Shown here in pieces: positions 1-64,000 of a stretch of 64,000 bases of DNA (positions are counted from its first letter, which is position 1; the number at the start of each line of letters is the position of its first letter). The stretch lies in assembly GCA_040005235.1 (NCBI GenBank), contig JBDTZG010000013.1, positions 32,001 through 96,000 of the forward strand, written 5' to 3'. Source of the DNA: Acidobacteriota bacterium. Lineage in GTDB: Bacteria > Acidobacteriota > Thermoanaerobaculia > Multivoradales > UBA5704. A model generated the notes under the pieces. That model had not been told where the DNA came from, ran no database searches, and was given only the letters and a program-made list of their open reading frames with translations. The translations under genes were made by a program, and so were the position numbers.

Positions 1-2575
1 GGACGCCGACGCAGCTTTGGTCTGCGGCAAGGTCTGGAACCTGCTCGGATTCACCCTGCTCGGCCAAGGCAACATCAAGGACGCCCGCCGCTACATCGAG
101 CAAGCCGTGGAGCTCGCCCGCTGCTGGCCGGCAGACCCGAGGTTCCCTTATTCCTCTTGGGCGCGGAATCTGGCGAACGTCGAGGCGAAGGCGGGCGACT
201 TTCCGACCGCACGCCGGCTCTACCTCGAGCTTTTGGCCCTGCCGATTTCCGACGGCTTGGAGATCGCGAGGTTGAACATCCTGCTCGGATTCATCGAATC
301 GAGCAGCGGCAACGTCGACGACGCGCGCCGCTACCTCGACCAGGCGGAGGGCTTCGCCTTCGACGATCCCCGCATCGGCTGGCAGGTCTGGCACGAGCGC
401 TGCGCCATCTCCTCGCGCCTCGGTTTGCTCGACGAGGCGCTCGACCAGTGCGCCATCGCGTTGATTAGGGCCAAGTCGGATCCCGACTGGGAGGCCCAGA
501 CGCTCAATCTTCTCGGCAGCTTGAGCTCCGATCTCGGTTCGTACGAGTCGGCCCTCCAGAGCTTCGCGCGTTCGCGGGAGATTTTCCGCCAACTCAACCT
601 CGCCGGGCCCGAAAGCAATTCTCTGTGCAACTTCGGCTTCGGCCAGGCGCAGCTGGGCCGGTTCGACGAGGCGCAGAAGAGCTTTGCCGAGGCCGCGAAA
701 CTCGCCGCCCGAGTGGGCAATTCCGGCAGCGAAGGGTTCGCGCTCTATTTGCAGGGCCGGGTGGCGCTCCAGCGCACGGCCCACGGATCGAGAGCCGAGG
801 TCCTGGCCGCCCACGCGGTCCTTACAAAGGCGCTCGACCGCATGAGCCAGGCCGGTGACGTTCCCGGACAGGCCGACGCCCAGCTGGAGCTGGCCGGAGC
901 CGAAACTCGCCTGGGCGACTTCCCCGGCGCGCTCGGACGGCTCGACCTGGCGTTCGCCCTGGCGCAGAAGCTGGAGGATCCGGTACGCCGCGCGGCGGTC
1001 CTCACTCGCCGTGCCGAGATCCTCGCGGAGAGCGGCAAGCTGGAGCCCGGGCTCGCGGCGATCCAAGACGCCGTGCGCGAGATCGACGACCTTCGCACGC
1101 GGGTGGCAAGCCCTCCGCTGCGGGCCACCTTTTTCGCCAGCCGGCGCCGCACCTTCGAGCTGCAAATCGAAATCCTGCTGCGCCTCGCGAAGCTTCATCC
1201 CGATTCCGGCTTCGAGATCCAAGCGTTCGAAGCGAGCGAAGCGGCCCGGGCGCGCAGCCTCCTCGACCTGTTGGTCGAGCGGAGCCTCGCCCAAGGTCGA
1301 AACGCGAATCCGGTACTTGCGGGTCTGGTTCGCCAGGGCCTCGATCTCGACCGCGAGCTGAACCTTGCACAGGCACAGTCGAGAACCGCTCCGGCGGAGC
1401 CGAAACTTCCCGAGCGCGAGCGCCTCGACAGAAGGATCGCGACCCTCGAAGCGAATCTGCAGGAGGTCGAGCGCCGCTTACGCATAACCGATCCGCGATA
1501 CGCCGCGGTGCGCTATGCCCGGGCGCTCGGAGCGCGGGACATCCAGCGCGAGCTGAGCGACCACGAGATCCTGCTCGAGTACGTTTTCGCCGCCGACGCG
1601 GCCTACCTCTTCGCGGTCACTCGAGAGCAGGTCCGCGCCCTGCCGCTGGACCAACCCGCGATCGCGAAGATCCTGCCGCCCTTTCGCGCGCGGCTCGCCG
1701 GAGGACAAGGCCTGGAGCAAGCCCTGCGGATCGACGCCCGGAAACTCTACGATCTCCTGCTCGCTCCGGCTGCGGAGCTACTCACCGGCAAAGACCGTCT
1801 GATCGTGGCCGCCGACGGCGATCTCTATTTCCTTCCTTTCGAGGTTCTCATTTCCCCTGCGCCGCCGGGAGCGTCTCCTTCCTACCTGATCGAAACCAAG
1901 ACGATCTCCTACACCCCCTCCGCCAGCGTGCTCGCGCGGCTCGGGGAGCTTCCGGTGGGCGACGCGTTCGAATTCGTCGGCGTCGCGGTCGGCGATCCGA
2001 AGGATGGCTCGGCCGTTCTCGCGAAGGTCGACGACGAGGTGAGGGGCATTGCGGCGCTCTACCCGGCGGAGCGGAGCCGCCTGCTGCTGGACGGTGCCGC
2101 GACCGAAGCGGGTCTCTCGGGATTGCACGGCGCATTGTCCGGCGCGCGGCGCATCCATTTCGCGACCCACGGCTATCTGTCGGACGATCCGCAGCGGATG
2201 GGCCTGCGCCTCGCGCCCGATCCGTCCGGAGGGGACGGACTGCTGCAAGCTTTCGAGGTTCTGCGCCTCGATCTTCACGCGGACCTCGTCGTGCTCTCCG
2301 CCTGCGAAACGGCGGTCGGCCAACAGGTTCCCGGAGAAGGGGTGATCGGCCTGCCGCGCGCCTTCTTCTACGCCGGAGCGCGCAGCGTCGCGGTCAGTCT
2401 GTGGCGCGCGCCGGACGATGCCACCGCGCGGCTCATGACCTCGTTCTACGGCCATCTGCAACAGGGCCAGGACAAGGCGGAAGCGCTGCGCCAGGCCAAG
2501 CTCGAACAGATTCGCGACCGGCAGCGCCCGTTCCTCTGGGCACCGTTCGTTCTCGTCGGGTCGCCGATACGGTAA
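1..2575 (+). CDS. TPR-repeat CHAT-domain (caspase-like, HetF-associated) protease; 5' end lies outside the window
   Basis: Frame is open from the window start. Many TPR-like helical repeats precede a CHAT domain with intact His/Cys motifs 'HFATHG' and 'VLSACET' and the C-terminal 'WAPFVLVG'. Confidence 0.93.
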   Translation, partial: DADAALVCGKVWNLLGFTLLGQGNIKDARRYIEQAVELARCWPADPRFPYSSWARNLANVEAKAGDFPTARRLYLELLALPISDGLEIARLNILLGFIESSSGNVDDARRYLDQAEGFAFDDPRIGWQVWHERCAISSRLGLLDEALDQCAIALIRAKSDPDWEAQTLNLLGSLSSDLGSYESALQSFARSREIFRQLNLAGPESNSLCNFGFGQAQLGRFDEAQKSFAEAAKLAARVGNSGSEGFALYLQGRVALQRTAHGSRAEVLAAHAVLTKALDRMSQAGDVPGQADAQLELAGAETRLGDFPGALGRLDLAFALAQKLEDPVRRAAVLTRRAEILAESGKLEPGLAAIQDAVREIDDLRTRVASPPLRATFFASRRRTFELQIEILLRLAKLHPDSGFEIQAFEASEAARARSLLDLLVERSLAQGRNANPVLAGLVRQGLDLDRELNLAQAQSRTAPAEPKLPERERLDRRIATLEANLQEVERRLRITDPRYAAVRYARALGARDIQRELSDHEILLEYVFAADAAYLFAVTREQVRALPLDQPAIAKILPPFRARLAGGQGLEQALRIDARKLYDLLLAPAAELLTGKDRLIVAADGDLYFLPFEVLISPAPPGASPSYLIETKTISYTPSASVLARLGELPVGDAFEFVGVAVGDPKDGSAVLAKVDDEVRGIAALYPAERSRLLLDGAATEAGLSGLHGALSGARRIHFATHGYLSDDPQRMGLRLAPDPSGGDGLLQAFEVLRLDLHADLVVLSACETAVGQQVPGEGVIGLPRAFFYAGARSVAVSLWRAPDDATARLMTSFYGHLQQGQDKAEALRQAKLEQIRDRQRPFLWAPFVLVGSPIR

Positions 2576-2723
2576 CCTTTCCGCCAGTTTCAACGCCCAA
2601 CGGTAGCGTCAGCGAAATTTCTGAGCGACCGCTCCGCGAATCGCGCCCGTCCTGGAGCGCGTCCGAGAACGGAACGCCATTGAACCATCGAACCCCTTGG
2701 TTTGGGGGAGGAGGGAGCAGCAT

Positions 2724-3233
2724 ATGCCCGTAAGCAATGACGACGACACCGGAACGGTTGCCACCGTCGGCAGACCTCGGCCGACTTTGACGTTCGAAAC
2801 GTACGCCCTGTACTCCTCGGCAATCACCGCCGCCGCCTTCGGCCTGGAGCTGGTGCGTTGCGGCGGCCGCTCGCTCGTGGGCGTGATCGGATTCTTTGCC
2901 GCCCTTTTAACCTTCGGCCTGCTGGCTTACGACGTCGGACAGAAGTCGTCGATCCGCGGCGCCAAGACCCGGAGCAATGTCGCCGGCTCGTCACTCGTGC
3001 AGGGTTTCTCGGGTTACGACTTCGGTCCCTCGTTCAGTCTCAGGGTGGGGGAATCCGCTCCGCTGCCGCCCGACTTCGACGCGGGTTGCGTCGTCGTTTT
3101 CTATACCGGGGGCGCCAACAAGGTCGAGACCTCGATCACCGGCGTGGCGAACTGCGACTGCTCGATTCGTTACATCAACAATCCGAACAAGAACATACCC
3201 ACGGACCCGGATCACATCGCCGTCTCGCCTTAG
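2724..3233 (+). CDS. Hypothetical protein with two hydrophobic segments and a small Cys-containing C-terminal part
   Basis: ATG at 2724 follows GGAGGAGG. ORF fills the gap between the CHAT gene and glgP. No family recognised; the antisense frame is also partly open. Confidence 0.45.
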   Translation: MPVSNDDDTGTVATVGRPRPTLTFETYALYSSAITAAAFGLELVRCGGRSLVGVIGFFAALLTFGLLAYDVGQKSSIRGAKTRSNVAGSSLVQGFSGYDFGPSFSLRVGESAPLPPDFDAGCVVVFYTGGANKVETSITGVANCDCSIRYINNPNKNIPTDPDHIAVSP

Positions 3234-3325
3234 GACCGCTCCGGCCCCGGCCCGGCCGGGAAGACGTCCCCGCTCCCCTCGGTTATAGTCCCCGCCTTCA
3301 TCTGGACGGAACCGAGGGGAGCTGC

Positions 3326-5458
3326 ATGTCCGAGACGTCTCAATTGATGCGCAAGCTGAACGAGCTGGCGCAGAATCTTTGGTGGTCCTGGCGGCCGGAG
3401 ATCCGGTCGATCTTTCGCGAGCTCGATCCGGACGCCTGGCGAGCGGTCTACCACAACCCCGTCGCGATGCTCCATCGCCTGGACGACGCGAGCGTCGCAC
3501 AGCGTGTCTCGTCGCTCGAAATGCAGACGCGCATCGATCAAGCGCATCGCCGGCTGACCGAATACCTGCGCGGCGGAGACGGCTGGGGCGCCGTCCATGC
3601 CTCGGCGCTGCTGGCGCGGCCGGTCGCTTATTTTTCCGCCGAATTCGGCCTTCACCAGTCGATCCCGGTCTACTCGGGCGGCCTGGGCGTTCTCGCCGGG
3701 GATCACCTCAAGAGCCTGAGCGACCTCGGGGTGCCGGTAGTCGGCGTCGGTCTGCTCTACCACCAGGGATACGTCCACCAGCTGATCGACGCGGTGGGCG
3801 ACCAGCAGGATTACTACGAGCCGGTCGACTCCGCGCTGCTGCCGATCTCGCCGGTCCAGGGTCCCGACGCCCTTGCCGTCCGGGTCGCCGTCGAGCTGCC
3901 TGGCCGGATCGTCCATCTGCGGATCTGGCGCGTCGCGGTCGGCCGCTGCACCCTCCTGCTGCTCGACGCCCGGCACGACGAGAACAGCGAAGAGGACAGC
4001 TCGCTCACCGACCGGCTCTACGGCGGCGACACCGAGACCCGCATTCAGCAGGAGGTGTTGCTGGGGGTGGGCGGCTGCCGCGCGCTGGCGGCGATCGGCA
4101 TCCACCCTTCGGTGCTTCACCTGAACGAGGGGCATTCCGCGTTCGCCCTGCTCGAATGGGCGCACCAGATCGCGGCGAACCAGGGGCTGTCGGCCAAAGA
4201 AGCCCTGCGCGAAGTGGCGGCGATGTCGGTCTTCACGACCCATACTCCCGTCGAAGCCGGGCACGACCGATTCGATCCGAGCCTCGCCGCCCGCTATCTG
4301 GAGCCGCTGTTTCCGGCACTCGGGCTGAAGCCCATGGAGCTGGTCGCCCTCGGACTCGAAAAACCGGCCGATCCGGATTCGCTGTTCTGCCCCACCGCCC
4401 TCGCGCTCAACCTGACCCGCAAGGCGAACGGCGTCTCCGCGCTCCACGGCCGGGTGTCGCGCAAGATGTGGCATCACCTCTATCCGGGCAAGACCGAAGA
4501 AGAGGTGCCGATCGGCCACATCACAAACGGCGTCCACGTCCGCACCTGGATCGCCTCGGCAATGCACCAGCTCCTGGTCCGCCACCTGAGCGCCGATTGG
4601 ACCGAGAAGATGGCGCACCGCGACCTGTGGGAGCGGATCGAGGAGGTGCCGGACGCGGAGATCTGGGAGGTCCACCAGGTGCTCAAAGGGCGGATGGTCG
4701 AATTCGTCCGCGGCCGGCTCGCCGAACGCCGCCAGCGGGTCAAGCTGCCCGATCCGGAACGAACGCCGCTCGGCACCGAGACGCTCACCCTCGGCTTCGC
4801 CCGCCGCTTCGCCACCTACAAGCGAGCCGATCTGCTGCTGACCGACACCGACCGCCTGGCCCGCTTGGTCGGCGACCCGGCCCGGCCGCTCCAGATCGTC
4901 TACGCCGGCAAAGCCCACCCGCGCGACGAAGCAGGCAAGGAGCTGGTGCGGAAGGTTTCGCACCTCGAAAACGACCCCCGCTTCGCCGGCCGCGTCGTCC
5001 TGGTCGAAAACTATTCGATGCACGTCGCCCGGCAGCTGGTCCAAGGGGTGGACGTCTGGGTGAACACCCCCCGCCGCCCGAACGAAGCCTGCGGCACCAG
5101 CGGCCAGAAATGCATCCTGAACGGCGTGCTGAACCTCTCGATCCTCGACGGCTGGTGGGCCGAAGGCTACGACGGAGCGAACGGCTTCGCGATCGGCCAC
5201 GGCGAAAGCCACAAGGACCCCGAAATCCAAGACGCCCGCGACGCCGAGTCGCTCTACCAGGTGCTCGAACAGCAGGTGATCCCCCTCTACTACCAGCGCG
5301 ACGACGAAAACCTCCCCCGCGCCTGGATCCAGAGGGTCAAACGAGCCATCCACACAATGGCCTGGCGCTTCAACGCCGACCGCATGGTGAGGGACTACGT
5401 CGAAGAGTGCTACCTGCCCGCCGCGGGCGGGGGGACGTGCCGGATGCCGGGCCGGTAA
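3326..5458 (+). CDS. glgP: Alpha-glucan (glycogen/maltodextrin) phosphorylase
   Basis: Motifs NLWWSW, YFSAEFG, YSGGLGVLAGDH, LNEGH, FARRFATYKR and PLP-binding EACGTSGQK. ATG 3326 follows GAGGGG. Confidence 0.96.
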   Translation: MSETSQLMRKLNELAQNLWWSWRPEIRSIFRELDPDAWRAVYHNPVAMLHRLDDASVAQRVSSLEMQTRIDQAHRRLTEYLRGGDGWGAVHASALLARPVAYFSAEFGLHQSIPVYSGGLGVLAGDHLKSLSDLGVPVVGVGLLYHQGYVHQLIDAVGDQQDYYEPVDSALLPISPVQGPDALAVRVAVELPGRIVHLRIWRVAVGRCTLLLLDARHDENSEEDSSLTDRLYGGDTETRIQQEVLLGVGGCRALAAIGIHPSVLHLNEGHSAFALLEWAHQIAANQGLSAKEALREVAAMSVFTTHTPVEAGHDRFDPSLAARYLEPLFPALGLKPMELVALGLEKPADPDSLFCPTALALNLTRKANGVSALHGRVSRKMWHHLYPGKTEEEVPIGHITNGVHVRTWIASAMHQLLVRHLSADWTEKMAHRDLWERIEEVPDAEIWEVHQVLKGRMVEFVRGRLAERRQRVKLPDPERTPLGTETLTLGFARRFATYKRADLLLTDTDRLARLVGDPARPLQIVYAGKAHPRDEAGKELVRKVSHLENDPRFAGRVVLVENYSMHVARQLVQGVDVWVNTPRRPNEACGTSGQKCILNGVLNLSILDGWWAEGYDGANGFAIGHGESHKDPEIQDARDAESLYQVLEQQVIPLYYQRDDENLPRAWIQRVKRAIHTMAWRFNADRMVRDYVEECYLPAAGGGTCRMPGR

Positions 5459-5718
5459 ATCCTTTCCTGGGCGCGCGATGCGCCAGCGGGTCGGCGGTCG
5501 GCTGGAGGAAATCGGCCCTCCGCTCGACGAGAACCGCGGTGGTCCCGCGATGAGCTTTAGCTATGACCGGGGTAGTCACGCGCTAACCCGGCGGAGACCT
5601 TCGGCCCGCTGCCGGTGTCGGATGCGCTGGGCGGATTTCGCGCTGAGTGATCCGGTTCGGGTCTTCGCGCCGGACCCGCCCAGCGCTCAGAAAGAGATCG
5701 ATGCGCTACACTCCCCTC

Positions 5719-5952
5719 ATGGGCGCACCGCTGACCATTTCCACCGATAAAAAGCTTCGAGAAGCTCTGGAGCAGCGCGCGGCTTCTCAGGGGAAGACCG
5801 TTCCCGAGGTCGCTCGGGAAATCCTCGTCGATGCCGTTGAGGAACGCCCCTTGGGTGAGCGGATCGGGCACCTTCGAGGTCGGCTCGACCTGAGCTCTGC
5901 CGCCTCAGACTCCCGGCGCCAAGAGATCAAAGAGCGAAACTGGCGTCCTTGA
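5719..5952 (+). CDS. Ribbon-helix-helix antitoxin (FitA/VapB-like)
   Basis: 'LTISTDKKLREALEQRAASQGKTVPEVAREIL' fits the RHH pattern. Stop overlaps the start of a PIN gene. Confidence 0.8.
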   Translation: MGAPLTISTDKKLREALEQRAASQGKTVPEVAREILVDAVEERPLGERIGHLRGRLDLSSAASDSRRQEIKERNWRP

Positions 5953-6293
5953 GAGCCTGCCTCCTCGATACCGGTCCCCTCGTGGCCTATCTTGACGCCT
6001 CCGAGCCAAGGCATTCGGAGGTTTCTGATCTTATCGACAGTTTTTCCGGAAAGCTCTACACGACCAGCGCCGTGATCGGCGAGTCGATGTATTTCCTCTC
6101 ATCTGTCAGGCACGGACCTCGGTTCTTGGCGGAATTCGTCGCGGCGAGCGGACTTCTGGTCTACGACCTCAGTGGCGCCGTCGATCTCGCCGAAGCGTCA
6201 CGCAGACCGTGTGCAATCCCCCGCCACGAAAGCTCCCGAACGCCGCCCGTCTCGGGAAGGCAAGGTCCGGAAGGAGTTCTGGCTGGACCCTAA
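5949..6293 (+). pseudogene. PIN-domain (VapC-like) toxin, 3'-truncated
   Basis: 'CLLDTGPLVAYLD' and 'TTSAVIGE' are PIN N-terminal motifs. Similarity stops near 6200; the 'MDFADA...TxD' C-terminal acidic motifs present in the paralog at 56069-56497 are missing. Confidence 0.7.
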
Positions 6294-6438
6294 GACGTTA
6301 CGCCGCGCTCAGTCGATTTTGGGCACGGCAACCGATCGCGAAACCGTCGAGGCGGCACTCGATATGGTCGCGTTCCGGCGTGAGCTTCTCGAAGGAACTC
6401 GGGCGCTTGCAGGGCTCCAGATCGATCCGGTCCGTTAG
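6211..6438 (+). CDS. Orphan VapB-like antitoxin
   Basis: 'KEFWLDPKTLRRAQSILGTATDRETVEAAL' resembles the VapB (AbrB/RHH-type) antitoxin pattern. Start codon uncertain (GTG near 6211). No toxin gene follows. Confidence 0.6.
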   Translation: MQSPATKAPERRPSREGKVRKEFWLDPKTLRRAQSILGTATDRETVEAALDMVAFRRELLEGTRALAGLQIDPVR

Positions 6439-6534
6439 GCACGGGGTCCAGCGAGGCAACATCGGCCGAGAAAGTGCTGGAGTGGACCCTCCGACCCACT
6501 GCAAGCGGCGGTTGAATCCGGTGCATTCGACGAC

Positions 6535-6752
6535 GCGATGCGGTGGAATCTGCGGCGGTTTCGGTGCAATTGACGAACGCTTCTACCGCAAGCGATCCTT
6601 GCTTCCACTACATCCCTCGTCGCTTCCGGTGGAATTTGCGGCAGATTCTACTGGAATGGATCACCGCTTCCGGTGGAATCGCGGCCGTTTCTAGTGGAAT
6701 CGATCATCGCTTCCACTTAAATCTGCGGCCGCTTCCACCGGAAGCTGCGTCG
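6535..6752. repeat. Degenerate tandem repeat, ~21-22 bp period, core gcttccggtggaat
   Basis: About 10 imperfect units, e.g. gcttccggtggaatttgcggca, gcttccggtggaatcgcggcc, gcttccaccggaagctgcgtc. Confidence 0.7.
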
Positions 6753-6760
6753 AAGGTTTT

Positions 6761-9700
6761 CTACCCCTGCACGAAGTACCCGAAGTACTGCCGACTCCAC
6801 CGCTGGACGGTGACCGTGGGGTTGCCGCAGGCGGGCTCCGCCCGCAGCACGCGCACCTGCGCCAAGCCGATCGGGCAGGTCTGCGGGATCACCACGTCGA
6901 GGTGTTTGCCGTCGGTGCCGATGGCGGTGGTTACGGCCTGCTCGCAGATTGCGCCGCCGGCAAAGCGGAACTGGACTTTGAGCACGCCGGTCAGCTCGAT
7001 GCCTTCGAGCCGGATCTTCGCGCGGCGGATCGAGCCTACGCGCGGCCAGATTTCGGTCACCACCGGGCGGCCGGAGTCGGCCGGGCGGTCGTTGCGCCAG
7101 AAGGTGACGCGGTCGCCGAACGGGTCGTTGGCGAGATCGAGGTCGCCGTCCTCGTCGATGTCCAAGGCGACCAGATCCTGCGAGTCGGTCGAGCGGCGGT
7201 ATTGGGTGAGGATCGTCGGGGTGATGTCGGTGAACGTTCCCGGCGGCGGCGAATCGGCCGAGGTGATCAGGCCGTCGCCGTTTGAATCGACTCCGTTGTT
7301 CATCAGCACACGTGGCAGGTCGTTCACCACCTGGTAGATCAGGTCGAGGTCGCCGTCGCCGTCGAGGTCGGCGAACGCGGGGAACATCGCCTGGTCCATG
7401 CCCGGCGTCGGGTTGCCGGCCGGGTCGGTGGGCGCCGTGTGGATCACCGGCGAGAGCGAGCCGAGGGGCATGCGGGTCTGGAATTCGTCGACCATTCCGC
7501 CGGTGGTGGCGATTTTGTTGATCAACAGCCAGGGGTAGTTGGTCCGGGCGCCTGCGGCGTAGTGGGCGATCGCGACGTCGGAATCGCCGTCGTTGTCCAG
7601 GTCGCCCTGGGCGATGCCGAACGAGCCGCAGGAGATGTAGGACGTGTCGCCCAAAACCTGATCGGTACAGGCGGCGGGCAGCACCGTCGCCGACGATTCG
7701 GTGAGGGTGCCTTTGGGGGTTCCGACCCCGTTTAAGAACAGCAGGTCTTTCGTCTGGGAGACGCTCGTCATCTCGGCCGCGGTCTTGGCGAAGCCGAGGG
7801 TGGTGAACAGGTCGAGCGCGCCGTTGTTGTCGAAATCGGCGAGCAGGTCCATCCCCAGGCCGCGGTTCCAGGCCGGATCGTAGGTGCCGGACGTCGTGCG
7901 CATCTGGGTCGGGGCTACGTCCTTGAACCAGTGAGCGCCGGCGCCGGCCGTGCCGATGACGTTCTTCAAATAGCGCCAGCCGAAGGCGTACGTGCCGATC
8001 GGGTTGGGAAAGAGCGGCGGGGCGACCATGGGCACCGGCCCCGAATAGCCGCTCGGCAGGATCTCGAACAGATGGACGATCGCGTCGACGTCGCCGTCGT
8101 TGTCGAGATCGCCCGCGACCGCCCGGTCACCGATGCCCGGCAGCGGCAGCGAGGTGCGACCGTTCGGGTCGATCCTCGCGTCCTCGGTCGTGCAGGACGA
8201 GGCGGTGTAGAGCGAATCGAAGCCGAAAGTGCCGCTGCCGGAATTGACCAGGACGATCGAATCCGGACTCGTGTCGACGCAATACGGCCAGGCCGGCGTG
8301 CGCTGCGAGGCGAGCAGCGCGTCCACGTCACCGTCCCGGTCGAAATCGGCGAACACGCCGTCTTCCATCCCCTGCGGGATCTGCCGGCCGCGCTTGTTGC
8401 TGGTCTGGCCCGTGCCGCCGAAGGGAGAAGCGTAGTCCTCGTGCTCCGCTTCGATCGCCCCCGCGATGCTGCCGACCAGGTAGTTGTAACCGCGCGAGGT
8501 TTGGAGCGCGTCAAGCGCGCCGTCGCCGTTCCAATCTGCGAAGTCGAAGCCATAGCCATGCTCGGTGCCCGGCATGGTCTGGTAGCTCTTGAAGCCGATG
8601 AAGCCGCCACTGAAATCCCACGGCTGGCCGGCTGTGGCGCCGGGGCCGTTGCCGAGGTTCGAGTGGAGATCGGGCAGCACGCCGCTCCAGCGGTTGCCGT
8701 TCCCCTCGAACAGATCCTTGAAGCCGTTGTTGTCGAAGTCGGCGACCGCCACGGTCTTCGCCGACTGCGTGGGAAAGGCCGTGTACGGCTGCAAGGTGGG
8801 AAACCCGGAGGTCCAATTCGCCTTGTTGGTCATCACGTAGACGCGGCTCGAGGCGCCGGTGAAGGTGTCGTGCTTGAGCAGGTCGCGTTGCGAAACGATG
8901 ACCAGGTCGAGCCAGCCGTCGGGCGCGTTGCCGGAAAGCGTCGGCGGATTCGTCGCCGGCCCGAACAGGTCGACCAGCAGCACCTGCTGGGTGAGCGGTG
9001 CCGTCACCACGTGCTCGGTGGGAAAATTCGGCGCGTTCGTGTCGAGGATCGGGTTCATGAAATCGGTGAACGAATCGAGCGTTCCGCCGAACGAGACGTC
9101 GTTGGCGAAGATCTCCATCAGGTGATCCTCGGCAGGGGTGAGCACGAGGTTCTGGCTGAAGCCGTCCGAACCGGCATTGCCCAGCACGATCTCGGGCCAG
9201 CCGTCTCTGTTCAGATCGCCGAGGGCGACGCTCCGGCTGTCGGATTGCACTCCCGAGGCGAGGGGCACCACCTTGAAGTTGCCGCTGCCGTTGTTGATCA
9301 GAACGTAGTCTTCGCTTTCGGCGCCGCAACCGGCGCTGGCGCAACGGTTGGCGACCGCTAGGTCGAGATCGCCATCCTGGTCGAGATCGATCGCCGCCAC
9401 GTCGTTGGTCGCGCGGGAAAGCTCGCCCGGAATCCGGGTCGCCGTCTCGTCCTTGAAGCATCCCGTGCCGTCGTTGATCAAGAGGACATTGGTGGCGCCC
9501 TTATAGTTGTCGCCTTGACGGCCGATGTAGAGGTCGGCCCAGCCGTCGCCGTTTAGATCCTTGTACACGACGCCCGAGCTATTGCCGGCGGTGGCCGAGA
9601 CGGGGATGCGCGGTCCGGTCGAACAGGTATCCTGCGAGATGTCGCCCCAACGGCCGGTCGCCGGATCGCGGCGCATCAGCAGGTCGGTCTGCGCTTGGGC

Positions 9701-10375
9701 CGCGTTCGCCTGCTCGACCGGATCGGGATCGAGATCGCCAAGCCCGTAGCCGATGCCGGCGGTGACGTACAGGTCGTCGCAGACGGTATCGAGCGGATCG
9801 GCGCAACCGAAGGCCCCGCGAGTCGCCGAGACGAACAGGAACGAGAAGCCGCTCCACGGAACCGGCGGGTCGGTCTGAACGTTCTGGTAGTGGCCGTCGA
9901 TCGACTGGAAGAAGGTCGGTTTTCCGTAGCGGACGGTCTTGGTCGGATCGATCAGCGCGTCGCTGTAGTTGACGAACAGCTGGAGACCTTTCTTTTCCAG
10001 CGACGCTTCCATCAGCTTGCGGGTCCCGCCAGCCGCGGGGGCGATCCCCTCGGGCGGATCGAACTGTGCGACGTTGAACAGCAGCACGTCGGTGTAGGCG
10101 GCCGGTTGCTGGCTCCCCAGGCCGATCAGATCGCGCGCCAGACTGAACACCGTGTCGCCCGGATCTTCGTAGAACTGGTGCGCGCCCCAGACGTACTCGC
10201 CCGTGTCGCGCTCGTAGTTCCAGGGTGTGAGTTTGGGCGGCGGCGGATTGATCGGGATCGGCTCGAGGCAGATCGCGGGACCGATCACCACCTGGGCTAC
10301 CGCGGGCCAAGGAAGGAGAGACGCGAGAAGGGCCGCCCCAAGGGCAACCCGGCGGACGGAACGTGATTTCGACAT
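6761..10375 (-). CDS. Large secreted FG-GAP/VCBS-repeat (beta-propeller) protein with a C-terminal IPT/TIG-like domain
   Basis: Signal peptide (MSKSRSVRRVALGAALLASLLPWPAVAQ). More than 10 DxDxDG-type repeats (DLNGDGWADL, DLDQDGDLDL, DFDNNGFKDL). ATG 10375 follows GGAG. Confidence 0.88.
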   Translation of the reverse strand: MSKSRSVRRVALGAALLASLLPWPAVAQVVIGPAICLEPIPINPPPPKLTPWNYERDTGEYVWGAHQFYEDPGDTVFSLARDLIGLGSQQPAAYTDVLLFNVAQFDPPEGIAPAAGGTRKLMEASLEKKGLQLFVNYSDALIDPTKTVRYGKPTFFQSIDGHYQNVQTDPPVPWSGFSFLFVSATRGAFGCADPLDTVCDDLYVTAGIGYGLGDLDPDPVEQANAAQAQTDLLMRRDPATGRWGDISQDTCSTGPRIPVSATAGNSSGVVYKDLNGDGWADLYIGRQGDNYKGATNVLLINDGTGCFKDETATRIPGELSRATNDVAAIDLDQDGDLDLAVANRCASAGCGAESEDYVLINNGSGNFKVVPLASGVQSDSRSVALGDLNRDGWPEIVLGNAGSDGFSQNLVLTPAEDHLMEIFANDVSFGGTLDSFTDFMNPILDTNAPNFPTEHVVTAPLTQQVLLVDLFGPATNPPTLSGNAPDGWLDLVIVSQRDLLKHDTFTGASSRVYVMTNKANWTSGFPTLQPYTAFPTQSAKTVAVADFDNNGFKDLFEGNGNRWSGVLPDLHSNLGNGPGATAGQPWDFSGGFIGFKSYQTMPGTEHGYGFDFADWNGDGALDALQTSRGYNYLVGSIAGAIEAEHEDYASPFGGTGQTSNKRGRQIPQGMEDGVFADFDRDGDVDALLASQRTPAWPYCVDTSPDSIVLVNSGSGTFGFDSLYTASSCTTEDARIDPNGRTSLPLPGIGDRAVAGDLDNDGDVDAIVHLFEILPSGYSGPVPMVAPPLFPNPIGTYAFGWRYLKNVIGTAGAGAHWFKDVAPTQMRTTSGTYDPAWNRGLGMDLLADFDNNGALDLFTTLGFAKTAAEMTSVSQTKDLLFLNGVGTPKGTLTESSATVLPAACTDQVLGDTSYISCGSFGIAQGDLDNDGDSDVAIAHYAAGARTNYPWLLINKIATTGGMVDEFQTRMPLGSLSPVIHTAPTDPAGNPTPGMDQAMFPAFADLDGDGDLDLIYQVVNDLPRVLMNNGVDSNGDGLITSADSPPPGTFTDITPTILTQYRRSTDSQDLVALDIDEDGDLDLANDPFGDRVTFWRNDRPADSGRPVVTEIWPRVGSIRRAKIRLEGIELTGVLKVQFRFAGGAICEQAVTTAIGTDGKHLDVVIPQTCPIGLAQVRVLRAEPACGNPTVTVQRWSRQYFGYFVQG

Positions 10376-10379
10376 GGCA

Positions 10380-10434
10380 TTCTCCGATCGGGGCGCTCGC
10401 CTCGGACCTTCCGAGGTTCCCCCTGATCGGAGAA
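10380..10434 (-). promoter_or_regulatory. Stem-loop that would sequester the Shine-Dalgarno of the VCBS gene
   Basis: On the minus strand UUCUCCGAUC pairs with GAUCGGAGAA (contains GGAG, ends 4 nt before the AUG). Inner hairpin CCUCGGA-AGG-UCCGAGG. Confidence 0.5.
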
Positions 10435-10469
10435 GCGGATTCGGCGGGGAAAGATGACGAAATTCGCGG

Positions 10470-11225
10470 TTACGACCGCGCGAGATTCGAAAGAATCTGC
10501 CCGGCTTCCTCCAGCCGACCGAGATCGCGCGGCAGCTCCAGGGCGTAGGCGGGCACGACGCTCGCCGCCGCGACGCAGGCTTCGAGGTGGGCGGCCAGGA
10601 GGTCCGGGCCGTAGCGCCGCGCGGCAACCGTTTGGCCGAGCAGCAAGCGGGCGGTCTCGGCCGGGCGCAGGCGGGTAAGCCGCGGCGCGGGCGCCGTCCC
10701 CGGTCCGGCGAGAGCGATCAGCGCGGCGACCGGCGCGGGCGCTCGATACCGGCGCGCCGGGTCGAGCTTGAGCTGCGGATAGTCGAGATGCGCGATGAGC
10801 CGATCTTCTGCCAGCTCGAACGGCAGAAGGTCGTCGGCGGCCCGCTCCCATTCGGGGTACTCCAGAGCCGCCAGCGTCGACTTGCCCCGTCCCGATTCCC
10901 CGAGGAAAACGAACAGGCGGCCGTGGACGAATACCGCGCTCGCATGCAGCGCCCAGATCGCACGGGCCGCGAGCAGCAGGAGGATCGGCGGCCCGAGCGC
11001 CAGCTCCTCGAAATGATCGGGGTCCAGGTCCGCGACTTCGAGCGGCGGCGCGATCAACGATCGGCCGTTCCGCGGCAGCCGCCCACGCGCCTCGGGCGGA
11101 CCGAGGCAGAAGAGCGGCCGATCGGTCCAGAAACGTCGCCCGGCGAGGGTATAGCCGAACGCCTCTTCGCCCTGGCCCAGCCTGAGGATCGGCTCCCCCT
11201 TGCGGGGTCGAACCCGGGCGTACAT
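10470..11225 (-). CDS. HPr-kinase-like P-loop kinase (type found in lasso-peptide clusters)
   Basis: 'LHASAV', Walker A 'GESGRGKST' and 'ADD'. Start overlaps the stop of the C25 gene (TGATG). Confidence 0.82.
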   Translation of the reverse strand: MYARVRPRKGEPILRLGQGEEAFGYTLAGRRFWTDRPLFCLGPPEARGRLPRNGRSLIAPPLEVADLDPDHFEELALGPPILLLLAARAIWALHASAVFVHGRLFVFLGESGRGKSTLAALEYPEWERAADDLLPFELAEDRLIAHLDYPQLKLDPARRYRAPAPVAALIALAGPGTAPAPRLTRLRPAETARLLLGQTVAARRYGPDLLAAHLEACVAAASVVPAYALELPRDLGRLEEAGQILSNLARS

Positions 11226-14200
11226 CAGGGCCGGAGCTTCATCGCGGGATCGCCGAGCAGCGTCCAGCCGAGCAGGGCGTCGCGCAGATCACTCGGACCC
11301 CCGGCGATCGCCGCGATCGTCCGCTTGGCCTGGAGCAGCGCGTCGCCGATCGTGGTACCGGGGACCATCAGCCGGGCGAGCAGCGCCGGCCCCAGCAGTT
11401 GGTCCGATTCGGTGCGCGAGAGCGTCGCCGAGCCGATTACCGCGGCGGCCCCCTGGGGACCGGCGAGCAGCAGCCGGTGCGCCAGAGTGTCCACCTCGGG
11501 CGCCACGTGGTAGGTGTTCCAGCAGCCCCACTGGACGACCAGCGAAGGGCTGCCGACGTTGTTGAGCGCCGCCCCGTCGGCCGCCGAGAACAGCCCCCGG
11601 AAGCTCCAGACCGTCGGGCCGGAATGGCCGACGTAATGGACCAGCGCGGGGCCTTGATCGAACGCCGCGATCAGCTGGGATCTTGCAGCCGCGGCCCCCA
11701 GGTCGTCGACGTAGGCCCGGACCAGGGGCCAGGCGGCGGGCACCTGGGAGATCAGCTGATCGCTGATCGAGCTGAACGTCCGGGCGACCTCGGCTTCCGT
11801 GCCGTCCGCCGCGTCCGCCGCGAACAGCGCGCCGGTCCGAGAGCCGTCGAAGGCGAGGGTCTTGGCGATCAACTGGCGCAGCTCCGAGGCGGTGCGCGCC
11901 GGGAAACGGCCGAGCGCCAGATCCTGCACCCCGTCGCCGTCGAGGTCGCCGTAGACCGAGTCGGCCGGGGTGAAGCGGATCAGGTCGTCGGTCTGCGCGT
12001 AGGGGGTCGGGATCAGGCTCACCGAGCCGATACCCAAATGGTCGAAATAGTCGTAGGTGTCCGCTCCGACCAGCAGCAGATAGCGCGCGCCGAGCTGTTG
12101 GGCGGCGTAGCGGACGTAGTCGCGGATCGCCTGCGGGTCGATCTCGCCGCCGGAATAGGCGGCGTAGAGATCGAGCACGTCGACCAACTTGACTCTGTGT
12201 CCTTCGCTCTCGCGCGCCGCGATCAGCGGCGCGAGCTCCCCGGCGAGGCTAGGATGGGTGACGATCAGGTAATCGGCGCGCCGGTTGCCCAGATCGGCGG
12301 GCGCTTCGCGCGCCGGCTGGATCGCCGGGTGGAGCATCGCCGAAGCGGTCGAAAGATCGACCGCGCCGACTTTGGTCGCCGCTCCGGGGATCGAGAACGC
12401 GGCGCGGAAGCCGCCGCCGAAATTGTCGATCGCCACGTTCGAAAGCCGCGAGGCGCCGCCCTTGGCGTAGACCACGAGGTCGTTGGCGCCGAGCCCCTCG
12501 ACCTCGATCCTGCCCGGCGCTCCCGGGAAGCTCAGCCGGTCGTTCCGCGCGACGAAGCGACGGGGATAGCTCACGGCGTAGCGATCGACGTGCACCAGGT
12601 CGAAGGCGTTGCCGGTGTCGCCGGGCAGACGGACCTCCAACGTGTTCGTCCCTTCGAACAGCAGCCCGGGCGGCAGGGGCAGGTCGTAGCTTTTGGCCGT
12701 CAGGCCGTCGAACCGCTCGTCGACGAGCTGCGTGCCGTCGAGCGAAATCTGCAGGTGATGATCCGGCGTCGAAGGCCAGTTCGTGACGCCCCAAAGATCC
12801 ACGTGCAGCCGCGCCTCGGTGCTGGCCGGAGCGTCCACTTCGATCGGAAAGCTCTTGGCCGTCGGGCGCCCTTGAGCGAGCACCGGCGCCTCGTACCAGG
12901 GATCGCCGTTCGGCGAGGCGAAGCTGTAGACCAAGTCGCGGTCGATCGCCAGCACTTCCCCGTAGGAGGCGACCGAAGCGCCTTGCGGCGTACCGTCCTC
13001 CACTAATACCCGCGACGGCCGACGGCCGACGGCGAGGCGATAGACCCGAGACCGGGTGTAGAGGCTGCCCGCGACCGCCTCGCCGCGGAATTCGACGAAC
13101 GACCCGGGACCGAAGATCTCCGAACCTTTTTCGCCCCCTTCTACGTAGATCGGCACCTCCTTGCCGGTCCGCGCCGCGGTGAGCGAGAGGCGGGCGAGGT
13201 TGGCTCCGGCAAAGTCGATTCCCGCGGCGCGAAGCTCTTCGTAGGTCACGCGGTAGAGGCCGTCGGCATCGACCCGCAGCTCGGCGGCGGGAACGCTCGC
13301 GACGCGGCTTTGCGCCCGGCGGTCGTCCTCGGCCGAGGCGGCGATCTCGGCATGCACAGTCGCCCAGTCGATCGGCTCGGCGGCCGAGGGCCGGCCGTAA
13401 GGCCGATCCAGCGCGAACGGTCCGTGGCGGGTCCGACCGCCGTCGAGGCCCGCGTCTTCGAGCAGCAGCTCGGTCCACCCGCCGTCGGGAAGAACCCGTC
13501 GATAACTCTGCGGCGCCAGCCGGTCGAGCGAACGGGCGGGCAGCAGCTTCGGCGTCAGCGGTTGCCACGCGTCCTTCGGCCCCTTGCGGCCGAGCAGCGC
13601 ATAGCCGACGGTCGAGGTCTCGGTTTCGGTGGTCCATTCGACCTCGATCCCGCGGGTGGTCCGGGCGGCGGAAAACGACGCCACGCTCACGGGGAGCGTG
13701 CTGACCGGGATCTGATAGTCCTCGACCTCGCCGCTGGTCGCGACGCCGACCGGCGTGGTCACCTCGGCCGCGGTGTACGAAGTCCGGAACCGGGCGTAGG
13801 TCGCGGTCGTCCCTCCGGCGTTGCTCGGCACAGCGCTCCAGGTGACGTTGAACGCGGTGGGGGTCGAGGTATTGGCCGGCACGGTCACGGTGCCGGAGAT
13901 CTCGTTGGCGTCGAGGAAATCGCCGTCGCGGTTCCAGTCGATGTAGCCGACCAGCGAGCCTGCCGTGGTGGTCGAAAGATTCACCGCGGTGACGCTCACC
14001 GTATAGCTCGTCGAAGGAGAAGCGTAGGCGGGGAACGAAGCGAGGCCGTCCTCGTCGTCGACGCCGCCCACCTGGGTCGTGTCGTCGGTGGTGGCCGCGG
14101 CGCCCGCCTGGCCGTCCGCCTCGCCGTCGGGCGGGTTGGTGCCGAGATAGAGGGTCCGGTCGCCGATCGCGTGGCGCGCGCCGCCCGCGAGCAGCGTGCC

Positions 14201-15430
14201 GTAGCTGTTCGGCGCGTCGCCGTAGTCGTAACCACAGAAGACGAAGTCGCTGATCCCGACGACCATGAACTGGTTTTCGTTTGCCGGATCGTCGCCCTGG
14301 GTGTAGTTCAGGGTGATCGAGGAGACCGCGCCGGTAAACGCCACGTCCAGGTTTCCGGTCGTCGTGTTCTGCGCCGCCGACGCGTCCCCTTCGGCGAGAT
14401 CGCCGGCCAGTTGCGCGTTGCCCCCCGCCACCGCCGCGATGGTGTAGGGAACCCGGTTGCCGGACGGTCCGGTCCCCACCACCTCGATCTGGTCCTCCCA
14501 GCTCCCGCCCGTGATGTCGACGTCCAGGAAGGTGAAGCGTAGATCCCGCACCGGACGGGAAAAACTGAGCGTCGAAACCAGGCCCACCCCTTCGTTGTCC
14601 TGGGTTCCGGCCGCCGCCGCCGCATCCATCGACAGCGAGTAATAGCCGGTGTGGTTGCCGTTGATCGTCGTGCGGGTGAGCACCCCGTTGCCGAGGGTGC
14701 CCGCGGCTGTTGCGCCCGTGCCCGCAAAATCGCTGGTCGCCCCTTGGGTGATGGTCAGATCGCCCACCGTCGCGTTGGTAAACGGCACGACGCTGCCGTT
14801 CGCACCCCAGTCGTAGGTCACGGTCCCGGTGCAAACGGAGGTCGCCGCCGCGGTGCTCACCAGCGTGAGGTACGCCCGATTGAAGGTGCCGTTGGTCGCG
14901 TTGTTGTTGATGTCGCAGATGTTGAGCGTCCAGGTCCCGCTGCTCGCCACGCCGGAAAAAGCGGTGTCGATGTTGGCAACCGGCACGATCCGATTGAAGA
15001 AAGGCGCCGCGGTCGGATCGACGTCGGTGTCGGCGAGCGTCCCTTCGGTGTTGGACGAAAGAAGGATGTCGAAGTTGTCCTGCGTATCGCCGCCCCCGCC
15101 CGCCGTGCCCGCGATGAGCTGCAGGGCGGTGCCGCTCGGCGACACTAGAGTGAGCCGTACGTCGCCGCGGTTGGCGTGGTCGATGTTGAAACCGAGACCG
15201 ACCCGAGACACCGAAAACGAGTCCGAGACGGAAAACGTCCGCACCAGCGGGGTGGCGCAGCCCGCGGCCCCCGCCGCCGCGGCGGAAAAGCTCACGGCTC
15301 CGGACGTGGCGTTGGTGTAGGTATAGGTCAGGGCCTCGGCCGGACCGTCGATCAGGCCGAAAGCACCGAGGAGAATCGTCGCGGAAGTGAGACCGCGGAA
15401 GGTTGCGAAGCGGGAAAATCGGATCGACAT
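11225..15430 (-). CDS. Secreted C25 (gingipain-like) cysteine peptidase with proprotein-convertase P domain and GEVED domain
   Basis: Signal peptide; P domain 'HANRGDVRLTLVSPSGT...GTWTLNICD'; 'YIDWNRDGDF...SGEVEDY'; C25 region 'DYLIVTH', 'YLLLVG', 'ALGRFP' with catalytic 'YVGHSG' and 'WGCWN'; ends 'LLGDPA'. Confidence 0.9.
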   Translation of the reverse strand: MSIRFSRFATFRGLTSATILLGAFGLIDGPAEALTYTYTNATSGAVSFSAAAAGAAGCATPLVRTFSVSDSFSVSRVGLGFNIDHANRGDVRLTLVSPSGTALQLIAGTAGGGGDTQDNFDILLSSNTEGTLADTDVDPTAAPFFNRIVPVANIDTAFSGVASSGTWTLNICDINNNATNGTFNRAYLTLVSTAAATSVCTGTVTYDWGANGSVVPFTNATVGDLTITQGATSDFAGTGATAAGTLGNGVLTRTTINGNHTGYYSLSMDAAAAAGTQDNEGVGLVSTLSFSRPVRDLRFTFLDVDITGGSWEDQIEVVGTGPSGNRVPYTIAAVAGGNAQLAGDLAEGDASAAQNTTTGNLDVAFTGAVSSITLNYTQGDDPANENQFMVVGISDFVFCGYDYGDAPNSYGTLLAGGARHAIGDRTLYLGTNPPDGEADGQAGAAATTDDTTQVGGVDDEDGLASFPAYASPSTSYTVSVTAVNLSTTTAGSLVGYIDWNRDGDFLDANEISGTVTVPANTSTPTAFNVTWSAVPSNAGGTTATYARFRTSYTAAEVTTPVGVATSGEVEDYQIPVSTLPVSVASFSAARTTRGIEVEWTTETETSTVGYALLGRKGPKDAWQPLTPKLLPARSLDRLAPQSYRRVLPDGGWTELLLEDAGLDGGRTRHGPFALDRPYGRPSAAEPIDWATVHAEIAASAEDDRRAQSRVASVPAAELRVDADGLYRVTYEELRAAGIDFAGANLARLSLTAARTGKEVPIYVEGGEKGSEIFGPGSFVEFRGEAVAGSLYTRSRVYRLAVGRRPSRVLVEDGTPQGASVASYGEVLAIDRDLVYSFASPNGDPWYEAPVLAQGRPTAKSFPIEVDAPASTEARLHVDLWGVTNWPSTPDHHLQISLDGTQLVDERFDGLTAKSYDLPLPPGLLFEGTNTLEVRLPGDTGNAFDLVHVDRYAVSYPRRFVARNDRLSFPGAPGRIEVEGLGANDLVVYAKGGASRLSNVAIDNFGGGFRAAFSIPGAATKVGAVDLSTASAMLHPAIQPAREAPADLGNRRADYLIVTHPSLAGELAPLIAARESEGHRVKLVDVLDLYAAYSGGEIDPQAIRDYVRYAAQQLGARYLLLVGADTYDYFDHLGIGSVSLIPTPYAQTDDLIRFTPADSVYGDLDGDGVQDLALGRFPARTASELRQLIAKTLAFDGSRTGALFAADAADGTEAEVARTFSSISDQLISQVPAAWPLVRAYVDDLGAAAARSQLIAAFDQGPALVHYVGHSGPTVWSFRGLFSAADGAALNNVGSPSLVVQWGCWNTYHVAPEVDTLAHRLLLAGPQGAAAVIGSATLSRTESDQLLGPALLARLMVPGTTIGDALLQAKRTIAAIAGGPSDLRDALLGWTLLGDPAMKLRP

Positions 15431-15454
15431 GTCATCACCTCTTCAAAAGATCCC

Positions 15455-15631
15455 TCACTGTGCCTTGAAAATAGCGGGATTGCCGCTTTCGCCGACACCG
15501 GGCGACGGCCCGAGGGTGAACGTGCGCAAGTCGCCATGAACGATCAATCGCGGCGTTTCATACCGGCGCTTGGGCCCCGGGGGGGTGGGTTCGGCAGGTG
15601 GCAAAAACACAGAAAACACCAGGTCGGGCAT
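15455..15631 (-). CDS. Lasso-peptide-like RiPP precursor (58 aa; predicted core GPSPGVGESGNPAIFKAQ)
   Basis: MPDLVFSVFLPPAEPTPPGPKRRYETPRLIVHGDLRTFTL|GPSPGVGESGNPAIFKAQ. Leader has YxxPxL, G-D, and Thr at -2; core has Gly1 and Glu8. SD GAGGAAGG. Starts 7 nt after the cyclase stop. Confidence 0.88.
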   Translation of the reverse strand: MPDLVFSVFLPPAEPTPPGPKRRYETPRLIVHGDLRTFTLGPSPGVGESGNPAIFKAQ

Positions 15632-15638
15632 ACCTTCC

Positions 15639-17540
15639 TCACTCTCTCCGGCAGGCCGAGATCTCCCGCTGGGGCACTTCGAAAGCTCCCCGCACTCCGC
15701 TATCGAAATACTTTTCAGGCGATCGACGCTGCCAGATTTCGAACGAAAACGCCAACCAGACCAGCAAACCCGACAAGCCGCATCGCCGCTCCCGCCAGCC
15801 GGTCTCCACCCACTCGGGCAAGAGATAATCTCGCCACGCGGCGTTGGGGTTAAGCAAAATCGCGGCCACCTCGCCGGTTGGATCTGCGTAGACGCCGGAA
15901 ACGAAGAGATCCTCAAACGTCGCCTTGTCCTGCCGGTCGAGGATCGAGCCCGGCAGCAGGCCCGACAGGGCTTGCCGCAAGATGGGGCGCGAATTCCCCT
16001 GGACGCCGAGGTCCTCGGCCGGCAAACCCAAAAACAGCTCGATCACCCGTCGATCGCGCATCGGGTGCCGCACCTCGATCCCCAGGGGGTCGCAGTAGTA
16101 ACGCTCGATCGAGAGCCCGTGGCCGTTCTGCGCGCCGAGCAAGCTGCGCGCCTGCGCCGGGCGCGGGTACTCGGCCGCCCAGCCGTCGCGCTCGATCGGC
16201 TCGGGCAGGAGAGCGAGCGAGCTTTCGGTCAGCCAGGCAAAGCGCTCCGCTTTACGCCGGGCGGCCCGCTCCAGCCGCAATCGATCCGGGAGCAGCGCGC
16301 CGAGCGCCTGCCGTAGCGCGCCGTCGCCGGCGCGGAACCGGCGCCACAGCTCGCCCGCGGCGGCCCCAAAACGCCCGGCCCGCAACGTTTCCTTCAATCG
16401 GTACTCGGCGCCGCCGTAGAGCTGATCTCCGCACAGGCCGGACAGAAGCACGGGGCTGCCAATCCGCTGGGCGGCCTCGTAGGCCCGCTGGTGGAAGTGC
16501 CGGTAGGCGTTTTGCTCCGGCGTCGCCGGATGGGTCGGCCAAGACGCGAGATCGGCGAGCGGCAGCTCGTCGTCGCACGGCAGGCGGTGCAGCTCGAGAT
16601 TCAGCGCGCGCTCCAGCACCGACAGGTGCCGGCTTTCGTCGGCCCGCGGATGGCGGGGAAAAACCCAAGAGAGCGCCCGCAGCCGATCCCCCGCGGGAAG
16701 CGCCCGCTGCGCCAAGGCGGCAATCGGAGCCGAATCGAGGCCGCCGGACAAGAGGACCGCGGGCCGGCCTGCCGATCGAAGGCGGCAGCGGACGGCGAGG
16801 TCGAGACGGTGGCGCAGCTCTTCGGCGCGCTCCTCCGGCCGCCTCTTCAGAAGCCCGGCGGCCGGCCGCGGCCGGGAAAGCCTCTCGCTGCGCGCGCGGT
16901 CATCGCGCACGATCAGGATCTCGCCCGGCTCAAGTTGCCGCACGCCCTGGTAGAAAGTACGACCGGGCTCAGGGTCTTCGAGCGAAAAGTACGCCGCGAC
17001 CCGGGTCCGGTCGAGCGCCATCTCGCGGCCCAGCGTCGCCGCCACGGCCCCTTCTTCGGAAGCCGCGAGCAACCGGCGATCGTCGAGCGCCACGGCGAGG
17101 TTGCGGCCGCCCAGGGCGTCGCGGGCCAGGATCGCCTCCCGCCGCGTCGCATCCCAGATCGCGATCGCGAACGGCCCGAGCAGGCGTTCGAATCCGGCGA
17201 TCCCCCAAGCGGCAAAGACGGCGGCGGCGAGCCGCGCGTCGCTTACCTTCCGAAGCGGACCCGGAGAATCCGGCAACGCGCGCCACAGCGTCTCCCGGTC
17301 GTCGATCCGGCCGTCGAAAGCCAGCCATGCTCGCCAATGTCCGGGAACCGGTATCGGCTGGTGCTCCCCCAACTCTTCCGGCGTGGTCCAGAAATGAAGG
17401 TGGCCCAGAACGCCACCGGCACCCCCGGCGGTGTCCAGGCCCTCCCGACCCCGATGAGCCATGTGGCCCAGCAGCCGCTCAAGGATTGCGGGAAGAAGCT
17501 CCGCGCCCTGGCGTGCCATCGCGAGACCGAGCGCGCTCAT
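15639..17540 (-). CDS. Asparagine-synthetase-like lasso peptide cyclase (C protein)
   Basis: Ntn-like N-domain begins MSALG (catalytic Cys absent), 'FDGRIDDR', 'ARDALG', ATP-PPase motif 'LSGGLDS', 'SGLCGDQL'. Adjacent to the precursor gene. Confidence 0.88.
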   Translation of the reverse strand: MSALGLAMARQGAELLPAILERLLGHMAHRGREGLDTAGGAGGVLGHLHFWTTPEELGEHQPIPVPGHWRAWLAFDGRIDDRETLWRALPDSPGPLRKVSDARLAAAVFAAWGIAGFERLLGPFAIAIWDATRREAILARDALGGRNLAVALDDRRLLAASEEGAVAATLGREMALDRTRVAAYFSLEDPEPGRTFYQGVRQLEPGEILIVRDDRARSERLSRPRPAAGLLKRRPEERAEELRHRLDLAVRCRLRSAGRPAVLLSGGLDSAPIAALAQRALPAGDRLRALSWVFPRHPRADESRHLSVLERALNLELHRLPCDDELPLADLASWPTHPATPEQNAYRHFHQRAYEAAQRIGSPVLLSGLCGDQLYGGAEYRLKETLRAGRFGAAAGELWRRFRAGDGALRQALGALLPDRLRLERAARRKAERFAWLTESSLALLPEPIERDGWAAEYPRPAQARSLLGAQNGHGLSIERYYCDPLGIEVRHPMRDRRVIELFLGLPAEDLGVQGNSRPILRQALSGLLPGSILDRQDKATFEDLFVSGVYADPTGEVAAILLNPNAAWRDYLLPEWVETGWRERRCGLSGLLVWLAFSFEIWQRRSPEKYFDSGVRGAFEVPQREISACRRE

Positions 17541-17775
17541 TTGATTTTACCTCTTCGCGTATCGTCATTTTCTCCCCAACGAAGAATCGATCATAGCAGA
17601 TTCCCCGCCCGCCCTTTTCCGCCCGCCCAAGATTTCCTCACCCAAAAGGAGAGAAATCCCCACCCTGAAGCGAGCCACCCTCCGGCGAGGGGGGTCCCAC
17701 GCCTAATGAGGTTCTTGAGGAATCCCGGCGAAATTAACCTTCACCCATCAACGCCGCTTACCCCAGGAGGACGCC

Positions 17776-19572
17776 ATGAGACTCAGGATGCTCCAGCCGG
17801 CCGTCAACTCTTCGCCGAATTCACACGGCGCGACCCTCGCCGCGAGGGTGCGGAAAACCCTTTCGGCCACCGCTCTCTTCTGTACGCTCGGAGCCCTGCT
17901 CCTGGCAGGCGCCGTCGGGGCCCAGATGGGAACCGGCCCGTTCGCCGCCTTTCCCTCGCAGAGCACCGTGGACTCGCGCTTCCTCTCCTTCGGTTGCAGC
18001 GGGCCCGAGACGATGGAGCAAGCCACGCGGATTTCGCTCGCCGCTCCGGAGTCCAACGTCTCCTTCGAGCTCAACGTGTTCGACGGCGACACTGCGCGGG
18101 TCGACGCGGAGAGCAACCGGCACTGGGATCTCGGCAGCCGGCAGGTGAAGCTCTCCCTCTACGCCGATCCCCTCCGCTCGGGCGACACCTCGCCGGAAAA
18201 CCTGATCGGCGAATGGTTCGGCAACGATGAGAACGCCACCGGCGGCGTTCTTTGGACGGCGTCCGCCGCTACCATGCCGGACAACGACTGGTGGGCCGTT
18301 TCGATCACCAACGCAACTCTCGCCCAGGCTCCCAGCGGCAACTACTTTTACAACCTGGTGATTCAAACCGACGGCGATTGCGCCTCGAACGAGCAGCTGG
18401 AGAGCAACCTCAAGCTCGCGGTCTCCTCGCCGGTGACTTTCCAACTTTCTCGCTTCAGCCTGGTCGGTGAGATCTGCCAATCGACGGACGACGGAGCCCT
18501 CGTTCATCCCGGCTCCTCGGCGGTGACTCCGCAGAACGCCGATCCAGTGGCGGTGACCTACGACGGCAGCTTCGAGCTCTTCTTCCCCGTGGCCGCCGCC
18601 CAGGCCGAGCTGCGCCTGTTCGACGGCGACTTCGATTTCGGCACCGACGCGCTGACCGCGAGTCCTTCGGAAGTCGGATTGGACGCCTGCGTCGACACCG
18701 ACGATCCGGACACCGACTCGGGCTATGTGGACTTTCCGTTTCTCACCCCCGGCGCCTTGGCAGAGGGAGCCGCGGGTCCAGGTTCGCCTGCAGACGACAA
18801 CTCTTCCGACGACCTTCGCCGGGGAGAGCCGGGCGACCCCAACGGCATCGGCTGCGTCCGCTATGAAGTGACCGACCCGGAAAGCAACGTCTATTCCAAC
18901 CCCAACCCCTCCGGCACCCAGGAATGGGAGCAGTTCCTGATTGCCGGCTCTTCCTCGGCTTACACCGCAAGCGCCGACCAGGTCTATGGCGGCGCCACCC
19001 TGCCCGGCGGGATTTGGACGATCAAGATCGTCGGCTTGGACATGTCGAATCCAGTGCTCTGGAACGCGTCCTCGGTCTGCTCGACCCGACCCGCCCGCGA
19101 AGCTCTGCCCGCTGAGGATCCGAACGACGTGCCGCGGATGGCGGCCTGCCCCAACGTACCGACCTACCTGATGGGGGGATTCGTTTGGGCGGATGACGAC
19201 GGCCACGGAAAGATGGACCCCAAAGAGAAAGGAATCGCCGGTGTGTTGGTCGATCTGGTTCGCCCGAGCGATGGTGCGGTGATCGCTTCGTCCCGGACCG
19301 GCGATACGACGAACCCCAACTGGGAGTCATGCCTGGCGAACTTCCAGGCCGCCAACGTCCAGGGCCTGGCCTGCTTCGGAGTAGACATTGCAGCCGAGTA
19401 CGAAATGCGGATTGCGAAAGCCAACTTCGCAGCGGGCCAGCCGCTCTCCGGCAAGATTTCGACGACTGGCGGAGAGACCGAAATGCGCTCATTGACCGCC
19501 GGCAACTCCATGTACAGCAGCTTCGGTTACCAAGACGCCGACTTCGGCACGGTCGGACCGACCTGCCCCTGA
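17776..19572 (+). CDS. Secreted protein: unknown ~430-aa Cys/Asp-rich domain plus C-terminal SdrD-B/Cna-B-like domain
   Basis: SD AGGAGG; signal peptide; 'GFVWADDDGHGKMDPKEKGIAGVLVDL' is SdrD-B-like. Paralog of the next gene. Confidence 0.75.
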   Translation: MRLRMLQPAVNSSPNSHGATLAARVRKTLSATALFCTLGALLLAGAVGAQMGTGPFAAFPSQSTVDSRFLSFGCSGPETMEQATRISLAAPESNVSFELNVFDGDTARVDAESNRHWDLGSRQVKLSLYADPLRSGDTSPENLIGEWFGNDENATGGVLWTASAATMPDNDWWAVSITNATLAQAPSGNYFYNLVIQTDGDCASNEQLESNLKLAVSSPVTFQLSRFSLVGEICQSTDDGALVHPGSSAVTPQNADPVAVTYDGSFELFFPVAAAQAELRLFDGDFDFGTDALTASPSEVGLDACVDTDDPDTDSGYVDFPFLTPGALAEGAAGPGSPADDNSSDDLRRGEPGDPNGIGCVRYEVTDPESNVYSNPNPSGTQEWEQFLIAGSSSAYTASADQVYGGATLPGGIWTIKIVGLDMSNPVLWNASSVCSTRPAREALPAEDPNDVPRMAACPNVPTYLMGGFVWADDDGHGKMDPKEKGIAGVLVDLVRPSDGAVIASSRTGDTTNPNWESCLANFQAANVQGLACFGVDIAAEYEMRIAKANFAAGQPLSGKISTTGGETEMRSLTAGNSMYSSFGYQDADFGTVGPTCP

Positions 19573-19660
19573 GTAAAAACCGCTTTTTCGTCCCTTTCTT
19601 TCCTTCCCTACTCTGACCTGATCCGTGATGCCCCAGGGCATCGCAGAGAGGACTCTTGTC

Positions 19661-21028
19661 ATGAACGCCTACGGAAAAATCGCTCGGATCGTCTTCGCTT
19701 CGGCTCTCCCACTTCTGATGGGTGGCGGTGCTCTCACCGCTCAGCAGGGCACCGGACCGTTCGCCTCCTTCCCGACCCAGAGCGTCAAGGACGGCCGGTT
19801 CCTCGGTTTCGCCTGCGCGGGTCTTTCGACTTTGGAACAAGACGTTCGGATCATGCTGGCCGCGCCCGGGTCGACAGCGAGCTTCGATCTCGACCTCTTC
19901 GACGGCGAGACCGGCGGCCTCGACGGCTCGGGGAAGAAGCACTGGGATCTCGGCACCCGTCCGCTGAAGTTCTCGCTCTATGCCGACCCGCTGCGTGCGC
20001 GCACCCTCTCCCCGGCCAACTTGATCGGCGAGTGGTACGGCAATTCGGAGAACGCGACCAGCGGCCAGGATTGGACCTCCTCGACGGCGACGATGCCGGA
20101 CAACGACTGGTGGAATCTCCACGTTTCCACCTCGGCGATCGCCCAGGCATCGAGCGGCAACTATCAGTACCTCCTGGTGGTCGACACCGACGGCGCCTGC
20201 GCGGCGGGCGAGCAGCTGGAAAGCAATTTGAAGATCGCGACCTCCTATCCGGTGACCTTCAGCCTTCCTCATTTCGGGTTGGTCGCGGCCATGCGCCAGA
20301 CGGTCAACGACCTTCCGATCATCTATCCGGGTTCTACTTCCGCGGCTCCGTTGACCGGCAGCTTCATGACCGCGCCCACGACCTATGACGGCACGTTCGA
20401 GTTCTACTTCGAGCTGGCGGACGGAGCGACCGAACTGCCACTCTTTGACGGCGATTTCGACTACGGGACCAGCATTCTGCTCGGCACACCTTCCGGCGTG
20501 GCGTTGGACTCATGCGCCGATACGGACGACCCGGGCACGGCGTCTAATTACGCCGACTTCCCCTTCGTTCCGACGGGCGTTGTTCCGGAAGGTTCGCAAG
20601 GTTCGGGGGTTCCGCCGGACGACAGCTACCGCGACGCCTTCCGGCGGGGCGAGCCGGGCGATCCGAACCAAGTGGGTTGCGTCCGCTACGAAGTGACCGA
20701 TCCGGAAAGCCACGTCTACTTTAACGACAACCCCTCGGGCAGCGTCGAATGGGAGCAATTCCTGATCGTCAGCACGTCCTCGCCGTTCCTCGGCCAGGCC
20801 GACGCGGTCTATACCGGCGCGACGCTTCCCGCCGGAATCTGGAAGGTCAAGATCCTTGGGCTCGACCTGGACAACATGAATTTCTGGTACGCCACGACCT
20901 GCGCGACGCGTCCGACGCGCAATCCGGAGCCGGGAGAGGACCCGGACGACGTGCCCCGGGTCGCCGCCTGTCCGGACTTGTTGGGCGAGCAGCCGGCCAG
21001 TTTCGGCGCGCCGAATGCAAAGAAGTAG
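19661..21028 (+). CDS. Secreted protein, tandem paralog of the preceding gene without the SdrD-B domain
   Basis: Shares blocks 'GTGPFA.FP.QS', 'HWDLG.R', 'ATMPDNDWW', 'EQLESNLK', 'LFDGDFD', 'GCVRYEVTDPES' and 'WEQFLI' with 17776-19572. Confidence 0.75.
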   Translation: MNAYGKIARIVFASALPLLMGGGALTAQQGTGPFASFPTQSVKDGRFLGFACAGLSTLEQDVRIMLAAPGSTASFDLDLFDGETGGLDGSGKKHWDLGTRPLKFSLYADPLRARTLSPANLIGEWYGNSENATSGQDWTSSTATMPDNDWWNLHVSTSAIAQASSGNYQYLLVVDTDGACAAGEQLESNLKIATSYPVTFSLPHFGLVAAMRQTVNDLPIIYPGSTSAAPLTGSFMTAPTTYDGTFEFYFELADGATELPLFDGDFDYGTSILLGTPSGVALDSCADTDDPGTASNYADFPFVPTGVVPEGSQGSGVPPDDSYRDAFRRGEPGDPNQVGCVRYEVTDPESHVYFNDNPSGSVEWEQFLIVSTSSPFLGQADAVYTGATLPAGIWKVKILGLDLDNMNFWYATTCATRPTRNPEPGEDPDDVPRVAACPDLLGEQPASFGAPNAKK

Positions 21029-21046
21029 AGACCAAGGAGATTCAAA

Positions 21047-22138
21047 GTGATCGACTCCCAGGTAGGTACGCTGCAAACGGCGCTGAACGTGAGCTCCCTG
21101 CCGGCCGGACTGGCCGCCCGCTTGGCGACGGTTTCCGGCCTGGCCGAAAGGGATGTGGCCGGGCGGTCCCTGGCTTCCCTCCGTCACCGGCTGAGTCCGG
21201 TTCTCCAGGCGGACCTGCTGGGTCTGCGGCGGATCGACGGCCGGGTCGTACGGAAACATCCGGCCACCGGGGCGCTGCAACCGGTTCCCGGGGCCACCGT
21301 CCATGTCGAGGACACAGACGGTTCCTTCCTCCTCTATTCGCCGCCGCAGTGGCCGGACTGGAGCTGGCTCGTGCCTTTCAAAGTCCGCCGCGAAGAGATC
21401 GCTATCGCACACACCGACGCGCGCGGGCGGTTCAGCGTCGGCATCCCGCGTTGGGACGTCGAGGCGATCACCGCCTGGCGACAAGGCCGAATCCGCTTCA
21501 GCGACTTCAGCCGGCCGCGCCTTCGCGACGTCGTGAAGGATTTGGACGGGTGCTCTTGCGACTCGGCGGAAGCCGCGATCCGGAAGGCCGATTTCCTCGC
21601 CCGCTGCCGCAAGCGGCTCGGCCGGCCGCTGGCCCGCCGCATCGAAAGCCTGCTTCACGAGCAACCGGCCGGGACGGCCGAGGAGATCGAATCGCTGCTC
21701 GAAACTCCGATCGCGCCGGAACGTCCCTGCGCTCTCGCTGAGATCGGTAGGCCCGAGCTTCTGGAGATCCTGAAGGCGGTCGCCGGCGAGCACGGGATCT
21801 CCCCCCAGGTCGTCGAGGAAGCGGATTTCGGTCCCTGGATCGGGCCGCTCTGGCGCGGCAGCCACCTGGTGCTGAAGCTCTGGACCCCCCTTCTCGACGC
21901 TCCGGACATCACGTTCCGCGTGACCGGGGACCGAGGCAAAGGGGTGGACGAGGAGGTTCTTTACTCCGGGGGATTCTTCGACGTCGCCTGGAACCAGGGC
22001 GGGATTCCCGACCTTACGCTCACCGCCTTCCGCGAAGCCCCGGCCCTTCGCCGAAGCCTCCGGCCGGAGCAAGGACGTCTCCTTGCCCATCGGCCGAAAC
22101 CCCGGTTCGCAGCGGCCCCGCCCGCGATGGCGGCGTGA
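21047..22138 (+). CDS. Hypothetical protein (transthyretin/carboxypeptidase-regulatory-like beta segment)
   Basis: GTG after AAGGAG. 'PVPGATVHVEDTD', 'TDARGRFSV', 'PDITFRVT'. Co-oriented with the two upstream genes. Confidence 0.6.
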   Translation: MIDSQVGTLQTALNVSSLPAGLAARLATVSGLAERDVAGRSLASLRHRLSPVLQADLLGLRRIDGRVVRKHPATGALQPVPGATVHVEDTDGSFLLYSPPQWPDWSWLVPFKVRREEIAIAHTDARGRFSVGIPRWDVEAITAWRQGRIRFSDFSRPRLRDVVKDLDGCSCDSAEAAIRKADFLARCRKRLGRPLARRIESLLHEQPAGTAEEIESLLETPIAPERPCALAEIGRPELLEILKAVAGEHGISPQVVEEADFGPWIGPLWRGSHLVLKLWTPLLDAPDITFRVTGDRGKGVDEEVLYSGGFFDVAWNQGGIPDLTLTAFREAPALRRSLRPEQGRLLAHRPKPRFAAAPPAMAA

Positions 22139-22180
22139 CCGGCCGCCGTCCCCGGAGGGCCGGGCTGGATCGTGCCCCGG

Positions 22181-23659
22181 CTACCCTGCCTGCTCGTCGG
22201 CGTAAAACCGGTAAAAGTAGTTCGCGTCCTCGAACGGGTGCTCGTCGAGCACGTGATGGAGGAGGCCGCGCTCGACCAAGAGGCGGCCGACGCGAAGGGC
22301 CTCTCGGCGGCTGGTGCCTTCGGCGCGGACGAGCCAGTCGACCGCTTCGCGCCCGGTCAGACAGCGGGGGTAGACGTTCCACAGATGGCGCCGGTCTTCG
22401 ATCGCGACGCCCCCTTCCCCGCGCATTTGCGTCGCCAGGGCCGCCAGCTCTTCCTCCGTCCAGGGCCGGCCGGCAAGGTCGCGGTCGGCTCCGTCCTCCC
22501 CCTTCGCGGCCGGGGCTCCGGCGGTCGCTTCTTCCGCCTGCGCCGCGTGGACCACGCGCTGGGGCAGCGGCATTTCGAGCCCCTCGCGGCGAAAAGCGCT
22601 TTCGATCCCGAAGTTCAGATCGCTTTTCAAGCTGCTCTGTTCGCGCGGGTCGCGGGTCCAGACCAACAGATCGAAGTGGAGCGCGCTGTCGCCGAAGGCG
22701 GTGAGCTGAACCGTCGGGGCCGGCTCGTCCAGCACGTCGGGATGCCGGCGGGCGACGCCGAGCAGGGCGTTGCGCACCTTGGCGATCGGGCTGCTGTAGG
22801 CCGCCGGGACCGGAATCCGCAGGCGCGACACCGGATCGCCATGGCTCCAGTTGATCACCTCGGTTTCCAGAAAGCGCGAGTTCGGCACCAGGATGCTCAC
22901 CCGGTCGGTGGTGCGGATGACCGCGCTTCTTGCCCCGATCCGTTCGACCGTCCCCGAGAACTTGCCGACTTCGACGAAATCGCCGCTCTTGATCGGCCGT
23001 TCGAGGCCGATCAGCAGGCCGGAGACGAAGTTGTTCGCGATGTTTTGCAGGCCGAATCCGAGCCCGATGCCAAGCACGCTGCCGACGATCGCGAGCGTTC
23101 GCGCGTCCAAGCCCCAAACCTGGAGGACGATCAGCCCGCCGACGAACAGCAGCGCATAGCGCAGCAGGCCGGTCAGGCTGTCCTCGGCCGACGCTTCGAG
23201 CCGCAATGGCCGCAGCAGGTAGGACCGGAACAGCCAGGTGACCCCGGCGACGCAAATCCACAGCGCGCCGAGGGCGATCGGGAGCATCACCAGGTCCGCG
23301 GCCGAAAAGGCCTGCTTTTCGATCGCGAAGAGCGGCCGGTTGAAGCTCGCTGCGAGCAGCTCGACCCCCCGGCGGCGCAGGGTTCCCAGGCCCGGAAAGC
23401 GGTCGACGGCAAAGGTGCCGGCCGCCAGCCAGATCCCCCATTTGAAGGGCAGGAGTGCCAGCTCCAACCGATGCTGCCAAATCAGATGGACGCCGGGCGC
23501 CGGCGGCGCCAATCCCCGGCCCTGCCGCTTGCGCCGGGCGCGGTCGGCGAGCCGAAGCGGCAGCCGTCGGCCGAGCCGCCAGAGCGCGAAATGCGCCAAG
23601 GCCGCAGCGCAAAGCGCCGCAAGGCCGAGCGCCAGGGAGGGCATGGGGGAATCGGGCAT
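22181..23659 (-). CDS. MscS-family mechanosensitive channel with C-terminal DEP domain
   Basis: 'GIGLGFGLQNIANNFVSGLLIGLERPIKSGD', 'VPNS', 'FGDSALHF'. C-terminus 'IEDRRHLWNVYPRCLTGREAVDWL...HHVLDEHPFED...FYRF' matches the DEP pattern. Confidence 0.9.
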   Translation of the reverse strand: MPDSPMPSLALGLAALCAAALAHFALWRLGRRLPLRLADRARRKRQGRGLAPPAPGVHLIWQHRLELALLPFKWGIWLAAGTFAVDRFPGLGTLRRRGVELLAASFNRPLFAIEKQAFSAADLVMLPIALGALWICVAGVTWLFRSYLLRPLRLEASAEDSLTGLLRYALLFVGGLIVLQVWGLDARTLAIVGSVLGIGLGFGLQNIANNFVSGLLIGLERPIKSGDFVEVGKFSGTVERIGARSAVIRTTDRVSILVPNSRFLETEVINWSHGDPVSRLRIPVPAAYSSPIAKVRNALLGVARRHPDVLDEPAPTVQLTAFGDSALHFDLLVWTRDPREQSSLKSDLNFGIESAFRREGLEMPLPQRVVHAAQAEEATAGAPAAKGEDGADRDLAGRPWTEEELAALATQMRGEGGVAIEDRRHLWNVYPRCLTGREAVDWLVRAEGTSRREALRVGRLLVERGLLHHVLDEHPFEDANYFYRFYADEQAG

Positions 23660-23868
23660 GCGAGGTCAGGTCTCCCGGGAATCCTACGCTGGACGGCGGG
23701 CCGGCGGATGGCGAAGCCTGGAATCGGCGGGATTGGAGCGCTAAGTTACCGGTTTCGGCACTTTGACGTATCATTCCGGCACCGGTTATCCGAAGAGAGC
23801 CTTAGAAACCGGCTGGAACTACCGCGCCCGGATGGATTCGAGGGCTCGGTCGGAGGAAAGTCTGAAAC

Positions 23869-24588
23869 ATGCCAGCCAACGCCCTCCATCCGGATGCCGC
23901 CGGCCGGTCCAAGCCGGAGCGTCTGCGTCTGGCGATCGAGATCTTTTATGCCCGGAGCAGTCGGCAGATGCATCCCGACGGCGATTGGCAAGAGGGTCTC
24001 TGGTACCCCTCGCCCGCCGAGCGCCGGACGTGCTGCGAGGGCATCCACCCCACGATGAGCAACCGGCAGGCTCTGGAGAGCCATTGCCGAAGCCAAAGCC
24101 ATATCGCCGCCTTGTGCGACGTCCCGCTCGGCGAGCTGAAGGCCGCGGTGCGCGCCGATCGCAAGCAAGGTTCGCCGATCGCCGAGCAGGTCACCGCATC
24201 GCTCGTGGCACCTCGGCCGCAGAGGGCCGAAACCTTCTTCGAAATGCGCCAGAAGGCGAGGCAGGAGACTTTCGAGCAGTTGCATGCGGCGCTCGCCCAC
24301 GGCTTGCCCCTTTTCGAGCGGCTGCATGCGCTGCGGGACCCCAAGGTCGCGGAAGAGGAGAGCATGGCCCCACTGCTGGAAACGGCGTCCGCGAGCGCGG
24401 AGCGATTGGTTGCGACGCTCCACTCCGCGCGTAGCCTGGAGGCGACCTTGACGTTCGGGAGCGCCCTTGTCGAAACGCTCCGAGCGTTGTTGGAGGAGCC
24501 CCCGGCCAAGCGCCGCCGTTCGCTCGCCGCCGGAATCACGGGCATCGATCCAAATCCGGACCCGGCCGCTCCCGGCCGGGCGGCTTAG
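23869..24588 (+). CDS. Hypothetical protein with N-terminal putative metal-binding domain (HP..W..WYP..CC..HC..H) and helical C-terminus
   Basis: ATG after GGAGG. 'HPDGDWQEGLWYPSPAERRTCCEGI...ESHCRSQSHIAALC'. Confidence 0.65.
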   Translation: MPANALHPDAAGRSKPERLRLAIEIFYARSSRQMHPDGDWQEGLWYPSPAERRTCCEGIHPTMSNRQALESHCRSQSHIAALCDVPLGELKAAVRADRKQGSPIAEQVTASLVAPRPQRAETFFEMRQKARQETFEQLHAALAHGLPLFERLHALRDPKVAEEESMAPLLETASASAERLVATLHSARSLEATLTFGSALVETLRALLEEPPAKRRRSLAAGITGIDPNPDPAAPGRAA

Positions 24589-25049
24589 GCCCGAAGTTGA
24601 TGGTCATTGGCGGCGTGCGGCATCGGTCGGTGGGTCGCTTCTTGCCCGGGTGCGCAAGCCTGACGCAGCTCTTCCACCAGGTCCAGAAGCTCCCGAAGCA
24701 GAGCGGTCCCGTCGCCCAGGATGACGAGATCTTTGCCGATCGCCGTGAGTTGCTTGCGACCGGCGGGCGTGGTCGGTACTTTTCCCAGAGTTTGCTCGAT
24801 CCGGCCGTAGGCATCGACAGCGCAAGAAAGAATGCCTTCGCCGTCGCGCAGGGCGGCGAAGGATCGGTCCCGGGTAGGGCGCACCGCGTTTCCGCTCGAA
24901 CCGGCGTACACCGTCTCCGGCTGCTCGTAGCGGGTCGAAAGGAAGCGCCGGATCAGCTGGACGCTAGGGATGTTTGCGGCACCCGCTTCTGCCGCGAGCT
25001 GCTCAAAGATCCAGATCGACAGAGTGAGGCGAAGTACTTTAGTGGACAT
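24585..25049 (-). CDS. Hypothetical protein, possible N-terminal ribbon-helix-helix
   Basis: ATG 25049 after AGGAGAAGG. 'VLRLTLSIWIFEQLAAEAGAANIPSVQLIRRFL' fits a strand-helix-helix pattern. Confidence 0.55.
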   Translation of the reverse strand: MSTKVLRLTLSIWIFEQLAAEAGAANIPSVQLIRRFLSTRYEQPETVYAGSSGNAVRPTRDRSFAALRDGEGILSCAVDAYGRIEQTLGKVPTTPAGRKQLTAIGKDLVILGDGTALLRELLDLVEELRQACAPGQEATHRPMPHAANDHQLRA

Positions 25050-25446
25050 AACCTTCTCCTGAAAGTCCAGAATGACGATGCCGTCGTAATGAGGCAGCGA
25101 TCCTTGGTCCCGCCGTAGTCGCACTCAAAGAGCCGATTGGCGCTCATTGATGCCGCTATGGATATCTTGCGGCTCCATATCGCGGAAAGTCAAGAAAAAG
25201 ACCGGATTTGCCGTTACGAACGACAACACCTGAAAAACGGGTGCCGCAGTGCACCGGTGCATCGACGATCGACCTGACGTTCGGAAGCCGGCGGTCCGGA
25301 GTACAAAAGAGGAGCCATGCTGCAGGCAACGGCGCCCCTAGTAGCCGGAGACTGCGCAGAGGCGGCCAGCTTCTGCGCAGCTCCTTTGTCACGTACCGCA
25401 ACGCCCAGCTCCGTCGGAGTCCGAGAACAAACGGCCTTCGCGCCGG

Positions 25447-25788
25447 TCAGTTCGGCTGGCTGACGACCCGCGCGACCTGGAGATCCGGCCCGGAAAACGT
25501 CCCCCGGTGCGACCAGATCGAAACCGTGACCCGATCGCCGCGGTATTCGAGGATCGGTCCCCGAAGGCCGAACGGCACTTCGATCGCTTCGACCGCTTCC
25601 GAGACGAGGCGCAGAAACGAGAGCGACTCGCACCGCGTCCGGAAGATGAATTGGCGCTGGATACGGAGCCCGTCGGCCGCCAGCTTCCAGCCCGGCATTC
25701 CGCGGAGCCAAAGCTGAATCCTTTCCGCCTTGAGGGAGGGGGGCAGGGGGGACGGAGACGGGGACAAAGAAGAAACTTGTGCGCTCAT
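25447..25788 (-). CDS. Pterin-4a-carbinolamine dehydratase-like protein, divergent
   Basis: ATG 25788 after GGAGG. 'LRGMPGWKL...IQRQFIF...VTVSIWSH...DLQVARVV' matches the PCD fold pattern; catalytic HHP motif absent. Confidence 0.7.
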   Translation of the reverse strand: MSAQVSSLSPSPSPLPPSLKAERIQLWLRGMPGWKLAADGLRIQRQFIFRTRCESLSFLRLVSEAVEAIEVPFGLRGPILEYRGDRVTVSIWSHRGTFSGPDLQVARVVSQPN

Positions 25789-25951
25789 GGCGAGCACCTC
25801 CAGAGTGGGGCCGGGACGGAGGATTCCGTATCGACCGGCGATGTTCGCGGCGCGCCCGCTCCCCGAAACAGGAGCCGGAATTTGCGGCACGAGCGCCTGG
25901 GGCGCAGTGGCATGTTTGGGCAACCGGCGGTTCGTTTTCATCGCGAGATGA

Positions 25952-26051
25952 ACCGTACGGCATTCGAACCGGCGATTTCCAGCGCGTTTTCGAGCATAGG
26001 GCCTATGCTCGAATTTGCCCCTTGAAATGCCCGATCTGGGTGGTGTAGGGT
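25952..26051. promoter_or_regulatory. Divergent promoter pair around a perfect palindromic operator (copy 1)
   Basis: Palindrome TTCGAGCATAGG-G-CCTATGCTCGAA at 25989-26013. Minus strand TGGAAA-N18-TACGGT; plus strand TTGAAA-N18-TAGGGT. Same layout at 62617-62716. Confidence 0.7.
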
Positions 26052-26095
26052 CTCCGGCTTTTCCCGCGGGAGGGGAATTTGCGCCTTCGCGCGAC

Positions 26096-26758
26096 TCAGC
26101 CCTCGGGCTTGATCCTCGGTTCCACCAAGCCATATCGGACGGCGTGGGAGACCGCCTGCGCCCGGCTGGTCAGATGGAGTTTGTCGAGGATGTTGCGCAC
26201 GTGGAATTTCACCGTGTTGTCGGTTAGCCCGAGACGTTTGGCTAACTGGCGGTTGGAGGTGACCCCTTCGACCATCAGGTCCAAAACTTCGCGCTCGCGA
26301 CCCGTGAGTGCTTCCGATCCTTCTGCTCGCGGTTCCGCGCTCTTGGGCTTGGAGAAAGCCGCCAGGATCTTCCGCGACACCTCCGGAGTGAGCGCGGGTT
26401 CGCCGGCCAGCGCCCGCTCCAACAGCTCGAAAAAGCCGTCGGCTTCGAGGCTCTTGAGCATGTAACCGTGCGCCCCGGCGCGGAGCGCATTGAACAGATC
26501 GTCGTCTTCCATGGAAGCGGTGAGGATGACGACCTTGATCTCCGGCATCCGTTCGATCAACTCCTTCGTCGCCTCGATTCCATTGAGAACGGGCATCGAC
26601 AGATCCATGAGCACGATATCGGGCTTCAAGGTGCAGGCCAGCTCGATCGCCTGCCGGCCGTTGCTCGCTTCGCCGACGACCTCAATTCCCCGCGACTCCA
26701 GCAGGCTGCGCAGGCTGCTGCGAAACAGGGCGTGATCGTCGCCGAGGAGTATTCTCAT
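26096..26758 (-). CDS. NarL/LuxR-family response regulator
   Basis: REC domain 'DDHALFR...PDIVLMDLSMP'; LuxR HTH 'LTGREREVL...TVKFHVRNILDKL'. Confidence 0.95.
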   Translation of the reverse strand: MRILLGDDHALFRSSLRSLLESRGIEVVGEASNGRQAIELACTLKPDIVLMDLSMPVLNGIEATKELIERMPEIKVVILTASMEDDDLFNALRAGAHGYMLKSLEADGFFELLERALAGEPALTPEVSRKILAAFSKPKSAEPRAEGSEALTGREREVLDLMVEGVTSNRQLAKRLGLTDNTVKFHVRNILDKLHLTSRAQAVSHAVRYGLVEPRIKPEG

Positions 26759-26771
26759 TTCGGGCCTCCGT

Positions 26772-28133
26772 TCAACCGGTCCTGAGTTTGCCTCCCGGTA
26801 GGGTCAGCATGACGCGGGTCCCCTTGCCCCTCTTAGACGTCACCACGAAGGTGGCGCCGATGGCCGCCGCGCGTTCGGCCATCGTTTTCAATCCGAAGCG
26901 GCCGCACACGGCGATCTCGTCGGACTTCGGTTCGAATCCCACTCCGTCGTCGCTCACCAACAGAAAAACCGCTTCGCCGTCGTTGGCCAGCGTCACCCGT
27001 ACCCAGCGGGCCTGGGCGTGCTTGCGGACATTCGCCAGCATCTCCTGAAGAATGCGCAGGAGCTGCGTTTGGGTTTCGATGGGCAGCTCGTGGACCGGCT
27101 CGATCGCCAGCTCCAGCTGGATCGAGATCTGCTGCGCCCATCCGCTCGCGTAGTCGGAGATCGCCCCAGGCAAACCGCCCTCTTCCGGAAGGATCGTCCG
27201 CAGGTCGAGAATCTGCTGCCGGACGTCGCCGTAAATGTTGCGCGCCGCTTCGGCAAACTCGTCGAGATGGGTCTGCGCTTCTTCCACCTTCCCCTGGCGC
27301 ATGTACTCGCGCACCACCTGCGCCTTGACGTTGACGTAGGCCAGCACCTGGGCGAGCCCGTCGTGCATCTCGTGCGCGATCCGCAGCCGTTCGCGGTCCG
27401 CCCCGAGCGCCTTCATTTGACTATGAAGGTGAGCGTTGTCGATCGCGATCGCCGCCTGCTCGGCAAAGCGCACCAAGACGTCCTCGTCGTCCTGGCTGAA
27501 GGCGCCGCCCCCTTCTTTTTCCGAGAGGTAGAGGATGCCGTGGTGGGGAGCCCGGCAGGTCACCGGAACGGCGAGAAGGCTGTGCATCGACGGATGCCCA
27601 GGAGGAACGCCCACCGAACGCGGATCCTTCGAGATCTCGTCGACCCGCAGGGTTTGCCCTTCAAAGAGGGGAACGCCAAGGAGGCCCAGGCCGCGAGGCG
27701 GAGCGCCGATCGCGGCTTCACGGTCAGGGCCGATGCCGGAAGTGACAAACGAGGTGATCTGCCCGGCCTGATCCACCATGGTGAGGGCGCCGTACAAGGT
27801 ACCGAGCAGCGCGCAAGCCCGCTCGACGACGGTCTGAAGGACGGTGTCGAGAGAGATGTCCGCGGTCACGACCAGCGCAGCGGCGTGCAGCTCCAGCAGC
27901 TCCCGGTTCTGCCGATGCAGCCGATGCTCGAGCTTCTCCAAGCGCTCCAGCAGCAGTTCGTAAAACAACACCAAAAGGACGAGCGCAACCGACAGGATGA
28001 GGAGACGCGCCGCCCACGGCGAAAGCTTGGGAATCAGCAGTAACTGCCTGGAGATCTCGACGGCGACCAGGAGCAAGAGCGGACCCACCACGGCGATGAA
28101 GCGCAAGCGCCCCGCTGATTCCTCAACCCTCAT
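26772..28133 (-). CDS. GAF-domain sensor histidine kinase (HisKA_3; NarX/DevS-like)
   Basis: Two N-terminal TM segments; GAF 'GLGLLG...PPGHPSMHSLLAVP'; H-box 'RIAHEMHDGLAQ'; 'NVRKHA', 'DDGVGF', 'GLKTMAER'. Confidence 0.93.
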   Translation of the reverse strand: MRVEESAGRLRFIAVVGPLLLLVAVEISRQLLLIPKLSPWAARLLILSVALVLLVLFYELLLERLEKLEHRLHRQNRELLELHAAALVVTADISLDTVLQTVVERACALLGTLYGALTMVDQAGQITSFVTSGIGPDREAAIGAPPRGLGLLGVPLFEGQTLRVDEISKDPRSVGVPPGHPSMHSLLAVPVTCRAPHHGILYLSEKEGGGAFSQDDEDVLVRFAEQAAIAIDNAHLHSQMKALGADRERLRIAHEMHDGLAQVLAYVNVKAQVVREYMRQGKVEEAQTHLDEFAEAARNIYGDVRQQILDLRTILPEEGGLPGAISDYASGWAQQISIQLELAIEPVHELPIETQTQLLRILQEMLANVRKHAQARWVRVTLANDGEAVFLLVSDDGVGFEPKSDEIAVCGRFGLKTMAERAAAIGATFVVTSKRGKGTRVMLTLPGGKLRTG

Positions 28134-28152
28134 AATTTACGACTATATCGCC

Positions 28153-28788
28153 TTACGGAAGAGAAGTTGGCTTCGCACCTCGCCGGGGCGCCCGGCTGAG
28201 CCAGAGCCCCGCCAGTCCGGTCATCGACGCGAAGGCGGCCAGAATGAATCCGGCGGAGGGGCGGGCATCGAGCGTGGCTCCGGCAATCGCCAGCCGTCCA
28301 AGCAGCAGAAAAGCCGGACCGACATGCAAGCGGCCGGGCACCGGGGAGAGCGTCGCCAGGATCGACACCAGCCACCGCGCCGTGTCGGCGACGACGATGA
28401 ACGGGAAGCAGATGGCGGGCACGGCCAGCAAGGCCGTCCAGCGGCGGCGGCCGTAGGCGGCGGTCAGTAACAATCCGACCACTACGACCAGTGCCAGGGA
28501 CAAGGATCGTTCCAAGGCGGCAAGGTCCTCGCCCTGGCCATCGCCGGGCCAACCGGCTGCCGAAAGGACTTCGGGAAGCGCCCCGTCCAGTCGGCCCAAA
28601 TACGAGATGAGTTTCACGCCCTGGGGCTGAGCGCGGGTGACCAACTCGATCTGCCAATAGGGAAGCCAATACGAGACGATCAGCAACACGGCGGCGGCGA
28701 CCAGGGTCCCGGTAGCCGCCGGGTTGAGGCGCCGGGATTTGCGAGACCTGGTTTGCGACAGCTCCGCCGCGTTGGTGAAAGGAGCCAT
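28153..28788 (-). CDS. Membrane protein resembling the clade-II nos-cluster membrane protein (NosB-like), divergent
   Basis: About 4 TM segments. 'WLPYWQIELVTRAQPQGVKLISY' recalls the 'P.W.I.L.APQYPEGL' motif. Confidence 0.5.
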   Translation of the reverse strand: MAPFTNAAELSQTRSRKSRRLNPAATGTLVAAAVLLIVSYWLPYWQIELVTRAQPQGVKLISYLGRLDGALPEVLSAAGWPGDGQGEDLAALERSLSLALVVVVGLLLTAAYGRRRWTALLAVPAICFPFIVVADTARWLVSILATLSPVPGRLHVGPAFLLLGRLAIAGATLDARPSAGFILAAFASMTGLAGLWLSRAPRRGAKPTSLP

Positions 28789-28938
28789 TCCACAAGAATA
28801 GACGGCAGCCGCGCAAGCGGCTCCACACATAAGGGTGGGAAAAGAACGCCGCGGGGTAGGGAAAGCCACGCGGCGGGGTGGGGCGGGGATTACTCAAGTG
28901 CTACTGCTCGAAGGCGGAACCTCGCCGGACCCCGAGCT

Positions 28939-29250
28939 TCAGTGCGGCGCATACGCCAGCGGCCGATCCCACGCCGTCCCGCGCAGCAGCTCCGGCCAGG
29001 GCACGTCGGCGGTGAGGATGTTGTTCGGGCTCCCTTCGAACTCGACGTTCAGGAACGCGCCGCTCCGAAACACCGATTCGGGCTGAGTCTCATGGCCGGC
29101 GAAGATCGGCGGTGCGATCAGAATCGCCGAGCTCGGCGTCAGCAGCCCTGTGCAAGGCGCCGGAGCGTTGCGGCACCAAGGCAGGGTCTCGATCCGGCCG
29201 GCCGCCAGCTTGCCCGCCGCAGAATCTTTGGTCTCATCGCGATCTCCAAG
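28939..29250 (-). pseudogene. Start-less C-terminal fragment paralogous to the gene at 29534-30637
   Basis: Reads GKLAAGRIETLPWC...IAPPIFAGHETQPESVFRSGAFLNVE...NILTADVPWPELLRGTAWD, matching GRLVGGTVTALPFC...LPPVRPGIEVQGEPVFRRGAHLNID...NVNWADLLRDTAWN. In-frame TAG upstream, no start codon. Confidence 0.75.
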
Positions 29251-29533
29251 CTAACGCTGCACAACTCGCAGCATTGCTGGCTCATTCTTCGACCGGGGCA
29301 TCGTAAGGATATTTGGGTGACGTGATCTTGCAGGGGCTGCTTCCCTTGCAGGATTCGGGGGACGGCTGCCATTGAATCTGCTCTTGGGAGATTGGCGCGG
29401 CCGTCGGATTCGTTGGATCGAGCCAGAAGACGTCGAAGTTTCCGGGCTGCGAGCCTAGGTGAAGAATCAGGTCTGCCTCTTGGTATCGCGCCGTGGGCCG
29501 ACGCCGGCCGTCGCGCCCTCGGCATGCGCCACC

Positions 29534-30637
29534 TCACGGTACCAGCCCGCCGTTCCACGCCGTGTCGCGCAGGAGGTCCGCCCAATTCACGTTGGCGTTG
29601 AAGACGTTGAACTCGCTGTCGATGATGTCGATGTTCAAATGCGCTCCGCGACGGAAGACCGGCTCGCCCTGCACCTCTATTCCGGGGCGAACCGGGGGAA
29701 GGACGTAGAGACCGACGCCCGGATCCAACACTTGGATGCACGCGGTGGTCAGGAACGTCCCGTCGGGCTGCTCGCAGAACGGCAGCGCCGTTACGGTGCC
29801 TCCGACCAGGCGGCCCGGCGGATCAACATCGACGCGAAACAGGAAGGGCATGCGAAACTCGCCGAAACCACACTCACCGTCCTCATTGCAGAACGCGGTA
29901 TACGGGTAGACGTCCACCCTGTAAGTGAACGGCTGCTCGGCGCGATAGATGACTGCCTTGAATCGGGTTCCAGCACAAAAGGGCGGATTCACAAACGGCT
30001 CCAACAGGCACGTGGTCGGCCGCACCGTCCGCGCCAGGATCGCGAAGACCCGCAGGTCGAAATCCGTCACCTCGCCGTGGCAGGGGGTGAGCAGATCGTC
30101 CACCGCCAGCCCCCGCCCGGCGCCGTCGGCACTCCCCTCCCCTCGGTCGGTGCGGGTGGTCAGTTGCAAGGCGATCGTCGGTCGATCGGGGTTTGGCACC
30201 TGGGGCGCCAGATCCATTTTGATCAGGAGGTTGCCGCGGAAGCCGATGGGCACGTCCAGGTTTGACGCGGTATCGCGGCGCACCAGGGTCGCTTGAGGCA
30301 GGACCGACCGCCGAGGATCGAGAAAATCTTCTCCTCGGCGCAGAATTAGGTCGAATGCAAGCTGCTGCTCTTGGCGGAATCGATCTCCCTGGACCGTGAT
30401 GAATCGCATGTCGTTGGTGCCGACCAGGCCCCGGTAGGCACCGCTCTGCGGGGATGAGCGCCAGAGGAAGAGGCTCGAGCCGAGGTAGGCCACGGAAATG
30501 CGGTGGATCAGCCGGCCCGACTGTTGTTCCTCGCAGGTCACCTGCGCCGGCGTGAGCGGGCGGCTGATCAGCGGTTGGGCGACTGCGGAGACCGTGGAGA
30601 ATAGCCAGAGTGGCAGCAACAGCACAGACGTTCTCAT
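29534..30637 (-). CDS. Secreted Cys-containing hypothetical protein
   Basis: Signal peptide MRTSVLLLPLWLFSTVSAVAQ; SD AAAGGTG; operonic with the upstream gene. Confidence 0.75.
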   Translation of the reverse strand: MRTSVLLLPLWLFSTVSAVAQPLISRPLTPAQVTCEEQQSGRLIHRISVAYLGSSLFLWRSSPQSGAYRGLVGTNDMRFITVQGDRFRQEQQLAFDLILRRGEDFLDPRRSVLPQATLVRRDTASNLDVPIGFRGNLLIKMDLAPQVPNPDRPTIALQLTTRTDRGEGSADGAGRGLAVDDLLTPCHGEVTDFDLRVFAILARTVRPTTCLLEPFVNPPFCAGTRFKAVIYRAEQPFTYRVDVYPYTAFCNEDGECGFGEFRMPFLFRVDVDPPGRLVGGTVTALPFCEQPDGTFLTTACIQVLDPGVGLYVLPPVRPGIEVQGEPVFRRGAHLNIDIIDSEFNVFNANVNWADLLRDTAWNGGLVP

Positions 30638-30655
30638 GGCATCACCTTTCTCTCG

Positions 30656-32731
30656 TCACTGCAACTGCACCCGCAGGAGGATGTCGTACGCGTACTTCGG
30701 CGATTGAATCACACAGCTGCCGCCGTTGCAGGTCTTGCGGCGACCATCCCAATCGATCGTCTGGGTCAAAGTGATCGTGCCGGTCGACGGGGTGATCCAT
30801 TGCACGGTGAACCGGCCGTTGGCGGGACCCAGGTCGAGCAGCGGCAACACTGCCTGGTACTTGTTGCTCGGCCAGATCCGGGCGTCGTAGGCGTTGCGGC
30901 TGAGAAACGAGGGCAGGTTGGCGGCATCCCTCGGGCAGCCGGTCAGGCCGAAGTCGACCTCCGTTGGGATCTGGTCCGGGTGCGCAGGGTCTCTTGGCTT
31001 CTGGCAGCGAACGGTGCTGTGATGAAGATAGAGGAGAAACAAGCGCTTCGAATCGTTGAGCGAGGTTTGGAGCGAAGCCCAATAACGTTGAGAGATCCGG
31101 ACCGTGTCGAGGTCTGTGAGAGTGGTGCCGTCCGGGTAGATATTCAAGCCGACCCAGGCGGGTGCCCGCGACGAAGACAGAATCTTCCCCTGCTCGATGT
31201 ACGGGCGGAGAAAACGAGCCATCACGCCCAGCTGGCGGCGGATGTCGGCCGGGGTGTTCGGGTTGCCCCCGGAGAGGTAGCCCCAGGAGTCGTGGATGCC
31301 CCCCTGATCCAGCAGGAACTCCCAGGCCTCCGCCCGCGCCGGTTCGGGAAGGCCCTGTTGGAGCGCCCCGTCCACGTGCCCCCGGGTGCCGCCTTTGCCG
31401 CCAAACGGCGTGATCTTCGTTTCGTTGAAGCCGAACGGGCGTTGGCGGCTGCCGTATTTCTGGACGAGGGTGAGGGCGCCGGCATCAAGCTTGCGCGACA
31501 CACCTCCCGGCAGCGTGGAGGCGAGGTTCGTGCCGACAGTCGTGTAGTGCCCGTTCAAGATATCCACGTTCGGATCGTTGCGGTATTGGTCGGCGCCGAG
31601 CTGGCTGAAAGGCTGCACCGCGATCAAGTGCCCGCCCGGGTCGAGCTTGGGGTACTTGGCCTCCTCGTCCATCGTTGCGCGGATCATGTCCTTTTGCCAT
31701 TTGGCGACAGCCAGGGGATCGACCGTCTCGGGATCGGGTTCGTTGGCGATCTCCCACCAGACGTTGTCGAAGCACCAGAGCTCGCGGACGGTCCAGAGGA
31801 TCACGTTCTTTTGCGCCGCGCGCATCTTCAGGTTGGCCAGCGCTTCGGGGGTTCCGCGGAGGTCGTCCACTACCGCATATTCCTTCTGCGAGAACTTGAC
31901 GATTTCCAGCTGGCCGTTCGTCCCCGGCAAGCGCCCCTTGCCGCCCCAGGGGCCGGCCTCGAAGAAATCCCCTTCGAACGGCGCGAAGAAGGTCACCTCG
32001 ACCAGCAGGTCTTTCGTCTGCGCGTAGGAGACGACCTGGCGCAGCCGGGAGAAATAGAGGTCGTGCGGCTTATCGAGCCGCCAGAAGGGGTAGGAGCCCG
32101 GAGGGGCGGGTGCGCAGTCGGGGCTTGTGTTGGCGGCGGCGCAGTAGAGGAAGGGTACGTTGTTGAGGGTCTTTTCTCCCGCGAGCGCGATCCAGAGGCG
32201 GGTCTTGTCGAGGCCTTCGGTGCGGGCGGCCTGGAGGGTCGTGGGGTGGTTGGCGAAGTTGCATTTGTCGGCGGCCAGGTCGAGGTGACATCCGGCGTCG
32301 GCCGAGTCTCCCATCAGGAGTCGATTCTTGAGGCGATAGGAAAGGTAGCGTGGCAGGGTGGGCGAGATCCTGACCGGAACGATCGTCCGGGTTTCGGTGG
32401 CGCAGCTGGTGTCGGCGAGTCGGGCGCCATAGCTCGGGTCGGTGCCGATCAGGCTCGGGTTTTCGTCGTAGAGCTTGGCTGCGTCGAGGGAGAGCGGGTC
32501 GCCTTCGTAGGGGAGCAGCGGATCGCCGAGGGTCCACTCTTCTGGCGGGAGGCTGGGATCGAAAGAGGTGCCGGGGTCGGTGCCGATCTCGGGCGGATCT
32601 TCGTAGGTGACCGGCTCGGGGGGTTGCGCTCGGGAAGGAAGGCGGAGGGCGAAGAGGGGGAGAAAAACCAGGATGAGAGCTAGCCGGCGCGAGCGGAGTG
32701 AGCGCGTGTCTGTTTCTTTTCGGTATCTCAT
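30656..32731 (-). CDS. Secreted clan GH-A-like glycoside hydrolase (TIM barrel) with C-terminal beta domain
   Basis: Signal peptide; 'YFSRLRQVVSYA', acid/base 'WEIANEP', candidate nucleophile 'FGFNET'; C-terminal 'FTVQWITPSTG'. Confidence 0.65.
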   Translation of the reverse strand: MRYRKETDTRSLRSRRLALILVFLPLFALRLPSRAQPPEPVTYEDPPEIGTDPGTSFDPSLPPEEWTLGDPLLPYEGDPLSLDAAKLYDENPSLIGTDPSYGARLADTSCATETRTIVPVRISPTLPRYLSYRLKNRLLMGDSADAGCHLDLAADKCNFANHPTTLQAARTEGLDKTRLWIALAGEKTLNNVPFLYCAAANTSPDCAPAPPGSYPFWRLDKPHDLYFSRLRQVVSYAQTKDLLVEVTFFAPFEGDFFEAGPWGGKGRLPGTNGQLEIVKFSQKEYAVVDDLRGTPEALANLKMRAAQKNVILWTVRELWCFDNVWWEIANEPDPETVDPLAVAKWQKDMIRATMDEEAKYPKLDPGGHLIAVQPFSQLGADQYRNDPNVDILNGHYTTVGTNLASTLPGGVSRKLDAGALTLVQKYGSRQRPFGFNETKITPFGGKGGTRGHVDGALQQGLPEPARAEAWEFLLDQGGIHDSWGYLSGGNPNTPADIRRQLGVMARFLRPYIEQGKILSSSRAPAWVGLNIYPDGTTLTDLDTVRISQRYWASLQTSLNDSKRLFLLYLHHSTVRCQKPRDPAHPDQIPTEVDFGLTGCPRDAANLPSFLSRNAYDARIWPSNKYQAVLPLLDLGPANGRFTVQWITPSTGTITLTQTIDWDGRRKTCNGGSCVIQSPKYAYDILLRVQLQ

Positions 32732-32854
32732 GACAGCTGATCATAGCTTGGTGTGCGGGCCTGGAGGCTCAATCACCAGCCCAACGCTATGCTGTCGATC
32801 AAACAGGCGAAATCGCCCCCAAGCCAGAGGGTCGCCCCGGCCGGGGTTTTACCG

Positions 32855-34261
32855 CTACGCTGCGCCCGGCGCCCAGCCGCCCGGCTCCCCCTCGTCCTCG
32901 TGGCGCTCAGCCTCCAGCCCGGCCCGTTCGAGATCGCGAAGAACGCTTTTGAGCACCGCCGCGTCGAGCGCGGCGGCTTCGGTGGCGCGTTCGAGCAGGA
33001 CGAGCGAGGCGAGCCCCTCGCGGGCGACGCCGATCGAGCGGAAGGTAGGGATCAGTTCCCTGGCGAGGAGCTTGCGGGCTTCCTGAACCCGGCCGCGTTC
33101 GACAAGGCGCACGGCCAGGTCGAGACCGACGATCGCGGCTTGAAACGGCAGGCCGAGCTGTTGGAACTGTGCCTTCACCCGGCGGAGCAGCCCTTCGGCG
33201 ACGCCACGGCGGCCGAGACCGTCGTAGATCTGGGCGTCATAGAAAAGAAACTTCGCTTGGTCGCTGGCGCCCATGTGGCGGTAGTACTCCGCGCGAATCG
33301 CGTCGGCGCAGTCGGAGGCGTCTTGGACGAGGCCGAGCTGAACGTACAGGGCGATGAGGTGCTGGGCCGCGGTGAGGCGCAGCTCCAAAAGCTCCGGGGA
33401 TTCCGTCCCGCCGAGCAGACGAAGCGCTTCAGAGACCAGAGGTAAGGCCTTGCCGGGGTCTCCGGAGTAGGCGGCGGCGAGTGAGCGTTTGAGGGCCAAC
33501 TTGCCGGCGACGGGGAGGTCGCCGCGGCGCTCCAATGTGACGACAAGGTGTGCCAGCAGGCGGTCGGCTTCGGCGAACCGCCGACGGCCGAGCAGGAACG
33601 ACGCGTACGGGTCGCCAAGGTGGAAGAGGGCCTCGGCGCTTCCGCCGTCTACCTGCCAGGCAACGAGCGCTGCGTCGAAGGCCTGCTCGGCCTCCGAATG
33701 CCGGCCGAGCAGGCGGAGCAGGTTTGCCCGTTCCGCGTGGATTTCGCAGCTTAGGTCGCCCTGCGCTTCGCCCTCGTCGCAGAACCCGTCTGCGCGCGGC
33801 AGCAGGAGCGCCCAGTCCAGCAGCTCGAGGCCCTCTTCCGGGTCGTCGCGCCGCAAATTCTGCGCCTCTTCGATCAGCGCGGCGGCCTGCTCACGCTCCA
33901 GAGTCTTCTCGGTGTACTCCCCGGTTCCGAGGGTCCCGGCCCGCAAATCCTTCAAGGCGCCCCGGATTCCGAGGTCGACCGGCTTATCGTAATAGAACAG
34001 CGGCACCTCGTGGGTGACTGCGGGCAGGCCGGCCACCCGGCCGAACGCGATCGCGCAGTCCCGGCAGCCGCGCAGCAGGTGGCGCACCAACTGCCGGGCG
34101 GCGCCGCGGATCTCCCCGGCCGAAAGCGGACCCGCCGCCATTCGCTCCACGACCTTGCGGGAGACGCACGGGGTGGCCGCCGTCGTCGTAGCCACGAGGC
34201 GCAGGCTGCCCCTCGGACGGGGAGCAATCTCTGCATCAAGGGGAGCATCGGGCGCATCCAT
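32855..34261 (-). CDS. TPR-like helical-repeat protein with N-terminal His/Cys motif
   Basis: ATG 34261 after GGAGG. 'RHLLRGCRDC' then helical repeats ('ANLLRLLGRHSEAEQAF', 'LDLAVRLVERGR'). Confidence 0.75.
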   Translation of the reverse strand: MDAPDAPLDAEIAPRPRGSLRLVATTTAATPCVSRKVVERMAAGPLSAGEIRGAARQLVRHLLRGCRDCAIAFGRVAGLPAVTHEVPLFYYDKPVDLGIRGALKDLRAGTLGTGEYTEKTLEREQAAALIEEAQNLRRDDPEEGLELLDWALLLPRADGFCDEGEAQGDLSCEIHAERANLLRLLGRHSEAEQAFDAALVAWQVDGGSAEALFHLGDPYASFLLGRRRFAEADRLLAHLVVTLERRGDLPVAGKLALKRSLAAAYSGDPGKALPLVSEALRLLGGTESPELLELRLTAAQHLIALYVQLGLVQDASDCADAIRAEYYRHMGASDQAKFLFYDAQIYDGLGRRGVAEGLLRRVKAQFQQLGLPFQAAIVGLDLAVRLVERGRVQEARKLLARELIPTFRSIGVAREGLASLVLLERATEAAALDAAVLKSVLRDLERAGLEAERHEDEGEPGGWAPGAA

Positions 34262-34379
34262 CGGCGGCCTCCCGGAGCCTTCGGGCGTAAGGGTGATCGG
34301 CGCGAATTCTCTCACGCAGGGGCGATTTTGTCGAAAGGGAGAAACGCCGGTCGGCCGGCGATCGCGCCGACCCGCCAAC

Positions 34380-34450
34380 GTAGGGGGCGGAGACAAGCCT
34401 CCGCCCGAGATCCGCGACCACCGCGGGCGGAGGCTTGTCTCCGCCCCAAC
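34380..34450. repeat. GTAG-type REP doublet (REPIN-like); may also act as a terminator
   Basis: 24-bp perfect inverted arms ggggcggagacaagcctccgcccg (34384-34407) and its complement (34424-34447). Each arm is itself a hairpin; left arm is preceded by GTAG. Confidence 0.75.
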
Positions 34451-34458
34451 CCGACCCT

Positions 34459-34743
34459 TCAGGGCCGCGGCGCACCGCTGGGATCGACGCCCATCCCTTG
34501 GTCGCTGAGGACTTGCGCGGGCCGGCCGCTCGGATCGACCATCATTCCCTCGTTGCCGAGTACCTGCCGCGGCGCGCCGTCGGCCCAGAGCGCGCCGAGC
34601 GGCGTTCGGGCGAACCACCAGCCCGTCAGATGCTCCCAGGCGTCGGACCAGGGCGAGGCCGAAGTCGGGGCGGCGAGCCCGGCGGTCAAGAGCGCCGCGA
34701 TGGCGAGAGCCGCGGCGGGGCGGCGGTGGACGGATACGGACAT
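34459..34743 (-). CDS. Small exported peptide (94 aa) with two C-terminal QVLx(N/D)(E/Q)GMxVDPSG repeats
   Basis: Strong SD GAGGAGG; Sec-type signal peptide; Trp-rich linker; repeats QVLGNEGMMVDPSG and QVLSDQGMGVDPSG. Confidence 0.8.
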   Translation of the reverse strand: MSVSVHRRPAAALAIAALLTAGLAAPTSASPWSDAWEHLTGWWFARTPLGALWADGAPRQVLGNEGMMVDPSGRPAQVLSDQGMGVDPSGAPRP

Positions 34744-35038
34744 GGCGTTTCCTCCTCGGGGTCCGCGGGTCATTCCCGAGAGCCGGCACGGCCCCCGCGC
34801 CCGCGGGGGCAACGCTGCAGGGCGTTGCTGCCCTGAAGGATAGAGAAAAGCGGCGCGGTGCGCCGCCTGCCTTCGGACCGGCTCCAGGGTCCCGCGTTGT
34901 CGATTTCGACAACCTACAACGGCAGAAAGAGGAAGCGTCAAAAGGAGGCGCGCCGCGTCGCCTTTGCCACGGTTCGCGGCGAATTGCACCGACAGCAACA
35001 AATAGGCGCTGCACTGCCAACAATTACGTCCGAAGCTC

Positions 35039-35068
35039 TTGACAAGCGTTTAGCGCGAGGCATAGGTT
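35039..35068 (+). promoter_or_regulatory. Sigma70-type promoter of the XRE gene with an overlapping short palindrome
   Basis: TTGACA-N18-TAGGTT. GGCATA-GGT-TATGCC overlaps the -10. GTG start lies 7 nt after the -10. Confidence 0.6.
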
Positions 35069-35075
35069 ATGCCGC

Positions 35076-35408
35076 GTGAGTGTTCCATCTGTTGCCCATA
35101 ACGCCCGCGAGTACCCCTGGTCAAAACTTTCCTTGATGGCGAGTTTTGGTCAACGCCTGCGCCGGCTGCGCAGGGACGGCGGGCTCACCCAGCGCGATCT
35201 CGCCGCGCGGCTCGGCGTCGATCGGCGCACGATCCAGCGGTACGAATTGGGGCAGATCTTCCCCGTGCCGGAAATCTTGGCCGCCATCGTGCGCGCCTTG
35301 AACATTCGCTTCGAAGACCTGTTCACCCTTTCGCCGCCCCTGCCGCGAGAGCCGATCCGCCGCCCGGCGGGCGCCGATCCGGCCGACGGGTTCGAGGCCG
35401 AGGCATGA
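35076..35408 (+). CDS. XRE-family HTH transcriptional regulator
   Basis: 'FGQRLRRLRRDGGLTQRDLAARLGVDRRTIQRYELG'. Start is GTG 35076 or ATG 35136. Confidence 0.9.
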   Translation: MSVPSVAHNAREYPWSKLSLMASFGQRLRRLRRDGGLTQRDLAARLGVDRRTIQRYELGQIFPVPEILAAIVRALNIRFEDLFTLSPPLPREPIRRPAGADPADGFEAEA

Positions 35409-36769
35409 GCCTGCCGCCCGACCTGTTCGCGCGAATCGAAGCCTCCGCGCGCGATATCGCCGAGCGGGTCGCGCAAGAGCGGGCGACCTCCGAAGCATTG
35501 TGGGGGGAGCTGGCGGCGGCGCCGGTCGCGTCCTGGGCCGATCTCGCGGCGAGCGGCCGATTTGCCCTTCCCACGTTCATCGAGACCCTGTGCGAGGAGA
35601 GCTGGTCGCTCCCTCCCGATCGTTCGGAAGCCTTGGCGCAATTCGGCTACGCCGTGGTGCGCACAGTCGACCCCCGGGCGGTCGGAACCGCCACCGCCGC
35701 GGGCCTGCGGGCTCTAGTTCGTGCTTCGCTCGGCGACGCCTGGCGGCGCCAGGGCCGATTCGACGAGTCCGATCTGGCATTCCTGGGCGCTTTCAGAGAG
35801 CTGGTCGAAAGCGAGGACGCCATCGACTTCGGGTTCGTCCAGGCGCTTTATTCGCGGCTCCTGCGCGATCGGGGCGAGATGTCCGAGGCGTACTTCGAGG
35901 CGCTTCGCGCGGCGCAGAACCTTCGGCGCGAAGGGGTGGCCGTCCTCGCCGCGGGAGCTTGGGGCGAAGTCGCGGCTCTCGCCGCGGAAATCGGCGCCTG
36001 CGGCAGGGTCGATTCCGCCCTCAAAGCCGCCCGCCGGGAAACCGGGGCCGAGGCACAGCGCGCCGCAGCGGTCGCGGTCGCCCGCGGGGTTCTGCGCCTT
36101 CGGCTCCTGCGCGCCGACGCCGCGGCTATCGCTTTGGCCGGCGCCGCGGAGGCGCACTTGAAGCTGGACTCTTTATCGCGCGCGGATTTCGCCGCGGCGA
36201 CCTCCGGTTTCGTCGGGGTTGCCCGACTTGCCGGCATCGATTTCTTCCACGCTCCGCGAATCGGCGTAGGAGGGTGGGCATCGTGTACAGACCCTATCCA
36301 GGAGGCGATCCCCATGACCGACCGCAAACCCGTCGTACCTATTCCCGCCACCTCAAGCTCCGAGCCCGACGGCGTTCCGATGCTGCGCGACGCGAGCGAA
36401 TGGGAGGCGGTGGAAGGATTTCGCCACACCTTCCTGATCCATTTCACCCCACAGGGCCTTGCCGCCTCCTTGCGCCAGGCCGGCCAGAATCTTTATGACG
36501 GCGCGCTCGAAAGCTCAGGCGGATGGCCGCGTTCCCCCACGCCGCCGGTAGTCGAACAGGTGATGGCCGGCGTGGCGGAGCTCCGTTTCATCGAAGGGTT
36601 TTACGGCATGGTCGGGCGCGAAGCCGAGGAGACGAGCCTCACGCGGGTCGAGATCAAGATTTCCAATCTCGCGGTCGAATACGCCGCCGCCGCGGGAGCG
36701 CTCGCCGCGCAAATCGAGCAGGATCTGGCCGCCGCGGGCGTGACCTGGCCGCCTCCGGCCATGAAGTGA
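35405..36769 (+). CDS. Degenerate TPR-like protein, in frame with a probably separate ~150-aa ORF starting at 36314
   Basis: N-part resembles 32855-34261 ('ETLCEESWSL','ASLGDAWRRQGRFDESDLAF'). Internal GGAGG-N8-ATG at 36301-36316. Confidence 0.6.
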   Translation: MSLPPDLFARIEASARDIAERVAQERATSEALWGELAAAPVASWADLAASGRFALPTFIETLCEESWSLPPDRSEALAQFGYAVVRTVDPRAVGTATAAGLRALVRASLGDAWRRQGRFDESDLAFLGAFRELVESEDAIDFGFVQALYSRLLRDRGEMSEAYFEALRAAQNLRREGVAVLAAGAWGEVAALAAEIGACGRVDSALKAARRETGAEAQRAAAVAVARGVLRLRLLRADAAAIALAGAAEAHLKLDSLSRADFAAATSGFVGVARLAGIDFFHAPRIGVGGWASCTDPIQEAIPMTDRKPVVPIPATSSSEPDGVPMLRDASEWEAVEGFRHTFLIHFTPQGLAASLRQAGQNLYDGALESSGGWPRSPTPPVVEQVMAGVAELRFIEGFYGMVGREAEETSLTRVEIKISNLAVEYAAAAGALAAQIEQDLAAAGVTWPPPAMK

Positions 36770-36850
36770 ATCCCTGGTGTCAATTCAACGCTCCCTGCGT
36801 AGATTCCTAACCCACCGCGTCGGAATCGCCGAGAGGTACACTTCTCCACC

Positions 36851-37456
36851 ATGAAGAAGAAAGAAACTCCTTCGGAACCAGCCCCCCGCGCCAAGGCCAC
36901 GCGCGGCAAGAAGCCGCGCAAGCGGAAGATGGCGCCGGTCGGGCGGGCGCGTTGGCTGCTCGGCCACCTGATTCAGATGACCGGCCTCGGCCGGCGCGAC
37001 GTCGATGAGCGCCTCGGCCTCACCCGGGGCCAGGTGAGCCAGTTGCTCACCGGCCGGGTCTCGCTCAAGCTCGAGATGATCCTGCTGATCCTCGACGAGG
37101 TCGGCATGGAGCCGGCGATGTTTTTCAAGCTGCTGTTCGAGCTGCCGGACGAAGGCGACAACCCGTTCCTCGCGCTGCTCTACCGCAAAATGCTCGAAAG
37201 CGGCGCGATGAAACCCGAGCACCTGATCCCCCCGCCCGAACCGGCGCCGATCCCTGCCGACCAACTGCGCCGGCTCGTGCGCGAAGAGCTGCAAGACGTC
37301 CTCGCCCTCGCCCAGCGAACCCCCTCCCGCGAGGACCGGCTGGCCGAAGAGCGCAAGCTGACGGAACCCCTGATCGGCGACATCGTGGAAGAGATCAAGC
37401 GCAAGCGCGCCCCGAAACCGCCGCGCAAGAAGTCCGACGAGGAAGCGGAGCGTTGA
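36851..37456 (+). CDS. XRE-like HTH protein with basic N- and C-terminal tails
   Basis: 'GLGRRDVDERLGLTRGQVSQLLTGRVSLKLEMILLILDEVGMEPAMFF'. Confidence 0.8.
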   Translation: MKKKETPSEPAPRAKATRGKKPRKRKMAPVGRARWLLGHLIQMTGLGRRDVDERLGLTRGQVSQLLTGRVSLKLEMILLILDEVGMEPAMFFKLLFELPDEGDNPFLALLYRKMLESGAMKPEHLIPPPEPAPIPADQLRRLVREELQDVLALAQRTPSREDRLAEERKLTEPLIGDIVEEIKRKRAPKPPRKKSDEEAER

Positions 37457-37487
37457 GATCGGCCCGCCCTCCGGGGGGCCGACCCAT

Positions 37488-38606
<1,119 letters not shown>

Positions 38607-38724
38607 ACGGCGGCCATCGTATCTTCGATCACCGTGTGGTCGCCTGCCGAAAATCCTCTGCCAGTCCCTATGGAGGGTCGCAACTGCGCTCACTTTGGAA
38701 GGGAACTTTTTTGAGCCGAGCCCC

Positions 38725-39723
38725 CTACTCCCCCTCGATCGCCTCCAGCAACTCGTCCAAAACCCGCTCCACCGCCTCCGGCCGGTCGAGCTGAATCCAG
38801 TGACCGGTGCCTCCTACGGGGTAGACGGGCAGGTCTTCGTCCAGGCGGTGGAGGCTGATCGGCAGGCTGTTGAGCTCGCTCACCAGTGCGATTTTCGGCC
38901 CCGGGTAGGCGGCGAGCGGTGCCATCGGCGACCAGGTGGCAGCACCTTCGAGCGCTCCGACGATCGCCTTGGGGTCGGTCTGGGCGAGGTCTTCGAGGAT
39001 CCAGGCCGCCGCCTCGCGATCGCCGCCGACCACCAGTTGGCGAAAATAGTCCTTGGTCTCCCCTGAGGGATCGCGGCGAACCGCGTCGAGGAAAGGGTCG
39101 ATTTCGGCGCGCGAAAGTTTCGTCTGGTCGCCGTTCGGATCGACCAGGACGAGCGCGGCCACCCGGTCGGGATGCTCCGCGGCGTAGGCGATCGCCGGCA
39201 TTGCGCCCAAGCTGTGGCCGATCAGGACGAAGCGCCGCAGATGGAGCTGGTCGGCGACCGAACCGATGTCCCTCGCGAAGGCCGGGACCGAATAGTCGCC
39301 GTCCGCGGCCGGGTCGGATTCGCCATGGCCGCGCAGGTCGAGCGCCACCGCCCGCCGTTCGGGCCGGAAGGCGTCGAGCTGGAGCACCCATTGACCGCCG
39401 TTGCCGCCCAGCCCGTGTACGAACAGGAGCGGTAGATCGTGGGCTCCTCCCGCGCCGCCATCGCGCACGAAGAGGTTGCCGGCCGGGCCGGGCAGCCAGA
39501 GCGCGAGATCTTGAAGGCGCGGCGCGGGCGAAAACAGCTCGCCGCCGATCCGGCCGGGGTCGAGCTCGGGATCGAGACCGAGGAGATCGTTGAAAACTCC
39601 ACGGCGATAGGCGACCACGAGAGTCGCGGTGGCCGCAGCGGTTGCTCCGACCACGGCGAGGCCGACCAGCGGCCCGACGAAACTCCGCTTCCTTGCACGA
39701 CGGTAGGCGTTTTTTCGGCTCAT
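38725..39723 (-). CDS. Alpha/beta hydrolase with N-terminal membrane anchor
   Basis: 'FVHGLGG', 'DLRGHGES', nucleophile 'GHSLG', 'GHW'. Confidence 0.92.
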   Translation of the reverse strand: MSRKNAYRRARKRSFVGPLVGLAVVGATAAATATLVVAYRRGVFNDLLGLDPELDPGRIGGELFSPAPRLQDLALWLPGPAGNLFVRDGGAGGAHDLPLLFVHGLGGNGGQWVLQLDAFRPERRAVALDLRGHGESDPAADGDYSVPAFARDIGSVADQLHLRRFVLIGHSLGAMPAIAYAAEHPDRVAALVLVDPNGDQTKLSRAEIDPFLDAVRRDPSGETKDYFRQLVVGGDREAAAWILEDLAQTDPKAIVGALEGAATWSPMAPLAAYPGPKIALVSELNSLPISLHRLDEDLPVYPVGGTGHWIQLDRPEAVERVLDELLEAIEGE

Positions 39724-39785
39724 CGACGGAATTCTATCTCAGAGGAAACGCGCGGAAACTCGCGTGTGCGTGTCAAATTGTCGGA

Positions 39786-40874
39786 TCAGACCGCCGACTT
39801 GAGGGTGCCGGCGACGATCTTGTCGTCGATCACCAGGTGGTGGCGGTCGCCTTTCGGTTCGACCTCCGGGTGGCCGAAAGGGTCGAACTCGTACGGTTTG
39901 ATCACCCGGCCGAACACCGATTTGAGCGCGCGGGCGCCGATTCGGCTGCTCTTGGAAGCCTCGTCCGCGATCTTCAGGATGGCCGGCTCGGTCACTTCGA
40001 GATCGATGCCCATCTTGCGGAAAAAGTTCTGGGAGATCTGGAGCACCCCTTCGGCCGGCTCGCGGAAGATTCTGGCGAGGGTGCCAGGGGTCAGATCTTC
40101 GAGGATGACCGCGTTGTCGAACCGCGAGAGGAACTGCGGCTGCATGCCGTACTCGAACAGATCCTCCTGCCGGAAATGGTGGCGCAGGGTGAAGTACTCG
40201 CGGATCTGGATCTTGCCGTTTTCGTAGATCGTCGTGGTCGGCAGCTTGATTCCGCTCTTCGGCGAGATGACGCGCTGGAACACCTGGTCGTAGAGATTCT
40301 CGAACGCTCCGGCGCAGAGGAAGAGCATCTTGCCCGTGTCGATCCAGGCGTTGGTCGTCTCGGCGACCTTGTCGCGCATCACGGTGATCTTGTGGCTCAC
40401 CCGTTCGCCCTCGATCAAAGTGAGCAGCGCCTGCTGGATGTTGATCCCGGTGACGTAGGGCCTGCCACCGACGACGCCCGAGACCTTGTCGATCTCGTCC
40501 AGGCAGACCGTGGCGCGCTCCATCGCCCGGCCGATCTCCTCGGCGGTGGCGTTCGCCCCGAGCACCTGGCGGGTGCGCTCCTCCAGGCGGTGGAACAGGC
40601 GCGAGGTGTCGATCGCCCCATCTTCCGCCGCGATCGTGCTGGCGTTCATGATCAGCACCACCCGGTACTCGAAGAACTCGTCGTGCTCGGCGTAGAGAGC
40701 CTCGATGCCGCGCATGATCGTGGTCTTGCCGGTTCCGGAGTTGCCGATCAGCAGGAGGTTGCCGTACTTCTCGCCTTCCAGGTGCTTGAAGATCGCGACC
40801 GCGACGAACCGCAGCGTCTCTTCTTGGCCGATGACGCGCTCGGACAGAAATTCGTGAATTTCAACGGGCTTCAT
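39786..40874 (-). CDS. ClpX-like AAA+ ATPase (atypical paralog)
   Basis: 'VIGQE', Walker A 'GNSGTGKT', Walker B 'CLDEIDK', 'QQALLTLIEG', 'FLCAGAF', 'GARAL'. No N-terminal Zn finger. Start uncertain. Confidence 0.85.
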   Translation of the reverse strand: MKPVEIHEFLSERVIGQEETLRFVAVAIFKHLEGEKYGNLLLIGNSGTGKTTIMRGIEALYAEHDEFFEYRVVLIMNASTIAAEDGAIDTSRLFHRLEERTRQVLGANATAEEIGRAMERATVCLDEIDKVSGVVGGRPYVTGINIQQALLTLIEGERVSHKITVMRDKVAETTNAWIDTGKMLFLCAGAFENLYDQVFQRVISPKSGIKLPTTTIYENGKIQIREYFTLRHHFRQEDLFEYGMQPQFLSRFDNAVILEDLTPGTLARIFREPAEGVLQISQNFFRKMGIDLEVTEPAILKIADEASKSSRIGARALKSVFGRVIKPYEFDPFGHPEVEPKGDRHHLVIDDKIVAGTLKSAV

Positions 40875-41065
40875 GTGTAGGGTATGGATCTCGGGGGAAT
40901 GGACCGCGGTCAGTGTGCAAAGCCGCGCGGCAGGCCGCGCGACGACTTGGGACGTGGATTGTACGTGCGAACCCTCTCCTACCGCGATTTGCTCAGTAAA
41001 CAATTGACCCGACGCCAACCGGGAGCTACCATGCTCGCCGAACTCGCGGAGGTTACAACCCGGTC

Positions 41066-41920
41066 ATGGTTCTACAACTGCGTCTCAGCCATATCTCGGT
41101 CTGTCTTCTGACGGGAGCCGCGTTCGCTCTCGGCACCCCGGTCCACGGAACCACTTTGACCCTCGCGAATCCGATCGTGGTGTTCGCCACCCCCGGCAGT
41201 AAGCAAGTTTCGCTCCAGACGTGCAACGCGGCGGGATGCGACACCGAGATGAAGACGGTCACGGTGCTCGATCCGGTTCCGTCGGTTCTATCCGCGCTCG
41301 CTAACCCCGGGACGGTGCAGACGGGCGAGCTGGTGCGGCTGATCGGCACGGGCTCCGGCGCGCCGCCTCTCACCTATACCTGGAAGATCTTCTCGGGGCT
41401 CGACCTGGTGGCGACCTTGCCGGGGGCCACGGCCTGGTGGGACACGACCGGCCAGGCGCCCGGGCTGTACACGGCGCAGCTTTCGATCGGCAACTCGTTC
41501 AGCACCGTGCCGTCGGCGATCCTGCCGTTGGTGGTCCAAGGGTACGTTCCGGCGAACTTCTTCACCCTTTCCCCCTGCCGGGTGCTCGATACCCGGAGCA
41601 CGACGCCGCTGGTCTCAGGCCTCGCCCGGTCGATCGCGCTCGCCGCTGCGGCCTGCGGCGTTCCGGCGACCGCGAGGGCGATCTCGGCCAACCTGTCGGT
41701 GACGGCCCCCTCCGGCTCCGGCCTGGTCGTGCTCTATCCGGGCAACTACCCGAAGCCGGGCACCCAATCGCTCAACTTCGGCTCCGGGCAGACGCGCACC
41801 AACAACATCGTGATCCAGCTCGCGTCGGACGGCACGGCGACCCTGAACGCCGAGGCGACGATGACCGTCTCCGGCGGCACCGTCCAGTTCATCCTCGACG
41901 TCAACGGGTACTTCGAGTAG
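41066..41920 (+). CDS. Secreted PKD-like surface protein with 'PCRVLDTR...DVNGYF' C-terminal domain
   Basis: Signal peptide; 'FATPGSKQVSLQTCN', 'PLTYTW'; C-terminal domain recalled from Acidobacteria/Actinobacteria surface proteins. Confidence 0.8.
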   Translation: MVLQLRLSHISVCLLTGAAFALGTPVHGTTLTLANPIVVFATPGSKQVSLQTCNAAGCDTEMKTVTVLDPVPSVLSALANPGTVQTGELVRLIGTGSGAPPLTYTWKIFSGLDLVATLPGATAWWDTTGQAPGLYTAQLSIGNSFSTVPSAILPLVVQGYVPANFFTLSPCRVLDTRSTTPLVSGLARSIALAAAACGVPATARAISANLSVTAPSGSGLVVLYPGNYPKPGTQSLNFGSGQTRTNNIVIQLASDGTATLNAEATMTVSGGTVQFILDVNGYFE

Positions 41921-41951
41921 GGGCGAGGGCGGAACAGGTGGCGACCTGCGA

Positions 41952-42069
41952 ACCCAGGCCTCCAGCCTGGGCTAACGGGAGACGGCCTTTCAGGCCTAAG
42001 ACAAAGACTGCTAAACGTTGCGGCGGCCCAAAGGGCCGCGTTACGTTAGCCCAGGCCAACGGCCTGGGT
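41952..42069. repeat. REP-like nested palindromic element between convergent genes
   Basis: Arms acccaggcc..gcctgggctaacg and cgttagcccaggc..ggcctgggt; internal ggcctttcaggcc and ggcccaaagggcc. Related to the 57.5-57.8 kb element. Confidence 0.7.
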
Positions 42070-42074
42070 CGGAT

Positions 42075-42671
42075 TCAGGCCCGCGACAGCCGGTTCAAGC
42101 TCGCCCGCAGCAGGTCGTGGAACGCCGCGTCGGGGCGCTCTCGCCGCGCCTCGGCGACGGCTCGCTCGGCTTGGGGCGGTTTGTAGCCTAAGTTGACCAG
42201 GGCGGAGACGACGTCCGGGTCCGAGGTCGACGCCTTCGTGCTCGGCGGCAGCTCGGCCGCCAGCTCGCGCATTTTGTCCTTGAGCTCCAGGATCAGCCGT
42301 TCGGCGGTCTTCTTGCCGATCCCGGGGATGGTCGACAGGCGCCCAAGGTCGCCGCCCGCTAGCGCGGCGAGAAATTCGTCGGGCGGCATGCCGGAAAGGA
42401 TCACCCGGGCGAGCTTGGGGCCGATGCCGGAAACCCCGATCAGCCGTTCGAAGATCCGCTTCTCCCGCTCGGTCCAGAAGCCGAACAGGGCGATGCCGTC
42501 CTCTCGCAGGTGGGTGTGGATGAACAGCCCGACGGGCTTGTCGCCGCCCTGCTTCTCGATCTCGTAAAACGTCGAGAGCGGGACGGCGACCTCGTAACCA
42601 ACGCCTTGAACGTCGAGCAAAACCCGCTCGGGGCTCACGGTGAGCAGTGCGCCCCGAAGGTATCCGATCAT
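42075..42671 (-). CDS. ruvA: Holliday junction branch migration protein RuvA
   Basis: 'MIGYLRG', 'GVGYEV', 'LFGF', 'VSGIGPK', 'IPGIGKKTAERLILELKDK', 'ALVNLGY'. Confidence 0.97.
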   Translation of the reverse strand: MIGYLRGALLTVSPERVLLDVQGVGYEVAVPLSTFYEIEKQGGDKPVGLFIHTHLREDGIALFGFWTEREKRIFERLIGVSGIGPKLARVILSGMPPDEFLAALAGGDLGRLSTIPGIGKKTAERLILELKDKMRELAAELPPSTKASTSDPDVVSALVNLGYKPPQAERAVAEARRERPDAAFHDLLRASLNRLSRA

Positions 42672-42682
42672 GCCGGTCGAGC

Positions 42683-44647
42683 TCAGCTCTTCGAGGCCGC
42701 CGCCTGGTCGGGATCGATCCCCAGGCTTTGCAGGTAGCTGCGGCTGAAGTTGACGCCGATCTCCTGGCGCCTCTTGTCGATCAGCGCCTGGAGCAGGCGG
42801 ATCGTCTTCTCGCGGCCGAGCGATTCGCGCGTCGCGTCCTTTTGCTTGGCGAATTCGACCGGGTCGAACGCCTTCTTCGACTTGAGCTGGAACAGCACCG
42901 CGCCTTGCGGGTCGGCGATCGGGCCGCCGGTCTGGCCGGGTTCGAGAGCGAGCGCGGCCTTGTTCAGCTGCGGGTTGTTGCCCAGGCCGGGGATGGCGCC
43001 GGTCGCTCCGAACTCGGGCGAATCGACGACTTTGAGGTTGAGGCCCGCCGCCACCTGATCGAGAGTCTCGCCGCCGCCGAGCTTCTGCTTGGCGCGCGTC
43101 AGCTCTTCGACCGCCATCCGGCTCTGCTTTTCGCGCGCGGCGGCCAGCCGGATCTTCGGCTCGACCTCGGCCAGCTCCGGCAGCTTCGGGGGCAGGACGT
43201 CCTTGACGTACGCGATCACCCAGCCGCGCGGCACTTGAAGGGCCGGCGTGACGCCTCCCTTGGCGAGCGAAAACACAGAGCTGGCCAGCTCCGGCGCGAG
43301 CCCCAGGCCGGGGATCGGCTCTTGGCGTCCGAAGCGGGACGAAGCCGTGTAGGTGAGCGAGGCGTCCTGGCGCGCCAGGTCGTCGAGCGCTTCTGGACCT
43401 TTCGGCTTGTCCTTGGTCAGCCGCTCCGCGAGCCGCTTCGCCTTGGCTTCGCTTTCGGTCTTCGAACGGTCGCCGGAGAGCTGGAAGACGATCTGCGATT
43501 TCACCTCGGCCAGCGGGGTAGTTCCCCCTTCGCGGCGCCCTTCGACCTGGATCAGGTGATAGCCGAACTGGCTGCGGACAGGCCCCACGACCTGGCCCTC
43601 CGCGCCGGAGAACGCGGCCTCGCTGAATTTGGGGTCCATCCGCTCCTTCGGAAACCAGCCCAGCTCGCCCCCTTGGGCTTTCGAGCCGGTGTCCTCGGAG
43701 ATCTCCTGGGCGACTTTCCCGAAGTCGGCGCCGCCCTTGATGCGCGCTTGGGCGGCATCGATCTTCGCCTTGGCCGCCGCCTCGTTCTGCTGATCGTTGA
43801 CCATGGCCAGGATGTGGCGCGCCCGGACCTCGGCCTCGTGCGAGTAGTCGGCCAGATGGGCGTCGTAATAGGTCTTGACGTCGGCGTCGGAGACCTGTGC
43901 CTGGCCCATCATCTTGCCGTCGTCGACCAACAGGAAGGCGATGTCGCGCTGCTCGGGCAGGCGGTACTCCTCCTTGTGCGCGGCAAAATAGCTCGCCACC
44001 TCGGGCGTAGGAAGCTCTTCGCCCTGGAGGTACCGGTTGCTCGGCATCAGCACGTAGCGGATTTGCGCCTTTTCGGTCTGCTCGCGATAAGACTGCTCCA
44101 GCTCCGCGTCCGAAATGTAGATCGTGCCGCGGAGCACCTGGTTCAGCCGCTCCAGAGCGATCTGATCGCGGGCCATCCGCTCGAAATCGGACGGGGTCAT
44201 CCGGTAGCCGCGGCGGATGACGTTAGCGTAGGCGTCGGAACCGACGAAATTGCCCTTGTCGTCCTTCATGCCCGGGATCGAAAGGATCGCCTTCTGCAGA
44301 TCCTGGTCGGTCGGGGCGAGGCCCATGCGCTTGGCTTCGGCGAGCAGCACTTTTTGGTTGACCGCGCCGTTCAAGGCTTGGAGCGGCAGACCCAACTGAT
44401 CCGCGAGCTCGGAGCTGAACTGGTCGCCGTAGATCTGCCGGTACTGGCCTTCGAGCAGGTCGAATTGCCGCTTCACCTCGGCGCGGGTGACGTGCTCGCC
44501 GCCGACGGTCGCCGCGGCCGCCTCGTCCGACGCGCCGGAAGAGGGCACGCGGCCAAAGTCCAGGAAGATCGCAAGGACGAAGACGATCACGATCAACCAG
44601 AGAATCCAGCTCAGGTATTTGATGTTCTCTCGCAAAACTTTAAGCAT
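42683..44647 (-). CDS. ppiD: Membrane-anchored SurA-N/parvulin periplasmic chaperone (PpiD-like)
   Basis: N-terminal TM, SurA-like N-domain, rotamase 'RARHIL...SEDTGSKAQGGELGW...SQFGYHLI'. Confidence 0.85.
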   Translation of the reverse strand: MLKVLRENIKYLSWILWLIVIVFVLAIFLDFGRVPSSGASDEAAAATVGGEHVTRAEVKRQFDLLEGQYRQIYGDQFSSELADQLGLPLQALNGAVNQKVLLAEAKRMGLAPTDQDLQKAILSIPGMKDDKGNFVGSDAYANVIRRGYRMTPSDFERMARDQIALERLNQVLRGTIYISDAELEQSYREQTEKAQIRYVLMPSNRYLQGEELPTPEVASYFAAHKEEYRLPEQRDIAFLLVDDGKMMGQAQVSDADVKTYYDAHLADYSHEAEVRARHILAMVNDQQNEAAAKAKIDAAQARIKGGADFGKVAQEISEDTGSKAQGGELGWFPKERMDPKFSEAAFSGAEGQVVGPVRSQFGYHLIQVEGRREGGTTPLAEVKSQIVFQLSGDRSKTESEAKAKRLAERLTKDKPKGPEALDDLARQDASLTYTASSRFGRQEPIPGLGLAPELASSVFSLAKGGVTPALQVPRGWVIAYVKDVLPPKLPELAEVEPKIRLAAAREKQSRMAVEELTRAKQKLGGGETLDQVAAGLNLKVVDSPEFGATGAIPGLGNNPQLNKAALALEPGQTGGPIADPQGAVLFQLKSKKAFDPVEFAKQKDATRESLGREKTIRLLQALIDKRRQEIGVNFSRSYLQSLGIDPDQAAASKS

Positions 44648-44751
44648 CTGCTACTCCTTGGGCTCGACCGCGGAAACCGCCGAACTGTAGCAGCGCCCCT
44701 CTGGTGTTTCAACCCGTGGTAAATTCTCTCCCTCGGATCGAGGAGTTTTAC

Positions 44752-46218
44752 GTGGCTGGCCGCCTGAAAGACCCCCGGCGCAATTGGTACAGCATCTCCG
44801 TCGACACCCTCCGGACCTTGGGCGTGTTGATCGTCGCGGCCGGCCTGCTGGCCGTGGGCGCCCGCTATTTCCACCAGTGGGAGCAGAAAGCCTTGGCGCG
44901 CGAGGCCAGCCGCGTGATCGACGAAGCGCGCGGCAAGCTCGACTCCGCCGAGCCGCTCGCGGGAGCGGCCCAACGCAAAGTGCTGGAGGAGGCGAGGGGC
45001 GAGATCGGCGCGGCCGAGGCGGCCTACGCGCAGGCGAGCTACCGGGTCGCGATCGAAAACGCCCGCCGGGCGCGTCAGGCCCTCGGCGCCATGGCAGGGG
45101 GGGACGCGGGCTCCGGCAAAGGCGCGGCGAACTTCGTTACGGTCCAAGGGACGGTCGAGTACCGCCGCGGCGAGGATGGCGACTGGCAGCCGGCCAAGAG
45201 CCGCATCTCTCTCGAACCCGGCGATTACGTCCGCACCTCCTCGGGCTCGGCCGAGATCGTGTTCGCCGACGGAAGCCTGTACACCGTTCGCGCCAACACC
45301 CAGTTCATCGTCGCCTCGGTGCGCGGAGCGGACGGCGGCGAGGGGCAGTCGATCCGCATGGACTATGGCTGGGTCGACCTTTCTACGCGCGCCAAACCGA
45401 TCCAGGTGGCCACCCCGGGGGCGGAAGCCCACGTGCGCGAAAGCTCCGAAGCGTTCGTCTCCTACGACCGGACGGCGGGGCAGGGCCGTTTCGGCGCGGT
45501 GCGCGGCGGGCTCGACCTCGCGTCTTCGAGCGGCTTGAAACGCAGCGTCGGCGCGCTGGAGCAGGTGACGCAGTCCGGCGGGCAGCTCTCGGCGTCCGAG
45601 CGCCTGCCGGGCGCGCCGCGCTTGAGCGAACCGGCGGACCAGGCGGAGGTCGACTTCGATCCCGCCCCCGATCGACGCGCCGCAGGCCGGCTGTCGCTCG
45701 GTTGGGAACCGGTTTCGGGCGCGGCGCGCTATGCCCTTCAGGTCGGGCGCAATCATCTGTTCGTCGACAACGTGATCGACGTCGCCTCGCGGACCAAGGC
45801 CACGGCCACCCTGGGGTTGCGCGGCGAGGGAAGCTTCGTTTGGCGCGTCGCCGCGATCGATCGCGAAGGCGTGCAGGGGCCATGGAGCGAGCCGCGCAAG
45901 TTTCGCGTCGCGGCGATCTCGGGTTCCGGCGGAGGGGGTTCGGCCGACGGCGCGGCGGCTTCGCGCGACAAAACACCGCCCCAGCTTGACCTCGAAGACG
46001 TCAAACCGTACGGTACGGTGCTGATCGTCGGTGGCAAGACCGAGCCGGGCGCGCGGGTTTCGATCAACGGCGAACCGGTGGAGGTCGATCTCGACGGCTC
46101 GTTCAACAAAGCGATTCAAATGAATCGCGAAGGATGGAGCACCCTTGAGATCCGCGCAGTGGACTCGGACGGCAATCCGAACGTCGTCCATCGCAAGGTT
46201 TTCGTCGGCGCCGCATAA
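44752..46218 (+). CDS. FecR-domain membrane protein with FN3/Ig-like C-terminal domains
   Basis: GTG after GAGGAG; TM; 'LEPGDYVRT..AEIVFADGS'; 'WRVAAID...GPWS'; 'GKTEPGARVSING'. Confidence 0.75.
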   Translation: MAGRLKDPRRNWYSISVDTLRTLGVLIVAAGLLAVGARYFHQWEQKALAREASRVIDEARGKLDSAEPLAGAAQRKVLEEARGEIGAAEAAYAQASYRVAIENARRARQALGAMAGGDAGSGKGAANFVTVQGTVEYRRGEDGDWQPAKSRISLEPGDYVRTSSGSAEIVFADGSLYTVRANTQFIVASVRGADGGEGQSIRMDYGWVDLSTRAKPIQVATPGAEAHVRESSEAFVSYDRTAGQGRFGAVRGGLDLASSSGLKRSVGALEQVTQSGGQLSASERLPGAPRLSEPADQAEVDFDPAPDRRAAGRLSLGWEPVSGAARYALQVGRNHLFVDNVIDVASRTKATATLGLRGEGSFVWRVAAIDREGVQGPWSEPRKFRVAAISGSGGGGSADGAAASRDKTPPQLDLEDVKPYGTVLIVGGKTEPGARVSINGEPVEVDLDGSFNKAIQMNREGWSTLEIRAVDSDGNPNVVHRKVFVGAA

Positions 46219-47301
<1,083 letters not shown>

Positions 47302-47349
47302 CGTCCTCCCGGCTCGGGACGGACGGCTGGGTGAGCTAGGGCGACAAGC

Positions 47350-48195
47350 GTGGACGAGAGGCGTGCCGGCTGGCTGTTGCTCGTCACCCTGGTGGCGCAG
47401 CTTGCCCTGCTCGGACTTCAGGTGCCGGGGGCGGGAGGCAAAGGAACCTACCTGGGGGTGCTCGGGTTGCGGCTGATCGGACCGTTCGCCCGCGGCATCA
47501 CAGGCGCCTCGCGGACGATCGGCGACTCGACCGAGAACCTGCGCTTCCAGCGCCACCTGGTCGAGGAAAACCGCCGCCTGCATCGCGAGGTGGAGGATCT
47601 GCATCTGCGTCTCTTGCAATTCGAGGACGTGCGGAGCGAAGCCGCCCGGCTGGCCGCGGCATTGCGCTACGCGCCGCCACCGATCGGCGATTTGCGCGCG
47701 GCCGACGTGGTCTATCTCGATTTTTCCTCCTGGCTCACGACCCTGGTGATTTACGCCGGGGGGCAGCCGGTCCGGCTCGACCAGGTGGTGCTCGCGCCGA
47801 CCGGGCTGATCGGCCGGGTGGTGGAAGTCGCACCGCCCTACGCCAAGGTGCAATTGCTCACCGACCGATCGGCGAGCGTCGGCGCCCTGATCGTCCGCAC
47901 CCGCCGGCAAGGTGTCCTGCGCGGGGGGGGCAGCGGCACCCTCGACCTCGAATACATCCCGATCCAGGCCGACGTCCGGGCGGGCGACCGGGTGCTCACC
48001 GCCGGGATCGACGGGATCTTCCCGCGCGGCATCCCGGTGGGCACGGTGGTCTCGGTCAAAGAGCTGGGCCAGCTGTTCCACGAGATCCGGGTGGCCCCTG
48101 CGGTCGATCTGCGGACCCTCGACCAGGTCTACCTGCTCGACTGGAAGCCGGTGCCCAAGGCTCTCGAGGAGGCCGCCGCCGATGGCCGCCATTAA
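47350..48195 (+). CDS. mreC: Rod shape-determining protein MreC
   Basis: TM, coiled coil, 'GLIGRV', 'TAGIDGIFPRGIPVG'; follows mreB. Confidence 0.95.
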   Translation: MDERRAGWLLLVTLVAQLALLGLQVPGAGGKGTYLGVLGLRLIGPFARGITGASRTIGDSTENLRFQRHLVEENRRLHREVEDLHLRLLQFEDVRSEAARLAAALRYAPPPIGDLRAADVVYLDFSSWLTTLVIYAGGQPVRLDQVVLAPTGLIGRVVEVAPPYAKVQLLTDRSASVGALIVRTRRQGVLRGGGSGTLDLEYIPIQADVRAGDRVLTAGIDGIFPRGIPVGTVVSVKELGQLFHEIRVAPAVDLRTLDQVYLLDWKPVPKALEEAAADGRH

Positions 48196-48706
48196 ATACC
48201 TCGCCGCGCTCGGCGCGGCCCTGCTGCTGCACCTGATCGGCGCCCGGATTCATCCCAACCTGCCGCAGGCGATCGACTGGTTCCTGCCCGTGCTGGTGCT
48301 GCTCGCGCTCTCCGGTTCGTCGTTTGCCGGAATCTCCGGAGGGCTTGCCGCCGGGCTGCTTCAGGACGGCCTGACCGGCGGGCTCTACGGTCTGCACGGC
48401 TTCGCCGATACCCTCGTGGGCTACGCCACCGCCCGCCTGGCCCAGCGCCTGGTGATACAGCGCGCGGTCGGGGTGTTCGCGATCGCGAGCTTCGCCTCCG
48501 CCCTCCAGCAGGTCATTCTGATCGCCCTTTCGCTTTTCCTGCTCCCCCAGGCGAGCGTGCCCGAGCCGTTCTGGGTCGTCGTGCGCGCTCTTACCACCGG
48601 CCTGGTCGGAATGCTGATCTACTCCGGTTCCGACCGCTTCCGCAAAGCGGCCGAAAGCCACCGCAAACAGCGCCTCTCCCGTTTACGCATGGACGCCCAG
48701 CCATGA
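48182..48706 (+). CDS. mreD: Rod shape-determining protein MreD
   Basis: Hydrophobic 174-aa ORF with 'GLLQDGL...G'; between mreC and mrdA. Confidence 0.9.
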   Translation: MAAIKYLAALGAALLLHLIGARIHPNLPQAIDWFLPVLVLLALSGSSFAGISGGLAAGLLQDGLTGGLYGLHGFADTLVGYATARLAQRLVIQRAVGVFAIASFASALQQVILIALSLFLLPQASVPEPFWVVVRALTTGLVGMLIYSGSDRFRKAAESHRKQRLSRLRMDAQP

Positions 48707-50499
48707 AGATCGTCCGCGAATTACGCCAAGACCTGATCGGCCGGATCTGGCTGCTGAACGCCCTGGTCACCGGTTTGCTGGTGGCGATCGCCTGCGCCTA
48801 TTGGTCCGCCCAGATCGTCGAAGGGGAGCACTACCGCGAGCTGGCCGAGAACAACCGGCTCCGCAAACTGCCGATCAAAGCGCCGCGCGGCCTGATCTAC
48901 GACCGCAACGGTCAGCTGCTGGTGGAAAACATCCCGAGCTACAACCTGCTGGTCGACCGCAGCCGGAGTCTCGACCTGAGCAAGGCGATCGCCTTCGTGG
49001 CGGGCGTGATCGGCCGGCCGGTTCCTGAGCTGGCGGCGATCCTCGAACGCGTGCGCTCGACCCCGGACTTCAAGCCGGTCCTCCTGGCCGAGCATCTGAC
49101 GCTCGAACAGGTGGCGGAGGTCTCGGCGCGTGGGCGCGAATACCCCGAGTTCGAGGTCGAGGTGCAAAACCTCCGCCTCTATCGTCACGGACCGCAGACC
49201 GCCCACCTCCTCGGCTATCTGGGCGAGGTGACTCAAGCGGAAGTCGATCGCTCCGACGGCGCCTACGCGGTGGGCGATCTGGTCGGCAAGCGCGGCATCG
49301 AGCAGGTGTTCGACAAAGTCCTCCGCGGGCGCGACGGCGAGCGGGTAGTGGTCGTGGACAGCCGCGGCAAGCTGCTCGACGAATACGGCCGGACGCCCGT
49401 CGAAGCCGGCCGGCCGCTCCGTCTGACGCTCGATCTGGATCTCCAGCAAGAGGCGATCCGGCAATTCGAAGGGGCCGAAGCCGTCGGGTCGGTGGTTGCA
49501 TTAGATCCGCGCAACGGCGAAATCCTCGCGCTCGTCTCGGCCCCGTCCTACGACCCCAACCTGTTCGCCCGCCGGCTCGGCCAGGAGGAGTGGAACGCGC
49601 TGATCGGCGCGCCCCACGACCCGATGCGCGACCGGGCGATCCAGAACACCTACTCTCCCGGCTCGGTGTTCAAGATCATGATGGCCGCGGCCGGCCTCGC
49701 CGAGGGGATCGTCAACGAGAGCGATTCGGTCTGGTGCGACGGTTCGGCGAGCATCTACGGCCACCGCTTCCGCTGCTGGAGCAAAGGGGGGCACGGCCGG
49801 GTCGACCTCCACGACGCGCTGGAGCACTCGTGCGACGTCTACTTCTACCATCTGGGCCAGCGGCTGGGAATCGATCGGATCGCCCGCTACGCGCGGATGT
49901 TCGGGCTCGGTTCGAAGACCGGCATCGAGCTGCGCGGCGAAAACGCCGGGCTGGTGCCCGATCCGGCCTGGAGCCTCGCGGCGCGCAAGCATCCTTGGTA
50001 TCTGGGCGAGACGATCTCGGTCGCGATCGGCCAGGGCCCCGTCCTCACCTCGCCGCTCCAGATCGCCGCGGTGACCGCTTTGATCGCCAACGGCGGCCGG
50101 CCGATCCGGCCCCATCTGATCCAAGGCGAGGAGGTCGAAGCGCCCGGCGCCGACCGGCCGCCGCTGCCGCCCCGCGCGCTCGAAGCGGTGCGCGAAGGAA
50201 TGGATGCGGTGGTCAACGATCCCGGCGGAACGGCCCGCACCGCCCGTCTTCCCAACGTGCGCGTGGCGGGCAAGACCGGCACCGTGCAGGTCATCGGCCA
50301 GGCCTCGCGGACCAATCCCAACTCTCTGCCGTTCCGTTTCCGCGACCACGGCTGGTTCACCTCGTTCGCTCCGGTCGATCATCCCGAGATCGTGGTCGTC
50401 GCCTTCGTCGAGCATGGCGGCTCGGGCTCGAAGGCGGCGGCGCCGATCGCAAAGGCTGTCCTTGCCAAATATTTCTCGACCGCTAAACAGCGCCGCTAG
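48703..50499 (+). CDS. mrdA: Penicillin-binding protein 2
   Basis: 'APRGLIYDRNG', SxxK 'PGSVFK', 'SCDVYFY', 'GKTGT'. Confidence 0.96.
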   Translation: MKIVRELRQDLIGRIWLLNALVTGLLVAIACAYWSAQIVEGEHYRELAENNRLRKLPIKAPRGLIYDRNGQLLVENIPSYNLLVDRSRSLDLSKAIAFVAGVIGRPVPELAAILERVRSTPDFKPVLLAEHLTLEQVAEVSARGREYPEFEVEVQNLRLYRHGPQTAHLLGYLGEVTQAEVDRSDGAYAVGDLVGKRGIEQVFDKVLRGRDGERVVVVDSRGKLLDEYGRTPVEAGRPLRLTLDLDLQQEAIRQFEGAEAVGSVVALDPRNGEILALVSAPSYDPNLFARRLGQEEWNALIGAPHDPMRDRAIQNTYSPGSVFKIMMAAAGLAEGIVNESDSVWCDGSASIYGHRFRCWSKGGHGRVDLHDALEHSCDVYFYHLGQRLGIDRIARYARMFGLGSKTGIELRGENAGLVPDPAWSLAARKHPWYLGETISVAIGQGPVLTSPLQIAAVTALIANGGRPIRPHLIQGEEVEAPGADRPPLPPRALEAVREGMDAVVNDPGGTARTARLPNVRVAGKTGTVQVIGQASRTNPNSLPFRFRDHGWFTSFAPVDHPEIVVVAFVEHGGSGSKAAAPIAKAVLAKYFSTAKQRR

Positions 50500-50527
50500 C
50501 CCTGAAGAGCGGCAGCCGCTCGCCCAC

Positions 50528-51601
50528 CTGGCGGCGATCGACGGCGGCCTCGCGTTCGCGGCGCTCCTGCTCGCGGCGGTGGGCCTCGCCACCGTTCACA
50601 GCGCAAGCTCCGAGCTGGCCGTCGACTATCTGCCGCGCCAGGCGGTCTGGGTGGGGATCGGCCTGGTCCTGCTGCTCGCCGCCATGAGCCTCGACTACCG
50701 GGTTCTGCTCGACCTGTCGCCCACGCTCTACCTCGGGAGTCTGGTTCTGCTCGGCTTGGTCCTGGTGCTCGGCGAGGTGCGCGGCGGGGCGCGCAGCTGG
50801 TTCGTCCTCGGTCCCTGGCAGTTCCAACCCTCGGAGCTGGCCAAATTGGCCACCACCCTTTTCGTGGCCCGCTTCTTGTCCGAAATCGATCAGCCGGTGC
50901 TCTCGCTGCGCCAGATCGCGACCGCGGTCGGGATCGTCGCGGCCCCGATGCTCCTGATCGTGGTCGAGCCCGACATGGGGGGCGCCGCGATGTTCGTCCC
51001 GCTGCTCGCCGGGATGCTGTTGATCGCCGGGGTCAAGCTGCGCTACCTGGTGATTGCCGCGATCCTTGCAACCAGCGTCGGCTTCGGCCTCTGGACCTTC
51101 GGCATGCAGGAGTATCAGCGCGAGCGGGTGATCACGTTCCTCCAGCCGGAGCGCGATCCGCTCGGCTCGGGGTACCACGTCCGGCAAAGCAAGATCGCGG
51201 TCGGCTCGGGCCAGCTGGTCGGCAAGGGATACATGCAGGGCACCCAGAGCCAGCTGCGGTTTCTGCCCGCGCGCCACACCGACTTCATCCTCGCCGTGCT
51301 CGCCGAAGAGTGGGGGTTCTTAGGGGTGGCGACCGTCCTCGGCCTCTATGCCCTCTACATAAGAAGCGGGGCGCGCATCGCCATGAGGGCGCGCGACCGG
51401 TCGGGCATTCTGGTGGTCGTCGGCCTGCTCTCGGTGTTCTGTTTCCACGTCCTCTACAACTCCGCCATGGTGGTTGGGTTCTTGCCGATCACCGGGATTC
51501 CCCTCCCCTTCCTGTCCTATGGCGGCACCTTCATGCTCTACAACTTCACCGCCACCGGAATCATCCTCGGCGTCGATCTGCGCCGCTACGTGAACCGGTG
51601 A
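50528..51601 (+). CDS. rodA: Rod shape-determining SEDS protein RodA (start codon uncertain)
   Basis: 'GARSW', 'QPSELAK', 'EPDMG', 'HTDFI', 'GIPLPFLSYGG'. No canonical start just after the mrdA stop; CTG 50528 is tentative (ATG 50414 or GTG 50579 are alternatives). Confidence 0.92.
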   Translation: MAAIDGGLAFAALLLAAVGLATVHSASSELAVDYLPRQAVWVGIGLVLLLAAMSLDYRVLLDLSPTLYLGSLVLLGLVLVLGEVRGGARSWFVLGPWQFQPSELAKLATTLFVARFLSEIDQPVLSLRQIATAVGIVAAPMLLIVVEPDMGGAAMFVPLLAGMLLIAGVKLRYLVIAAILATSVGFGLWTFGMQEYQRERVITFLQPERDPLGSGYHVRQSKIAVGSGQLVGKGYMQGTQSQLRFLPARHTDFILAVLAEEWGFLGVATVLGLYALYIRSGARIAMRARDRSGILVVVGLLSVFCFHVLYNSAMVVGFLPITGIPLPFLSYGGTFMLYNFTATGIILGVDLRRYVNR

Positions 51602-51685
51602 GCCGTCCCGCTCGCCGCGGGCCGACCGCCCCCGTGAAGGCGGGAAATGCGCAATTCCGCGTTCGTCCCTCATAATTCACCGCCC

Positions 51686-53197
51686 ATGGCAAACAAGCTC
51701 CTGGTCGAAAGCGACCCTCACCAGACCCGGATCGCGGTCCTCGAAGACGATCGGCTCACCGAGATCTTCGTCGAGCGCCATCGCCATCGCGGCCTGGTGG
51801 GCAACGTCTACAAGGGTCGCGTCACCCGGGTTCTGCCGGGCATGCAGGCGGCGTTCGTCGACATCGGCCTCGAACGCGACGCGTTTCTCTATGTCAGCGA
51901 CGTGGCGCCCGACGTCGAGGCGATCGAGGAATCCGACCCGATCGAGCTGGAGATGGACGAGCCGCGAGGCGAGGACTCTTCCGGCGCGCACCCGATGCCG
52001 TCGATCGACGACCTGCTCAAGGCGGGTCAAGAGATCATCGTCCAGGTGGTCAAAGATCCTCTGCCGAGCAAGGGCGCGCGGATCTCGACCCATGTGACCC
52101 TTCCCGGCCGCTATCTGGTGCTGCTCCCCACGGTTCGCCATTTCGGCGTCTCGCGCCGGATCGAGGACGAGCCGGAGCGCGAGCGCCTTCTCTCTGTGCT
52201 CGCCGAGCTGCCGACCTCAGGCGACGGCTTGATCGTCCGCACGGTCGGCGAGGGCCGGGGACGCGAGGAGTTCGAAACCGACCTCGCCTACCTTTCGAAG
52301 CTGTGGGAAAAGACCCGCCATCGCTCCGGCCGTGTCGCCGCGCCGACGCTGCTGCATCAGGATCTCGATCTCGCGCTACGGATCGTGCGCGACCTGCTGA
52401 CTTCCGAGTACAGCGTGCTCTGGGTGGACGGCGAAGAGACCTACACCCGGATCGTCGAGTTCCTCGACCAGGTGCAGCCGAACCTGGTGGGCAAGGTCCG
52501 CCTGTTCCGCCAGAACAACACGCTGTTCGAGCAGTTCGGCATCGAGGAACAGATCGAAGGCGCCCTCAAGAGCAAGGTCTGGCTCAAATCGGGCGGCTAC
52601 ATCGTGATCAACCCGACCGAGGCGCTGGTTGCGATCGACGTCAACACCGGCCGGTTCGTCGGTGAGAGCAACCTCGAAGACACGGTCCTCCAGACCAACC
52701 TCGAAGCGGTGGGCGAGATCGTCCGCCAAATCCGGCTGCGCGACCTGGGCGGCATCATCGTCATCGACTTGATCGACATGATCGAACCGGCGAACCGCGA
52801 ACAGGTGTTCGCCCGCCTGGAGACCGAGATCCGCAAGGACCGGGCGAAGACCAAGGTGCTGAACATCTCGGAATTTGGCCTGGTCGAGGTGACGAGGAAG
52901 CGCAGCCGCTCGAACCTGGAGCGCCTGCTCACCCAGACCTGTCCCTATTGCGCCGGCCGCGGCCGGATCAAATCGATCGCCACGATCTGCCTGAACATCC
53001 GCAAAGAGCTGCTCCGCCTGCGCGACCGCACCCACCCCTCGGAGATCCTGCTGCGCGTCCATCCGGAGGTCTCGCGCGCGCTCCAACAGGAGGAGCGGTC
53101 GATCCACGAAGAGGTCGAACGCTCGCTCGGAGCGAAGATCCTGATCCAGAGCGACCCCGAGCTTCACCACGAGCGGTTCGCCATCCTGGAAGTCTAG
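51686..53197 (+). CDS. rng: Rne/Rng-family ribonuclease (RNase G-sized)
   Basis: S1 domain 'GNVYKGRVTRVLPGMQAAFVDIG', 'IDVNTG', 'RLRDLGGIIVID', 'CPYCAGRG'. Confidence 0.95.
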   Translation: MANKLLVESDPHQTRIAVLEDDRLTEIFVERHRHRGLVGNVYKGRVTRVLPGMQAAFVDIGLERDAFLYVSDVAPDVEAIEESDPIELEMDEPRGEDSSGAHPMPSIDDLLKAGQEIIVQVVKDPLPSKGARISTHVTLPGRYLVLLPTVRHFGVSRRIEDEPERERLLSVLAELPTSGDGLIVRTVGEGRGREEFETDLAYLSKLWEKTRHRSGRVAAPTLLHQDLDLALRIVRDLLTSEYSVLWVDGEETYTRIVEFLDQVQPNLVGKVRLFRQNNTLFEQFGIEEQIEGALKSKVWLKSGGYIVINPTEALVAIDVNTGRFVGESNLEDTVLQTNLEAVGEIVRQIRLRDLGGIIVIDLIDMIEPANREQVFARLETEIRKDRAKTKVLNISEFGLVEVTRKRSRSNLERLLTQTCPYCAGRGRIKSIATICLNIRKELLRLRDRTHPSEILLRVHPEVSRALQQEERSIHEEVERSLGAKILIQSDPELHHERFAILEV

Positions 53198-53199
53198 GA

Positions 53200-55404
53200 G
53201 TGGCGGGCCCCGCCGTGCCGCCTCTCGAACCCCTGGGACCCCTGGGAGCCCTGGGACCACCCGCGCCGATCGATCTCCCCGCCTGGCGCGGCGAGATCGC
53301 CAGAGATTTTCTTCCCGCCGATCTACCCGCCGCGCTCGCCCACCTGACCGACCCGGGCGCCGCCACGCAGACGCTCCACTGGGGTCGCAACTACCTCTAC
53401 GCCACGCGCTTTCCGGGCTCGCCTACGGGTGAGGTGGTGGTCAAGCAATTCCGGGAGGAAAGCTGGGCCGCCCAACGCAGAAAGGCGCGGCGCGGCTCGA
53501 AAGCGGAGCGAAGCTTTCGGGCAGCCCGCGCCGTGCTCGGCGCCGGAGTGCCCAGCCCAGAACCGATTCTCTGGCTGGACGCAAAGGGCGACAGCGGTGT
53601 CTCCTTCTACGCCTGCCGCCGGATCGAAGGAATCGAAGTCCGCCATCTGTTCCGCGCCGCCGCGGTAGGCAAAGAGCGCGAAGAGTTCCCCGACCTCGAT
53701 CTGCCCCAAGTGCTCCAAGAGATCGGCCGCCTCGCCCGGCGCCTGCATGATGCGGGTATTCGCCATCGCGATCTCTCGGTCGGCAATCTCCTCGTCCGGC
53801 GTCCGGTTCCAGCGGGCGCGCCGGGCGAGCCGCCGGAGCTCTCGCTGCTCGATCTGAACCGCTCCCGGCTGGGGGTGACGCTCAACCTGCCGGCGCGGAT
53901 GCGTGAGTTTTCCCGCCTGGCGCTTTTCCGGCCGGAGCATCGCGAGCTGCTGCTCGCCGGATATTTTGGCCGCACGCCAACCTCCGCCGAGCGGGGGCTG
54001 CTCACGTTCTACCAGGGCGCGTTCGAGGCGAAAAATCGGACCAAGCGCGGAGTGCGGCGCGTCTTGCGGGGTGCCCTCTCCGCACTTCGACCTCGGCGAG
54101 CGCATCCGCACATCCCCCCCGCCCCGGAAGGGGCCGCGGCGCGCGACAAGGTGGTCTGGGACCGCCTGTCGGACCAGCCCCACCAGCACGCCGGCCGGTT
54201 CGAAAAACTCACCGCCCGCTTGACCGACCTCCCTTCGCACTGGAGCGCCGCATCGGCCGCTCTGCTCGCCGCGCCGCGCATCCGCCGCCGCTTCAAACAG
54301 CTGGAGTCGGAGCTTTTCCAAGGCCCGCGCCCGTTTGGTGGCATAGGAATCGGTCTCCGCCCCGAGCCGGAAGATCCCGAAGGGCTCCTTGCCCTGGTGG
54401 ACGAGCTGGGCTGCAAGAACATCCTCCTGCGCCTCCATCCCTGGCAGGAAGAACACAAAGCGGAAGAAGAGCTGGCGAAAGCGCTCGCGGCAAGAGGCTG
54501 CGACCTCCTCTTCGCCCTGCCCCAAAACCGCGATCTCGTTCGCGATCCCGCCCGCTGGCGCGCAAGCCTCGAAAAGATCGCCGAGACCTTTCTCCCCTAC
54601 GGCCACCGCTTCCAAATCGGCCAAGCCATCAACCGCAGCAAATGGGGAATCTGGACGCTCGGCGAATACCTCGACCTCGCCAAAATCGCCTCGGACGTGC
54701 TCCGATCGAAACCCGCCACCTCAGGCCAACCCGTCGAGCTGCTCGGCCCCGCGGTCATCGACTTCGAGCTCTACGCCACCGCCTCGGCCCTGAACGCAAG
54801 AGCCCCCGGTCTTCACTTCGACGCCGTCGCGAGCCTCCTCTACGTCGACCGCCGAGGAGCTCCCGAAAACACCCAAATGGGCCTCGACACCGTAGGCAAG
54901 CTCCGCCTCCTCCGAGCGATCACCGAGACCGCAAAGAACGTCAAAGAACACGAAGGCCGCCGCCGCTCCTGGGTCACCGAAGTCAACTGGCCCCTCTGGG
55001 AAGGCCCCCACTCCCCCGCCGGAAAATCCGTCTCGGTGGACGAACAGACTCAGGCGGATTACCTATCGCGGTACTACCTGCTGGCTTTGGCCTCCGGCAT
55101 GGCGGAACGGGTTTACTGGTGGCAGATGATCGCCCGGGGGTATGGCCTGGTGGATCGGGAAGACGGAGGGAAGCTCAGGCGCAGGGCGAGTTTTTTCGCG
55201 CTGAAAGAGCTGATCGCGGAGTTGGGCGGGACGACGTTCGAACGGCGGCTGGAGAGCCCGGCGGGGACTTATTTGCTGCTGTTTCGGCGGGGGGATGGGG
55301 TGGGGATTGTGGCGGGTTGGAGTTCGGGGGAAGTTGTGGAGGGGGAAAGTAAGGGTACAGAGCAAGCGACATCGCGCGCGAAGGTAATTTATCGGCGGAT
55401 ATAA
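53200..55404 (+). CDS. Fusion of Kdo/WaaP-like sugar kinase and GH-A-like glycoside hydrolase domain
   Basis: Kinase: 'VVVKQF', 'HRDLSVGN', 'LLDLN'. C-half: 'FQIGQAINRSKWG', 'LYVDRRGAPE', 'WVTEVNW', 'VYWWQM'. Confidence 0.75.
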   Translation: MAGPAVPPLEPLGPLGALGPPAPIDLPAWRGEIARDFLPADLPAALAHLTDPGAATQTLHWGRNYLYATRFPGSPTGEVVVKQFREESWAAQRRKARRGSKAERSFRAARAVLGAGVPSPEPILWLDAKGDSGVSFYACRRIEGIEVRHLFRAAAVGKEREEFPDLDLPQVLQEIGRLARRLHDAGIRHRDLSVGNLLVRRPVPAGAPGEPPELSLLDLNRSRLGVTLNLPARMREFSRLALFRPEHRELLLAGYFGRTPTSAERGLLTFYQGAFEAKNRTKRGVRRVLRGALSALRPRRAHPHIPPAPEGAAARDKVVWDRLSDQPHQHAGRFEKLTARLTDLPSHWSAASAALLAAPRIRRRFKQLESELFQGPRPFGGIGIGLRPEPEDPEGLLALVDELGCKNILLRLHPWQEEHKAEEELAKALAARGCDLLFALPQNRDLVRDPARWRASLEKIAETFLPYGHRFQIGQAINRSKWGIWTLGEYLDLAKIASDVLRSKPATSGQPVELLGPAVIDFELYATASALNARAPGLHFDAVASLLYVDRRGAPENTQMGLDTVGKLRLLRAITETAKNVKEHEGRRRSWVTEVNWPLWEGPHSPAGKSVSVDEQTQADYLSRYYLLALASGMAERVYWWQMIARGYGLVDREDGGKLRRRASFFALKELIAELGGTTFERRLESPAGTYLLLFRRGDGVGIVAGWSSGEVVEGESKGTEQATSRAKVIYRRI

Positions 55405-55408
55405 ATCA

Positions 55409-55969
55409 ATGAGTAAAATTAAGAACGTTCTGGCGACAATTTGGCCCCTAGCAGGTGGGGTGAGTGGGGTACTGATCACCCTCCTAATCTTGCTGGCCAG
55501 CGCAAAGAGTTGTTTCGTTAAATCCTGGAGCCCACCACCAACGCCAGAGGCATATCGAGTCGAAGGTGGAGATGGACGAACTCTCTATCTATTGACGTTT
55601 CCTGACCGAGAAGCAATTCTCGCATACTATACTTCAAAGGGAATGGAAATCTCTCGATCAGCTTGGAAAGGAGTGTACGGGTCTCATTTATTAGGGCGCC
55701 TATGGCACATTGAGGGTCCTAAGATCACGCTCGGCTATCGCATCTATCCGAAAGGGATTGAGCCGGTGGTGATGGAGATCACCACCATCAAAAATTTTAA
55801 ACTTGGCTCAGGGGATTCATCGTTTCCTCGAGAAGGTGAGCGAGGATACGAGGTTATCTTATTCGGCAGAGATCAAGTGGTGTTCAGCAAAATGACACTT
55901 GAGAGGTTTGTCATTGAACCTGAATTCGCCGCTAGCATTTCCAAGCTCGCTGGTCGCGATGGGGAGTAG
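55409..55969 (+). CDS. Hypothetical membrane-anchored protein, visibly lower GC
   Basis: 186-aa ORF with an N-terminal TM; AT-richer codons than the flanks. Confidence 0.6.
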   Translation: MSKIKNVLATIWPLAGGVSGVLITLLILLASAKSCFVKSWSPPPTPEAYRVEGGDGRTLYLLTFPDREAILAYYTSKGMEISRSAWKGVYGSHLLGRLWHIEGPKITLGYRIYPKGIEPVVMEITTIKNFKLGSGDSSFPREGERGYEVILFGRDQVVFSKMTLERFVIEPEFAASISKLAGRDGE

Positions 55970-56068
55970 CTGACAATCCGCTTCGACCGCGAGGTGCTGG
56001 AGTAGGGACGCACCTATGGAACCGCATAAGAAAAGCGCCACCTGAATCCGGCGGAGATCTGCCTTCGC

Positions 56069-56497
56069 CTACCGTCCCGGAACGATCCTGAATCTGCGCT
56101 TCCCCTCGATCCGGTAGGTTTCGAAATCGTCGTTGTCGATCGTGAAGATCGTAGTCAGGCCCTCGCGTCTCGCGAGATGGACCAAGGTGGCGTCGGCGAA
56201 ATCCATCGGCCGATCACGATATTTGTCCATGAGCGCCTGGAGGGCGGGAAGATCCTCGTCGCCGATGGGGAGTAGGGTCACCGCACCCGAGCGAAACAAA
56301 GTCCAGGCTGCCGCTTCCTGCCTCGAATCGTCCAGGAGGTGAAAAAGCTCAGCCAGTACGGCTGCCGAAGTTGCCAAAGGTAGACGAAGGGTGGGGAAAG
56401 CCTCGACGCAGCGCCGATGCCAACGGTCTTTGTGATCCAGGAAAGCGAGAAGGGCGCCTGTATCGGCAAGACCTCGAAGGGGTAGGTCACCGCCCAT
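56069..56497 (-). CDS. PIN-domain (VapC-like) toxin
   Basis: 'ADTGALLA', 'VLAELF', 'MDFADATLV', 'FTIDNDDF'. Confidence 0.92.
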   Translation of the reverse strand: MGGDLPLRGLADTGALLAFLDHKDRWHRRCVEAFPTLRLPLATSAAVLAELFHLLDDSRQEAAAWTLFRSGAVTLLPIGDEDLPALQALMDKYRDRPMDFADATLVHLARREGLTTIFTIDNDDFETYRIEGKRRFRIVPGR

Positions 56498-56771
56498 GGC
56501 GGCTGGCAATCCGAGCGCGGACTAGGGCACGAGCATTCTCGGCTCTCCCGGGATCCTTCCCTTCAATCGAGCCGGCGCACTTCATCGCAGCAGCGCGCAT
56601 CAGCTCTTCTTGCTCCTCGAAGCTTTCGCTTCTCCGAGATCGCTCCAGCCATTCCCGTGCGATCTGCTCGAGCAACTCGGCCAAGCTCTTGTCCTCGCTC
56701 TGAGCAGCGTCCTCGAGCTCAACCTTGAGGGGGAGGGAAAGGCGCCAGCTGTAGACTTCCGTTTTCGGCAT
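56487..56771 (-). CDS. RHH-type antitoxin
   Basis: 'EVYSWRLSLPLKVELEDAAQSEDKSLAELLEQI'; overlaps the PIN gene start. Confidence 0.85.
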   Translation of the reverse strand: MPKTEVYSWRLSLPLKVELEDAAQSEDKSLAELLEQIAREWLERSRRSESFEEQEELMRAAAMKCAGSIEGKDPGRAENARALVRARIASRHGR

Positions 56772-56827
56772 GCACCACAGTGTAGTACGCCTTCTCCGGC
56801 GTAGCAAGAACGCTGGCCGATCGGCGG

Positions 56828-57100
56828 TCAGGCCGTGGTCTTCTCGAATCGCGGACCGAACCGGCGCGCGTACGCCGATCCGGCTTGGCGCATCCAGACC
56901 TCGGCTTCGGGGTGGCGGGCATGCAGGCGATCCGATGCTGCCAGCTCGTCTCGATCCACCTCATAGTCCGAGGTCCGAACGTCGATCAGGACGAACTTAC
57001 CCTGATCCTCCGGGCTGAGGCGAGGCAGGATCTCGCGCTCGTAGACCTCGTCTCCCCGGCGGGCGAGGTCTTCACGAGCGGATCGGGCGGCGAGTGGCAT
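56828..57100 (-). CDS. Small hypothetical protein (DUF5678-like)
   Basis: 'ARRGDEVYEREI...GKFVLIDVRTSDYEV'; AAGGA SD; TAAAAT upstream. Confidence 0.7.
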   Translation of the reverse strand: MPLAARSAREDLARRGDEVYEREILPRLSPEDQGKFVLIDVRTSDYEVDRDELAASDRLHARHPEAEVWMRQAGSAYARRFGPRFEKTTA

Positions 57101-57128
57101 GGGCGATTCCTTGCGATGGATTTTAGCA

Positions 57129-57503
57129 TCCGTCTGAACCTAGGTTTCGACGCCCGAGACTTTTGTCTCGATCGTTCAGACCTGGATCGCGACACACAAG
57201 ACCTAGCTCTGAGCCATCCAGACCTGGATCGCAACGGTCGGGACCAAGGTCTGAGTCGCCCAGACCAGGTCCGAGCTGTCCAGACTTGGATCGCGACACC
57301 GGAGACTTTGGTCCGCGTCGTTCAGGCCTAGATCGCGACATCCTCGACCTAGGTCTGAGCCATCCGGACCTGGACCACGACGGTCTGGATCAAGGCCTGA
57401 ACCGCCAGACCTGGATCGCAACGCCTCAGGCCTCGGTCCCGACCGTTCAGGCTTTGGTCGGAGTCGTCCAGACCTGGATCGTGATGAGCCAGGTGCGGAT
57501 CGG
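57129..57503. repeat. Degenerate 21-bp tandem array (~18 units), core cagacctggatcgc
   Basis: Units such as atcgttcagacctggatcgcg, gccatccagacctggatcgca, gtcgtccagacctggatcgtg; occasional 20-bp units. Confidence 0.8.
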
Positions 57504-57528
57504 GCCGCGAAAACCTAGCCCAGGGCAG

Positions 57529-57833
57529 GCGGCCTGAAAGGCCGGGAGAACCCAGCCCAGGGCTGAGGCCGAAGGCCGATGCCCTGGGTTGAAAGAAAGA
57601 CCCCACAGAAAGGCGGCCTGAAAGGCCGCGAGAGTTTTCAGGCCCCACGTAGCGCTCGCCAAATTCTATTTCATAGGCATCGGTGAACGCACGGCAGGGC
57701 GTGCGGATTTGTTAAACCTGGGGTTCTCGCGGCCTTTCAGGCCGCCGGGAGGTGGTGACGTGCCCCTTGACCCAGGGCATCGGCCTTCGGCCTCAGCCCT
57801 GGGCTGGGTTCTCCCGGCCCGTTGGGCCGGGCC
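57529..57833. repeat. Large REP/MITE-like nested inverted-repeat element
   Basis: Perfect 50-bp IR (57540-57589 / 57770-57819) enclosing a perfect 22-bp IR (57612-57633 / 57725-57746); recurrent ggcctgaaaggcc hairpins. Confidence 0.85.
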
Positions 57834-58718
57834 TCAATGGTTTTCAATGTCGTACACGACCCACTTTTCGGGCGTCCACCGGAGCACCTGTGCGGAAAGT
57901 GGATAGGATTCCAGGCTCAGAACCTCCTGCATCTTCCTCCGGAAATGAGCCAAGACGCTCCGGTCCGACCTGCTCCCCACGAAGAACACGAAATCGCGGC
58001 TCGGTGCGCTCACAAGCAGCTCGCCTTTTACCTCTTGGGCGAGCGCGCGCCAACGGTGATGTAGAAGGAGCCGACTCGCCTCGTAGTTATCGCCCGCGTG
58101 GATAACGTGTATCGGTGAACCCTCTTCGATGGGCTCGTGGGGGAAATCGGTTATGGCGGCCTCGAGATTCGCCAGCGCGAGCGTGTCGAGCTCTTCCTCT
58201 GTGATCTTCAGTTTCGCGAGGTCTCCCTTGTGTACGCCGACTATGTTGTCAGGGCGGTCGAAGACGTATACTTTCCAAAGATCTCCGACAAATGGGCGTG
58301 CTACCGGGACCCCGCCCTTCTTTTTGAAGTCATCGATCCAACTCTTGGTTTTCACCGTTGCCCTGAGTGCTTCGCGGCTCGGCGCCGGTAGTTTTCCACA
58401 CTCACTGGCTGTCCTAACATGATGATCAATGGAGGAGCTGCATGCCTCCGGACGCAGATTGCATTCTTTCCACAATGTGTCGAGCCCAGAAGTTGAGTTG
58501 GTTCCATCCGGGCATTGGATCTCCAACGTTAGGGGTGCAGACACTCGAACAGTTAGAGCTGACGTTTTCCTGAGCTCCTCTGCCACATGCTCTGTAAACG
58601 AGGTCTCATCTTTAAATCCGCTGTCGCGGCCAACGCAAGAAGCAGTGACAATTAAGACAAAGGGTAGAATCAAGAACTTACCGCCGCGCCAGCTGTAGGC
58701 TTCCGTCTCTTTGGGCAT
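57834..58718 (-). CDS. DUF1444-like putative lipoprotein with an antitoxin-derived N-terminus; lower GC
   Basis: Lipobox-like 'TASC'; 'YVFDRPD', 'LALANL', 'GDNYEASRLL', 'PSRD'. First 11 codons resemble the antitoxin at 56771. Confidence 0.7.
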   Translation of the reverse strand: MPKETEAYSWRGGKFLILPFVLIVTASCVGRDSGFKDETSFTEHVAEELRKTSALTVRVSAPLTLEIQCPDGTNSTSGLDTLWKECNLRPEACSSSIDHHVRTASECGKLPAPSREALRATVKTKSWIDDFKKKGGVPVARPFVGDLWKVYVFDRPDNIVGVHKGDLAKLKITEEELDTLALANLEAAITDFPHEPIEEGSPIHVIHAGDNYEASRLLLHHRWRALAQEVKGELLVSAPSRDFVFFVGSRSDRSVLAHFRRKMQEVLSLESYPLSAQVLRWTPEKWVVYDIENH

Positions 58719-58789
58719 GCGTCACAGCGTAATACGCTCTCTTTGGCGTGGCAATCGGGTAAGCGGTCCCCCAGGTTCGCCGCCCCGAC

Positions 58790-60307
58790 CTACCTTCGCG
58801 ACCAAGCCAGCCAGCGTCGACTGAGCCTCGCGAGACGCGGCGTGAGCCGGGTCCGTTGGTAGGCGTCTGCCGCCTTGCGGATCGCTTCCGCCTGGGTGGG
58901 GTAGGAGTGGATCACCTGGGAGAGCGTCTCGAGGCCGATCCCGGCGACCATGGCGAGCGAGATCTCGTTGATCATCTCGCCCGCGTGGCGCGCGACGATG
59001 GTGGCTCCCAGGATCGTGTCCGTTCCTTTGCGGACGTGGATTTTGACGAAACCTTCCTCGTCGCCGTCGAGCACGGCGCGATCCGATTCGCTCATCGGCA
59101 CGGTAAAGGTCATCATGCGGAAGCCCCGCTCGCGCGCTTCGTCCACGTAGGCCCCCACGTGGGCGATTTCCGGATCGGTATAAGTACACCAGGGGACGGT
59201 GAGCGAGCTCAAGCGCTTCCGCCCCCAAAACAGCGCGTTTTGGATCACCAGCCGTGCGGTGGCGTCCGCCATGTGGGTGTACTTTTGCTCCAGCGCCACG
59301 TCGCCCGCGGCATAGATGCGCGGGTGGGTCGTCTGGAGAAAATCGTTCACCCGGACGCCGCGCTCCCGGTCGTACTCGACGCCGGCCGCTTCGAGGTTCA
59401 GCCCGAGGACGTTCGGCGCGCGGCCCACGCCGACCAGGATCTCGTCCGCGGCGACCGTCGTGTCCTGGTCGTTGTTGATCAGCCGCAGGCGCTTTTCGCC
59501 GCGGTCCAAAACGACGCTTCGGACGGTGGTGTTCAAACGGACGTCGATCCCGTCGCGCCGCAACGACTCGGCCAGAATCTCCGCGGCGTCTCGCTCCTCG
59601 TCGGGCAGAAAGTAGGGCGTTTGGTGGGCGATGATCACCTCGCAGCCCAGCCGGGCGAACGCTTGCGCCAGCTCGCAGCCGAGCGGACCGCCGCCGATCA
59701 CGAGCAGCCGCCGCGGACGCGCGGTGAGGTTGAAAACCGTTTCGTTCGTCAGATACCCGGCCGCCTCGATTCCCTCGATCTCCGGCCGCGCGGCGCGCGA
59801 GCCCGTGGCGATCACGGCTTTTTTAAACGCGAGCCTCGCCCCCGCCACCTCGATGTGGTTTCGATCGAGGAAGCCGGCCTCGCCCAAGAACACGTCGATC
59901 CCCAGCCCCCGCAGGCGTTCGGCCGAATCGCGCCGGGCCAGCTGCGCGCGCAGCCGGCGCATGCGCTCCATCGCCGCGGCAAAATCCGCCTCTGAAGGGA
60001 GTCGCTCGCCGCCGGTGAACGTGCCCGCATGATCCAGGTCGGCATAGAACCGCCCGGAGCGCAGAAGGGCTTTCGAAGGGACGCAGCCGAAGCTCAGGCA
60101 ATCTCCCCCCAGCAGGTTCTTTTCGATCAGCGCCACCTTCGCCCCGAGCCCCGCGGCGCCCACCGCCGTCACTAGTCCGGCGGTTCCGCCGCCCACGACC
60201 ACCAGGTTGTAGCAACGAGCGGGTGGCGGGTTGATCCAATCCGCCGGGCGCACCCGGGCCAACAGCTCGGCGTCGTGCGCGTCGTTTGGCAAGACGGCAG
60301 GGTTCAT
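58790..60307 (-). CDS. Pyridine nucleotide-disulfide oxidoreductase (mercuric reductase/dihydrolipoamide dehydrogenase-like)
   Basis: 'VVGGGTAG', redox 'GGDCLSFGCVPSK', 'IGGGPLG', 'YAAGD', 'TYTDPE', 'HSYPT'. No C-terminal Cys-Cys. Confidence 0.92.
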   Translation of the reverse strand: MNPAVLPNDAHDAELLARVRPADWINPPPARCYNLVVVGGGTAGLVTAVGAAGLGAKVALIEKNLLGGDCLSFGCVPSKALLRSGRFYADLDHAGTFTGGERLPSEADFAAAMERMRRLRAQLARRDSAERLRGLGIDVFLGEAGFLDRNHIEVAGARLAFKKAVIATGSRAARPEIEGIEAAGYLTNETVFNLTARPRRLLVIGGGPLGCELAQAFARLGCEVIIAHQTPYFLPDEERDAAEILAESLRRDGIDVRLNTTVRSVVLDRGEKRLRLINNDQDTTVAADEILVGVGRAPNVLGLNLEAAGVEYDRERGVRVNDFLQTTHPRIYAAGDVALEQKYTHMADATARLVIQNALFWGRKRLSSLTVPWCTYTDPEIAHVGAYVDEARERGFRMMTFTVPMSESDRAVLDGDEEGFVKIHVRKGTDTILGATIVARHAGEMINEISLAMVAGIGLETLSQVIHSYPTQAEAIRKAADAYQRTRLTPRLARLSRRWLAWSRR

Positions 60308-61587
60308 CGTAAAGACCTCCCGCGGCCCTTGCGAAATCCTGCCCGGCGGAGCCCGGTGGCGAGCGCCGGACAATCGCGCATCAGGTTCCAGAGAAGCCCC
60401 GAGCGGAAGTTTTCGATCATGATCGCCACAGGTCCCTGGTCCAGACCGTAGTGCTCGGGAGAGAGCCAGCCGGCGGGACCTCCGTCCCCGGTTTCGAACG
60501 TCGGATTGAAGCTGGTGAGAAGCCCGTCCCGAAGCACTTCCGGATAGGTGTCCCGAACGTGCTCTAGGGCGGGCAAGACGATCTCCGGCGCGAACGGCAG
60601 GGAGGCGGCCACCGCCCAGGGCGCGAGCGTGCCATCGTCCGGACCGAACGGGACGCCCCGGGCGACATAGCCGTAGAACTGCCGCTCGATGCCCCCCTTC
60701 TCTTGGCGTCGCACGAAGGCCGGGCCGGGGCCGGCGGTGATGCCCCAGTTGTTCTCGCCGTATCCCTTGAAACTCTTCGGATTGCGCATTCCGTACCGCT
60801 GCTGCACCTGCGTCGCGCGGCGGCTGTTCTCGAAGTAATCGGAGCGCAGATCGCTCATCAGCTGGTCCTGGATGTCGCGAAAGTCGACCCAAAGGTGCGA
60901 CAGCTGATGGATGAACAGTGGGCCGGCGAAAAGAAACTCGATGTCGTAGAGGTTCTCCCACTGGTAGGTCGCGGTCCAAGCCTTATAGCTTTCCGCGGGG
61001 AGCGGATGCGTGGGCGAGCCGAGTCCCAGCAGATAGAGCAGTAGCGCCTCGCTGTACCCCTCCCAGCTATAGGTCAGAAATCCGGTCTCCGGTTTCCAGC
61101 CCATCGAGACGACGCGCCGGTCGCGCGCGGCCCAGGCCCAATCGACGCGCTCGTAGAGGAACCGCGAGATCTCGCGGATCTCCCGCTCGTCGTCCGAAGC
61201 CGCCGAGAAATAGCTTCCGGAAGAGAGCACGCCCGCGATCAGGATCGTGGTGTCGATCATCGACAGCTCGCAATTCCAAACCCGCCGGCCGCTCGCCATG
61301 TCGAGGAAGTGGTAGTAAAAGCCCCGATGCCCGGTGGCGTCCGGCTCTTCGCCCTGCGGGCTGTCGCGGAAGAACCGAAGGGCCGCGAGCGTTCGCGCCG
61401 CCGCGTCGGACCGGGAGAGAAAACCGCGTTCCACCCCGACCAGAAACGCCGAAAGTCCCAGCCCGACGGCCGCGATACTGCACGGCGAGCCTTCACGCGA
61501 GCTGTCGGCGATCAGCCCGTTGGAGAGATTGCCCGCCCGCAGGAAGTAGCCCACGGCGTCCCGCGACAGCTGTTCGAGATCCACCAC
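60304..61587 (-). CDS. Glucoamylase-family protein (GH144-like beta-1,2-glucanase)
   Basis: 'SIAAVGLGL', 'GFYYHFLDM', 'ELSMIDT', 'GYSEA', 'GPLFIHQLSH', 'DDGTLAP', 'GLDQGP', 'IENFRSG'. Start GTG 61587 or ATG 61662. Confidence 0.88.
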   Translation of the reverse strand: MVDLEQLSRDAVGYFLRAGNLSNGLIADSSREGSPCSIAAVGLGLSAFLVGVERGFLSRSDAAARTLAALRFFRDSPQGEEPDATGHRGFYYHFLDMASGRRVWNCELSMIDTTILIAGVLSSGSYFSAASDDEREIREISRFLYERVDWAWAARDRRVVSMGWKPETGFLTYSWEGYSEALLLYLLGLGSPTHPLPAESYKAWTATYQWENLYDIEFLFAGPLFIHQLSHLWVDFRDIQDQLMSDLRSDYFENSRRATQVQQRYGMRNPKSFKGYGENNWGITAGPGPAFVRRQEKGGIERQFYGYVARGVPFGPDDGTLAPWAVAASLPFAPEIVLPALEHVRDTYPEVLRDGLLTSFNPTFETGDGGPAGWLSPEHYGLDQGPVAIMIENFRSGLLWNLMRDCPALATGLRRAGFRKGRGRSLR

Positions 61588-61663
61588 GCGGGAGAGTGTA
61601 TCGGGGCTCGTGGCCCGCGGGGCAGGTCTAGAGGTGATTGGCCAGGTTTGCGCCGGACCCATG

Positions 61664-61702
61664 AAAAGAAAAAGGGGTGAGGCCCGCGAAGCCTCACCCC
61701 TC
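61664..61702 (-). terminator. Intrinsic terminator
   Basis: Minus strand AGGGGTGAGGC-ttcgcgg-GCCTCACCCCT followed by TTTTCTTTT. Confidence 0.85.
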
Positions 61703-61816
61703 AGACGACAAATTACGACGATCTGGATCTCGATCTCGGCTTGGACCGTTGGGTGTGTCCTGCCTGCAGGCCGCGGGAGCTCCCTTTGGACGGTGCGCAC
61801 GGCACACCCTGCGAGA

Positions 61817-62179
61817 TCAGACTTCAGGTGCAGGCTTCACCTTCGGTTTACGACCGCGCTTGGCCCGATGCTCGGAGCGGATGTTGAAGCTTTCGAGCAG
61901 CGGGTTGGCGAAGCCGTAGTGCGAGCGGGCGGCTGCCGCGAAGAGGCGGAAGGCGGCGCCTGCCTTTTTGTTCTGCTGCTGGCGCAGGATCACCAGATCC
62001 GTGAGCTTGGCGCGCAGTAGCTGAATGCTCTCCTGGGAAGTGCGGAGGGAATCGACCTGCTGCCGGATTTCGGCGAGGTGTCCTTCGCCGCCCGGAATGG
62101 TCGGGGCCAACTCCTGGATGTTTTGTACCGCGACGTCGCACTGGTTGATCCGATTGGCAAAACTGGTGTCTCGCAACAT
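61817..62179 (-). CDS. Small helical/coiled-coil hypothetical protein with basic tail
   Basis: Strong SD AAGGAGAAGG; 120 aa; followed by a terminator. Confidence 0.75.
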   Translation of the reverse strand: MLRDTSFANRINQCDVAVQNIQELAPTIPGGEGHLAEIRQQVDSLRTSQESIQLLRAKLTDLVILRQQQNKKAGAAFRLFAAAARSHYGFANPLLESFNIRSEHRAKRGRKPKVKPAPEV

Positions 62180-62371
62180 GTCCTTCTCCTTGTAGAAAAC
62201 GTACCGCGGAATGCGGCCCGGTGGTGCCGATGGAAGATGGAACCGGCGGCTGCGGTCCCCGCGAGACAGACCCTAAGGGACACACTCCTGAGAAAACGAT
62301 AGGTCGGCGAAGATTCTTTTTCGCGGGGCTCTCGGGGGCGGATACAGGAGCTCCGGCAAGGGTTAAACAAG

Positions 62372-62581
62372 CCCCGAATTCGAATTCGCGATCTGGGAAA
62401 TGGAATTCGGCGCTCCCGAAATGGAATTCGCCGGTCAGGAAATGGATTTCGGGATTCCCGAAATGGAATTCGCGAGCCCCGAATTCGAATTCGCCAGTCA
62501 GGAAATGGAATTCGGGACTGCCGAAATGGAATTCGGCAGCCAACTCGCCAAATTCGGCGGGCTGGATTTCGTTCTCCACGA
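62372..62581. repeat. 21-bp tandem array (~10 units), core gaaatggaattcg
   Basis: Units ctgggaaatggaattcggcgc, tcccgaaatggaattcgccgg, tcaggaaatggatttcgggat and similar. Confidence 0.9.
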
Positions 62582-62616
62582 TCGACGGGTAGGTCGCGTC
62601 GTTCATCACGCGGCAC

Positions 62617-62716
62617 ACCCTACAGAATCGGGAGATGCACTTTCCAGCGCAAAATCGAGCATAGGCCCTATGCTCGATTTTTGCCCTTGAATTCGTACGC
62701 CGAGGTGGGGTACCCT
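62617..62716. promoter_or_regulatory. Divergent promoter pair around a perfect palindromic operator (copy 2)
   Basis: AAAATCGAGCATAGG-C-CCTATGCTCGATTTT at 62651-62681. Minus strand TGGAAA-N18-TAGGGT; plus strand TTGAAT-N18-TACCCT. Confidence 0.7.
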
Positions 62717-62880
62717 CCGCGGCCCTTTTTGGGCGACCCCTCCAGCAGGCCCTGCTTCCGCCGCCCTATTTCGAGAGCCGACTCTGCAAATTTTCACAAT
62801 CTTCGTCGCACAATCTGAACGCCCTGGGAGTGGAATCCGAGCCGCTCGACGAAAACCTGTGGCTCGCCTTGGATGCGGGG

Positions 62881-63609
62881 TTACGGCCGAACTGAAGAGG
62901 TCGCCGTCCCTGTGGCCTTACCGCCCTGCCCCGCCCGGTCAGCGAGATCGCGAATCCCGCGGTTGTCGATCAACTGGCCGCGCAGATCCTCCCGCGTCGC
63001 CTGGAGCATCGCCTTGCCGAGATCCTTCCCCGAGATGTAAAGGCTGCGGATCGGGCTCAGCAGGGGGTAGAGCGGACGAAAGATTTTGTAGATCCGCGGT
63101 TCGCTCTTCGAAGGGATGCCGTCGATCGCGGCCGGGCGCCAGCGGCAGGTGTCCGGATCGAGGGCCAGAAGGTCGCGCTCGGTTTCGGCTTTGACCCGCG
63201 CCCACATCATCCGGCTGTCGAGGCTCGCGGATTGGCCGCTGATGAAGTGGAAGACCGCCTGCGGGCTTTTCGCTTTCAACACCCGCGCGGCGGCGAGGGC
63301 GAAATCGTGGGTGATCTTTCGATACTCCGGCTCGCCTGAAACTTGAGTGACCGAGATGCCGAGGCAGTAGAAACAGGCATCGACCCCGGCGAACGCCTCT
63401 TCCACCGCCGAGTAGTCGAGATAGTCGGAATGGAGGATCACGCGCAGCTTTCCCGGATCGATCCCTTCTTCCAGCTCCGGCGTGCGGCGCACGAGGGCGC
63501 GGACTTCGGTGACGAACGGGCTCGCGAGGCAGACGCGGAGGGTACTGCCGCCGGCCGAGCCGGTCGCGCCGAAGAGTAGGATTTTAAGCGGACGATTCGT
63601 AGCGGCCAT
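62881..63609 (-). CDS. NAD(P)-binding Rossmann protein (atypical SDR/epimerase)
   Basis: 'ILLFGATGSAG', 'DACFYCLG', 'WARVKAETE'. Confidence 0.88.
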   Translation of the reverse strand: MAATNRPLKILLFGATGSAGGSTLRVCLASPFVTEVRALVRRTPELEEGIDPGKLRVILHSDYLDYSAVEEAFAGVDACFYCLGISVTQVSGEPEYRKITHDFALAAARVLKAKSPQAVFHFISGQSASLDSRMMWARVKAETERDLLALDPDTCRWRPAAIDGIPSKSEPRIYKIFRPLYPLLSPIRSLYISGKDLGKAMLQATREDLRGQLIDNRGIRDLADRAGQGGKATGTATSSVRP

Positions 63610-63722
63610 GGCGCTCGATTGTAGCGCCCGAGGCGTTAAGATCGGCGGGTTCCAAGCGTTCCCAAAGTCGGTCGAGCCGAGGTGACCGTCCGCCTTGCTC
63701 ATGCACTGGAGGGAGACTCTCC

Positions 63723-64000
63723 ATGATCGCTGCGCGTCGATTCGCGAAGGTTCTTCAACGTGGGCTGGTCCCCTCGGTGGCGCTGGTCGCCGCCCTCTCG
63801 TTCCTCTCGGCCTGTGGCGGAAAAGCCCCGGAGGCCGAGCCTGCGGCAAAGGAAACCGCCCCCGCTCCAGCTCCTGCTCCAGCTCCTGCCGCACAGGCCG
63901 CCTCGGCCTCGAACCAGCCGTGCCCGAACCCGCCCAAGTGCGGCACGGGTTGCAGCAACACGCCCTACGAACCCACCGACTGCTGGACGACATCCTACGG
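63723..64000 (+). CDS. Cys-rich lipoprotein, runs off the window end
   Basis: SD GGAGGGAG; MIAARRFAKVLQRGLVPSVALVAALSFLSA|CGGK lipobox; PAPAPA linker; 'CPNPPKCGTGC...DCW'. Confidence 0.75.
   Translation, partial: MIAARRFAKVLQRGLVPSVALVAALSFLSACGGKAPEAEPAAKETAPAPAPAPAPAAQAASASNQPCPNPPKCGTGCSNTPYEPTDCWTTSY

Follow-up and report, generated by a model that had tools for sequence, protein, structure and literature searches.

Results

The locus lies in a 64,000-nucleotide stretch of contig C126 of an Acidobacteriota genome; the whole of this stretch is called the window here, and the host is a soil bacterium. Five genes are tightly arranged on the minus strand in the order cyclase, precursor, C25 peptidase, HprK-like kinase and FG-GAP protein. 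The lasso macrolactam cyclase (C, 633 aa, 15639..17540) was assigned using its translation, Pfam, NCBIfam and a cyclase tree, and 7 nt containing a GGAAGG-type ribosome site lie between it and the ATG of the precursor peptide (A, 58 aa, 15455..15631), which was assigned using its sequence, model NF033521 and alignment A2. After a further 24 nt follows a PorU/gingipain-like C25 cysteine peptidase, predicted to be secreted (1401 aa, 11225..15430; Pfam, NF033707 and trees), whose stop codon is overlapped by one base by the gene of an HprK/PEPCK-fold P-loop kinase (K, 251 aa, 10470..11225; alignment A1, AlphaFold2 and Foldseek). The last operon gene encodes a predicted secreted FG-GAP/VCBS repeat protein (1204 aa, 6761..10375; Pfam FG-GAP_3, VCBS-type, E 1e-42). 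In the ORF layout an intergenic region (17541..17775) separates the cyclase from a divergent plus-strand SdrD_B-domain gene (17776-19572, Pfam). This region is presumed to hold the operon promoter, and a promoter scan of it gave nothing above chance. ORFs and the HMMs for B1, B2 and the kinase were obtained with in-house scripts, and all trees were built with FastTree only.

An earlier sequence-only reading had listed a cyclase, a precursor, a C25 peptidase, a kinase and a VCBS protein, and every item is present in the sequence. It had also recognised no B1, B2, exporter or isopeptidase in the window, with which our searches agree. Neither PF05402 nor PF13471 matched anything on contig C126 at E<=1, a Pfam scan of 14 and 28 further window ORFs contained no ABC exporter, and neither an S9 prolyl-oligopeptidase-like isopeptidase (AtxE2 type) nor polysaccharide genes were found among the window ORFs scanned with Pfam. 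An exporter was likewise absent from 25 neighbour ORFs scanned from five related loci. No RNA runs holding the window stretch were found.

The N-terminus of the cyclase (MSALG) carries no Cys2, the PP-loop motif LLSGGLDS is present, and the protein matches Asn_synthase and GATase_7 (Pfam); it is thus an Asn-synthetase-like enzyme that lacks the glutaminase Cys and keeps the PP-loop, as expected of lasso cyclases. Its best NCBIfam match was the lasso cyclase model NF033535 with 238 bits against a cut-off of 525; the kinase and the PorU-like protein likewise stay under the curated cut-off of the nearest NCBIfam model. The possibility that it is a true AsnB, which the sequence-only reading had named, together with a missing modified peptide, as refuting its proposal, was rejected: the AsnB model TIGR01536 gave 154 bits (cut-off 267 bits), and the real asparagine synthase of the genome is a separate gene on contig C59 (350.6 bits) among glycosyltransferase genes. 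The clade of the window cyclase also holds cyclases having B1/B2 in cis and lasso precursors.

The precursor scored 20.7 bits with NF033521 lasso_leader_L3, above the cut-off of 19. Its leader ends in YETPRLIVHGDLRTFTL, with Y-17, P-14, L-12, G-8 and T-2, and its core is GPSPGVGESGNPAIFKAQ; the YxxPxL leader, Thr-2, an allowed residue at core position 1 and Glu8 are those of a lasso precursor. A Gly1-Glu8 ring is predicted from these residues, and Phe15/Lys16 are the likely plugs. Across 38 homologous precursors (alignment A2), Y, P, L, G, T(-2) and G1 are invariant, Ser/Thr3 occurs in 36, Asp/Glu stands at core position 8 or 9 in all 38, and Ser/Thr follows the acceptor residue in 36. None ends in Ser, while 16 end in Pro. 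The clade core consensus is GGSPGxGDSG, and conservation is confined to a near-invariant leader and ring; the tail varies, giving cores of 17 to 48 residues.

The window kinase had no Pfam or NCBIfam match. Its AlphaFold2 model (pLDDT 90.7) matched PEPCK and HprK/P structures (1kkl, 3tqf, 2qmh) at E about 1e-6 with Foldseek. H94, G114, K115, S116, D131 and D132 are invariant in alignment A1, comprising a P-loop GxGKS and a DD motif. The window protein lacks a segment of ~55 residues in the N-domain that most family members have, and keeps every invariant residue. By fold and invariant motifs, the cluster therefore contains the HPr-kinase-fold peptide kinase that marks phosphorylated lasso clusters.

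The C25 protein comprises P_proprotein (75-188), GEVED (493-574) and Peptidase_C25 (1054-1399; PF01364, E 1e-65); the middle part is PorU-like, the catalytic domain forms the extreme C-terminus, and no C-terminal sorting domain follows it. Aligned with RgpB and PorU, the protein has its catalytic His (in VGH) and Cys (in GC) at the matching positions, which places the enzyme in family C25. The PorU model NF033707 matched residues 717-1399 with 127 bits, below its 420-bit cut-off, and the best solved-structure match was PorU (PDB 6za2, E 4e-11). Inspected by eye, the N-terminus is signal-peptide-like in the window protein and in most full-length homologues. Only a C-terminal module of ~840 aa is conserved among homologues, and the N-terminus varies, giving whole proteins of about 400 to about 3260 aa.

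In the cyclase tree (71 sequences), the window cyclase falls in a 52-row clade with support of 100, comprising Acidobacteriota and Chloroflexota. A C25 gene lies within 3 kb of the cyclase in 45 of these 52 loci and in 0 of the 19 outside, so that the linkage is real and conserved; the neighbourhood analysis thereby bears out the proposal that C25 and kinase linkage is conserved, and the linkage is likely functional, as the sequence-only reading held. In a reverse search of 120 other genomes of the class, 7 of 9 C25 matches at >=42% identity abut a cyclase, and only the subfamily at this identity is linked to cyclases; G056 has a tandem C25 pair without an adjoining cyclase. The usual gene order in the clade is C25-C-A-kinase-B1-B2, with B1/B2 in cis in 22 of the 52 loci (18/26 Chloroflexota, 4/23 Acidobacteriota); the kinase, like the adjacent C25 gene, is a mark of the clade. 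In the window lineage, C25 has moved behind the precursor, B1/B2 are absent from the cluster and the FG-GAP protein has been added. The FG-GAP gene is restricted to the closest clade: orthologues that are 76-77% identical come after the kinase gene at three loci only, L018, L020 and L021. The literature searched held no description of a C25-lasso linkage, and the clade is apparently a widespread and so far undescribed group of lasso clusters.

The window operon encodes no B1 or B2, and each of these genes occurs once in the genome, together on contig C80, where they form part of another complete lasso cluster with the order A, C, HprK-like kinase, B1, B2. The C80 B1 scored 54 bits with NF033536 (cut-off 80, below) and 60.1 bits with PF05402 (above cut-off), and the C80 B2 scored 69.7 bits with NF033537 (cut-off 33). 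The C80 kinase matches TIGR04352 weakly and shares 34% identity over 87 aa with the window kinase, and the C80 leader has Y, P, L, G and T at the same five positions as the window leader. In all five closest relatives one B2 lies on another contig, and in four of them within a C80-like A-C-K-B1-B2 cluster. In G004, a B1-B2 pair without an adjoining cyclase stands between an SdrD_B-domain gene and GroEL, and that genome yielded no lasso-type cyclase other than the C25-linked one. Among ten further genomes with loci lacking B genes, nine have one B2, on another contig or far off on the same chromosome; in 4 of these 9 B2 regions, no cyclase, kinase or B1 match was found within the ~20 kb fetched. 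The complete chromosome of G006 carries C25-cyclase loci at 1.47 and 2.17 Mb, its single B2 at 3.00 Mb, and PqqD matches at 0.76, 1.79 and 5.42 Mb. Since exactly one B2 lies elsewhere in 15 of the 16 genomes with loci lacking B genes, and G004 has an orphan pair, B1/B2 most likely act in trans. The exception, G013 (a 3.7-Mb MAG), gave neither a B2 nor a PqqD match.

Discussion

With a probability of about 0.75, we regard the window genes as a working lasso operon of canonical chemistry, belonging to a C25-linked clade and using B1/B2 in trans from C80. In the proposed pathway, the RRE protein B1 from C80 would bind the YxxPxL leader, the HprK-like kinase would probably phosphorylate a conserved core serine, predicted to be Ser3 or Ser9, the B2 protease from C80 would cut the precursor after Thr-Leu, and the cyclase would then close the ring between Gly1 and Glu8. 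Judged from its sequence, the C25 enzyme, with its His/Cys pair kept, would most likely act extracellularly, either on the exported peptide or jointly with it, and the two may come into contact there. Since no exporter was found among the ORFs scanned in the window and at five related loci, a meeting of the peptide with a secreted C25 is hard to account for. Compatibility of the C80 B1 with the window leader would rest on the shared motifs. Popov et al. (PMC13381572) show that evolution can make RREs selective among precursors present in the same cell, so cross-service by the C80 B1 is not automatic.

Of the two options raised by the sequence-only reading, B proteins acting in trans has gained support from the C80 pair and the B2 distribution, while a variant pathway with C25 instead of B1/B2 has not. 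That reading had given, as one way to refute it, ordinary B genes elsewhere together with an unconserved C25 linkage; the B genes do lie elsewhere, and the linkage is conserved.

The operon resembles several known systems in part. Paeninodin-type kinases phosphorylate a C-terminal Ser; unlike that type, the precursors here never end in Ser, their ring differs and a C25 gene stands alongside. Astexin-type clusters carry the lasso isopeptidase AtxE2, an S9 serine peptidase. They are similar in that a dedicated peptidase gene is conserved next to the lasso genes and an ABC exporter is lacking, whereas the enzyme here is a Cys peptidase of C25 rather than of the Ser S9 clan, very large and predicted to be secreted. 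The catalytic domain with its aligned His/Cys pair is shared with the type IX secretion sortase PorU (6za2) and gingipains (1cvr, 4ief), but the N-terminal domains (P_proprotein, GEVED) differ, a C-terminal sorting domain is lacking, the NF033707 score is far below the cut-off of that PorU model, and the hosts are Acidobacteriota and Chloroflexota. Like the paeninodin-type clusters of Bacillota, as cited in passages of PMC10368454, the family has lasso A, B1, B2 and C genes with an HprK-like kinase. Another parallel is the bsf cluster of Bradymonas sediminis (PMC10368454), which makes a phosphorylated lasso peptide. Its B1/B2 are split, its leader is of the YxxPxL type, the ring joins Gly1 to Asp/Glu8, Ser3 is conserved, and a distant HPr-kinase-like peptide kinase is encoded. 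This kinase, BsfK, adds phosphate to Ser3 of a lasso precursor with a Gly1-Asp8 ring in a reaction that requires B1, a precedent which supports the proposed kinase step. Unlike the window operon, bsf has Ile at -2 instead of Thr and B1/B2 in the cluster, and the passages of PMC10368454 name no C25 peptidase. The linear polyphosphorylated peptides described in PMC13381572 differ from the present family, which has both a cyclase and a lasso core.

For the role of C25, the best-surviving specific proposal, although still a doubtful one, is that it processes or attaches the exported peptide, by trimming the tail or by linking it, as a sortase would, to a protein or polymer of the surface. Both catalytic residues are kept, the PorU-like similarity covers residues 717-1399, and envelope-polysaccharide genes (Wzy_C, Bac_transf, Wzz/GNVR) surround 4 of 5 sampled family loci. 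Long Chloroflexota tails also share Pro-x-Pro-[Asp/Gly]-Gly, and in the alignment the final Pro of short precursors falls at this stretch. Against this, no tail motif is common to the whole family among the 38 aligned precursors, the window peptide ends in FKAQ, the window neighbourhood has no polysaccharide genes and no exporter is known.

Somewhat less probable is that the lasso peptide inhibits or regulates C25 as its cognate partner, the conserved ring contacting the conserved catalytic domain; staphostatins encoded beside staphopains are comparable inhibitor-peptidase pairs. The conserved parts (leader and ring in the precursor, the C-terminal module in the peptidase) would suit such a pairing, C25 and cyclase stay linked even where gene order (C25 before C, or after A) and strand differ, and a missing exporter would be no problem for a cytoplasmic inhibitor. 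However, Sec substrates cross the membrane unfolded, leaving a cytoplasmic inhibitor no obvious target. Conservation of the ring is equally explicable by the needs of the cyclase or kinase, and binding between peptide and C25 is purely hypothetical.

On a par with the inhibitor proposal is that C25 and the lasso genes are only co-regulated and inherited together within a surface or stress programme, with no contact between the products. The mechanism of the linkage is so far hypothetical, C25 proteins are common in the class (42 of 121 genomes at E<=1e-30, a tally including one unpublished genome, G119), the window genome alone has three full copies, and three clade loci with enough flank (L027, L053, L069) lack C25. 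But the linkage occurs in two phyla, the cyclase and C25 trees run parallel, and the gap between the two genes is often <100 nt; the linkage is also kept through rearrangement, and only the C25 subfamily at >=42% identity is linked to cyclases.

That the pathway is independent of B proteins, with C25 replacing B2 as leader peptidase or ligating the peptide onto surface proteins, is very improbable. The absence of B1/B2 from the operon and window, the position of C25 directly after the precursor, PorU as the best solved match and the G013 result fit this idea, and PorU and related C25 enzymes act as transpeptidases. Yet the same subfamily accompanies clusters with B1/B2 in cis, because of which C25 cannot be taken as a substitute for them, and nearly all genomes keep one B2 elsewhere. 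In the leader, the motifs for B1 (YxxPxL) and for B2 (Thr-2) are both invariant, and leader removal precedes ATP-dependent ring closure inside the cell, at odds with a signal-like N-terminus on C25. Hardly any weight is given to the operon as a decaying remnant without a product, despite the lost B genes and kinase segment, as none of the five ORFs is broken, three other genomes (L018, L020, L021) have the five genes in the same order at 65-82% identity, L022 keeps C, A, C25 and kinase at 50-68% without the FG-GAP gene (the L019 locus ends inside C25), the core GPSPG[VI]GESGNPA[IL]FK.. is nearly constant across relatives with cyclases only 68-77% identical, and the kinase keeps its invariant residues.

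For the wider biology, we tentatively suggest that PorU-like C25 peptidases are dedicated partners of a (phospho-)lasso family, either for sortase-like display on the envelope or with the lasso switching a giant surface protease on or off, and that in Acidobacteriota the genes for lasso biosynthesis are commonly dispersed along the chromosome. If this is true, such scattered lasso genes would escape cluster-based genome mining, and these bacteria would either display a ribosomal peptide covalently on the cell envelope or hold a giant surface protease under lasso-peptide control.

Methods

ORFs (12,530 in total) were extracted by custom calls from the window, from contig C80 of the same genome and from 81 loci; the related-locus search comprised 76 loci. 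Cyclases and C25 domains were sought by phmmer, while B1 (the RRE/PqqD protein), B2 (the leader protease) and the HprK-like kinase were detected with custom HMMs built from the first matches. The cyclase tree was constructed from 71 ORFs of at least 480 aa, leaving out 20 shorter or fragmented matches, and all trees were calculated using FastTree only. For the reverse test, 120 other genomes were sampled from the class and searched for C25 proteins; the resulting tally of genomes with a C25 match at E<=1e-30 (42/121) takes in one unpublished genome, G119.

Results

The window carries a lasso-peptide operon of a family with conserved linkage to a secreted PorU/gingipain-like cysteine peptidase gene (C25), and the B1 and B2 genes are located elsewhere in the genome. 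The operon consists of five minus-strand genes arranged head to tail, bounded by a convergent glycogen-phosphorylase-like gene (end 5458) and a divergent SdrD_B-domain gene (start 17776). The cyclase (15639-17540, minus strand) contains Asn_synthase and GATase_7 domains and an SGGLDS motif, and is without Cys2. Its top NCBIfam model, the lasso cyclase NF033535, gave 238 bits, under the 525-bit cut-off and well above the 154 bits obtained with the asparagine synthase model (cut-off 267). After a 7-nt gap follows the precursor (15455-15631, minus strand; 58 codons), the leader of which, ...YETPRLIVHGDLRTFTL, passed the lasso-leader model NF033521 (20.7 bits, cut-off 19) and precedes the core GPSPGVGESGNPAIFKAQ. 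The C25 gene (11225-15430, minus strand) begins 24 nt past the precursor and encodes 1401 aa. By eye, the N-terminus of this protein resembles a signal sequence; P_proprotein and GEVED domains and a PorU-like central part follow, and Peptidase_C25 occupies the extreme end. The catalytic His and Cys aligned with their counterparts in gingipain R and PorU, and the S1-pocket loop aligned poorly to RgpB.

The fourth gene (10470-11225, minus strand; 251 aa) overlaps the C25 stop codon and gave no family match. Since a profile search against PDB sequences was dominated by generic P-loop matches, with HprK/P and PEPCK appearing only at E ~7e-4, a fold search was used for its identity, in which the AlphaFold2 model (pLDDT 90.7) resembled PEP carboxykinase and HPr kinase/phosphatase. 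All seven invariant residues of a 24-member kinase alignment are retained, GKS and DD among them. Kinases of the window's clade were also observed to be without a ~55-residue N-domain segment (alignment columns 100-160) found in most other family members, with the invariant residues all kept. The last gene (6761-10375, minus strand) encodes an FG-GAP/VCBS protein of 1204 aa.

No PqqD or transglutaminase-core3 match was found on the window's contig even at E<=1, and no ABC exporter or S9 peptidase was found among the 42 other window ORFs scanned. With the gene set as described, this confirmed in full what the sequence-only reading had observed in the operon, including the absence of PqqD, B2 and an exporter. 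A hidden RRE within the kinase or cyclase was rejected, the contig being without PqqD signal and the kinase model without a winged-helix element. The promoter and terminator scan gave nothing exceeding chance. Elsewhere in the window, the window start truncates a gene (2-2575, plus strand) whose product combines TPR repeats with a CHAT domain (caspase-like protease), and an MscS-type mechanosensitive channel carries a C-terminal DEP domain, an unusual fusion (22181-23659, minus strand).

In the genome (6.22 Mb, 140 contigs, listed as 100% complete), B2 and lasso-type PqqD genes occur once each, and contig C80 (6.8 kb) carries both; the HMM search for the B1/B2 families thus returned a single pair. 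This pair sits in a second complete lasso cluster (1023-4666 of the C80 region L016, minus strand) with the order precursor, cyclase, HprK-like kinase, B1, B2, adjoining an SdrD-like repeat protein and GroEL. The B1 scored 54 bits with NF033536, under the 80-bit cut-off, and passed PF05402 at 60.1 bits, while the B2 scored 69.7 bits with NF033537 (cut-off 33). The C80 core starts SENGDGED and differs from that of the window, and both leaders carry Tyr, Pro, Leu, Gly and Thr at -17, -14, -12, -8 and -2. An Asn-synthase-like gene on contig C59 was rejected as a third cyclase; it is a true AsnB (TIGR01536, 350.6 bits vs a cut-off of 267) located among glycosyltransferases. Genes for SdrD_B-domain surface proteins border both of this genome's lasso loci (window 17776-19572, plus strand; L016 4868-6802, minus strand) and the orphan B1-B2 pair of genome G004 (L100 6110-7243, plus strand).

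The five closest relatives, Thermoanaerobaculia and Holophagales MAGs with cyclases 50-77% identical to that of the window, share the order cyclase, precursor, C25. L019 is cut off within C25; in the other four loci the kinase comes next, three of them also having the FG-GAP gene. No B1 or B2 was found in cis in the five loci. Each of the five genomes contains exactly one B2, on another contig, which lies within a C80-like precursor-cyclase-kinase-B1-B2 cluster in 4/5. The fifth genome, G004, has an isolated B1-B2 pair, flanked as on C80 by an SdrD_B-domain gene and GroEL but accompanied by no precursor, cyclase or kinase, and the sole lasso-type cyclase found in that genome is the C25-linked one. 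Ten further genomes with C25-type loci without cis B1/B2 were searched, and a single B2 was found in 9/10, located on another contig or distant on the same chromosome; no B2 was found in G013, a 3.7-Mb MAG. In those nine genomes, within the ~20 kb retrieved around it, B2 was alone (four), with B1 (two), with kinase and B1 (one) or inside another cyclase-bearing cluster (two). The complete 5.43-Mb chromosome of G006 carries two C25-cyclase loci at 1.47 and 2.17 Mb, a single B2 at 3.00 Mb and PqqD matches at 0.76, 1.79 and 5.42 Mb. The lasso genes of this chromosome, comprising the two C25-cyclase-precursor loci (L042, L060), the isolated B2 (L108, ~3.00 Mb) and the separate PqqD genes, are scattered 0.3 to 1.5 Mb apart. 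Altogether, with the window's genome included, exactly one B2 lies away from the locus in 15/16 genomes, the related genomes being all MAGs except two chromosome-level assemblies. A B2 tree on the possible descent of C80-type B2 from C25-type clusters gave no resolution, with short sequences and weak support.

In the cyclase tree the window fell inside a 52-member clade (support 100). A C25 ORF was located within 3 kb of the cyclase for 45/52 members inside the clade and 0/19 outside; L027, L053 and L069 are without C25, L019 has a partial C25 at the contig end, and the flanks of L054, L056 and L066 were too short to judge. The commonest order in the clade is C25, cyclase, precursor, kinase, B1, B2, with gaps frequently under 100 nt, and B1 and B2 are both in cis in 18/26 Chloroflexota loci vs only 4/23 Acidobacteriota loci. 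In 46 length-filtered lasso-linked C25 proteins and a second L040 copy, the catalytic domain ends at most ~25 residues from the C-terminus, except in L041 (~120 residues beyond). Overall length varies from ~400 to ~3260 aa through the variable N-terminal part. The C25 tree was broadly parallel to the cyclase tree; a C25 paralogue of the window's genome on contig C118 fell far outside the lasso-linked proteins, and that on C86 was too divergent for the filter. In the reverse test, nine C25 matches reached 42% identity or more with the window's domain. A cyclase detected at E<=1e-40 adjoins five of them, and a more diverged one, missed by that threshold, adjoins two others. The remaining two form a tandem pair in G056, where a linked copy is also present. 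The other 55 C25 matches in the sampled class were 28-37% identical. Linkage to C25, which had been posed as a question by the sequence-only reading, is conserved from both directions (45/52 vs 0/19; 7/9). At locus L119 (G056, contig C2), the large tandem C25 genes, 42-48% identical to the window catalytic domain, have no cyclase, kinase, B1 or B2 within 19 kb.

Alignment of 38 precursors of C25-type loci revealed invariant Tyr, Pro, Leu, Gly and Thr at -17, -14, -12, -8 and -2 and an invariant Gly1, with the consensus leader RKPYxxPxLxxLGDLRTLTL followed by the core start GGSPGxGDSG. The acceptor Asp/Glu is at position 8 in 32 precursors and position 9 in six, and Ser/Thr occurs at position 3 in 36/38 and directly past the acceptor in 36/38. 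Cores are 17 to 48 residues long, with a C-terminal Pro in 16/38. Where Chloroflexota precursors have long tails rich in proline (L033, L034, L058, L065, L070, L062), these have in common a Pro-x-Pro-[Asp/Gly]-Gly stretch, which aligns with the C-terminal Pro of short precursors and may be a tail-processing site.

Discussion

The gene distribution supports the proposal that the B proteins act in trans. The strongest argument here is G004, which keeps its B1-B2 pair apart from its only cyclase and precursor. In the proposed mechanism, the C80 B1 would bind the leader of the window precursor, the kinase would phosphorylate a ring serine of the core, B2 would cut after Thr-Leu, and the cyclase would close the ring between Gly1 and Glu8; Phe15 and Lys16 are the likely plugs. 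The nearest characterised system consulted is bsf of Bradymonas sediminis, whose HprK-like kinase requires B1 to phosphorylate Ser3 of a Gly1-Asp8 precursor (PMC10368454); the window has an HprK-like kinase and the conserved Ser/Thr3. By analogy, the window precursor is predicted to be phosphorylated at Ser3, or possibly Ser9, a step which would need B1 supplied in trans.

A variant pathway had also been suggested, in which C25 processes the peptide, is regulated by it or ligates it onto surface proteins. A role of C25 as leader peptidase was rejected, since C25 also accompanies clusters having their own B2 and appears to be secreted (signal judged by eye). Candidate roles for C25 are processing or attachment of the peptide once exported, or regulation by the peptide; the two may also merely be co-regulated. 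No exporter was found in the window, nor did a scan of 25 ORFs neighbouring five related loci reveal one, and envelope-polysaccharide genes surround 4/5 of those loci. The flanks of L050, L057, L048 and L084 include Wzy_C ligase, Bac_transf, Wzz/GNVR tyrosine kinase, LMW phosphatase and DegT genes, and that of L048 also a PF14907 nucleotidyltransferase.

No report linking lasso peptides or RiPPs to C25, gingipain or PorU was found in a literature search conducted mostly outside subscription journals; the linkage could already be listed in supplementary tables of large lasso-mining studies. Mining rules requiring adjacent B and C genes would miss most acidobacterial members (17/23 loci here), and the case offers a natural test of the reach of one RRE/protease pair over two different precursors. 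The family is defined across two poorly cultured phyla by a near-invariant ring and a conserved secreted cysteine peptidase partner. Because lasso peptides are commonly regarded as antibiotics or scavenging molecules, partnership with a protease suggests a biology of another kind, namely surface attachment, protease control or regulated turnover.
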